Positions 1 to 36,919 of a stretch of 36,919 bases of DNA are shown in pieces. The stretch spans positions 1 to 36,919 of the forward strand of contig CAUSGP010000001.1 of assembly GCA_963531075.1 (NCBI GenBank). The letters are read 5' to 3'. Every line of letters begins with the position of its first letter. The first letter of the stretch is position 1. The notes under the pieces are model-generated. The model made no database searches. It was given only the letters and a program-made list of their open reading frames with translations, and was not told where the DNA came from. Both the position numbers and the translations under genes were made by a program. The DNA is from an uncultured Actinomycetaceae bacterium. Its GTDB lineage: Bacteria; Actinomycetota; Actinomycetes; Actinomycetales; Actinomycetaceae.

Positions 1-121
1 CCGCCTCGAGTCCTTCGAGGACCGTAATCGACGAGGCGTCGTAGGCTTGGCCTTTCGAGACTTTGACGACGCTTTCCCCTTCGGGGACCGCGTTTTCTGC
101 GGAAGTTCCGTCTGTCGTCAC
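1..121 (-). CDS. gyrB: DNA gyrase subunit B, 5' end (runs off window)
   Basis: Minus-strand translation from GTG at 121 gives MTTDGTSAENAVPEGESVVKVSKGQAYDASSITVLEGLEA, containing the GyrB N-terminal YDASSITVLEGLEA motif. An AAGGAG RBS lies upstream. Position is canonical, downstream of recF-DUF721. Confidence 0.95.
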   Translation of the reverse strand, partial: MTTDGTSAENAVPEGESVVKVSKGQAYDASSITVLEGLEA

Positions 122-374
122 GCTTGAGCTTCTCCTTCGCCTAATGCATGCGGAGGCCACCATGACGCCTGTGTGAAGCGCTGCCCCCGCCGCTGTAGGC
201 CCCCACCAACGAAGGGACCCAAGCAATTCTACCGCGCTTCACGTGACAAAAGTGCCATTCTTGGGCCTCGTGTGCTACTACACCCTCAAGTTCGACATCA
301 GCGAACGCATTGCACCCCGTCCGTGGGCACGCATGTTATCTGACAGCTACACCATGTATACCCCGTTTTGACAC

Positions 375-992
375 TTACCCGTAAGTGTCGCGCGGACCCC
401 GCCCGCGAACGGAGAAGCGGCCATGTTTCCAACTTGGCCTGGATGGGCCCTTGACCACGATTTCTCTGACCACTCCTTCGCCGACCTCTTTGGCAAGAGT
501 GGCTTCAAGGGTCGCCTGAAGCGCACGGATCTGCGTTTCCCACGACGTCGACGACGTACGCAATGTCAACGTTCCCCCGTCGGAGAAATCCTCAACGACG
601 CAGTGTTTGGCAACCGTCGGACCAACGATCTCAGGCCATCTACTGGCCACCGAGGCCACCTCAATCTTCTCGCCCCATCCTTTGTCGCGGACGTAGCGGG
701 CCAGTATCTGCCCAATAGGATGCGGATCGCGATGGGAAGGCCGCGGGCCGCTTCCAACGTCGCCCCACCCGGGACCGGGGCTCCACACTTCATCTCCAAG
801 AGGCTCACTCGAATCGTGTTCTTCCCGGCTGGACGGTCTTTGGAGCGCGCGCGAAGCCGAGGGAGCGCGCGTCCGCACATAGCCGCGGGCAAAAGCCGCC
901 TCTCTCGCGCGATCCAAAGCCCGAAGAGCCAACACGTCGCCGTTTCGTTCGATCGCCGCTCGTCGCGCCGCTTCGACGGCCCCGTCAACCAT
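375..992 (-). CDS. DUF721/DciA family protein (helicase-loader-like)
   Basis: The C-terminal part of ORF 375..1253 (WPEIVGPTVAKHC...LTLRTSSTSWETQIR...GRGPRDTYG) is typical of actinobacterial DUF721. Start reassigned to ATG 992 (MVDGAVEAA), which overlaps the recF stop. Lies between recF and gyrB. Confidence 0.85.
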   Translation of the reverse strand: MVDGAVEAARRAAIERNGDVLALRALDRAREAAFARGYVRTRAPSASRALQRPSSREEHDSSEPLGDEVWSPGPGWGDVGSGPRPSHRDPHPIGQILARYVRDKGWGEKIEVASVASRWPEIVGPTVAKHCVVEDFSDGGTLTLRTSSTSWETQIRALQATLEATLAKEVGEGVVREIVVKGPSRPSWKHGRFSVRGRGPRDTYG

Positions 993-2325
993 CGTCCTTC
1001 TCCGGTGTGATGCTCCCAATGGCGACCATGAAACGTCGACCATCGAGTTCTGCGGGCAGTTCGCTTCCCACGGCAGCAGTGATGATCGCTTGTTCGGCAC
1101 GTTGAACGATCTGAGCCAAACGATCACGGCGCCTCGTGTCGAGTTCCGCGAAAACATCGTCGAGAATGAGAATTGGCTCGCCGCCCTCGGCCCATTCGCC
1201 GGATTCGTCTCCGCGCAACACCTGCCAAGCCGCGAGTTTGAGCGCGAGCGCATAACTCCATGACTCGCCGTGGGACGCGTATCCGCGCGCGGGAAGAGTC
1301 CCCAAGCTCAGGGCAAGCTCATCGCGATGAGGCCCCACAAGGTTGACTCCGCGTCTGATCTCTTCGTCGCGGCGCTCAGCCATCGCGCTCATGAACCGGA
1401 TTTCATTGAGCTCGACATCTCGAAGTTCTTCTTCCGAATTGTCCGCTTTTTCTCGATTGTCCGCTTCTCTTTGATCGTCTGCCTCGTTTTTATCAGATGC
1501 CCCTTCAGAACCGGCTTCTTCTTGATACATCTTTTGGGTATGTTGGGGCATTTTGCCGAGAGATGCCTGGGAAGTCGCGGCGCCTCCGAAGGAAACCTTG
1601 GAACGATTGCTTTCAGTGCACCGGATGGCGTTGGCCAGATAGGCGATCGATGCCGGACCTCGCCCGCCGGAGACTTCAGAATAGAACTCGTCGACGTGGG
1701 GCCGGAGTTTAGCCACGGTCTCCGCGCGGGCCGCGGTCAGCTTCGCCCCAAGCTTGGCCAATTGCACGTCCCATACGTCGAGCGCCGCTGCGTCGATCGA
1801 GCCGCCGCGTTTGCGGGCCGACCCCGCCGACTTCAGCACAGCCGCGCGTTGGCGAGCCACTTTTTCATATTCTGATCGGACTCCCAGCAGCGACGGACGC
1901 AGCTGAATGATAATTCCATCAAGAAAGGAACGTCGGGTTCCCGGGTCGCCTTTGATTAGCTCAAGATCTTCCGGTGCGAAAACGACGCTCCGCACAACTC
2001 CGACGATTTCGGGTGGGCGGACAAGACCGCGATTGATCCTCGCGCGATTGGCTCTTCCGGAATAGATTTCCACCTCCACCGTTGTCGACGTTGTGTCTCG
2101 AACAACGCGTGCCTGCACTACCGCGGCACTCGCCCCCTGACGCACGAGGGCGCTGTCGCCGGAAACACGATGGGAGGAAAGAGTCGACAGATAGCCGACA
2201 GCCTCAATGAGATTGGTCTTTCCCTGTCCGTTTTCGCCGACGAATACGGTCACCCCCGGCTTCAAACCGACGATCGCTCGCTCATAAGAACGGAAATCCG
2301 CAAGCGCGAGATCGCTGAGATACAC
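985..2325 (-). CDS. recF: DNA replication/repair protein RecF, with an internal low-complexity insert of about 70 aa
   Basis: MYLSDLALADFRSY start, Walker A GENGQGKTN, GPHRDEL, ASHGESWS, Walker B ILILDDVFAELD; directly downstream of dnaN. Confidence 0.97.
   Translation of the reverse strand: MYLSDLALADFRSYERAIVGLKPGVTVFVGENGQGKTNLIEAVGYLSTLSSHRVSGDSALVRQGASAAVVQARVVRDTTSTTVEVEIYSGRANRARINRGLVRPPEIVGVVRSVVFAPEDLELIKGDPGTRRSFLDGIIIQLRPSLLGVRSEYEKVARQRAAVLKSAGSARKRGGSIDAAALDVWDVQLAKLGAKLTAARAETVAKLRPHVDEFYSEVSGGRGPASIAYLANAIRCTESNRSKVSFGGAATSQASLGKMPQHTQKMYQEEAGSEGASDKNEADDQREADNREKADNSEEELRDVELNEIRFMSAMAERRDEEIRRGVNLVGPHRDELALSLGTLPARGYASHGESWSYALALKLAAWQVLRGDESGEWAEGGEPILILDDVFAELDTRRRDRLAQIVQRAEQAIITAAVGSELPAELDGRRFMVAIGSITPEKDDG
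1439..1492. repeat. 18-bp tandem repeat x3 inside recF
   Basis: ttgtccgctttttctcga / ttgtccgcttctctttga / tcgtctgcctcgttttta, encoding KNEADD-QREADN-REKADN. Confidence 0.85.
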
Positions 2326-2337
2326 GCTCCCTCCGCG

Positions 2338-3471
2338 TTATCCGCCGTATGTGCGAATCGGCATGAGCAGCAGTCGAAACTCTTGATCGTCCTCGCCTTC
2401 GATCTCCGACTGCGCGGTGAGGACAGCGGGTTTCGACGCATTCGTGAACGACAGGCGAACGTAGGGCGCCGACGTCGCTCCAAGCCCTTCCTGGAGAAAA
2501 CTCGGGTTGAAAGCCATAACGATGTCTTCCCCGTGAAGCGTCGCTTCAAGTGCCTCGCTCGTTTGAGCATTGTCACCTTGCCCCGCCTCGAGAACCACTT
2601 GTCCCTCGCTGAAGGAAAGGCGCACCGCAGAGTTCTTCTCCACGACAAGCCGAGCGCGCTTGATGGCATCAAGCATCTCTTGACGTCCGATGATCGCATA
2701 TCCGGTGACGTCGGAAGGAAAGAGATTGCGCACCTGCGGGTAGTCGCCGTCGATCAAACGAGCGATGTTGTGACGGCCGGCCGAAGAGAAGCCAATCATT
2801 CCGGCACGCCCCGAATTGTCGATCGCAAGCTCAACCTTGCCCACGGATCCCAAAGACTTCGCTATGTCTGACAACCGCGATGCCCGTACGAGGATTCTGT
2901 GCGAGACGTCGGCGTCCGAAGGTTCCCATTGAAGATCCCGAACAGCCAGACGATAGCGATCGGTTGCCATGAGGGACATCGTTTTGCCCTCGATTTCGAT
3001 GCATACCGAAACGAGAAGCGGGAGTGTGTCGTCAGACGAGGCTGCCGTGACCACCTGTGACACGGTTTCCTGCCATAGAGCGCCGTCGACGACGCCGGAA
3101 ACCTCAGGCATTGGCGGCAGAGTGGGATAGTCTTCAAGAGGCATCGATTGCATTGAAATGTGTGAGGATCCGCAGACAACCTCGAGCTTTGCCCCTTTGA
3201 TCTCCATGTCAATAGGTTTATTGGGAAGGGCGCGCGCGAAGTCGGAGAGAAGGCGACCATGGACCAGTATTGTTCCGGGCTCATCCACGGCCGCTTCCAC
3301 GACCGCATGGGAAGAGATATCGGGGTCGTAGGAAGATAGAGCGACGGTGCCATCCTTGTCTGCTTCAATCTTCATTCCCGCAAGCACGGGAAGGGAAGGA
3401 CGGGAGGGAATCGTGCGGGCAACCCACGAAACGACGTCGGCGAAGACGTCATGCTCGACCCTTAGCTTCAC
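2338..3471 (-). CDS. dnaN: DNA polymerase III beta sliding clamp
   Basis: 377 aa; MKLRVEHDVFADVVSWVAR, ATDRYRLA, RLIDGDYP, LLMPIR; downstream of dnaA. Confidence 0.98.
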   Translation of the reverse strand: MKLRVEHDVFADVVSWVARTIPSRPSLPVLAGMKIEADKDGTVALSSYDPDISSHAVVEAAVDEPGTILVHGRLLSDFARALPNKPIDMEIKGAKLEVVCGSSHISMQSMPLEDYPTLPPMPEVSGVVDGALWQETVSQVVTAASSDDTLPLLVSVCIEIEGKTMSLMATDRYRLAVRDLQWEPSDADVSHRILVRASRLSDIAKSLGSVGKVELAIDNSGRAGMIGFSSAGRHNIARLIDGDYPQVRNLFPSDVTGYAIIGRQEMLDAIKRARLVVEKNSAVRLSFSEGQVVLEAGQGDNAQTSEALEATLHGEDIVMAFNPSFLQEGLGATSAPYVRLSFTNASKPAVLTAQSEIEGEDDQEFRLLLMPIRTYGG

Positions 3472-3821
3472 TACAGACCTTCTTTCATTGAATCCCTCAA
3501 GGGCATAGACGGTTTAACTCTACGCGAGAAAGGCTCGGGCGTCGCCCAACTCGCCTCGCCATTCAGTCCAAAACCGACAAATTTTTGTACTAGATAAGTT
3601 TTTAGTAGTAGTTGTAGCTCCTGTGGAATCGGTGGATAACCTCCTTTTTCATTGTATTTGCAATGCTTTTGCCTGTGGATGAAACTGTGCGCTGCCTGGG
3701 TGCGACGAACTCAAATCGGTGGATGAGACACTTTCGACCTTGACGAATCCACATGTTGAAACGGGTTATCCACAGGAAGATTAAGCTTCAGCACAGGCCA
3801 ATGCACATCCGATGTGGATTA
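3472..3821. promoter_or_regulatory. oriC (dnaA-dnaN intergenic): DnaA boxes, DnaA-trios and AT-rich unwinding element
   Basis: TTATCCACA at 3766-3774 is a perfect box. Near-consensus boxes lie at 3622-3630, 3631-3639, 3674-3682, 3718-3726, 3745-3753 and 3813-3821. TAG-TAG-TAG-TTG-TAG trios at 3603-3617 sit next to the AT-rich 3578-3602. Confidence 0.92.
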
Positions 3822-5801
3822 CAAAGAGGCCTGTTGAGCGGCCTGCTTGATTCGGCTTGTAAGTTCCGACACCTGGTTATATGTGGTCTGACGCTCGGCC
3901 ATTTGCTTGTCGATCTTCCTGCAGGCATGCATCACCGTCGTGTGATCACGTTTGCCAAAAAGATGACCGATCTTGGGCAGTGACAGTTCGGTCATTTCGC
4001 GGCACAGGTACATGGCGACTTGACGCGCAGAAACAAGAACCCTGCTGCGGTCGGTCGATATCATCTCTTCAATCGAAATGTCGAAATATCCGGCAGTTTG
4101 ACTCATGATGAGCGTCGCCGTGATTTCGATGGCGTCGGGGTTCGCGATGAGGTCTTTGAGGATCATTTCGGCCAGACTCAGGTTGATTGTCTGTTTCGAA
4201 AGATCCGCGAAAGCTGTGACTCGGCGGAGGGCGCCTTCCATCTCGCGGACATTGGTCAACATGTGCGTTGCGATGTACTCGTTGACCTCGCGTGGAACCG
4301 TGAAGCCGTCGGAATGTGCCTTTTTCTCGAGAATGGCGATTCGGGTCTCGAGATTGGGCCGATCGATGTTGGCCGTTACTCCCGAGTTGAAGCGGGAGAG
4401 CATGCGCTCCTCGAACCCGTTGAGAAGATTGGGTGAAACATCGGAGGTGATGACGATCTGTTTATTGGAATTCGTCAGAGCGTTAAACGTATGGAAGAAC
4501 TCTTCGACGGTCGAATCTCGGCCACCGATGAACTGGATGTCATCGATGAGGAGGATGTCCACCGTTCGGAATTGATTCTTAAACTCTGCTTGATGTCCGT
4601 CGCGCACGGAGTTGATGAAGGCGTTCGTGAACTCCTCGGCGCTCACGTAGCGGACTTTGATGGAAGGGAAGAGATTGAGAGCATAGTTCCCGATGGCATG
4701 CATAAGATGAGTCTTTCCCATGCCGGAGTCGGAATAGAGGAACAGCGGGTTGTACGTCGTTCCGGGAGATTCGGCCACGGCCAACGACGTCGCCGTGGCG
4801 AATCTGTTGTTGTCCCCGATAACGAAATTATCGAAAGTGTAGCGGGGATTGATGCGAGCCTTCTGCGATCGCGCCGCGGTATCCGACCGTTTGGCCAGAA
4901 CTTCTTCCGCGATTGTTGTTTGATCGACGTAGCGCATTCCCTGTGTGAAAGATTCGGAGGGCATATGCGAAAGCGCCGAATCTTCTGTGGATGGCGACGT
5001 GTCGAGATGCCTGCGTCTAGTTCGGGCATAATCGGTTCCCGCACCTGCAGATCGTCTTTCATACCTCGAAGCCTCTTCATATGCCGGCGTTTCCGAGTAT
5101 CGTCTCGAAGTTTCGGAGTAATGATCGGTCTCGGGATAACGATTTGAAGATTCGTCCGACGCCACGGACAGCGGATTCTCGCTGGTTTCCTCCGATATTT
5201 CCCGTGTGGCGGTGCTCGACGTCGACGATCCTTGTGCCGGCGAGCTCAAACTCGAGGAATCTGATCTCATCGATCCCGAACCCGTAGAACCCGAACCCAT
5301 CTGATCCGAACTTGTGGATCCTGAACCTGCATGGCTTGAACTCACAGGCCCCGAACTCGCCTGGCCTGAACTCGAAGATCTCGAATTCATCGGACCTGAA
5401 CCCATTGAGCTTGCCTGGCCTGAACCCCTCTGGTTTGATCCCATTGATGCGGGTGAGGCGGAATGAGGAGGTTCAGATGAGGACGGGGGATTCGATGCGA
5501 TAGCCGAGGCGACGGGTCCGACTGGTTGAGATTCGTTAACGCTTGGATCGACAGATATGACGATGCGCACCGGGCGTCCAAGTATATTCGAAAGCATTGA
5601 TGTCATCGTCTCTGAGACGTGTTCTTCTATCCACGTCTTCACGAATTCCGAGCCAACGGCAATCATGAAGATGTCTTCAACCCAGGCAAGCGGATGGGCC
5701 ACACGCACGAAGGCAGCTTGGGAATCAGAGAGCGAACCGTCCGCACGCAGTAATTCGGTTGCCGCATTCCAAGCGTCTTTAGCCGGATTACCGTCACTCA
5801 T
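3819..5801 (-). CDS. dnaA: Chromosomal replication initiator DnaA (660 aa, very long Ser/Gly-rich domain II)
   Basis: INPRYTFDNFVIG, YNPLFLYSDSGMGKTHL, LLIDDIQF, RDHTTVMHA. Start reassigned to ATG 5801 (MSDGNPAKDAW) with an AAGGAG RBS, because the upstream in-frame extension runs through DnaA boxes. Confidence 0.97.
   Translation of the reverse strand: MSDGNPAKDAWNAATELLRADGSLSDSQAAFVRVAHPLAWVEDIFMIAVGSEFVKTWIEEHVSETMTSMLSNILGRPVRIVISVDPSVNESQPVGPVASAIASNPPSSSEPPHSASPASMGSNQRGSGQASSMGSGPMNSRSSSSGQASSGPVSSSHAGSGSTSSDQMGSGSTGSGSMRSDSSSLSSPAQGSSTSSTATREISEETSENPLSVASDESSNRYPETDHYSETSRRYSETPAYEEASRYERRSAGAGTDYARTRRRHLDTSPSTEDSALSHMPSESFTQGMRYVDQTTIAEEVLAKRSDTAARSQKARINPRYTFDNFVIGDNNRFATATSLAVAESPGTTYNPLFLYSDSGMGKTHLMHAIGNYALNLFPSIKVRYVSAEEFTNAFINSVRDGHQAEFKNQFRTVDILLIDDIQFIGGRDSTVEEFFHTFNALTNSNKQIVITSDVSPNLLNGFEERMLSRFNSGVTANIDRPNLETRIAILEKKAHSDGFTVPREVNEYIATHMLTNVREMEGALRRVTAFADLSKQTINLSLAEMILKDLIANPDAIEITATLIMSQTAGYFDISIEEMISTDRSRVLVSARQVAMYLCREMTELSLPKIGHLFGKRDHTTVMHACRKIDKQMAERQTTYNQVSELTSRIKQAAQQASL
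5261..5405. repeat. Degenerate 15-bp tandem repeat in dnaA domain II
   Basis: GAAC/GAAT recurs at exact 15-nt spacing (5278, 5293, 5308, 5323, 5338, 5353, 5368, 5383, 5398), giving 5-aa units such as SSGQA SSGPV SSSHA GSGST SSDQM GSGST. Confidence 0.85.
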
Positions 5802-5895
5802 TGGAACTCCTTGGACGTGTGAGATCCCCTCGCATATTGCCTCCTGCGTGGGACCTGACCAATTTGAACACAGCCCTGGGGACAATGCAACAGGT

Positions 5896-6022
5896 TTATC
5901 CACAGACTTGTCCACAACTGTGGAAATTACATCCATGTCATTTGATTAGATCTATCCGTGCGCTGTTGATCCAAACTTGAGAATGGAGCTTTATCCACAG
6001 CTGTGGACACAGGTGTGAATAA
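5896..6022. promoter_or_regulatory. DnaA-box cluster upstream of dnaA (dnaA/rpmH divergent promoter region; upstream half of a bipartite origin)
   Basis: TTATCCACA 5896-5904, TTGTCCACA 5908-5916, TGTGGAAAT 5919-5927, TTATCCACA 5991-5999, TGTGGACAC 6002-6010, TGTGAATAA 6014-6022. Confidence 0.9.
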
Positions 6023-6190
6023 CAGGCATGTAATTTGTAGACGGATGGGAAATCTTGAGATTCCAATCACCGGAACTGTAGATTGCATTGACCTGCAAGC
6101 GAGTTTTCGCGTAAAGTCAATTAGTCATATGTGCCTAACGCACAAGTAGTCCATGCGAGGTCGCCTCGCGCAGTCTTAGGGAGAACAACC

Positions 6191-6328
6191 GTGACCAAGC
6201 GGACTTTCCAGCCGAACAATCGCCGCAGGGCCAAGGTCCACGGCTTCCGTAAGCGTATGTCGACCCGCGCTGGTCGCGCGGTTCTTGCGGCTCGCCGTCG
6301 TAAGGGCCGCCGCTCTCTATCTGCCTGA
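6191..6328 (+). CDS. rpmH: 50S ribosomal protein L34
   Basis: GTG 6191 after a GGGAG RBS gives [45 protein letters not shown]. Confidence 0.98.
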
Positions 6329-6329
6329 C

Positions 6330-6929
6330 GTGCTTCCCGCCGAGAACCGCATGCGGCGTTCGGCGGAGTTCGCGCGGGCTTTTAGAGGCGTTCGCGGCGG
6401 GTCCGCTAGGCTTCTCGTGGCTATCGGCCTCGATCTTTCCAGTATGGGTTTGGCGAATTTAAGTTTGGCCGATGCGGATCCCACGGAAAACATTGTCTGC
6501 CTTCCTCCGAAGGTCGGTTTTGTCGTACCTAAATCGGTGGGTAATTCTGTTGTCAGGCACAGGCTCTATCGACAACTTCGCCATCTCATGAGAGTGCGAA
6601 TCGGAGAATTCAGGCATGGAGAACTTGTGGCTGTGCGTGCATTCCCTCCGGCTAGTGGTGCGAGTTCTCAAGAGTTGGCCGAAGACGTCGATCGTTGTAT
6701 CGCCTCTGCACGAAGGAAGCAAAAGGCCCGGCGAAGTGTGGCGGCATCAAAAGAACCTACCGATTGTCAGTTTTTTGTTCGACCCACGACCGTTTCCGAT
6801 TATCAGCATTCGGCTTCAGGTCACCTTCATTCCTCTTTCGATTGTCCCCACCCAACTGATTCCAGCTCATCAGGGCCTCATATTGGCGAAATCGAGGTTG
6901 ACCGGCGAGTGACGGATATCAGCCAATGA
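6330..6929 (+). CDS. rnpA: Ribonuclease P protein component, extended to about 199 aa
   Basis: GTG 6330 gives MLPAENRMRRSAEF; KVGFVVPKSVGNSVVRHRLYRQLRH is the RNR-motif variant; follows rpmH. Confidence 0.9.
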   Translation: MLPAENRMRRSAEFARAFRGVRGGSARLLVAIGLDLSSMGLANLSLADADPTENIVCLPPKVGFVVPKSVGNSVVRHRLYRQLRHLMRVRIGEFRHGELVAVRAFPPASGASSQELAEDVDRCIASARRKQKARRSVAASKEPTDCQFFVRPTTVSDYQHSASGHLHSSFDCPHPTDSSSSGPHIGEIEVDRRVTDISQ

Positions 6930-7264
6930 GTTTTCTCACCAGCATTTTGTCGCTGCCCGTCCGTGCCTATCAACGCTGGATTTCCCCAGGCCTTCCCGCA
7001 AGATGTCGCTATGCTCCCACCTGTTCGCAGTACGCGTTGGAATCCCTGCGAATCCACGGCGTCTTGAAAGGTACACTACTAACCATATGGAGAATTCTGC
7101 GGTGCAACCCGTGGAGCAAAGGTGGAGTGGACAGAGTTCCTCAAAAGGGCCGTTGGCCTTCGAGACCTCTGGATGTGGACGAGCTTCACGCCCTCTACAG
7201 GCGGGAAGATGCGGAAACGGCTCTTACGGGCGAATGCCTCAACGAGGTTCGCTCGGCCTCATAA
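6926..7264 (+). CDS. yidD: Membrane protein insertion efficiency factor YidD
   Basis: YQRWISP...CRYAPTCSQYA...RILRCNPWSKGGVD; ATGA overlap with rnpA. Confidence 0.95.
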   Translation: MSFLTSILSLPVRAYQRWISPGLPARCRYAPTCSQYALESLRIHGVLKGTLLTIWRILRCNPWSKGGVDRVPQKGRWPSRPLDVDELHALYRREDAETALTGECLNEVRSAS

Positions 7265-7310
7265 GCTTGAAAGACAACGCGGGATAACCGCCGAATACGA
7301 AAGAAGTAGC

Positions 7311-8471
7311 GTGGATACAATCGTTGCCCCACTCATGTGGGTGATCGCTTGGATCATGGAGATCTTGCGTCGAGCCTTTGTGGCACTCGGCCTTCCCGAT
7401 GGCGCAGGCCCGGCACGGGTGCTATCGATTATCGGACTCACCGCTATCGTTCGCATTCTTGTCCTTCCCTTGTACAACAAGCAGATTAGGTCGTCTCGCC
7501 AGGCTCAGCTGATCCAGCCAGAGGTCCAAAAGATCCAGAAGAAGTACAAGGGCAAGAAGGACATGGTTTCCCGACGCCGAATGCAGGAGGAGATGCAGGC
7601 GGTCTATCGCAAGCATGGAACGTCTCCTTTTGCGACGTGTCTTCCAATGCTCGTCCAGATGCCCATTCTTTATGCCCTTTATCGGGTGATCTCTGCCTTC
7701 CCGAGCATTTCGAATGGACGTCGCACCGCGCTCGGTCCCTTCACCAAGCAGTTAGCAACGGATTTCGAGAATTCCACGGTCTTCGGCGCACCCTTGGCCA
7801 CGAACTTCAGAACAGCCACATCTTCCAATAGCCACATCGTCATCGGGGTGTTGGTGCTCATCATGAGTATCACAATGTTCTACACACAGCATCAGTTGAT
7901 GCGTAAGAACATGCCTGAATCGGCTTTGGACAAAAGCAATCCGATGTATCGCACTCAACAGTTCATGATGTATGGCATGCCCCTTATGTACATCTTCATG
8001 GGCGGGATTCTGCAGGTAGCGGTTTTGGTCTACTGGGTTGCCGGCAATATTTGGAATCTCTGCCAGCAGGCTTGGTTCATCCGTAACAACCCGACACCAG
8101 GTTCCCAGGCTTACAAAGAACGCCAGGAGCGTCTGAAAGAAAAGCGCAAGCGCAAAGGTCTTAGCAAGGAAGAGATCGAGAACCTTGAGGCTGAGGATGC
8201 GGCTCGCGCCGGAGTGCGAGTCCAACCTCTTGGCAAGGAAAGATCGAAGAAAGCAGCGGCAAAGGCAGCGAATCGTGCTCTCTACAACGAAGCCGACGAC
8301 GCCGAGGAAGGCGATGAGCCCAAGGAAACTCGCGGTAAGGATGGCTTGACTGAAGCTGAGCGAGCTCGCCGTCGCTACGAACGACGGCAGGCAGAGCGTG
8401 CCCGTTCGAAAGCAAAGGCCGCTAACCGAAAGAAACGAGTTCAACAAAATCAGAAGAAGCGAAACTTCTGA
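7311..8471 (+). CDS. yidC: Membrane protein insertase YidC with long charged C-terminal tail
   Basis: LTAIVRILVLPL, IQPEVQKIQKKYKG, CLPMLVQMPI, VYWVAGNIWNLCQQ. Start placed at GTG 7311 (MDTIVAPL), after yidD. Confidence 0.93.
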   Translation: MDTIVAPLMWVIAWIMEILRRAFVALGLPDGAGPARVLSIIGLTAIVRILVLPLYNKQIRSSRQAQLIQPEVQKIQKKYKGKKDMVSRRRMQEEMQAVYRKHGTSPFATCLPMLVQMPILYALYRVISAFPSISNGRRTALGPFTKQLATDFENSTVFGAPLATNFRTATSSNSHIVIGVLVLIMSITMFYTQHQLMRKNMPESALDKSNPMYRTQQFMMYGMPLMYIFMGGILQVAVLVYWVAGNIWNLCQQAWFIRNNPTPGSQAYKERQERLKEKRKRKGLSKEEIENLEAEDAARAGVRVQPLGKERSKKAAAKAANRALYNEADDAEEGDEPKETRGKDGLTEAERARRRYERRQAERARSKAKAANRKKRVQQNQKKRNF

Positions 8472-8693
8472 CGACCATCTTTGGTCTCGATTATGACTCC
8501 CACGCTTTCCCTAGTTTATGCATCGCGTTCGGTAGCTTGCGTGATGTATCCCCTCTATTGGTCGGCTGCGGCTTTTTGTATTCGGCAGTCATCGCCTGTG
8601 TGGCAAAGGGTAGGCTCTCGTCAATTGCCGAATGGACGCCGACTACTAAGTACCTGCCAACCATTACATCTATCCGCTGGAAAACGATCTACT

Positions 8694-8837
8694 CTGCAGA
8701 GCAGCGACTGGTTTTTTTTCGGTAATCATAAACAATTTGTTTTGCAGGACCACGAGCAATCCTCTCTGCAGAATTGTAAACGAAGCCTTCTGCTAGCCTA
8801 CGGGCACTCTTTTCTGCATGCGTGTTCCTATTCGCGT
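8694..8837. repeat. Highly degenerate 24-bp tandem repeat (about 6 units) in the yidC-jag spacer
   Basis: Units start at 8694, 8718, 8742, 8766, 8790 and 8814; five begin (C/T)TGC and most end in a T/C run. Confidence 0.55.
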
Positions 8838-9014
8838 GAGATGGTTCTGCACGCGACTCCGCCGCATAAGAAGAGTGTGCCTTATACGTATAAAACATAT
8901 AAAAGGGGTTTTCATGAGAGTTCTTGAAGTCTCGAAGGCCCTGCCACCAACGTTTTTCACAACTCACTACCCCTCACGCACTATTGCGGTGCTAGTTGAA
9001 GAAAGGACGAACTG

Positions 9015-9818
9015 ATGGCTGATAGAGCTGAACTCGTTAAACGACTCAACGACGAAGGCGATTTTGGAGCTGACTACATTGAAGAGCTTCTCAACATTGC
9101 CGATCTGGACGGTGACATCGAAATTGGCATTGAGGCAGATCGTGCGTCTGTTGCGGTTGTGACCGAAGGTGTTGCTGATCGTAGGCTTAAACGCCTAATA
9201 GGTCAGGGAGGCCAGGTTCTCGATGCCCTCCAGGAGCTTACTCGCCTCGCCGTTCAAGCAAAAACCGGTGAACGGAGTCGTCTCATGCTTGACATAGCCG
9301 ACTATAGAGAGTCACATCGCCAAGAAGTTGCTGCTATTGCGCAAGAAGCTGTCGCCTCCGTTCTCGCCAACGGTGAGCCGGTTTCATTAGCTCCGATGAA
9401 TCCGTTTGAGCGCAAGGTTGTTCACGACATTGCCGCTGCGGCTGGACTTGCATCTGATTCGGAGGGTGTTGGCAATGCACGTCATGTCGTTATTACTTTG
9501 AAAAGCTCTGAGGAACTTTCCGACGTGGAAACAGAAGACGCCGAAGAGGTAGATGCTGAGAAGGCCGTCGGCCTAGATGCCGAAGCGACTACCGAAGGAG
9601 AGAACAAAGATACCGTTAGTATCGAAGCTGAAGACAGTGCTGATGTATATATTCGAGGCACCTTCGAGCTACCAGATAGTGATCAAGCCGCTTCTACACC
9701 TGTACGTACGAATGAAGACTCCGCTGGTAGCGGTAGCTTAAGCAACGCTAAACCACTTGCCAGTAATTCCAACCTCAGCCAAGAAACTAACCACCTAGCC
9801 GATTCGAAGGCTGAGTAA
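9015..9818 (+). CDS. jag: Jag/KhpB (EloR) KH-R3H RNA-binding protein with acidic C-terminal extension
   Basis: EGDFGADYIEELL, LIGQGGQVLDALQELTRLAV, R3H motif PMNPFERKVVHD; GAAAGGA RBS. Confidence 0.92.
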   Translation: MADRAELVKRLNDEGDFGADYIEELLNIADLDGDIEIGIEADRASVAVVTEGVADRRLKRLIGQGGQVLDALQELTRLAVQAKTGERSRLMLDIADYRESHRQEVAAIAQEAVASVLANGEPVSLAPMNPFERKVVHDIAAAAGLASDSEGVGNARHVVITLKSSEELSDVETEDAEEVDAEKAVGLDAEATTEGENKDTVSIEAEDSADVYIRGTFELPDSDQAASTPVRTNEDSAGSGSLSNAKPLASNSNLSQETNHLADSKAE

Positions 9819-9825
9819 ATCAGTC

Positions 9826-10470
9826 GTGAACGACAAGAAGATGCCAGTGGAAGCCCCTCCCGAGGGAGGGGCTTCCCAGTTTGGCGATGATGTATGGGAC
9901 CAGTTACTCAGCTATGCAGGAATGATTGAAAAGGAGGGCGAATTACGCGGTCTTGTCGGACCCCGCGAACTTCAGCGCTTATGGACGCGTCACATCCTTA
10001 ATTCCATGGCAATTCTTCCTTTTATTCCAGCTGGTGTAGATGTTGTCGACGTTGGTTCGGGTGCTGGTTTTCCGGGTATCGTTGCTGCCATAGTACGCAA
10101 GGACCTTCGTTTTCTTCTTGTCGATTCAATGGAACGTCGGGTGCAGTGGCTGAACGACGTTGTTGCGGCCCTATCTATCCCTAACGTTGAAGTTATTCAT
10201 GCAAGATCCGAGGACCTGATCAATGCCGTTAGGGCTGACGTCGTTACGGCGAGAGCGGTGGCAGTTTTGAAGAATCTGATTCCATTGACAATGCCGTTGT
10301 TGAAAGGTGGTGGTTCCTTAGTTGCACTTAAAGGCGTACGTGTTGATAACGAGATTGATGAGGCAATCAGTATATTGCGCGAGTACAACGCGAAATGGGC
10401 TGACGTTCACTTTGTTACCCCTTTTGGAACGCATGAGGAGACGAGAGTTCTTGAAATTCGGAAAAAGTGA
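9826..10470 (+). CDS. rsmG: 16S rRNA m7G527 methyltransferase RsmG (GidB)
   Basis: RGLVGPRE..RLWTRHILNS, VDVGSGAGFPG, VTARAVA, LKG. Confidence 0.96.
   Translation: MNDKKMPVEAPPEGGASQFGDDVWDQLLSYAGMIEKEGELRGLVGPRELQRLWTRHILNSMAILPFIPAGVDVVDVGSGAGFPGIVAAIVRKDLRFLLVDSMERRVQWLNDVVAALSIPNVEVIHARSEDLINAVRADVVTARAVAVLKNLIPLTMPLLKGGGSLVALKGVRVDNEIDEAISILREYNAKWADVHFVTPFGTHEETRVLEIRKK
9849..9876. other. Perfect 13-bp inverted repeat in the first codons of rsmG
   Basis: ggaagcccctccc-ga-gggaggggcttcc, followed by cagttt. Confidence 0.8.
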
Positions 10471-11072
10471 CTAAAGCGTATGTACCTAATGATGCTTAAC
10501 AGTTGAGATTAAGTTGTCTTTATATTGTTAAATACCATTTAAGGTAACTTATAACGTTCTAGTTCATTATATTTATTTTGATCTTAATTTTATCGACGTA
10601 ACTATCTTAGGATGATATTTATAATATCTAAACTAATAGGTTGTCACTATGATGTGGCAGTAAAATCTTATAGTTAACTTAGTTAAGTAACATATAGAAT
10701 GTTTGAATTTGATCTTGATTGCGGAACTATTTCAATGTTTAATAGCTTAAACGGTTTTTTAATAATTATTTTCTGATTTCATATGCCTTTACCTACTTAC
10801 ATAGTCCGTTTATTTCCATAATTAGCGTAATTCTCGTTTTAACTTATCCTTTTATTATCGTTTTCTTATTTCTCTGCTGTTCACTACTATCTTTGTTCTT
10901 ATTTTATCTATATATAATGTGGTCAAATTGCAATCGATCTCTGGGGTTTAGCTCCACTTTTGCTTTCTAGTTGATCCGATAGTTCTAACGACGTGTAACA
11001 TGTACTTTATGACAACCTAACCCTAAACTAAGTACGATTAGTCTAGTATCTAAACTTTAAATTAGATTTTTG

Positions 11073-11088
11073 CGTTTCACGTGAAACT
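11073..11088. promoter_or_regulatory. parS site 1
   Basis: cGTTTCACGTGAAACt, the 14-bp actinobacterial parS palindrome. Confidence 0.93.
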
Positions 11089-13290
11089 TTCGATGTCTAG
11101 TAAGTTGACAGACTGTTAGTTGACATTAGTGGCGATAGGTCACTGACCACATTTACTGTCTGATTTCAACTGACCTCTTCCAGTACCGTGTGAATATCGC
11201 TAAAAAAAGGGAGATCCGATCTGGTGCCAGCGTTTTGGTGGCAGTGAGGAAACTGTGTTTATGATCTTATTGATACCTAGGGTGCGTTGGAAATGGTTGC
11301 TGCTGAGTTCGTTTGGTACTGCGAATAATGACTGGTGTTGGAGGTATGCGATTTCATTCAGAAGAAGACGGGATGCGTGCGTGCAAAAATTTTTTCAAAC
11401 CGAGGTAGTGTTTGTTAGTGAACTTAAATAGAAGATTGAGGGTTCTCTTCAGTTTTTAGTAAAGAATAGTTTCTTGTCAAGTGAGAATGGGATGGGTTAG
11501 AGAATAGGTTTGTAAGTTTAGGGAACCAGGAACTCTGTTAGAGCTGCAGGTAGTATCTCTCTACTGCCATGAATGCACTGATAAAAGGTTGCTGCACCGA
11601 AAGCAATTTTGGCGATACTAATATTTGACGAAACTGGTTGATTGGGCTCACGTAGCTCTGTTTGTTCTTCGACTTTTGGGAAATGAAGTCAAGTTGCCAG
11701 TATGCTTCAGATTGAATGTAAAAATTTTAAAAGGTCTTTTTGAACAAGTTCCGGTCGGATTCACATAGCGCGATTCTACTAACAGACCAATTAAGCGACG
11801 GAAGCAATCAGGAACACCGTTAGTATCGATTCGATAGTTCAGATACATAGTTGTTTACTGCATTGATTTCCGTCGTGGGACATATACTGCTCTATAAGCT
11901 ATTCGATTTCTTCCTAGAGGTCTTTAACAAATTTCGGAGACATTAAGATAGCTGGTGGCCATAACGTCATCGAATAGATAACAGCCATGTTTAAATTACA
12001 GCACTGATAAAGATCATTGATTAAGTATTTGTTGGAGGCCGATACAGGAGTGTGGCTGATACCGGAGAGGCACTGCTATTTGTAAACCTTATAACGTTTT
12101 GCTTGTCACCAAGCTCTACTGACCAACGTATTTGATATCAACTAGGTAGTAATTGTATATAGCTTATATCGGATTGTATTATTCGCCTGAGGTAGAATAA
12201 CGACTTACTTAAAGAGTGCATTAACTCGCTTTCTGTGAATCTCAAGAAATGACGAGATTGGACACCAGTCGTGTTGCTCAAAGTGACAGACAGCGCGGTA
12301 TTCATAGATCACCTGAGCGGAGATTCTTGCTTGAGACAACAACGACTACGGTTAGGCTAGTTTGATATTTACAATCTCCAAAATTCGATTGCAGGTCAGT
12401 ATCAGTCATTAATACCTAATGTTCTGTGAGGGACAATCCGCCGTGAGCCGTTGCAGTGATCAACGCATCAGCCGCGTCTGGTTTAAGTTGGATATGATAA
12501 GCTCACATACTACTGATCCATTTGATCATTGCAGAAGACTAGCTAAGAGATTCTGGACGTGAAGGTGAAATTGCAGAGGATTCTTATGTCCGTAGAGGCC
12601 ATCTACGTACCGCATATTTGTCAAATATGACCGCTCCCGTTTCTATTGACCTGTGTTTCCCATAGCGACATGTAACTTGCGGTGGGTCTCATCAGGCAAG
12701 GAAGTAAATTATCCAACCATCAATGGCTTCTTTGACACGGTATGAAGGTATCACCGAACGTACAAAGTAGATGCTAAAGGGTCACGGATCACTGAGCATG
12801 TCAGTGAACGTAGACTCCAGGTCAAAGCAAGATGGTCACGAATCCAGTCGTAGCGCAGAGAAAGGACACGCGTCGAGTTCCACTTGGTTTTTCGCCGATA
12901 CTGAGCTACTTGTGAACTCATCACAATCATCTCTAACTTACCCCTTTTGCACCTAACGGAAGTAAATTATTTGGTAGGTAGCTTATGGTGGTAAAGCGTA
13001 CTGACTTGACTATTGACTAGTATCCTTTATAAACGAGCAACCAACTTCGACCGCGTGTAATTCAGATATCGTTTAACTGTATTAACTATAAAGGAGATAT
13101 TTCCCTGTCGTGTGATGCGTACTTCGCTAGCCGTTACGATTGCCGTTTACAAACAGCACCCAGTAATCAGACTAGGTGTTGTTAATGTTTCAGATAACTT
13201 GAGTTAACCACGGCGCCACATAACTGAGTATTGCCAAGACAAATACTAAAAATTAGGACTGTGTAACAGTCGAATGGCCATGCTTGCTGT

Positions 13291-13306
13291 TGTTTCACGT
13301 GAAACA
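13291..13306. promoter_or_regulatory. parS site 2
   Basis: TGTTTCACGTGAAACA, the perfect 16-bp universal parS. Confidence 0.96.
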
Positions 13307-14310
13307 CAACTGACTCTAAATAATATCGACATATCAAAAATTTTGAATGGGTTAGTTCGATGCACTGTTGATGTGTATAAGCTAGGGCATATGTAACCTA
13401 TATTTAGGTCGAATTTCGCTAGTATAATATCAGCGAAAACGAACTTCTAGAACGGTGTGAATGTAAATCGTTAAGTAACTCTACGGTGCCAGAGACGATA
13501 CTAAAGGTCATCCTGTGATTTGATAGCGATGCTAATAGTGAATGTTTCTAAGTATAAATGAAGTAACGATACTTCTATCGGTAAGTGCCAACGTTAGTCG
13601 TAGAACCTCGACGAACTACAGATATACCTATGACTGTTTTGCTTGAAGACCTTTGATTACAGGTATCCAAGGTATTCAAGTTTATATAGACAGCAAACAA
13701 AACACATTTTATAGCTGTTCTTGACATAGCTGACTTATATCAAACCAATCAGTCAATAGAAAAGCATTGTCTGTCAAGGTGAGATCATACAGAAACAGTG
13801 GTGTAATTAGATGGAGGTTATATTTATTTGCTAAGTTTTTTTGCTTAATCTAGAATCGATCTAATTGAGTGTGTCTTGGACAGAGGCTTTACTTTGTCAG
13901 TTAGTTACCCTTCAAATCTAGATGTAAATTTGTAAGTTCGAATATCAATTTCCTCGTATTTTGATTGATTTAGCAGCTCATAGCGTCAATTGCATGACGA
14001 GTTTGTAACAAACAAATGAGTTAACGTAGTAGTCTAAAGATACAAATCTATAGTTAATTTGGCAAGACTTCTGCCGCTGCAAGATAAGTACTTTTGCAGG
14101 AAGGGTATACTTTAAGCAGCTTCGATTTGCATACGATGATACTGGGTGTGCCATAAAAGATCGTAGTGTCTGTTGGCTTGAAGCTGCGTTAGCTAAAGAA
14201 ATTACGGACACTGTTTCTCTACCAAGCTGCCTCAAGATGTGGCTATTGTTGGATAAAGGAAAACTGAAAAATATCTAGTCTAATAGAATACAAAAGTCCT
14301 GGCAGGCGTG

Positions 14311-14326
14311 CGTTTCACGTGAAACG
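14311..14326. promoter_or_regulatory. parS site 3
   Basis: CGTTTCACGTGAAACG, a perfect 16-bp palindrome. Confidence 0.95.
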
Positions 14327-15110
14327 TGGAATTTAGCTTAAGCAATTGCTTCAAGATTCGCAGGTAATAACCGATATAGCCACCCCGGAAGGCGTCGCAC
14401 CACAAACTGAGGGTACTGTCGTTGTGTCACAAATGGTATCAGGTCGGTTGGGCTCTGATAATCGAATTAGTTAGAAGTTCTCTCTAAACCAAACGGGCAG
14501 TTTGTGTATCACTAAAGACAGTCAGCAAACTAATGCATAGATTGTTCAGATTTGGCTATTGACGGCAATGCAATAATTACTGATGCCGGGTACTGTAAAG
14601 TACGCACTATCGAGCTTACTGTTTATTCAAAGTACATATGTAAGCTAGTCGTGCGTTACTACCAGCTTCTCCGTTTGGTACGCCTAGAAAACTTATTTTA
14701 AATAACTAGTGATTGAACTAAAGCGGACCATATCGATTTAGTCCTCTAACATTAATACAGACAATAGAAAATGTAAGTTAATAGATGATAGCTGCATGTA
14801 TGTAGCTATCATTTCTGGCAATGTCTCTACTGCCTCAGCGGCTGGTTGTCGCTAATCACTCTAAGCGCGTGTTGATCTTGTTGATCGAGAACATTCAATC
14901 AAACTAAGAAACTTAGGCTTGCAGATCTGAGAACATAAGTAGTAAATGAATATTAATCGCATTTGGACAAGATAAACTGTTCATTTGGGCACTCTCGACC
15001 ACTAGGATTTCATTAGCTGCTTCGTTTTGCACCTTTCGGTCCTAAAGATCAGTAGTTGGGTTACTTAATGCACGAAATAAAGGGAGTGAGGATACCTGTA
15101 AAGGATAACG

Positions 15111-15126
15111 TGTTTCATGTGAAACA
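15111..15126. promoter_or_regulatory. parS site 4
   Basis: TGTTTCATGTGAAACA, one central mismatch. Confidence 0.88.
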
Positions 15127-15620
15127 GAATGTCAAAGAAGAACACCATTGTTTGATTATAAAAACGAAGGACGTAAATTGGTTCTGGCTGTCCCGGGCTG
15201 AATCGATGGGTTAAATTAGCTACGAACTAATTCATTAGTAGTTGGTCGACTTCTAGTTCCGGGTATAAGCAAGAGGTTTGGCAATGCCTTATTCAAAGTT
15301 GGCGACTTTTTCTTTAAAATTTGCGTATAGATACTAGCCGGAAGCCTCAGGACAAAATTAGGTAATAGAATTTTTGTACGAAGAAACAACATTGACTTGT
15401 ATACAATAAGTCTAATATTACACACGAATTGGCTTTAGAAGGGTACTTAATGCCCGAGTTAACTAAGTCCAGCTAGATCTGTAGGGGCAGACAACTAGAC
15501 TATAATCACGATTACCGCTCGCAGTTCCTTAGTTTTATATTATCGCCTAACAGTCTGTAACGCAGATGAGCATTAGGCTCAACGTGTTTAAGTGTTTGAT
15601 AGTTGTATATGAACTGAAAG

Positions 15621-15636
15621 GCTTTCACGTGAAAGT
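15621..15636. promoter_or_regulatory. parS site 5 (symmetric variant)
   Basis: gCTTTCACGTGAAAGt; the outer G/C pair is swapped in both arms, preserving a 14-bp palindrome. Confidence 0.7.
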
Positions 15637-15901
15637 GTCACAGATAGATAAACTGGCAAAACCTCATGGCAACAGACGACCTTAATATGTCGAAGCTTAC
15701 GTTCATAAATTATAAACAGAGCGCACGGCTTTATTAGAGTAGCCATATTTCCTTAAGCGAATATTGTGAAGAAGGGTTTTAGTAGTTTCTCCACATTCAG
15801 CTCTAACGCCTAGATATCATCGATGGCTGAACTATATTTGTAAAGTAATCCATAATTAACTAGCTACTGTCAGAAGTTGGTATAACTCCTTGTGTAATCT
15901 G

Positions 15902-15917
15902 CGTTTCACGTGAAACA
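15902..15917. promoter_or_regulatory. parS site 6
   Basis: cGTTTCACGTGAAACa. Confidence 0.93.
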
Positions 15918-16854
15918 TTCAGATGTCTAGGAAAGTAACGGTTGCCAATAGTATATGTCACCACTCAAAGCCGTGGCTGTGTGATAGAAGCCTACATTCG
16001 GTAATTGGTCTATTTGGAGCAGTGTAGAAATCAAGTTGTCGATAGGCTTCAAATTTTACCTATTAGTACTATGAGAAGAAATGAGAATGAAGATCTGCTG
16101 TATCTGGTAAAGTTGCTGGGGTACAGGTCATTAGAATAGGTTAAGATTATTCGGCGAATTCAATAGCCTTGTGCTGTAAAATTCATACTGACATGTGGAG
16201 GTGCTGAAAATACTAATGTTATTGCTCAATCGGAATGCTGGTTGTGAACTATCTGAAGTAACTGCAATCTATATAGTTGTTGTATAAACCATATTTATTG
16301 AGGAACTACTAGAGTCTTGCACCATGAGGAATGTAGGTGCATTACGTTACTAGTATCTGCAGTGAGTCGTTGGTAAACTAAAACTATTAATCACACACGT
16401 CATTGTTGCATGTGCATAGCGTACCTCGTTGCTGTGCTTGGACCGTTGATCGCAGCCAGGTAAGGTTTAAATGACTCTATAGGAGGACAGTTTGGTAGAT
16501 ATATACTATCCTCTACTTTCTGAGCTAGTAGTTCTTTGACATGGAATACGGCAGGCAGCTCGGATTGTTTGGCGTGACGTATTATGCGTAAGCGAAAAGC
16601 TATAAGACTCTAACTTTCTGATAGCGAGCTTAAGCTAATTCTCGTCGCTGATCTGACCACCGTACTCGATAAACGTCTGGGACTATGTTTCTTCTATCTC
16701 GTTGAGCTGAAAGATTAACAGTTAATGATCAGTTTTATCAATAAAAGAAAAGGAAGTGAATGAATCTAGGCTGTAACTATCACGTTAAGAACGAAGATAG
16801 CCGTAAGTTTACAGAAAGCGAGTGTCCTCTAAGCCGGAACTTCCAATACCCAAA

Positions 16855-16870
16855 GGTTTCACGTGAAACA
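16855..16870. promoter_or_regulatory. parS site 7
   Basis: gGTTTCACGTGAAACa. Confidence 0.93.
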
Positions 16871-18306
16871 TGTTGGCGCGACAGGTCGGATCACCTATAT
16901 CAAATGATCCATTGTGATTAAAGGCAAAGTTAAGGAAGTTCTTGTCCGTAAAAGACTGCGATAGAGGTTGGTATATAACTTGACTACCGCAGTTTATTTT
17001 CTGTAATGATGTTAAGGGGGTGATGCAACGGCTTTTAAAACTGCTACTAGTTTAATTGGGATGCTAGTTCGCTATGCTTAAAAATAAGGGTGTGTGGATT
17101 ATTCAACCTGGTATCAGGGTGGCGTATGGAATAAAGAACAGCATAAGAATATAACGCTTACGTGGAATTAATAACTAGGGCATGCGTAGAAGCTGTCGTT
17201 AACTTCGTTGTAAAGGACGTTGTTTGCACGGAATCCAGAGTAAATCCTTTTTATGAGCCTGTTTTGATATCAGTTCCTTTGCCACCTGATACTTAGTTTC
17301 GCAGTGCACGAATCTTCCCTCTTCGCGGTTATCCGCAGGTTGGAAACGCTTCTCTATTTGTTTCGCACAAAGTTAATTCGGCCTGTGTGTTGCTTGGCTC
17401 TCGCACTCTGTGTCGTTTTAGAACTTCTGCTGTCTGACACAGTATGAGCCTTGCCCTTCGGGTCTCTGGGACTCCGTGCGGCTATATGATCTTCCTTCTG
17501 ATAAATCTGCATAAAGTTTCTGGTCGATGTCATCGATAAGGTGTTCTGACCAGGGACTACAGAATCAGATCCAGGTATGAAAAGTATGCGAGTACATTTT
17601 CTCGAACGATATGCAGAGATCTTATAACCTTGTGCAAGTAGTGCGTTTTATACGTGTACGTTATTCTTAACTTTTGAGCGTGGCTGGTGTAGAAAAGCTA
17701 GGTTTCGACGTTTCAATAACTTGAATGCGAGAATTCACACTATATACGTACAAGAATAAAATCTGCTCGGGTCTTCTGCCGATGGTTTCTGCAACAGAAT
17801 GGTTGTACTCGGAACGTCAATCGGACCAGTGCATTATCCGAAGACCAAATGGGCCGTGCCGGTTAGAATTCTAACCGGAGTACTAAGCAGATGAGTGTTT
17901 AATGGAAGTATCCAGTCCGAACTAGTCTTAGTGAACTCTAAAGAGAATCCCACTATAGAGAGTAAATCAAGGAATGGATGTTCTTCGTCGAGGTGAAGAT
18001 ATTCTTTCTGAACTAGGTGGGACTCGTCAAAACGTGTTGTTTTTTCACACAATGCACGTACGTAATCTCGAACAAAGACGACTTCTAATTGATACGGGGT
18101 GTGACCGTTATAGAGCACAGTGCTTCTTGAGTACTGCCGAATACGATGCACGGGGTATGGATATGGCGAATGCTGTGCCACGACCAAAATTCCTTGAGGG
18201 TATTCAAATCACACTTACTGACAACGATCTCTCTATCGGCGAGATTTGACTATGCAGATAGAACACCGTAGGCATAATTCAGAATTTCCTGGATTGGACT
18301 TAGTTC

Positions 18307-18390
18307 TGTGGAAAACCTGAACGAAGAGCACGGTGTGGATAGGCCAATTTCAATGTGTGTTTTGCGTAGAATGTAGTGAGACGAGAGGAG
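18307..18390 (+). promoter_or_regulatory. Putative parAB promoter with two DnaA-box-like motifs
   Basis: TGTGGAAAA 18307-18315, TGTGGATAG 18334-18342, -10-like TAGAAT 18367-18372, RBS GAGGAG 18385-18390. Confidence 0.5.
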
Positions 18391-18397
18391 TGGATAC

Positions 18398-19351
18398 GTG
18401 AGTGATCCCATAAGCAAGGCGCGAGGGGCAACCATGCGGGTGACCGAAGAGGAAAGCCCGTGGGATCGCCTGCGGGGTGAAGGGTCTCCCCTTGCTAATA
18501 GTCTGGCTGAAGACATGAAGAGACTTGACGCAATTGGTGGATCCAAGTTTAGGTCTCCTGCGTCAACTAGGATTATCGCAATAGCCAATCAAAAAGGCGG
18601 TGTCGGAAAAACTACTACTGCTGTCAATATGGCTGCCGCTTTGGCTCAAGGCGGTTTGAACGTTCTTGTGGTTGATGACGATCCGCAAGGCAATGCCTCT
18701 ACTGCTTTAGGCGCTAGTAGAGACGAGGATGTTGCAACCCTATATGATGTACTTGTCGGAAAAGCGACAATGCGTGAAGCTATGCAGTCAACAGAAAAGC
18801 TTAAGAATCTATTCGTGGTTCCCTCGTCGATTAACTTGTCACTGGTTGATGTCGAGCTTGCTGATCAAGACGATCGTATGACAAGACTTCGTGACACCCT
18901 CCGTCAAGGGTTGAATGAGATTGCTGCGCAGGGGTTTTCCTTTGACTATGTATTCATCGATTGTCCCCCGAGCATGTCACTTTTGCCTATCAATGCTTTG
19001 ATTGCTGCCAAAGAGGTGCTGATTCCGGTTCAGACTGAGTATTATGCCCTGGAGGGATTGACTCAGCTTCTGCATACCATTGAAGGTGCTAGCGCTTCGC
19101 ATAATCCTGAATTGCGCGTAAGTACAATTCTGCTCACGATGTCGTCAAAGAATACAAATCTTTCCGCTGAGGTTGCGGAAAATGTTAGGGAATTTTTCCC
19201 TGATCAGACGCTTGAGACGGAAATTCCAAGGTCAGTTCGCATAGCCGAATCACCATCTTATGGAGAGACCGTCATCACATTTGCACCCCGCTCCAGTGGC
19301 GCTATCGCTTACCTGGCCGCGGCACATGAGTTGGCTAGTCGAGCCGAGTAA
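18398..19351 (+). CDS. parA: Chromosome partitioning ATPase ParA/Soj
   Basis: Deviant Walker A NQKGGVGKTTT, DPQGNAS, FIDCPPS, PVQTEYYALEGL, IPRSVRIAESPSYG. Confidence 0.97.
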   Translation: MSDPISKARGATMRVTEEESPWDRLRGEGSPLANSLAEDMKRLDAIGGSKFRSPASTRIIAIANQKGGVGKTTTAVNMAAALAQGGLNVLVVDDDPQGNASTALGASRDEDVATLYDVLVGKATMREAMQSTEKLKNLFVVPSSINLSLVDVELADQDDRMTRLRDTLRQGLNEIAAQGFSFDYVFIDCPPSMSLLPINALIAAKEVLIPVQTEYYALEGLTQLLHTIEGASASHNPELRVSTILLTMSSKNTNLSAEVAENVREFFPDQTLETEIPRSVRIAESPSYGETVITFAPRSSGAIAYLAAAHELASRAE

Positions 19352-19364
19352 GGAGTAGGTAGAA

Positions 19365-22300
19365 ATGGCTGAGCGTAGACGCGGTCTCGGAAGGGGGATC
19401 GGTGCTCTCATTCCGGCAGCGCAGAGAGAGACAAAGGACCGTCCGATCGACGTTTTCTTTGGCAGTGGCGCGACCGCGGAGTCTGAAAACGACAAAAGTG
19501 GTAGTAAAAAAGTGTCATCGAAGTCGAAGAAGGTGAAGAAATCAGCAAAAGCTGAGGGAAGTACCACGTCGAAGCGCTCACAGGCACCAGAAACTGAGGA
19601 TGTTCAAAACGCTACATCTTCCGGGCAAAGTGCGGATGGCAGGTCAGCGATTTCAGATGAAGCAAAAGGACATGCTTCCGGTAAAGGCGATGTGAGTGCT
19701 AACGTCAAAGCTAAAACAGGTACTTCTCCAAAGAAACAGCGCAGCAAGGATGACTCCTCCGAGTCGACTAATCCGTCGAGTTCAGGCAACTTGCCAGAAG
19801 AGACTGATCGCAGTCGCCATGATGTAACGCAGCAAGTCACGACTGTTAATGGATCCGCTTCTGAAAGACAGTCGAAAGACAAGTCTGGGTTTGTTGGAGC
19901 GAATGAACTCGCAGCAAGAAGTGCTGCCACAGCGGGTAAAATCTCTGAGAAGGCCGTATCCGTGTCTGCTGGAGAAAATGCTGCAGTTGATACTGGGCAA
20001 TCAGATGATGCAGCCAGGCCGTCAGTCAATATAACCGAAGAAGTGTTTGTGAGTGAACGAGACGACGTCGTTGGACGGGCTGGCAACGACGGACGGACTG
20101 ATACTGATGGGAAGGAATATAGCCCTAAACAGGCCGGAATTCATGAACATGTGGACGCCCCTGAGGTTGGTGTAGAAGAACGTAGTGGCGCCGTCAAACA
20201 CAGTGATGCCGTTAAACAAGACGGTAATGACAAACGCGGCCGCAACGTTGAGCAAAGTGACTCTAGTGAATGGTCGGCTCCAGAAGAGACCGCCGGTACA
20301 TCTCTTGATGAGCGAAATGCCATAGCCTCGGTTGATGAAGTCGGAATCGTTCTTGGTGACGACAAGAAAGTGGCCAGCGAAAGCATAGAGGTAGCCGATG
20401 CGGAAGAATGGGTAAACGGTAAGGCCGAGGAGGCAGCCTACGCTGACCGAAAGGTAGCTGACGCTGAGAGAAAGGCAACCGACGCTGGCAAGACTGCTGA
20501 TACAGATCACCCAACTGATGAGACTAGTAAGTCAGTTGCTGAAGTTGGTGATTCAGCCACTGAAGTAGACGCGTCAGCTGTTGAGACAGGCGGATCAGCC
20601 ACGACCGATATTATCGTTGCGAATGCCGACGTCGCTGCTTCAATTCCTGGCACTTCTACTTCTTTCAAGACTGATATGCGAGTGTCTGAAAAGACACCTG
20701 AGGAGAGCAAAGCACATTCTGTAGATTCCCCAGCGACTCTTGACGAACCTATCGTTACTGGCGTCGGGGAGGCTCCTACTTCTGTTGAGCATATTGCTGC
20801 TGTTACCGCAGGTGCTTCTGCCTCTGGCGAACGCACTGCTCCTGCCGCTAACACAGTTCGTCGCAAGACGAGTGTGCGAGCTTTTGATCAATCAGGCGCT
20901 GTTGAGTTTTCTGAGGAAATTCCTTCGGTAGAAGTGAAGCCTAGTGTTAGAACGACAGTTTCCGACGTCGGCCGGGTTAATGATAAGCAATCTGGTAACG
21001 CAGAAATTGATGATGCTGGAACGTCGGCTCAAGCTGCCGACAACGGAGCGTCACCTGCCGACAACGGAGCTACCGATAATGAAACGCTGTCTGAGCGTGA
21101 TGGTGAAGTACTATCTGCGGAAGCTAGCGGAACATCGGATGGAAACGCCGGTGAAACACCGTTTGAAAATGCTGCTGAGACAGCGCTTGAAAGTGGCGGT
21201 GAAGTACCGATTGAAAATCAGGATGGAACGTCAACCAAGGATGAGAATGTGAAGCTACATGAGGTTGATGGCGGGACGCTCCGTACAGACGCGGCAAACG
21301 TCGAAAAGTCCGTGGATACAGGCGCGAACCTGTCCGGTGCATTTGAGGTTTCGACCGACCACGACGGAAGGTCCGTTGACGAGGAGAATGGAAGTTCTGC
21401 CGCCAGCAGGATTGAAAGTACTAATTCGACTGACATTCCTAAGGATCCAACCACTGCAAGTGGGGATGCTGCTTCTATCGTGTCGGTCGAAGATCCCGGA
21501 CAACCGAATGGAACGGTTCCTGCAGACCGCGAATCCGAAGGGTCGGACTCCGACGAAGTCGACAGTATCGATGCGGATGATGAGGGGCTTGTCGAGGTTC
21601 CGGGTGCTACGTATGCTGAACTCCCGCTCGACGAAATAATCCCGAACACCCGACAGCCGCGAAATGTCTTCGATGAAGAGGAACTCGAAGAATTGGCTGC
21701 TTCCATCCGCGAGGTTGGGATCCTCCAGCCGGTCATCGTTCGTCCTCTATCCGCTCCAATTCCTGGACAACCGAAAGCTCGCTATGAGCTCATTATGGGT
21801 GAACGCCGTTGGCGCGCTTCCGAGTTGGCCGAGACCGGAACTATTCCCGCAATCATTCGGCATACGCAAGATGAAGACTTGCTTAGGGATGCGCTTCTTG
21901 AGAATTTGCATCGAGCAGAACTCAATCCGTTGGAAGAAGCGGCCGCCTACCACCAGCTTCTTGAAGATTTCCAATGCACACAAGAAGAGCTATCGCGTCG
22001 AATTGTAAGATCGCGCCCGCAGATTTCCAACACTTTGCGGCTGCTCAAGTTGCCTCCGTTGGTTCAACGCCGGGTGGCTGCAGGGGTATTGTCTGCCGGA
22101 CATGCGCGCGCATTGCTCGGTTTATCCGATCCTGGGGCAATGGAACGACTCGCTCAAAAGATCGTTTCTGAGGGGCTTTCTGTACGGCAGGTTGAAGAAA
22201 TCGTTGCTCTTGGTGATGAACCGACGGCTTCACCGACTAGTTCGCGTCGGCGTACTAAGCGTTATGGGCCCGAGCTCGGCGAATTGTCAACCAGACTGGC

Positions 22301-22442
22301 TGATCGTTTCGACACCCGTGTCAAGGTTGAAATGGGGGCGAAGAAAGGCTCCATTAAGATCGATTTCGCTTCGATTGACGACCTTAACCGAATTTTGGAG
22401 GTTCTTACGCCAGGAGAAACCGGTGTCGATGTTGTGGAGTAG
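19365..22442 (+). CDS. parB: Chromosome partitioning CTPase ParB, 1025 aa, with low-complexity insert of about 700 aa
   Basis: N-terminal RRGLGRGIGALIP peptide. The core begins at about residue 741: NTRQPRNVF, GILQPVIVR, GERRWRA, HTH TQEELSRRIVRSRPQISNTLRLL, SAGHARALL, C-terminal KGSIKIDF. AAGGAG RBS after the parA stop. Confidence 0.96.
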   Translation: MAERRRGLGRGIGALIPAAQRETKDRPIDVFFGSGATAESENDKSGSKKVSSKSKKVKKSAKAEGSTTSKRSQAPETEDVQNATSSGQSADGRSAISDEAKGHASGKGDVSANVKAKTGTSPKKQRSKDDSSESTNPSSSGNLPEETDRSRHDVTQQVTTVNGSASERQSKDKSGFVGANELAARSAATAGKISEKAVSVSAGENAAVDTGQSDDAARPSVNITEEVFVSERDDVVGRAGNDGRTDTDGKEYSPKQAGIHEHVDAPEVGVEERSGAVKHSDAVKQDGNDKRGRNVEQSDSSEWSAPEETAGTSLDERNAIASVDEVGIVLGDDKKVASESIEVADAEEWVNGKAEEAAYADRKVADAERKATDAGKTADTDHPTDETSKSVAEVGDSATEVDASAVETGGSATTDIIVANADVAASIPGTSTSFKTDMRVSEKTPEESKAHSVDSPATLDEPIVTGVGEAPTSVEHIAAVTAGASASGERTAPAANTVRRKTSVRAFDQSGAVEFSEEIPSVEVKPSVRTTVSDVGRVNDKQSGNAEIDDAGTSAQAADNGASPADNGATDNETLSERDGEVLSAEASGTSDGNAGETPFENAAETALESGGEVPIENQDGTSTKDENVKLHEVDGGTLRTDAANVEKSVDTGANLSGAFEVSTDHDGRSVDEENGSSAASRIESTNSTDIPKDPTTASGDAASIVSVEDPGQPNGTVPADRESEGSDSDEVDSIDADDEGLVEVPGATYAELPLDEIIPNTRQPRNVFDEEELEELAASIREVGILQPVIVRPLSAPIPGQPKARYELIMGERRWRASELAETGTIPAIIRHTQDEDLLRDALLENLHRAELNPLEEAAAYHQLLEDFQCTQEELSRRIVRSRPQISNTLRLLKLPPLVQRRVAAGVLSAGHARALLGLSDPGAMERLAQKIVSEGLSVRQVEEIVALGDEPTASPTSSRRRTKRYGPELGELSTRLADRFDTRVKVEMGAKKGSIKIDFASIDDLNRILEVLTPGETGVDVVE

Positions 22443-22550
22443 CAATGCGAAAAACAAGACTCAGCCGGGGTCCGAAGAGTAGTTGAATATAAAACACTGT
22501 ATCACGGAGAATCTGTGGTACACTCCTAGAGTTAGTTTGTCTCTCGCGTG

Positions 22551-22586
22551 ATCGAGGGGTCGAGTTTTGCTCGGCCCCTCGATTTT
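22551..22586 (+). terminator. Probable intrinsic terminator of parAB
   Basis: atcgaggggtcgag-ttttg-ctcggcccctcgat-ttt: a 14-bp stem (one G-U) with a short U tail, about 110 nt after the parB stop. Confidence 0.7.
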
Positions 22587-22782
22587 GGTCGGTGAAGGTG
22601 CCGATGCATTGTGGATGTCCGATAAACGAGTCATCAGAGACACCACAACAAGGCAGTTCGTGTGTAGGAATGCAGAGGCACAAAAAGCTACGCGTAGCAG
22701 CGTGAAAAATGGACGGCCACGCGTGGAATAAACAACTAGACTACGAACGGCTTCACAACTGTTGAATGACAGAGCGAGACGC

Positions 22783-22890
22783 TGCAACCACGGGAAGACA
22801 TGCAACAACGGGAAACTGAGCAGCCACGGAAAACTGAGCAACCACGGGAAGACGTGCAATCACGGGAAACTGAGCAACCGCGCGAGGCTT
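22783..22890. repeat. 18-bp tandem repeat x5-6 between the convergent parB and ddl-like genes
   Basis: tgcaaccacgggaagaca / tgcaacaacgggaaactg / agcagccacggaaaactg / agcaaccacgggaagacg / tgcaatcacgggaaactg / agcaaccgcgcgaggctt. Confidence 0.92.
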
Positions 22891-23042
22891 GAACAACTAG
22901 CCGCAACCACACGAGCACGAATCACGCGAGATATGGACAACGAGGCCGAACCACACGAGACCGAACTACTAAGCAGGGATTGTCCGATCACGTAAGGATT
23001 GAGACTAGGAAACTTGCGCTGATCGGCGGGATCGACTAGCGC

Positions 23043-24014
23043 TCACTGACGTGATTGCCTTTCGACAAGCGCGGCATTAAGAATGTCCACGTACAGGTCG
23101 TCCACGGTAGTCTCGCCTTCGGCCGCTAATGCTGTTGCTGCCTGGGGAAACAGAGAAGTTTCAGTCATTCCAGGGGCTACATTGACGTCGAGGATCCAGG
23201 CGAGTCCGGCATCATCGAGGATAATGTCCGTCCGTGAAACGAAACTAAGCCCAAGGATGGAGTGGACACGCTCTGCTGCCTTGCTTGCTGTGGCCGATTC
23301 TTTTTCCGAGAGGCGAGCCGGGACGAAGTATTCGGCGCGCCCAGCGAAATAGCGAGCGTCGTAATCATAGGGACCGTCGGTTGCGATCTCAACCGGCGGA
23401 AGCGCTTGCGGTTCGTCTCCTATTTGAACCACCGATACCGCCAATTCCCTTCCATCAACGTATCGCTCAATGCGAGCCCGTTCGTCGTAAGCAAAACAAT
23501 CGACCATCGCGCGAGGTAACTCCGCAGCAGTACTGACGATTGTCACGCCGAGTGCAGAACCTCCCTGTGCGGGTTTGACGACGAGCGGAAAATCGAAGCG
23601 CGCCTTGACGAGATCGAGAACCTGGCCCACCCCTACCTCGCGGAAGAGCTTTTGCGGAATCGTCACCGAGTCAGGAACGTTAAGGCCGGCAGCTGAGAGA
23701 ATCGAACCCGCGATAGTTTTGTCAGAAGCGATCCTACAAGCAGCCGGAGACGTACCGATATAAGGCAAGCCTGCAAGCTCCAACAAACCTTGAAGCGAAC
23801 CATCTTCGCCGGTACTTCCATGGATGAGTGGCCATACGACGTCGGGCTGCATTGATTGCAGGGACTGGAGGAGATTGGCGTCGACGTCAAGCACCTTGAC
23901 GTGCATCCCGGCGTCCGATAAAACTCCAGCAAGACGGCGCCCAGAATGGAGAGACACTTCGCGTTCGTGTGTGAGGCCGCCGGCGAGAATCGCCACGGTG
24001 AGTGGTGCGGACAT
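23043..24014 (-). CDS. D-alanine--D-alanine ligase family ATP-grasp protein
   Basis: VAILAGGLTHEREVSLHSG, IHGSTGEDG, VVKPAQGGSALG, YDYDARY, DVNVAPGMT; GAAGGAG RBS. Confidence 0.9.
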   Translation of the reverse strand: MSAPLTVAILAGGLTHEREVSLHSGRRLAGVLSDAGMHVKVLDVDANLLQSLQSMQPDVVWPLIHGSTGEDGSLQGLLELAGLPYIGTSPAACRIASDKTIAGSILSAAGLNVPDSVTIPQKLFREVGVGQVLDLVKARFDFPLVVKPAQGGSALGVTIVSTAAELPRAMVDCFAYDERARIERYVDGRELAVSVVQIGDEPQALPPVEIATDGPYDYDARYFAGRAEYFVPARLSEKESATASKAAERVHSILGLSFVSRTDIILDDAGLAWILDVNVAPGMTETSLFPQAATALAAEGETTVDDLYVDILNAALVERQSRQ

Positions 24015-24201
24015 CTCTTTCTCCTTCGGTAGGAATCATTAAATTACGGATGTCAAAGATTGCAGGTGGCGGTACCTGCAAACGATGAAGAAAAGCGCCT
24101 GCAATGGTGAAGCTGCAATGGTAAAGAATATGGATAAGAAGGATTCGCGACGCAAGGGAAGCTGCGGATGGCAAGGACACGGGAACGTCCGGACGGTGAA
24201 A

Positions 24202-25545
24202 TCATATTCGCGGCCATGCGAACTCCCCCGGAGAAGGTTTTACCCCATCGTCGGTGTGCAAACCGAACATGTCGACAAGCTCGGCCTCAGCGCGAACCAC
24301 CGTGGAGAGGCGCCGTACTCCTTCTTCGATCCGCTCGGGAGTGGGATAGCAGAACGAGAGACGCATGTGATCGCGGCCTTGGCCGTCCGCATAGAAGGCC
24401 GTCCCAGAAACGTAGGCCACGAGATTTGTAACGGCTCGTGGCAGCATCGCTTGCGCATCGAGGCCTTCGGGAAGCCTGACCCACGTATAGAAACCGCCTT
24501 CGGGGCTATTCCAGGAGCACATAGGCATGTACTCCTCAAGCGCACCCTGCATGGCACGCCCGCGTTCGCGGTACATCTCGCGATATTCTTTGACCTGTTG
24601 ATACCAGTCATAGGTTCGTAAGTACTCGTTGATCGAGAGCTGGGCGAACGTTGATGGACACAAGAGGGCGTTCTCGTTGGCGAGAACGAGCCGTGCGGCG
24701 ACGGCCGTGGGTGCCAATGCCCAACCGACGCGATAACCCGGAGCGAAAGTTTTTGAAAACGAACCTAGGTAGACGACGCCATTCGGATTGATCGACTGAA
24801 TGGCAGGAATCGGATCTCCGTCGAAACCAAGCAATCCGTAAGGATTGTCTTCGACGATAAGAATGCGATGTCGTTGGCAGATCTCGGCAATTTGTGGACG
24901 CCGCTCGGCTGAAAGGCACACGCCTCCCGGATTGTGGAAATTCGGGATCGTGTACAGGAATTTGATTGGTTTGCCCTCTGCTTCAAGCTCACCGATGGTG
25001 TGCTCGAGTTTCTCGGGAATGAGGCCTTCGGCATCCATAGGAACGTGGACGATCTTGGCCTGGTAGGCCCGAAACGTTCCGAGAGCGCCGACATACGAAG
25101 GAGCCTCAGCCAGGACGACGTCGCCTGGATTGATGAAGATTTGCGAAATGAGATCGAGAGCTTGCTGGGATCCGGTGGTCACGACGACGTCGTCGGCATG
25201 GCCGCGAATGCCGTCAGGACGCATGACCTCAACGATCATCTCGCGCAATTCCTCGGTCCCTTGACCGGAACCATATTGGAGGATTGACGCGCCGCGGTCA
25301 CGCAGGAGGCGGCTGCTCATCTCCGCGAGGAAGTCGAGGGGCAGGCCTTCGATGTTTGGCATACCTCCCGCGAGCGAGACAACGTCCGGGCGGCCCGCCA
25401 CCGCGAAGAGCGAACGCACCTCGGATTGCTTCATTCCGAGTGCGCGATCAGCATAGGTGTTGTACCACGGGTCCAGGCGAGTGCCGACGGCAGCAGACGG
25501 AGGATTGATGCTTGTTCGGCCGACGTTCCTTTGCTTATCGCTCAT
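24202..25545 (-). CDS. PLP-dependent aminotransferase (class I/II, LysN/MocR-type)
   Basis: VVSLAGGMP, TTGSQQALDL, LYTIPNFHNPGG, VEDNPYG, LGSFSKTFAPGYRVGW; AAGGAG RBS. Confidence 0.93.
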   Translation of the reverse strand: MSDKQRNVGRTSINPPSAAVGTRLDPWYNTYADRALGMKQSEVRSLFAVAGRPDVVSLAGGMPNIEGLPLDFLAEMSSRLLRDRGASILQYGSGQGTEELREMIVEVMRPDGIRGHADDVVVTTGSQQALDLISQIFINPGDVVLAEAPSYVGALGTFRAYQAKIVHVPMDAEGLIPEKLEHTIGELEAEGKPIKFLYTIPNFHNPGGVCLSAERRPQIAEICQRHRILIVEDNPYGLLGFDGDPIPAIQSINPNGVVYLGSFSKTFAPGYRVGWALAPTAVAARLVLANENALLCPSTFAQLSINEYLRTYDWYQQVKEYREMYRERGRAMQGALEEYMPMCSWNSPEGGFYTWVRLPEGLDAQAMLPRAVTNLVAYVSGTAFYADGQGRDHMRLSFCYPTPERIEEGVRRLSTVVRAEAELVDMFGLHTDDGVKPSPGEFAWPRI

Positions 25546-25751
25546 GGCGTCTCCTTGGTCGTGCGCATCGGCCCGCTTTGCGGGTTCTCCTATCGGGATT
25601 CTAACCCTTTAAGTTTGCCATGGATGAGTCAGATTCACGCAGCTGGCCGAGGGCACGACAAGTACGCTTCGTCACCGCACACGTGGAAATTCCTGAGATA
25701 ATCGAACAGACCTATATGTGGAGCTGTCGATGCTGGAATGACAAGGGTCTA

Positions 25752-26564
25752 TTATTGCGCTGCGGACGTATCGCTGGAATTTGACCTCCTTGACGAGAGG
25801 GAATCGCCGTCCAACGCTTCGATGATCCGTTCACGGATATAGAGTTTCGGCAACTGGCCTAAAAAACGGGTGAGCTCGTAGGATTCACGAGGCGCGGCAC
25901 AGGATCTGAGGGTGTCTTCATCGTCGGTAAGAAGGGTGCTTGGATCGGCATCAGTGGTGGGAAGGATGTTCTGAGCCGTGCGGATTCCCCGGTGACTTGG
26001 TAAAGTGTCGATGCTGCACTTGTCAGCTTCCGTTTTGCTGATGTCGCGGTTGCCTTTACACACCACACGTCCATTTTTTCTACCGTTTCCGTCTCGCATA
26101 AGGATGATTGTGGGAATGAAATCTATTGATTCGACGAAAGCCGGAGTGAGGAGCGGATCGAGCTCAAGAGCGGGATCGCAAAGGCGTCCGAATGCGGCGT
26201 CGTCGGCCCTTGAAGCGAGGATTGCTTCGACTTCGTCGATGTCGACAATGATGCCCCGAATGGCTGTCACATTGGGAAAGTAAGAGAGGTCGGCAAAGTT
26301 GGGAGGGTTAGAGCGAACGAGAGCGTCGCCCATGTTGAAAGTCTCGCAAGCATCGGAAATATTCCATGTTCCGGATGCGTCGGGTGTGCTTGAAACATGG
26401 TGGATGTTTGAGATGCTGGATACTTCGCCACCGCGATGCCGGTCCTTGACGATCCTGCGTTCGAGGTCTTGAACCAGCTCGTCGAAGATGATGCGCATGG
26501 GAACAGCTGGTTCGCACCAGCGGGCGGTTACAAAAACGAGTGCGTAATTTTGTTGGATTTCCAT
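25752..26564 (-). CDS. Degenerate thioredoxin-fold protein (WCEPA active site, two large inserts)
   Basis: ALVFVTARWCEPAVPMRIIFDEL, IIVDID, IDFIPTIILMRDG and ELTRFLGQLPK are Trx core elements separated by inserts. It occupies the trxA position. Start at ATG 26564 after GAGGAGG. Confidence 0.6.
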   Translation of the reverse strand: MEIQQNYALVFVTARWCEPAVPMRIIFDELVQDLERRIVKDRHRGGEVSSISNIHHVSSTPDASGTWNISDACETFNMGDALVRSNPPNFADLSYFPNVTAIRGIIVDIDEVEAILASRADDAAFGRLCDPALELDPLLTPAFVESIDFIPTIILMRDGNGRKNGRVVCKGNRDISKTEADKCSIDTLPSHRGIRTAQNILPTTDADPSTLLTDDEDTLRSCAAPRESYELTRFLGQLPKLYIRERIIEALDGDSLSSRRSNSSDTSAAQ

Positions 26565-26759
26565 GACCGCCTCCTCACCTGTTGATTTCATGGTTTTAAA
26601 CTAGTTCCTGTGGGCTTAAGGCTCGCAAGAACCTAGCCTGCCTACCTTAGCCCGAGGAATCTTCGTTCGAGCCGTTAGACTCGCACACATATGACGGCTT
26701 TATGCGCATAGACACGGCAGTTTCGTGTGCGATGATCGTGCACGAGGGTTCGTTTCCGT

Positions 26760-26775
26760 CGTTCCACGTGAAACG
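26760..26775. promoter_or_regulatory. parS site 8 (outlying)
   Basis: CGTTCCACGTGAAACG, one mismatch at a position variable in the universal parS consensus; intergenic. Confidence 0.8.
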
Positions 26776-26820
26776 ATCTGGTTTGCAGTGATCCCATAAA
26801 CCTGGTCCGTAGCGAGCGAC

Positions 26821-26886
26821 GTTCAAGGTTGCAGTGACCGACATTCAAGGATGTAGTAACCAATGTTCAAGGATGTAATAAACAAC
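26821..26886. repeat. 22-bp tandem repeat x3
   Basis: gttcaaggttgcagtgaccgac / attcaaggatgtagtaaccaat / gttcaaggatgtaataaacaac. Confidence 0.85.
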
Positions 26887-27073
26887 GTTTGGGACCATTT
26901 ATTCACAACATTTGCGTTGGTGCTGGTGTAATGGATTATCTGCGTGGTTGTAGGTCTTTTGCAGTTGCCGCTCCGCCGCGTTGGGATCTCCAGGGATTGC
27001 CCGCATGATTGTGGGTTTAAAACTCGGCGTGGGTTTCTTTGCTGTGGGAATTGCACACACGCTTGCGGGTCGC

Positions 27074-27127
27074 TTGATGCGGACTTGTCGACGAGATGAG
27101 TTGATGCGGACTTGTCGACGAAGTCGC
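27074..27127. repeat. 27-bp tandem duplication
   Basis: ttgatgcggacttgtcgacgagatgag / ttgatgcggacttgtcgacgaagtcgc (first 21 nt identical). Confidence 0.9.
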
Positions 27128-27246
27128 TTGACGCAGGCCAATTACGGCTGCAGTGGCCGCATGCCCGTAGCCTGTCTGACTTGACATGCTCATAGGCTGT
27201 ATAACTTGATCCGTTGATGAACTCCCTCGGCCATTGATTCTATTCG

Positions 27247-28944
27247 TCACGTCTTCTCCCGCTGTCTTCTCCCTCTGTCTTTACGATGGCACGCTATAGA
27301 CACGGCCGCGCTAAAGAGACTGTCGACGTCGGATGAGCCATATTTCGTATCCGTCAGGCCCAAAGCGCCGTCGACCGCTTCGATTGCTTGAAGAAACTGG
27401 CCACGCCGCAGATAGCGTCCGACCTCGCCTTTGATTGATCGCAGTTCTCAGGCGCGCTCGCGGATGAGTCGGGGCGAAGGGACGAGCCACGTGCACATTT
27501 CTCTAGGTTCCAGCTTGAGAATGCCTCCACCGTAGCTGCGTCCAGACAATTCGGCGCTGAGCATGCTTGCCGAATTGAGGCCGGCTAAGGGAAGGAGCTC
27601 TGTTCCAAGTTGGACAAGGCCGTCTAAAAGGTACACGCCGTAAACTGAGTTGAGATGATGTACACGTGCTGCATTCGCAACGATACGTGGAGAATCTGTG
27701 TTCATGGCCGTTAGAAGAAGATTGGGAACCGGAGGCAATGGAACGATGTACCACGGTTTGCGAGCCCGGCACTTGTACGCGAGATCGACGCCAATTTCAC
27801 GGCCCATTTGCACGTAGCTCTTGGCTGCGAAGGAAAGTGGCTCGCGTGGGCGGAAAAGCAGAGTTCCTCTTTCCTTCTTTCCGAGTCTGGTCAGCATAGC
27901 TGAGGTAAGCGACAGTCCATGTAAATGAGCGCTTCCCGAGGGGCTGATTCTCACGAGGTCGCGGCGCTCAAGCGCTAGCTCACGTGCGTGAAGAGGTGAC
28001 AGTGTGAAATAGCTGTTGTTTCCTGTGACCGCGCCGAGTCTGATTGAGCCCCACTCGCTGAGCGGCGTCAGAGCCGCCCTATTGCGCAGAACAGCAAGCT
28101 TGGCACGAGCAGGAGCGGGTGCAAGCAGTTCCGTCCACTTGCCTTCCGGATTGAGCGGAGACCATGTGTTCTCAGGATCGGCTGCGGATGAAGGTGAAGA
28201 GAGGTCGGATAGATCGCTTTCATCACGAGCTCGACGTATCGTGGCGTGTGATGTTGAGCCCCCGTATCCGTCAGCCAGAAGCAATATGACGTTGGCTTCT
28301 GCCTCTTTGAATACCAAACGTTCGAAGAAAACCAGTTCAATGCTCGCGAAGCTGTTGAAGAGGAAACGGCGAATTGGTGCCGCATAGTTGACGCTGAGCA
28401 ATTCGGTTGGGAGGACGAAGCCCAGTCGCCCTCCGGGACGAAGGAACTGGCTGGCATGAACAATGAAAGGGGCCCAGCTTGAGGCCAGAGCTGTCAGTGA
28501 GACTCCCGCACGGGCAGCAGCTTCTCTAGCTGCTGTTCGCGATGTGCCGTTGAAGCCTTGATATCTGATGTAAGGCGGATTGCCGATGACGGCGTCGTAG
28601 ACCGCATTGGCGGGAAGGTCAAAGAAATTAGAGACTTCGATTCGAGCCTCTACGCCTATGGTGGTAAGGCGTTCACGAGCTGTTTTCGCGGTTGGAGAGT
28701 CGATATCGACGCCGTTAATCTGCGCGCGGAAGTTCGGACCGGGCCCTCCAACACAGCTCGCTGCTGACAGCGTGAGAAGTTTTGTGGCTGCGGGGAGAAG
28801 AAAAGCTGCATCGCCGCAGGATGGATCAAGGATGCGGTCGCTTGCACAGCGCACCGCCCAATCCACAATGGACTTTGCAATTGGAGCGGGAGTGAAGAAG
28901 GCTCCGCGCGCTTTGCGAGTGTCGCGAGTCAGTGCTTCAGGCAT
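27247..28944 (-). pseudogene. N6-adenine DNA methyltransferase (gamma class) interrupted by an in-frame TGA at 27448-27450
   Basis: RKARGAFFTP, motif I ILDPSCGDAAFL, motif IV VIGNPPYIRY, GRSYGGGILKLEPRE. The same frame continues 66 codons past the TGA (ELRSIKGEVGRYLRRGQFLQAIEAVDGAL...) to a TGA at 27247-27249. Confidence 0.75.
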
Positions 28945-29035
28945 ATCCCTACGATGCTACCGCCTCAACCACGGAATAGGACCCTGCGTCGCCAGAGACC
29001 GAGGAATTGGTCGTTCCGCGTGCAGGGTCCACGCC

Positions 29036-29968
29036 TTAGATTAGATCCTCAAGGTAGGACTGAGCATCCAAAGCGGCACGAGCTCCTGATCCGGCAGCCG
29101 TGATGGCCTGACGGTATGTGTGATCAACGACGTCGCCGGCTGCGAAGACTCCGGAAACATTCGTGCGCGTGGAGGGCTCGTCGACGACGATATAGCCGGC
29201 GTCGTCCAGCTCAATCTGCCCGCGAACGAGGGCTGTGCGCGGATCGTGGCCGATGGCGACGAAGAATCCGGAAATGGGAAGCACGGAAGTCTCGCCGGTG
29301 ACTGTGTCGGTTAGGGTTGCCGATTCGAGGGTCTCCCCACCGGAAAGCTCAGAAACCGTCTTATTCCAATGGACGTCGATCTTCGGATCGGCCAGAACGC
29401 GATCGGCCATGACCTTCGACCCGCGGAATTGGTCGCGCCGGTGGATGACATGCACTTTTGAACCGAAACGCGCGAGGAAGAGAGCTTCCGTCAGCGCGGA
29501 ATCGCCCCCTCCGACGACCGCTATCTCCTTGTCTTTGAAGAAGAAACCGTCGCAGGTGGCGCAGTAGGACACTCCCTTGCCGGAATAGGTCCGTTCGCCT
29601 TCAATACCGAGCTTCCTATAGGCCGAGCCAAGAGCAAGAATTACTGTCTTCGCCTTATACTCTGCGGAGTCGGTGACGATCGTCTTAATGTCGCCTTCGA
29701 GCCGGAGCTCCGTTGCGTCCTCGTACTCGACCGTGGCACCGAACTTCTGTGCCTGGGCTTGGAATTTGTCCATGAGATCGGGGCCCATGATTCCGTCAGG
29801 CCAGCCCGGGAAGTTCTCGACCTCGGTGGTGTTCATGAGTGCTCCGCCCGCCTCAAGGGCGCCAGCAACGATCAACGGTTCAAAACCCGCGCGAGATGTG
29901 TAGATGGCGGCCGTCCAACCCGCGGGGCCGGAGCCAACGATGACGACGTCGTGAACTTTCTCAGTCAT
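29036..29968 (-). CDS. trxB: Thioredoxin-disulfide reductase
   Basis: IVGSGPAGWTAAIY, GVSYCATCDG, VVGGGDSA, VFAAGDV..YRQAITAAGSG. Confidence 0.98.
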   Translation of the reverse strand: MTEKVHDVVIVGSGPAGWTAAIYTSRAGFEPLIVAGALEAGGALMNTTEVENFPGWPDGIMGPDLMDKFQAQAQKFGATVEYEDATELRLEGDIKTIVTDSAEYKAKTVILALGSAYRKLGIEGERTYSGKGVSYCATCDGFFFKDKEIAVVGGGDSALTEALFLARFGSKVHVIHRRDQFRGSKVMADRVLADPKIDVHWNKTVSELSGGETLESATLTDTVTGETSVLPISGFFVAIGHDPRTALVRGQIELDDAGYIVVDEPSTRTNVSGVFAAGDVVDHTYRQAITAAGSGARAALDAQSYLEDLI

Positions 29969-30010
29969 GTCTGCCTTTCTTAGGGGTCGGTGGCGGAACG
30001 CATGCAGTGG

Positions 30011-30073
30011 GTTCGTCTATTCCCAACGTCAATTCGTCTATTCCCACATAGGTTCGTATTCCCACATAGGTTC
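30011..30073. repeat. 18-21-bp tandem repeat x3 upstream of trxB
   Basis: gttcgtctattcccaacgtca / attcgtctattcccacatag / gttcgtattcccacatag / gttc. Confidence 0.85.
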
Positions 30074-30089
30074 GCCGTTTCATTCGACT

Positions 30090-32561
30090 TCATTCGACGC
30101 TGATTTCCGCGATGCTGATTCGATACTTAGACTTGTTCTGTTTCGATAGTTCAGGGAACCAGAGAACAACGGTGTCTGTGGCAATCGTTTTGGGAGCCGA
30201 AAGCTTCAAATTGGGCTTGAGCGCCGACTCGGCAATCACGTCACCAGTATTCGGGGATGAAGCCGAAGAATTGCGCCACTCGACCTTGCCGCCGGAGTAC
30301 TTGGAATCGATTTTTACGGACGTCACTTTCGACTTGCCAGAAAGCTTGATGGCCAGGCCGATGCCATCCTTGTTGCCAGAGTATTTCGAATTTGCGTACC
30401 AATAAGATTCCCAGGTGGTGGACGTCTTCTGATCCGTCAGGTAGGGAATGAGGGAAGGATTCTCCTGCTCATCCACATTGGACGGATCCGATTGTGCACC
30501 GTACGGATTGAGCAGCGTGATGTTTTCGACCTTTGGTTGCGGCAGGTTTTCGGCCTTTTCTTCTTTCGTTGGGCTCGCGGAAGGCTTTTTTTCCTGCGAG
30601 CTTGGAGCCTTCGTAGCGGGCAAAGAACGTGTTGAGGAGGATTTGTTCGATGGAACGCTGGTGGGCGAAAAGAACTTGAAAACTGCCCAAAGTCCGAATA
30701 CGACGATGAGCAAGATGGCGAGAGCCACCACTACTTTCGAAGGGTTGTACAGCGGCTTTTCGATTTCCTCGCCGGCCAGCTCTGCGCCGGGCAACTCGGT
30801 TTGCTGAGGGGACGGAGCTTCGCCGAGAAGCCACGGGCTTTGGCTAGTCGCCTGAGCGGTGGGTATCTGCACGGTGTCCGAACTCGCGGCATTCGCAGCC
30901 TGTTCAGAAGCCGGAAAGAACGACGGCGGTAACTGCGACTCCCCATGCCCCGAACTTCTACCGGTCTGCTGTGCCGGAGAATCCTGAGCAGCCGCAGCCG
31001 CCATGTTCTGAGTGGGGGCGTTGTCCAAAGACCCGTCGGGTACTTGTGCAGCCTGCTCATTTGGCCGCTTTTTTGAAGAGTCCGATTGCTTAGAAGGTTT
31101 GCTATTTGATTGCTTTGGAGTTTTGCCCGTCGGTTGCCCGGAAGGCTTGCCGGTCGACGTCGTCTTCTTTTGAGCCTTCCCGTTCTTCCCCGCTCCGGAA
31201 GCATTCTTCGCCGCCGCCGACGGAGCGGCCCCCGCCGATTTGACAGCACCGGCAGCTGCGCCGGCTGCGATCGATGTCCCCGTGGCTTCGGCCGCAGCCT
31301 TTCCGGCTGCTCCGCCCTTTGCCGCCCCGGCTTTCTTCTTGGACTTTTTGTCGCGCCCGCCCTTCTTATCGCGTACGGCCGCGGTTTCGATCGTCTTCTC
31401 GGCGGAATTGGCGAGGTCCTCGGGGCCATCGGCAATCGTGACGTAGTCGCCCTCGGGGGCATCGCCGAAGTCTTCCGGGTGGAAAATCGCCGTTGCCGAA
31501 GGATCGACCGCTTCTGGATGCTCCTCGGCGAAGGTGTTAAGACTCGACCATTTCGGCTTCATTCCAGCGGATTTGACGGCGTCTCCGGACAGAGGGTCTA
31601 CCTTGTTTCCGCTCGAAGCGTCTCCCGTCGACGCGATTCCGGGCTGTGCCGACGCGCCGTGTGACGGGGCGGGCGAGGCTCCGTTCGCATCGTGCTCGAC
31701 TCCGTCGGCATCACGCTCGGCTCCAGAAGCTTCGCCAAAAGCAGCTCCGGCCGCTTGAGCTCCGGCTTGAGCAGAAACGTCGGAATCTGAGCCGTGCGGT
31801 TCGCCGACCGACGGGAATTCGGAAGGCTCGACGGAGCCCCAAGGAGCGAGCTCGCGGACGAGATCAGCGGGTGAGAGAGCCCCCAGCCCGCGGAGCTCCC
31901 GAGTGCACGCGCTGCGCAGCGCATCGGGCAATGAGCCGTTCTCCGTTGCCATGCGCAAAACGGCGTCGGGCTTGGCTTTGGCATTCCCGGTGAGCAACCG
32001 GGCCAAAAGGATCGAAATTCCGCGTGACTCCATTCTATCGGCCTGTGAACTCGACATTGAGTCCGTGCGAAGGCTGGCCAGGGCGGCATCAGTGCCCAAG
32101 CCGTCGATAAAGACTTCTCCCAGCACTCCTACCCTGACCTGTTGAGGCGTCAATTCGAGATGGCGAACGCCTCGCGCCCGCGCGGAGTTAAGAGCGCTCG
32201 CGACCTCGCCCGTAAGCGCCTGGGCCTGTCTAGGATCGAAGGGAATGCCGTGAAGATAGGCGGAAAGCGGTGTGCCCAGAGGAATCTCGGTAGCGACGTA
32301 GTACGCGGCCGGATCCTCGCCGACCGAGAGTATGCGCACGACGTGCGGGTCGTCAATGAGCGAACTGCGCCGGGCAGCGTCCAGCACTTCGCTGGCGTTC
32401 GAGTTGCCCGGATCCAACGCCAGGATCCGCAATGACGTTCCAAGCAGCGTATCGACGGCGTTCCAGGCTTGAACTCCGGGATAGAGCGGCTGTTCCGAAA
32501 ACGGCTCGGTAAGCTTGTAACGGCCGGCAAGAATTTGACCAGCTTCGACGAAGCTATTCAT
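30090..32561 (-). CDS. Membrane-anchored pseudokinase (like the C-terminal kinase-homology part of actinobacterial MviN/MurJ) with long low-complexity linker and extracellular domain
   Basis: LAGRYKL, WNAVDTLL, VLDAARRSSLIDDPHVVRIL. RHLELTP and IDGLG replace HRD and DFG. One TM segment VVVALAILLIVVFGLWAVF. Start at ATG 32561 after GAAGGGAG. Confidence 0.75.
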   Translation of the reverse strand: MNSFVEAGQILAGRYKLTEPFSEQPLYPGVQAWNAVDTLLGTSLRILALDPGNSNASEVLDAARRSSLIDDPHVVRILSVGEDPAAYYVATEIPLGTPLSAYLHGIPFDPRQAQALTGEVASALNSARARGVRHLELTPQQVRVGVLGEVFIDGLGTDAALASLRTDSMSSSQADRMESRGISILLARLLTGNAKAKPDAVLRMATENGSLPDALRSACTRELRGLGALSPADLVRELAPWGSVEPSEFPSVGEPHGSDSDVSAQAGAQAAGAAFGEASGAERDADGVEHDANGASPAPSHGASAQPGIASTGDASSGNKVDPLSGDAVKSAGMKPKWSSLNTFAEEHPEAVDPSATAIFHPEDFGDAPEGDYVTIADGPEDLANSAEKTIETAAVRDKKGGRDKKSKKKAGAAKGGAAGKAAAEATGTSIAAGAAAGAVKSAGAAPSAAAKNASGAGKNGKAQKKTTSTGKPSGQPTGKTPKQSNSKPSKQSDSSKKRPNEQAAQVPDGSLDNAPTQNMAAAAAQDSPAQQTGRSSGHGESQLPPSFFPASEQAANAASSDTVQIPTAQATSQSPWLLGEAPSPQQTELPGAELAGEEIEKPLYNPSKVVVALAILLIVVFGLWAVFKFFSPTSVPSNKSSSTRSLPATKAPSSQEKKPSASPTKEEKAENLPQPKVENITLLNPYGAQSDPSNVDEQENPSLIPYLTDQKTSTTWESYWYANSKYSGNKDGIGLAIKLSGKSKVTSVKIDSKYSGGKVEWRNSSASSPNTGDVIAESALKPNLKLSAPKTIATDTVVLWFPELSKQNKSKYRISIAEISVE

Positions 32562-32681
32562 GACACTCCCTTCATGGACACGGGCTAGGACTCTTAACCA
32601 CGTGTGCGACATTGTCCATCCTACCGGGCAAACTTGATAGGGTCAGGCTCGGCTTGTCTGGAGGTTCGGGGCCGGCATCAT

Positions 32682-34901
32682 TCATGTTTTTTCCTTTGCC
32701 ATCGCTACCCGCAAAGCGGCTTCTTTACGTGCCTTACGGATCTCTTCGGGGCTGAAAGGACGCGAACGGCGCCCCTTACGAAGCGACTTCACGGTGCCCA
32801 CGACGAGAAGTGTGAGGAAGAATGCCAGAAACACTCCTGTTCCGATGTTCTCCCAGTCGGCGCGCACTCGGGTTTCTAGCGAATTCGTCACACCCACAGA
32901 TTGACCGGTGGCATTGAGGATTCTCACTTCGGCGGTCACGTTTCCCGAACCGAAAGCCTTGACGGGAATGAGGACCTTCGTCGAAGAGTTGGGCGCGAGG
33001 GTGGCTTTGACGATCTTTCCGGCTTTTAGACGCGGGTCACGTGAGTGCAATTCGACCGAGACATTGACCGAAACCGGCAGAGAATTGCTTACGTGAACCG
33101 GGATCTCAGATTTGGTGGAGATGATGTTGATCGTCGACGACGGTTCGGCCGCGATGCTCTTGAGGAACTTCTTTCCGTCAGCCTCGATGGCCTCGATGGA
33201 CTCACTGCGAGAAGCTTTCGAAGCCCTCCACGCGACGCCGGTCAAAGCGTAAGCTCGAGAGGCCACCGTCCGGTTCAACAGCTCCTTGCTGTTTGAAATG
33301 TCGGCGATCGTGGCGAAATCCTTCTGTGCCGCCTCGATGCGCTCTATACCGCTGCGCGTCAGCAATCCGGCAGGAGAGCGAAAAGCGGGAAGGGAACTCC
33401 GAGTGGTCGTCGATGGATCTCGATCGAAGGACCCGCTGATCGTGGTTGGCGACACCCACGGGGCGGACATCAGAGCTTTGACCGTCTCTCCCATACTTTC
33501 GGGGCTGAGAGCGCTTCCGGTCGACGCCGTCGCGGGATCTCCCAAACCCAAATGGGGCATGCCCGCCCTGTCGCCCTGGATCAAGGTCACGCGCGAGGTG
33601 CTGGGACGCTCTCTGTATGTCGCGGCGGATAGGCCGAGCACCAGTTGACGGGCGTCCAAGGCGTCGAGGGAGTCGGAACTCCCGAGATTCGAATCGGCGT
33701 CGGCGTTGTCGGGAAGCGCGCCGGCAAAGGCCGCGCTCATGGCGGTGTCGGAGGCCAGCGCCGCCACGGACGTGCCCGGAAGGCGCATGCGGGCCGACGG
33801 CGTCGTGCTGCCTTTGCCCTTGATCGGAACCTGGTTTCCGGACAGTATGACGCGGCTTTCGCCGACGGATGCCAAGGCGTCCGTCGTCAGCGAATCCGTC
33901 TGCGGGGCGAGCAAAGTGATGTCCGTGCGAGGCGTATCGATGTTCAGTTTGGCCGCGACGTCTTCGGCTACCCTCGTTTTGAGGGCTTTTTGCCGATCGA
34001 TCGAAGCCTTGATGCATGAGTCGAGCGCGCCGGACTCGTCACAGGCGTGAACGGTGGCCGCGACGTCGGAATCGCCCGGGGCCGTCAGGATCATCTGCGT
34101 CTCGCGTTCGCTGGTGAACGAGGCCAATGCCTTCGTGAAATCTGCACCCCCGACGTCGGCGACGAGAGGGTCGATGGCGAGAGTGACCCCCGGAGTCGAC
34201 AGCTCCTTGATCGCCCGGGGAAGCCGCTCGGGAACCATTGATGCGCGGTGCTGCGCCTGCCATGCCAGAGATGGGTTGGAAGCTGTCTCCGTGGGTGACA
34301 CCGTCAGAGGGATGAGCACCGTCGTGGGCATGGGCGTCACGGGGCCGGAGGGCGCCGTGACGACGATCGAGCGGTCCTTCAAGGTTTTGCCTCCAATCGT
34401 CGCGGAGACTTCGACTCCTCTCGGCCCCCAAGCGTCGGGCGAGCCGTCCCATTCGAGTTGCTTGCGGGGAACGGAGAAGGTGACCTCCTGGGTCGAACCT
34501 GCCCCAACCGTGACGGAATCATCGTGCTCGGCGAGAGTTTCGATCGCGGCCGTTCGCTGGCCCCCGCTCGATCCGCGGAGGAAGGAAAGGACCTGGGAAC
34601 GCGAGCCGGGAACCTTCGTCTGAGCGGAGAGCTTGGACGAAGAAACGGTCACCGACGAGGACCCGGGGTTCCTTATCTGAGCGGTCACGGTCAAGTCCTG
34701 ACCCGGCTGGAGAATGGGGGCGCCGACGGAGGTTATGTGAAGAGTCGGTTTCGCCTTTCCCGCACTGGGAAGAACGGCAGTCGGCGCCTTTGCGTGCGCG
34801 TCGACGCGCACCGAGACGGACGTTGAAGCGCTCGCGGCGGGAGCCACACTGCTCACGAGGCAAGCCAGTGTGGCCAACGAAGAAAGAAACCTTATGCCCA
34901 T
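32682..34901 (-). CDS. Secreted/membrane-anchored protein, DUF6049-like (Rv3909-type)
   Basis: N-terminal signal peptide, WGPRGVEV, IPVHVSNSLPVSVNV, C-terminal TM followed by a basic tail; syntenic position after the NUDIX gene. Confidence 0.75.
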   Translation of the reverse strand: MGIRFLSSLATLACLVSSVAPAASASTSVSVRVDAHAKAPTAVLPSAGKAKPTLHITSVGAPILQPGQDLTVTAQIRNPGSSSVTVSSSKLSAQTKVPGSRSQVLSFLRGSSGGQRTAAIETLAEHDDSVTVGAGSTQEVTFSVPRKQLEWDGSPDAWGPRGVEVSATIGGKTLKDRSIVVTAPSGPVTPMPTTVLIPLTVSPTETASNPSLAWQAQHRASMVPERLPRAIKELSTPGVTLAIDPLVADVGGADFTKALASFTSERETQMILTAPGDSDVAATVHACDESGALDSCIKASIDRQKALKTRVAEDVAAKLNIDTPRTDITLLAPQTDSLTTDALASVGESRVILSGNQVPIKGKGSTTPSARMRLPGTSVAALASDTAMSAAFAGALPDNADADSNLGSSDSLDALDARQLVLGLSAATYRERPSTSRVTLIQGDRAGMPHLGLGDPATASTGSALSPESMGETVKALMSAPWVSPTTISGSFDRDPSTTTRSSLPAFRSPAGLLTRSGIERIEAAQKDFATIADISNSKELLNRTVASRAYALTGVAWRASKASRSESIEAIEADGKKFLKSIAAEPSSTINIISTKSEIPVHVSNSLPVSVNVSVELHSRDPRLKAGKIVKATLAPNSSTKVLIPVKAFGSGNVTAEVRILNATGQSVGVTNSLETRVRADWENIGTGVFLAFFLTLLVVGTVKSLRKGRRSRPFSPEEIRKARKEAALRVAMAKEKT

Positions 34902-34902
34902 G

Positions 34903-35433
34903 TCACCCGTGCCCTGAAAGGATGTTGCGCGCGGCCGCTATGATCCGGCGTTCGTTCGGATAAGCCAGGCGCGAGCCGACTTTGTCGATGCGAACCCATT
35001 CGACCTTCTCGGCCTCCTGGTCGGGATCGTTCTCTGTTGTCAGAACGCCGGAAAGAGCCTCGAGAAGGAAGTGGTGGACCACCTTGTGGACACGACGGTC
35101 CGTTCCCGAAAACCAGTAGTCGATGCTCGCCAGGTGGGTGAGCACCCTGCCGGATATTCCCGTCTCCTCCGAGACTTCACGTATGGCCGCTTCTTCTGCG
35201 GTTTCGGCGCCTTCGAGATGTCCTTTGGGCAGGCACCATTCCAGGCGGCCGCCCCTGTTGCGTCGGGCGATGACGGCGACGTAGGCCCAGCCGTCCTTGA
35301 CCGATAGGACGACTCCGCCCGCGCTGGTTTCGTTCACCACCGGGTACGAGTGATGAACTGGTGGGACGGACCGGGGCGTGCGCTTGCGCCGGTGTCGCCC
35401 CGTCGGCGAAGGCCGCGGTGCTGATGTCGACAT
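34903..35433 (-). CDS. NUDIX hydrolase (MutT4-type)
   Basis: ETSAGGVV, Nudix box WCLPKGHLEGAETAEEAAIREVSEETG, VHKVVHHFLL. Start reassigned to ATG 35433 (MSTSAPRPS). Confidence 0.9.
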   Translation of the reverse strand: MSTSAPRPSPTGRHRRKRTPRSVPPVHHSYPVVNETSAGGVVLSVKDGWAYVAVIARRNRGGRLEWCLPKGHLEGAETAEEAAIREVSEETGISGRVLTHLASIDYWFSGTDRRVHKVVHHFLLEALSGVLTTENDPDQEAEKVEWVRIDKVGSRLAYPNERRIIAAARNILSGHG

Positions 35434-35544
35434 GTTTCTCACGTAGGTTGTGGCGCACCGGAAGTATGCAGGGACGATCGAACATGGCACCCTTATAAGG
35501 TGCAACGCGTGAATCCCTCCTACGAACCGGTACACAATGCGGCG

Positions 35545-36919
35545 ATGACCGGAGTTAACCGCCGGGCTCTCCTCCTCACTCAGGGGCAAAAGACCCTTGG
35601 GTCCCTTCCTCCAGTCATCGATGAACTGGGATCTATTTTCGCAGATGCGGGGCATGAAGTGGCACTCGTGGGAGGTCCCGTTCGCGACGCCTTCCTCGGA
35701 TCGCCCATCCACGACTTCGATCTGACGACGTCGGCTTCCCCTGAAATCAGCGAAAAGCTGCTTTCTTCCTGGGGGACGACCACCTGGGATATCGGTCGTG
35801 AGTTCGGCACAATCGGTTCGGTTCGCGGCGATGTGACCGTGGAAGTGACCACCTATCGCGCGGATTCTTACGAGTCGGGATCGCGCAAGCCGAAAGTCGA
35901 TTTCGGCCGCACACTCGAGGGCGATCTCACGCGCCGCGACTTCACCGTCAATGCGATGGCGGTGAGAATTCCCCAGCTCGAGCTCGTCGATCCGTGCGGG
36001 GGGCTTGACGATCTGGTCGAAGGGGTGCTGAAGACCCCCATTGCTGCCGTTCAGTCCTTCGACGACGACCCCCTGCGGATCATGCGTGCGGCCCGCTTCG
36101 CGGCTCAGCTGGGCTTTGACGTCGACGAGGACGTCATGTCCGCGATGGCTGAGATGGCTGAACGTCTGACGATCGTCTCGGCCGAGCGCATCCGCGCCGA
36201 ACTTGAGCGCCTCATGCTCTCGCCCGCACCTCGCCGAGGAATCGAGCTTTTGGTCTACACCGGGGTTGCCGACGTCGTCCTTCCCGAAGTGGCGCAACTG
36301 CGAGATACCGTCGATGAACACAAACGCCACAAGGACGTTTACGAGCACACGCTCACCGTGGTCGATCAGGCGATCGCCCTCGAAGACCCCGCGTCGAAAG
36401 CGGAGTATGAACCCTATCTGCTGGGCGGTGAGCTTGCCGGACCCGATCTGACCCTGCGCCTGGCCGCACTGCTCCACGACATCGGCAAACCCCGCACCAG
36501 GCGTTTCGAGAAGGACGGTTCGGTTACCTTTCGAGCCCACGATGTGGTCGGCGCGCGGATGGCGGCAAAACGCATGGCGGCGTTGCGCTTCGACAAGCAG
36601 ACGGAGAAGGACGTGGCAAGGCTCGTTGAGCTTCATCTGCGAGCATTCGGTTTCTCGGAGGCTGGATGGACAGATTCGGCGGTCCGTCGTTTCGTGCGCG
36701 ACGCCGGCGAGCTGCTTCCGCACCTCATGCGCCTCATCCGTGCCGATGTGACATCGCAGAACCGCCGAAGGGTCGGCAGGCTTCAGGCTGGCAACGACGA
36801 ACTTGCCCGACGCATCAGGGAACTAGCCGAACAGGAGGCCCTTGACGCGATTCGGCCGGATATAGACTGCGCGCGCGTCATGGAGATCTTGGGGCTCATG
36901 CTGGGGTCGGATGTGGGCG
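35545..36919 (+). CDS. cca: CCA tRNA nucleotidyltransferase (PcnA-type, HD domain); runs off window
   Basis: From ATG 35545: MTGVNRR...ALVGGPVRDAFLG..HDFDLTT, DLTRRDFTVNAMA, DDPLRIMRAARF, LLHDIGKP. Missing from the ORF track because it has no stop in the window. CACAAT 6 nt upstream suggests a leaderless mRNA. Confidence 0.95.
   Translation, partial: MTGVNRRALLLTQGQKTLGSLPPVIDELGSIFADAGHEVALVGGPVRDAFLGSPIHDFDLTTSASPEISEKLLSSWGTTTWDIGREFGTIGSVRGDVTVEVTTYRADSYESGSRKPKVDFGRTLEGDLTRRDFTVNAMAVRIPQLELVDPCGGLDDLVEGVLKTPIAAVQSFDDDPLRIMRAARFAAQLGFDVDEDVMSAMAEMAERLTIVSAERIRAELERLMLSPAPRRGIELLVYTGVADVVLPEVAQLRDTVDEHKRHKDVYEHTLTVVDQAIALEDPASKAEYEPYLLGGELAGPDLTLRLAALLHDIGKPRTRRFEKDGSVTFRAHDVVGARMAAKRMAALRFDKQTEKDVARLVELHLRAFGFSEAGWTDSAVRRFVRDAGELLPHLMRLIRADVTSQNRRRVGRLQAGNDELARRIRELAEQEALDAIRPDIDCARVMEILGLMLGSDVG

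Follow-up and report, generated by a model that had tools for sequence, protein, structure and literature searches.

Bacterial genomes seldom retain non-coding DNA on the scale of kilobases, and the question raised by this locus is why 7,927 bp separate rsmG (gidB; 9826..10470, forward strand) from parA (18398..19351, forward strand) in the window, the 36,919-bp stretch of an uncultured Actinomycetaceae bacterium analysed here. The spacer (10471..18397; assigned to no strand, like its AT-richest part and all parS sites below) has a GC content of 0.396 compared with 0.600 for the whole genome, and the nine lowest-GC 2-kb windows of the assembly (n=1,723) all overlap it, as expected from an earlier note on this DNA that had described its GC as far below that of the surroundings. 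The AT-richest part (10471..11000; GC 0.285, T-skewed) lies directly 3' of the rsmG stop codon, and the GC minimum of the spacers of two congeners, G001 and G002, is also found in the first 500 bp.

The spacer is non-coding. Its longest ORF has 124 aa (113±19 aa in resampled DNA), ORF lengths match those of the resamples, and Pfam matched none of the 66 stop-to-stop ORFs with a length of 40 aa or more, a search unit with lower sensitivity for heavily broken genes. This agrees with the previous claim that no gene is present over 7.9 kb. The ORF at 17974-18249 (91 aa) was rejected as a gene: neither NCBIfam nor Pfam matched it, and its nucleotides did not align in relatives. Scans for promoters (18 vs 20.9) and terminators (6 vs 5.4) gave the level of shuffled sequence. 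An independent contig, L190, is colinear with the window (97.2% identity over 21 kb) and carries the same seven parS sites, which rules against misassembly. It is also extremely improbable that the interval is a decayed prophage, island or pseudogene cluster to which parS sites were added later. Such an origin would fit the low GC inside a GC-rich genome and the slight excess of long ORFs in the corresponding gap of congener G004 (93 vs 77±6 in resampled DNA), and the saturated sequence could hide it if it is old. On the other hand, besides the Pfam result, no match to phage or plasmid sequences was found and Rfam gave only one sub-threshold match, taken as chance; protein remnants, an integrase and att repeats were not detected, and relatives do not lack the interval. 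In addition, small indels show no preference for multiples of three, the position and the parS register are common to several species, and the GC trough described below runs unbroken into core genes.

What the spacer does contain is parS. No other repeat family in it has long copies that are nearly exact, which bears out the earlier description of parS as the sole recurring long word. All seven sites reported before were recovered: parS 1 (11073..11088), parS 2 (13291..13306), parS 3 (14311..14326), parS 4 (15111..15126), parS 5 (15621..15636), parS 6 (15902..15917) and parS 7 (16855..16870). The 14-bp core is perfect in five of them (parS 1, 2, 3, 6 and 7), parS 2 being a perfect 16-bp palindrome, and parS 4 has one core mismatch. 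Judging from its letters, parS 5, a degenerate palindrome with 2 core mismatches and 4 of 16 positions off consensus, is probably a weak site; it is present in L190 and was not found in L231, and perfect sites stand in register at its position in G001 and G002. By chance, 0.026 sites are expected in the spacer, with a maximum of 1 in 500 Markov resamples. Six of the nine sites with at most one core mismatch found genome-wide (assembly 83% complete) are located in the spacer. The seven sites of the spacer are separated by irregular intervals of 281-2,218 bp, and no tandem satellite or Myxococcus-like short periodic repeat was found around them, nor any repeat beyond parS itself. The dnaA region (dnaA at 3819..5936, reverse strand, with DnaA-box-like clusters on either side at 3631-3813 and 5877-6014) is likely oriC and lies 5-7 kb from the parS sites; these 16-bp palindromes form an origin-proximal cluster far above chance.

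The machinery to use such a cluster is encoded. The parB gene (19365..22442, forward strand) specifies a 1,025-aa protein with an N-terminal GLGRG motif, followed by an acidic low-complexity linker of ~740 aa without Pfam match and, after it, by ParB_N, HTH and dimerisation domains. When aligned to 6t1f and 6sdk, it has R, T, K and G at the four specificity positions, that is, the parS-type R173/G201 equivalents and not Q173/R201 of Noc (residues as defined in PMC7383237); a GERRxRA motif and a cognate parA-parB pair are present as well. The genes smc, scpA and scpB are all found in G000 (the window genome), G001 and G004, a gene content consistent with an SMC-loading site, and smc and scpA in G002, where these two were searched. 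Considering the sequence features, the interval is likely an unusually large bacterial centromere, a new form of the known ParABS centromere for which ParB binding, transcriptional silence and a function of length are predicted. More specifically, we regard it as probable that it is a ParB-loading centromere in which parS and probably spacing are selected, and whose ParB spread likely explains the A+T drift of the flanks. From ParABS biology, CTP-ParB clamps would load at parS, slide several kb and recruit SMC-ScpAB. Selection would keep parS and probably the spacing while the letters between drift, and large deletions would be disfavoured because they would either remove parS or let the ParB/SMC zone reach the transcript coming in from yidC-jag-rsmG and the promoter of parAB.

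Variation among strains separates the sites from the DNA between them. In 14 strain comparisons, differences were six-fold lower at parS (8/1,442, 0.0055) than in the spacer (3,059/90,924, 0.0336); the parS palindromes are under purifying selection, as had been claimed. The stronger form of this claim, that only the palindromes are selected, did not hold, since the last ~95 bp of the spacer are conserved too. Between species, the window spacer could not be aligned even to species with 92-93% identical ParA (z about 0 against G001/G002 in all ten inner segments), and six parS sites are in register nonetheless, parS 2 for instance when counted from parA; parS 1 has no in-register counterpart in G001/G002. 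Conserved parS among unalignable spacers is what the earlier note had predicted, and it is register only that identifies these sites as orthologous, as the inner segments carry no similarity. Of the six runs of 11 bp or more that are identical in a three-way comparison and lie more than 900 bp upstream of parA, five are parS cores, and the letters between the sites are unconstrained. The spacers of G001 and G002 are still colinear (z 6-64), at ~0.4-1.0 substitutions/site compared with 0.10-0.13 differences at distant four-fold sites.

Whether length is also kept is a separate question. The rsmG-parA intervals of the congeners are 8,043, 8,554, 9,074 and 2,457 bp, with 8, 9, 6 and 8 parS sites, respectively; the long form (8.0-9.1 kb) is thus present in three of the four congeners with the locus assembled, the exception being G005. 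With the tree ((G004,G005),(G000,(G001,G002))), supported at 100/100 at all genus nodes, the long spacer is ancestral by parsimony. The predicted rough conservation of length was therefore seen in three congeners and broken in one, and maintenance of length is plausible rather than proven in view of that 2.5-kb spacer and of the family, in which the gap has a median of 375 bp and is below 5 kb in 120 of 125 genomes. Within species, 18 spacers are constant in length to about 1%, the largest indel being 56 bp. Survival of an 8-kb block through sequence saturation suggests either selection on spacing and not on sequence, or a region unusually poor in deletions.

A rival view is that the spacer is tolerated junk: parS alone matters, the DNA between grew by small duplications, deletions are rare or usually remove a parS, and length has no function. 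Polarised indels do balance, with 142 bp lost and 142 bp gained, and without a net deletion bias in bp less selection is needed for persistence than had been assumed; exact 10-19-bp tandem duplications are present among the strains' spacers, and spacer length varies four-fold within the genus. The same genomes also have an unusually long ParB linker, which hints at a regional propensity for expansion, and a single parS suffices for normal growth of Corynebacterium glutamicum (PMC7083940). Nevertheless, we consider this view rather doubtful. The seven parS-bounded intervals of G001 and G002 differ in length by 0-8% at 0.4-1.0 substitutions/site, and inter-parS distances are still within about 7-30% after full saturation, whereas some ordinary G001-G002 intervals changed length two- to three-fold. 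Moreover, no large deletion was found in 13 spacers of G001, G002 and L198-type strains in the 2.4-2.7-kb end that is free of parS, and young pseudogenes are quickly removed by bacteria, as stated in PMC2916853.

Low GC extends beyond the spacer. GC at four-fold (synonymous) sites (GC4) is 0.38-0.40 in rsmG, the last gene of an rnpA-yidD-yidC-jag-rsmG run aimed into the spacer, and 0.41-0.43 in parA. We observed, as a new feature, that synonymous-site GC of neighbouring genes drops toward parS: GC4 is 0.46 within 5 kb vs 0.74-0.76 beyond 50 kb in G000, 0.62 vs 0.83-0.84 at the same distances in G001, and 0.49 within 5 kb vs 0.89 at 25-50 kb in G005, whose trough is skewed toward dnaA/oriC (dnaA 0.26, parA 0.47). 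It is lower less than 4 kb from parS than more than 8 kb away in all five regions of the genus and in 18 of 18 others, and the trough is about 10-20 kb wide. The dip remains in 16 of the 18 outside regions when jag, rsmG, parA and parB are removed; with core genes removed, it is not significant (p<0.05) in seven of the 18 and in G002. All 23 tested regions include parAB, so an effect of the locus is not fully separated from one of parS. The trough moves to the parB side in loci that have parS on that side (rho -0.60, n=36; fixed-effects slope -0.25, 0/300 permutations), which is only suggestive considering the phylogenetic contrasts (r=-0.29, 63/107, p=0.08) and non-significant independent-pairs tests. 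A dose-response with parS number (rho -0.52, 105 loci) is not supported, being null by phylogenetic contrasts (r=-0.04, 47/96 negative).

With regard to composition, the earlier suggestion that AT-richness may be maintained is not supported. Spacer singletons give an equilibrium GC of 0.40, close to the 0.42 of the spacer in the window species, and G120, a member of another genus, has a 5.8-kb gap with nine parS sites at a GC of 0.60 (flanks 0.59); for these two reasons the AT-richness looks passive. Selection on A+T itself, for flexible DNA or nucleoid-protein binding, would account for a spacer more AT-rich than its flanks in five of five genus members and for the extreme first 500 bp (0.285). 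It is quite improbable in the face of that equilibrium and of the G120 array, of absolute spacer GC values from 0.33 to 0.56 within the genus, and of a shift that also reaches synonymous sites of essential genes.

Another possibility is a mutation hotspot, in which occupancy by ParB and SMC would block repair (e.g. that by NucS or that of uracil) and make mutations more frequent, a mechanism of the kind proposed for yeast centromeres. Spacer divergence between species is several-fold above that of distant synonymous sites, synonymous divergence is doubled within 5 kb (0.24 vs 0.10-0.125), mostly by transitions (0.153 vs 0.068), G:C>A:T polymorphism in the spacer is raised 1.8-fold (p=7e-5), and nucS is present in all five genomes. 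All the same, this explanation is unlikely. G>C polymorphism is not raised (0.0046 vs 0.0044, from 10 flank events only), nor is G<>C divergence between species (0.028 vs 0.027), the spacer shows less A:T>G:C change, and within species the spacer varies only 1.6-fold more than flanking four-fold sites (median; higher in 12 of 17 pairs); interspecies recombination elsewhere, where some genes differ by as little as 0.03 at four-fold sites, can exaggerate the contrast seen between species. General hypermutation of the spacer is thus not supported, as GC-neutral changes are not raised; a hotspot limited to transitions is a conceivable variant. A recombination-free spacer was rejected, since mosaic blocks are present within species; four-gamete incompatibility at less than 1 kb is 0.03-0.07 in the spacer vs 0.18-0.46 in the flanks (two groups, few flank sites).

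Under the preferred reading of a ParB-loading centromere, the weakest step is how the flanks drift. Whatever holds synonymous sites at high G+C elsewhere, perhaps biased recombination or repair, or codon selection, may be weakened inside the ParB zone, and the DNA would then relax to a GC of about 0.4; spread of ParB over the region would carry neighbouring genes toward A+T. A bolder version, which we put forward tentatively and would not bet on, is a bacterial 'centromere paradox': ParB/SMC coating locally switches off the G+C-keeping process (biased recombination/repair) and places each parS cluster in a 10-20-kb, GC-poor, fast-diverging trough, and this genus has a selected gene-free centromere of 8-9 kb, its size evolving together with condensin (down to 2.5 kb after the loss of scpAB) and with a ParB linker of 500-740 residues. 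If so, sequence alone could reveal ParB spreading zones, and this region would be a natural control for high-GC maintenance in bacteria. The congener with the short spacer, G005, is indeed the one that lost scpAB (n=1): none of smc, scpA and scpB was found, scpAB being deleted in place and the smc locus coinciding with a contig end. Across the family, SMC loss was uninformative as a predictor of a short gap, as no ScpA match was obtained in seven of 131 genomes, whose gaps measure 16-2,458 bp, and most ScpA-positive genomes have short gaps too. The ParB linker has 739, ~500 and 327 aa in long-spacer genomes vs 46-210 aa elsewhere in the family, and its length correlates with the gap at rho 0.70 (20 family loci), or 0.35 (p=0.20) without the window genus.

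In a eukaryotic regional centromere, position is epigenetic and no sequence motif is required. The term 'regional centromere' used previously can be kept as an analogy only, since a conserved parS motif under purifying selection defines this region. The oriC-proximal cluster of C. glutamicum shares actinobacterial ParABS and SMC, with ten parS sites, nine of them intergenic, where SMC loads; it extends over 35 kb of gene-containing DNA at a distance of 73 kb from oriC (PMC7083940), unlike the single 7.9-kb gene-free block 5-7 kb from the likely oriC here. Myxococcus xanthus also has its sites tightly grouped upstream of parAB, with 22 of them packed into 3 kb at a distance of about 4 kb from parA (PMC3899335), far denser than the present array with its long irregular intervals and unique saturated spacers. 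Caulobacter crescentus has at least five sites in a 5-kb cluster located about 8 kb from ori, and its ParB extends over about 10 kb, a width like that of the trough here; those sites lie inside essential or costly genes (PMC5815017), in contrast to dedicated non-coding DNA. Yeast centromeres, although built on unrelated machinery, likewise combine conserved protein-binding elements with fast-diverging AT-rich DNA (PMC3155921) and depressed GC at nearby synonymous sites (low GC3; PMC2997560), the latter also seen in the flanking genes here; their troughs extend over 100-300 kb compared with about 10-20 kb, and their rate increase involves the whole mutation spectrum, whereas in our counts transitions are raised and GC-neutral changes are not (few flank events). 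The graded GC4 of the flanks suggests that chromosome domains coated by protein can mark the base composition of their DNA, as yeast centromeres do. In titles and abstract openings of the literature, we found nothing on a parS-linked GC trough, a mutation effect or a gene-free Actinomycetaceae array. The locus lends itself to a clean test of the amount of free DNA required by ParB and SMC, and it supplies an in-genome neutral standard (GC4 0.75-0.9 in ordinary genes vs 0.4 here, graded through essential genes), so that high-GC maintenance by selection, biased gene conversion or repair bias becomes testable at one locus.

Two smaller features were noted. The conserved last ~95 bp of the spacer look like a parA promoter: an upstream element (18361..18397, forward strand) has a -10-like TAGAAT at 18367-18372 in six of six lineages, followed by a purine-rich RBS, and is preceded by two 9-mers (18307..18342; 18307-18315 and 18334-18342, reverse strand), aligned in four of six lineages, which resemble the DnaA-box consensus. 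Outside the studied interval, a parS-like site with one core mismatch is present at 26760..26775 (no strand assigned), and it is also found in L190.

The window carries recF, dnaN, dnaA, rnpA, yidD, yidC, jag, rsmG, parA, parB, a D-Ala-D-Ala ligase gene and trxB in this order and represents an actinobacterial origin region; the nearest named relatives of its ParA were titled Actinobaculum sp., Actinomycetaceae bacterium and Ancrocorticia sp. Between rsmG and parA lies a gap of 7,927 bp (10471-18397; GC 0.396), which is overlapped by every one of the nine lowest-GC 2-kb windows among the 1,723 of the assembly. The absence of genes claimed for this gap in the earlier note was upheld: its ORF statistics match those of resampled DNA, none of its 66 ORFs had a Pfam match, comparison with phages and plasmids gave no match, and an Rfam search returned a single match at chance level. 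The region is not misassembled, since an independent metagenome contig (L190) aligned to it in one piece over 21 kb with 97.2% identity and contains the same seven parS sites.

These sites, 16-bp palindromes predicted to bind ParB, were all confirmed (11073, 13291, 14311, 15111, 15621, 15902 and 16855, the fifth being degenerate), with a chance expectation of 0.026 on average in 500 Markov resamples. In the assembly (G000; 2.16 Mb, GC 0.60, completeness 83%), six of the nine sites with at most one mismatch in the 14-bp core were located inside the gap. As had been predicted, parS sites are kept in relatives while the spacers are unalignable. Blastn of the window spacer against the congeners G001 and G002, whose ParA is 92-93% identical, found no similarity beyond parS matches and the last 70-95 bp before parA. 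Six parS were in register with both congeners when measured from parA, and inner spacer segments scored at shuffle level despite this register. The spacers of G001 and G002 are colinear with each other (z 6-64); their divergence was estimated by simulation at 0.4-1.0 substitutions per site, versus 0.10-0.125 at distant four-fold sites, and the seven parS-bounded intervals differ in length by just 0-8%.

Metagenome loci fell into five groups at species level and allowed 17 comparisons between strains. Pooled over the 14 comparisons without indel excess, variation was 0.0055 in parS, 0.0336 in the spacer, 0.0204 at four-fold sites of adjacent genes and 0.0169 at those of more distant genes. Among 18 complete spacers (L231 and L196 were left out for want of an anchor, and L191 and L197 are partial), length was constant to about 1% per species; among polarised indels, deletions and insertions each totalled 142 bp, and none was longer than 56 bp. 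It follows that purifying selection acts on parS but not on the letters of the spacer, whose length is stable; selection on length itself is marginally the better guess. The idea that the palindromes alone are under sequence selection thus stood for parS against spacer and failed for the last 70-95 bp before parA, which are conserved too. This end has a -10-like hexamer in six of six lineages, and two DnaA-box-like words (18307-18342) are conserved in four of six; control of parAB by DnaA is possible.

The locus was assembled in four of the five congeners, with gaps of 8,043 bp and 8 parS (G001), 8,554 bp and 9 (G002), 9,074 bp and 6 (G004), and 2,457 bp and 8 (G005); the expected rough conservation of length applies to the first three and not to G005. 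Given a fully supported nine-gene tree, ((G004,G005),(G000,(G001,G002))), the long gap would by parsimony be ancestral in the genus and shortened in G005; the less parsimonious alternative is two independent expansions. Of 131 family genomes, 125 had both rsmG and parA on the same strand of a single contig, and in these the gaps estimated from match coordinates had a median of 375 bp; 28 reached at least 2 kb and five at least 5 kb, namely four of the window's genus and G120 (5.8 kb, 9 parS, GC 0.60 like its flanks). The gap of G150 has 3.9 kb with 8 parS. G032, from another family, has 6.4 kb without called genes and with 8 parS downstream of parB (L271:15352-20000 and the start of L064), for one part of which 28 ORFs were listed and 23 of these scanned, none with a Pfam match; it is likely an independent gene-free array. 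Therefore, enlarged gene-free arrays recur. The rsmG-parA gap of locus L073 holds 18 parS-like sites in 2.7 kb, many spaced 54-110 bp, and appears to resemble a tandem-duplicated array.

In G000, GC at four-fold degenerate sites (GC4) falls from 0.74-0.76 beyond 50 kb to 0.64 in dnaA, 0.54 in yidC, 0.43 in parA, 0.42 in jag and 0.38 in rsmG, and the same fall toward the array was observed in G001, G002, G004 and G005 (filters: third-position excess, a minimum of 40 sites, and ortholog identity of at least 70% or 50%). At synonymous sites, G001 and G002 diverge by 0.24 up to 5 kb away and by 0.10-0.125 at more than 25 kb, the excess being mainly transitions. Across 23 regions of 37-100 kb, all containing parAB and counted over codons with homolog support only, GC4 was lower up to 4 kb from parS than beyond 8 kb in 5/5 regions of the genus and 18/18 others; leaving out jag, rsmG, parA and parB, the dip was seen in 5/5 and 16/18, nonsignificant in G002 and seven of the 18. 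Loci whose parS sites are at parB or beyond it have the dip shifted to that side (rho -0.60 over 36 loci; a model with gene and locus effects gave a slope of -0.25±0.04, 0/300 permutations, and -0.27 without the window's genus). This asymmetry was weaker in phylogenetic contrasts (r -0.29, p 0.08), and independent-pairs tests of the trough were nonsignificant. The trough also correlated with parS number in raw data (rho -0.52; 105 of 120 loci, dropping three duplicates, three without rsmG and nine without both gene sets), and this correlation was lost in phylogenetic contrasts (r -0.04). The trough of G005 leans to the dnaA side and is the deepest among the congeners (dnaA GC4 0.26 versus about 0.89). 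This lean, like the presence of parAB in all 23 regions, counts against an effect of parS itself.

Among strains of one species, variation in the spacer is a median 1.6 times that at four-fold sites, with the spacer ahead in 12/17 comparisons. General hypermutation is argued against by GC-neutral G>C changes, which are not raised in the spacer (0.0046 versus 0.0044); G:C>A:T changes are 1.8-fold higher and A:T>G:C changes 0.58-fold. Compared with flanking four-fold sites, the bias towards AT is 3.0 times as strong (z 5.2). These values fit release from a fixation bias in favour of GC better than general hypermutation, and a C>T-specific mutation rise in the spacer cannot be separated from such a release by strain differences, which are not fresh mutations. 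The spacer recombines in several-kb blocks and has haplotypes that differ by up to 11%; its short-range incompatibility is below that of the flanks, compatible with recombination that is reduced, not absent. We lean towards ParB as the cause of the trough. The suggestion that AT-richness is maintained was not borne out, as the spacer is near its own equilibrium GC: singletons comprised 649 GC>AT and 551 AT>GC changes, giving an equilibrium of 0.40 versus 0.44 at present (all 17 members), and 0.42 versus 0.40 in the window's species. Since arrays also range in GC from 0.33 to 0.60, the low GC is probably passive.

Clustered parS are already known, such as 10 sites in 35 kb reported for C. glutamicum (PMC7083940) and 22 in 3 kb for M. 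xanthus (PMC3899335), and ParB peaks of up to 50 kb have been described (PMC7022226). The window array belongs to this kind on every feature tested, although it differs from these two clusters in forming one gene-free stretch of 8 kb whose spacers are unique and saturated. It shares fast divergence and GC3 troughs with yeast centromeres as reported (PMC3155921, PMC2997560), yet it is not the 'regional centromere' that the earlier note named. A literature search limited to listings found no report of such arrays in Actinomycetaceae or of a parS-centred GC trough.

ParB bears GERRWRA and, aligned to solved ParB structures, R, T, K and G at the specificity positions; R173 and G201 are reported to define parS preference (PMC7383237). 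The parB gene (19365-22442; 1,025 aa) encodes an A/S/E/D-rich linker of ~740 aa after an N-terminal GLGRG motif, which measures 739 aa in G000, about 500 in G001, G002 and G004, 327 in G005, 46-210 elsewhere in the family and a median of 54 outside it. Its length follows spacer length within the genus, and its amino-acid sequence is near neutral among strains. All four long-spacer genomes have smc and scpA, and the three of these searched have scpB; in G005, smc, scpA and scpB were each looked for and none was found, scpAB being deleted in place with intact flanks (L310:8551-8690 versus L311:6661-7933). The sole short-spacer congener (2.5 kb) thus also lacks scpAB, a single case only. It fits two published findings: in Streptomyces, SMC is reported to help ParB spread (PMC12511625), and transcription running head-on near parS is reported to work against SMC (PMC5583512). 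The yidC-jag-rsmG run is directed into the spacer.

The array is non-coding, parS-selected and length-stable, has a GC trough, and is very probably a centromere. ParB would load at the parS sites, spread over roughly 10 kb as reported for Caulobacter (PMC5815017) and recruit SMC; the spacer may act as a buffer between this ParB/SMC zone and both the operon running towards it and the promoter of parAB, and the coated DNA might escape the GC-maintaining force.

Further expanded low-complexity parts near the array are an extension of the dnaA ORF (3819-5936; 705 aa, ~340 residues ahead of the matched domain) and an acidic C-terminal tail on Jag (9015-9818). A 148-aa ORF between yidC and jag (8481-8927) has no NCBIfam or Pfam match, and a 498-aa predicted DNA methyltransferase-like ORF beside trxB (27448-28944) has weak MAD2/PglX-type matches below cut-off. 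On contigs C3 and C18 of the assembly, some genes differ from those of G001 at 3-16% of four-fold sites, with ~45% being typical, which suggests recent gene exchange between the two species.

Follow-up and report, generated by a model that had tools for sequence, protein, structure and literature searches.

The parB gene in the window (the whole 36,919-nt stretch of DNA that was analysed) is confirmed, by its sequence, as encoding a chromosomal ParB from a Peptidiphaga-like member of the Actinomycetaceae, in which a disordered arm of about 705 low-complexity residues lies between the ParA peptide and the core. The explanation that we consider probable is that the ParABS system is an ordinary one, in which a tolerated ParB tether has been lengthened locally and would act through three short motifs. 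The features on which this reading is based are collected in Table 1.

Table 1. Features of the parB region, in positions of the window
Feature	Position	Strand	Remarks
parA	18398..19351	+	317 aa, Walker-type ATPase
Shine-Dalgarno AAGGAG	19350..19355	+	9 nt before the parB ATG; overlaps the parA stop codon
parB	19365..22442	+	1025 aa, chromosomal type Ia ParB with giant N-terminal arm
Putative ParA-binding/stimulating peptide RRRGLGRGIGALIP	19374..19415	+	residues 4-17; from family consensus alignment
RPIDVFFG	19440..19463	+	residues 26-33; second short motif conserved across the family
Disordered arm	19470..21584	+	residues 36-740; net basic tip, acidic near core
21-nt tandem repeat	20431..20487	+	2.7 copies, in frame in the arm
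Genus-specific conserved island RRKTSVRAFDQSGAVEFSEEIPSVEV	20859..20936	+	residues 499-524; AFDQxGxVxxSEE, about 25 aa
21-nt (7-codon) duplication	21034..21070	+	copy number varies among close relatives (proteins of 1018, 1025 and 1032 aa)
ParB core	21585..22442	+	CTPase domain, HTH, C-terminal dimerisation domain; starts at G741
parS-centred zone of low synonymous GC	9015..22442		jag, rsmG, parA and parB with GC4 of 0.40-0.49
rsmG-parA spacer	10471..18397		7,927 bp, 39 percent GC, non-repetitive
Seven parS sites	11074..16869		14-nt cores at 11074, 13292, 14312, 15112, 15622, 15903 and 16856
Outlying parS	26761..26774		one mismatch

ParB identity and gene context

The Pfam domains ParB_N, HTH_ParB and ParB_C matched residues 751-849, 852-948 and 969-1014 of the protein, and the score against TIGR00180 was 183 bits (cut-off, 58 bits). 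The CTPase domain (PF02195, 5.4e-31) contains ENLHR at residues 846-850 and the arginine patch GERRWRA at residues 812-818, which agrees with the pattern GERRxRA in the definition of type Ia ParBs. The HTH (PF17762) carries the parS-type specificity residues R884, T890, K895 and G912, equivalent to Caulobacter positions 173, 179, 184 and 201 when counted from the conserved S172, N178 and R204. The dimerisation domain (PF23552, residues 969-1014) folds in the predicted model. The aliphatic and basic residues by which a published source defines the ParA-binding motif of the ParB N-terminus were found at the tip, at residues 4-17. The parA gene lies immediately 5' of parB, parS sites and origin genes are close by, and the parB match is unique in the genome. 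Binding and hydrolysis of CTP, spreading outward from parS and stimulation of ParA are the predicted functions of this chromosomal type Ia ParB.

The same three domains, arginine patch and parS-type residues are found in B. subtilis Spo0J (6sdk), C. crescentus ParB (6t1f) and T. thermophilus Spo0J (1vz0), and chromosomal ParB/Spo0J systems likewise have a parAB operon beside rsmG near dnaA. The unstructured N-terminal region, however, is about 740 aa long here, whereas it comprises residues 1-35 in the reported description of M. xanthus ParB, and the conserved internal island has no known counterpart in chromosomal ParB/Spo0J clamps. Noc shares the ParB-family fold, and TIGR04285 gave 207 bits, below its cut-off of 315 bits; a Noc identity was rejected because the specificity residues are RTKG and not QKKR, and because the tip is a ParA peptide and not an amphipathic membrane helix.

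The disordered arm and its conserved island

The preliminary description had placed the N-terminal peptide about 700 residues from the core, in a frame that stays open and holds few aromatics, and this was borne out. The arm consists mainly of S (13.3 percent), A (13.2), E (10.2), D (9.9), V (8.9), G (8.5) and T (8.2); F, Y and W together make up 1.6 percent, leaving almost no aromatic stickers, and across the arm there are no stops in the parB frame compared with 7-94 in the other five frames. Disorder was also predicted, the arm being coil with a pLDDT below 50 in both models, one of them alignment-based with its core at 70-94; a single-sequence fold of the whole protein had low confidence, core included. 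The predicted distance between the two ends of the arm is about 19 nm. The tether had been called acidic, which holds near the core (net charge per residue of -0.18 over the last 215 residues) but not for the first 100 residues, which are net basic (+0.06).

It is very likely that the arm is translated, because it is long and open in all five full-length genus members (321-733 aa) and because purifying selection was detected along it. In three sister-species pairs its dN/dS was 0.33, 0.37 and 0.48, values that come from pairwise alignments of low-complexity sequence, compared with 0.01-0.03 for the core. Loss of the linker in sister strains, which had been named as an objection, was not observed in any genus member examined. 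The arms of G001 and G002 can be aligned, whereas the spacers of the same pair align only in blocks of about 50-200 bp. The in-frame repeats showed that the arm was lengthened through small in-frame duplications (Table 1). No parS was found inside the arm of this ParB; a parS lies inside the linker (VSRET) in 44 of 101 family loci.

In the middle of the arm we found a short island as constrained as the core (dN/dS of 0.05, 0.05 and 0.00 in three sister-species pairs). It is present in all 121 close proteins, which represent about four species, and in six of 101 family loci, all six within the genus. When 1.84 billion proteins were searched, six matches were obtained: two full ParBs, two frameshifted arm fragments and two unrelated repeat proteins. 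The last two were judged to be chance matches, so that membership of another family was rejected, and otherwise none of the proteins searched matched outside these ParBs. The two fragments (P0124 and P0125) are probably products of sequencing errors. In the monomer model the island did not sit against the core. The island is most likely a candidate short motif for protein docking, which would fix the arm at its middle. As its partner, we tentatively put forward another arm or the core, in an arm-arm or arm-core clasp; a polar anchor or SMC is only slightly less likely, ParA is unlikely and some other partner improbable.

The parS-centred zone and the rsmG-parA spacer

The genes around parS have a low GC content at four-fold sites when compared with the genome (median GC4, 0.71; 1st percentile, 0.51; 1061 ORFs). 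GC4 was lower near parS than far from it in 70 of 72 family loci, and a trough was seen in 42 of the 46 named loci; it was symmetric and absent beyond about 3 kb from parS. In 19 of 20 pairs, divergence at four-fold sites was also higher close to parS, by a median factor of 1.48. When parS is downstream, parB diverged more than rsmG in six of eight pairs; when it is upstream, this was so in four of 17 (p=0.02). The peak of the zone follows the position of parS. Trough depth was correlated with the length of the arm (rho -0.25, p=0.03) but showed no such relation to the length of the spacer, and in g17 and similar lineages an equally deep trough accompanies arms of only 142-174 aa. Since the zone is family-wide, giant arms are confined to this genus and the correlation of depth with arm length is weak, the zone would be permissive but not sufficient. 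Instead of mutation, low expression or a relaxation of codon selection could underlie the trough. The trough and the divergence peak together point to an effect of ParB occupancy on local mutation, repair or recombination; our literature searches found no paper describing such a trough or peak around parS, although one may still exist. Neither this zone nor the mid-arm island had been noticed in the preliminary description.

The rsmG-parA spacer is the longest ORF-free stretch in the assembly. Five of its parS sites are perfect, one has one mismatch and one has two; in shuffled sequence 0.15 parS-like sites are expected, and eight were reached in none of 100 shuffles. An 8-kb parS field had been reported: the spacer has about this length and contains the seven sites, but the sites themselves cover 5.8 kb. 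No Rfam match was found in the spacer at E 0.1 and no large repeats were seen, and a structured RNA or a repeat array was rejected; dinucleotide odds were near 1, as in neutral-like sequence. All 11 indels listed for the contigs of run X1 lay within 11208-17262, inside the spacer, with none in parB; this is a weak hint, given that these are single contigs of depth 2-4 with poor coverage of the arm.

Other Actinomycetaceae and Georgenia-like genera have the parS cluster likewise at rsmG-parA-parB, and their ParBs share the tip peptide, RPxDVFF and a basic-then-acidic low-complexity linker (this gradient was found in 53 of 72 family loci), but the linker is shorter (40-281 aa; median of 148 aa in 87 other family genomes) and lacks the island; the arm described here is about five times as long. 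Genus members carry 6-9 parS sites in the spacer, no increase over the 0-17 outside the genus, where at least six occur in 36 of 93 genomes. A general inflation of disordered regions was ruled out by the lengths of other proteins: orthologues compared with those of G020 had a median internal length difference of 0 (n=150), and open frames were 975-992 in the genus versus 918-1069 for IF2 and 713-766 versus 569-819 for Rho. Longer intergenic gaps were mildly in excess genome-wide (51 versus 28, p=0.013). A co-expansion of DnaA looked exact on open frames and was dropped once true starts were used (N-terminal part of about 168-290 aa in the genus, with the G005 value read by hand, versus 126-386 aa in neighbours). 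A weak search for still longer ParBs, over 8000 scored candidates of 1072-3060 aa, gave only two matches, both with ParA domains.

Explanations of the long arm

In the explanation that we favour, the ParB core, once loaded at parS, would slide along as a CTP clamp, and ParA would be stimulated by the tip peptide, as the intact motifs of both suggest. The variable N-terminal linker that is common throughout Actinomycetaceae would be present here in an extreme form, as a disordered entropic tether of loosely constrained sequence and length which retains the ParA peptide, RPIDVFFG, the island and the charge gradient from basic tip to acidic base. It would have grown because parB sits in the parS-centred zone of faster, AT-shifted change, a pattern that is observed and whose cause may be ParB occupancy, and the same zone would have inflated the spacer. 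The zone can explain the joint growth of arm and spacer without functional coupling; the two probably grew together because of shared location and ancestry and not by mutual matching.

The preliminary description had suggested a co-expanded ParABS variant, and one may suppose that a longer arm lets ParB clamps at spaced parS sites bridge, or reach ParA across a larger complex. The genus does hold the longest arms together with four of the longest spacers (8.1-9.2 kb), median inter-parS gaps are 554-1762 bp in these four long-spacer members compared with mostly less than 600 bp elsewhere, arm and spacer length were correlated in contrasts (r=0.33, p=0.0015; 0.24, p=0.03 with the genus removed), and the sisters G004 and G005 shift the same way in both traits, which are at their shortest in G005 among the genus members (321 aa, 2.6 kb). 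Arm length follows spacer length weakly, but the signs agreed in only 41 of 85 contrasts (p=0.83) and parS number was unlinked to arm length (r=0.06, p=0.57, 89 contrasts). There are also mismatched pairs (G004, with the longest spacer of 9.2 kb and an arm of 488 aa; G000, 8.1 kb and 733 aa in the family comparison; G086, 6.0 kb and 222 aa), only one or two evolutionary events are involved and the spacer behaves neutrally. Such adaptive co-expansion seems unlikely. It is a good deal less probable that arm length was selected to reach a partner unrelated to parS spacing, such as SMC or the polar DivIVA/Wag31, in which case the island would be a new binding site and the arm-spacer match a coincidence. 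An interaction of ParB with DivIVA is reported for C. glutamicum, and such interactions are described as genus-specific, and the core-like constraint on the island and its distance of at least 116 residues from the core in six genus loci are consistent with this; however, both that distance and the one from tip to island (132-505 aa) vary freely, and the island lacks matches beyond these ParBs.

That the functional ParB is short, through an internal start or cleavage of the arm, and the long frame vestigial, is very improbable. Sixteen further in-frame start codons lie inside the arm and proteolysis is possible for acidic disordered arms, but no start codon was found near 21585, where an internal start had been considered (the closest in frame is a GTG at 21480), nor within 60 codons of the core in G001, nor was a conserved internal start near the core found in the comparison. 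The start at 19365 has a strong Shine-Dalgarno sequence and is coupled to parA, purifying selection runs along the arm, and a short form would lose the ParA peptide, although residues 1-33 are nearly invariant (no amino-acid changes between G001 and G002, two between G000 and G002). That the arm stems from an error of assembly, or from foreign DNA inserted into a metagenome-assembled genome, is effectively refuted: G000 consists of 291 contigs at 83 percent completeness and the region is low in GC, but near-identical 1018- and 1032-aa proteins occur in other assemblies, long arms are also found in genomes 99-100 percent complete, and GC is low at synonymous sites in the neighbouring housekeeping genes as well.

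A layout in which a long disordered region that evolves fast connects short conserved motifs is reportedly also found in PopZ, which is said to have a tunable linker, and the N-terminal tails of the centromeric histone CenH3 have a similar arrangement of motifs and disorder at the centromere machinery. Neither is homologous to the arm, and condensate tuning or positive selection would apply here only by analogy. We also considered a more far-reaching and rather doubtful scenario, in which ParB-coated DNA forms a 'centromeric' accelerated, AT-biased zone that tracks parS, the enlarged spacer and arm broke the ParA gate, and the island evolved to re-clasp the arms or anchor them, giving an outer second ring or a new partner.

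The gate in question comes from a recent model, in which clamp closure joins two short ParB tips and thereby confines ParA activation to partition complexes. In a toy polymer estimate with assumed separations of 3 and 10 nm, the gate fell from about 470-fold at 25-aa arms to about 1.2-fold at 705-aa arms; on this estimate, clamp closure should no longer gate ParA activation once the arm reaches 700 aa, and the island becomes a testable candidate for a clasp or anchor. This natural extreme, together with relatives whose arms measure 321-733 aa, makes the gating model directly testable, and the island may replace the gate.

The window ParB and its long arm

The window holds the origin-region gene set dciA, recF, dnaN, dnaA, rnpA, yidD, yidC, jag, rsmG, a long spacer (the rsmG-parA non-coding stretch), parA, parB, ddl and trxB. 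In the ParB core, from G741 onward, we found PF02195, PF17762 and PF23552, the arginine patch and R-T-K-G, the parS-type residues at the positions set out in PMC7383237. The core matched solved Spo0J/ParB chains (up to 4e-47), and an AAGGAG that overlaps the parA stop lies 9 nt 5' of the parB ATG. By every feature testable here, the protein belongs to the chromosomal ParB family; its disordered arm (residues 36-740), together with an island at residues 499-524, sets it apart as a novel form within that family. The core is 83-95 percent identical to L051-L055, the closest titled records (Peptidiphaga gingivicola, Actinobaculum sp. oral taxon 183 and uncultured Actinomycetaceae), and from these sequences the host genus is probably Peptidiphaga. 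Two further proteins (P0127 and P0128, 1122 and 1169 aa) are RsmG-ParA-ParB and ParA-ParB fusions by precomputed Pfam, on single contigs, and may be frameshift artefacts.

Features of the window
Feature	Position	Strand	Observation
RecF	985-2325		internal span exceeds that of outgroup genome G020 by 32 aa
DnaA	3819-5801	-	start probably near 5801, at a conserved MSDGNP, giving about 660 aa instead of 705; domain II long, 147 aa beyond G020, exceeded in some neighbours
Jag	9015-9818		C-terminal tail exceeds that of G020 by 93 aa
jag-parB trough	9015-22442		low synonymous GC
Spacer	10471-18397		seven parS sites
ParB	19365-22442	+	1025-aa product
parB-ddl interval	22777-22879		18-bp tandem repeat, about 5 copies
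Outlying parS	26761		
Eco57I-like adenine methyltransferase	27448-28944	-	low synonymous GC; adjoins outlying parS
840-aa protein	30090-32612	-	sole match weak, N-terminal, Ser/Thr kinase-like

The giant ParB with a long disordered arm proposed in the preliminary description was borne out by the open frame, long arms throughout the genus (six Peptidiphaga-like loci) and coil in the models. The arm's frame is free of stops, the remaining frames hold 7-94, and no conserved start codon was found close to the core in the genus loci compared. Other assemblies encode ParBs of 1018 aa and 1032 aa whose cores are almost identical and which differ in the copy number of a 7-residue unit; the arm was enlarged through short in-frame duplications. 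Between sister species, dN/dS was 0.33-0.48 in the arm and 0.01-0.03 in the core, the arm comparison of the window with G002 being saturated, and the spacers of G001 and G002 shared almost no alignable sequence. The arm was a low-confidence coil in both structure models and gave no match in a Pfam search. It is real and very likely translated.

We compared 101 family loci, the window and 100 stretches picked from 150 listed family rows and a further set of matches. Between the GLG motif and the core lay 733, 511, 507, 488 and 321 aa in the five genus loci of full length (G003, cut by a contig end, was left out), whereas outside the genus this span was 40-281 aa (median 148) in the 87 of 95 loci in which the motif was located. 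At 1027 codons, the open frame of the window was the longest for the family among the matches listed (150 of 250), and also for the class among the 150 matches listed, a result independent of two unpublished genomes of ordinary lengths (G297 and G290) in the class count. The arm has a net basic tip and an acidic base in all five full-length genus members, a pattern common to 53 of 72 ParB linkers outside the genus.

A long arm might also stem from inflation of the whole genome. Against G020, intergenic gaps showed a slight excess of longer ones (51 longer, 28 shorter, p=0.013), and the parA-parB-core gap was 1,862 nt longer. Among 150 orthologues from 21 sampled 20-kb stretches, 5 were longer by >30 aa and 2 were shorter; DnaA had the largest excess (+147). 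Genome-wide inflation was rejected because the median internal length difference was 0 and the open frames of IF2 and Rho overlapped the outgroup range.

Arm length, spacer and parS number

The arm had also been proposed to be co-expanded with the parS field. Spacers, measured up to the ParA ATPase domain, are 8.1, 8.2, 8.7, 9.2 and 2.6 kb in the genus and 0.1-6.0 kb outside it, with 6-9 parS sites versus 0-17. Both measures were available for 90 of 101 loci (the other 11 were left out, the motif missing or the contig truncated), and for these arm and spacer length gave a Spearman coefficient of 0.34 (0.22 without the genus). Independent contrasts on a midpoint-rooted FastTree tree gave r=0.33, p=0.0015 (0.24, p=0.03 once the genus was removed), but had the same sign in just 41 of 85. 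The locus G005 speaks for the link, its arm and its spacer both being the shortest in the genus. Arm length and parS number gave r=0.06 by contrasts. Taken together, the parS sites are spread out rather than multiplied, and the tie to arm length is weak; the proposed co-expansion is supported only in part.

In 44 of 101 family loci (L036, L042, L044, L048, L147, L150, L190 and others) the parB linker contains a parS site, translated as VSRET; this held for 32 of 37 loci whose spacer is <600 bp versus 2 of 36 with one of at least 2 kb. The parB linker is an alternative centromere home in the family.

The island and a possible ParA gate

The island is kept in 6/6 genus loci, with invariant F, D, Q, G, V, S, E, E and V, and in 121/121 close proteins (about four species represented), at dN/dS <=0.05. 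A simple pattern search did not find it in the other 95 family loci, and when 1.84 billion proteins were searched with a profile, only these ParBs matched, plus two repeat proteins judged to be chance matches. No docking of the island on the core was seen in the monomer structure model.

The ParABS anatomy is intact, the arm is long and constrained, three short motifs are conserved and the arm lies in a fast-changing zone. The core would load at parS as a CTP clamp and the arm tip would stimulate ParA. The arm itself may act as an entropic tether, about 19 nm end-to-end by the general scaling law for such chains and 250 nm in contour, its acidic base staying off DNA and its basic tip scanning the nucleoid. 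Closure of the ParB clamp in M. xanthus is reported to juxtapose both tips and so to restrict ParA activation (10.1101/2025.03.14.642875). In a Gaussian-chain estimate with assumed separations, the closed/open concentration ratio fell from about 470 at 25 aa to about 3 at 130 aa and about 1.2 at 705 aa; with the last value, the gate would be expected to be lost in the giant arm unless the arm is re-pinned, for which the island is the obvious candidate. In C. glutamicum, ParB is reported to bind DivIVA, an interaction termed genus-specific (PMC9298525, PMC7022226), so a polar anchor is conceivable for the arm.

Synonymous sites around parS

Four-fold-site GC was 0.40-0.49 in jag, rsmG, parA and parB (1061 ORFs: median 0.71, 1st percentile 0.51) and climbed back on either side. 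With 7.4 kb free of ORFs, the spacer exceeds every other such stretch of the assembly (runner-up 1.5 kb); its dinucleotide odds are near 1, with TA at 0.97 versus 0.51 for the genome. Across the family, four-fold-site GC was lower near than far in 70/72 loci with enough genes, and a trough was found in 42/46 titled loci (51 were long enough; some genomes are the same as in the former set), where it was symmetric and absent more than about 3 kb from the nearest parS. Four-fold divergence was higher in rsmG/parA/parB than in dnaN/recF/dnaA in 19/20 disjoint within-genus pairs (25 in all; median 1.48 times), and its peak moved to parB where parS lay in or past parB (6/8 versus 4/17 pairs, p=0.02); in these statistics related genomes are not independent, and only the parS-position test controls for differences in expression. 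In nine close pairs every class of change was elevated, GC-AT changes most. Kilobases around parS are coated and shielded by ParB (PMC7333895), and such coating may cause the zone.

In G005 (L035), which has a short spacer and dnaA nearer parS, synonymous GC of dnaA is low, 0.28 versus 0.72-0.88 in the remaining genus members. The mainly open-access literature searched yielded no account of giant ParB arms from this genus or of a compositional trough centred on parS, although prior mention is possible; Peptidiphaga did not occur in the 15 papers listed by one of the searches. Trough and divergence peak span Actinomycetaceae and Micrococcaceae (window, L051-L130), and this parS-centred pattern may merit separate study.
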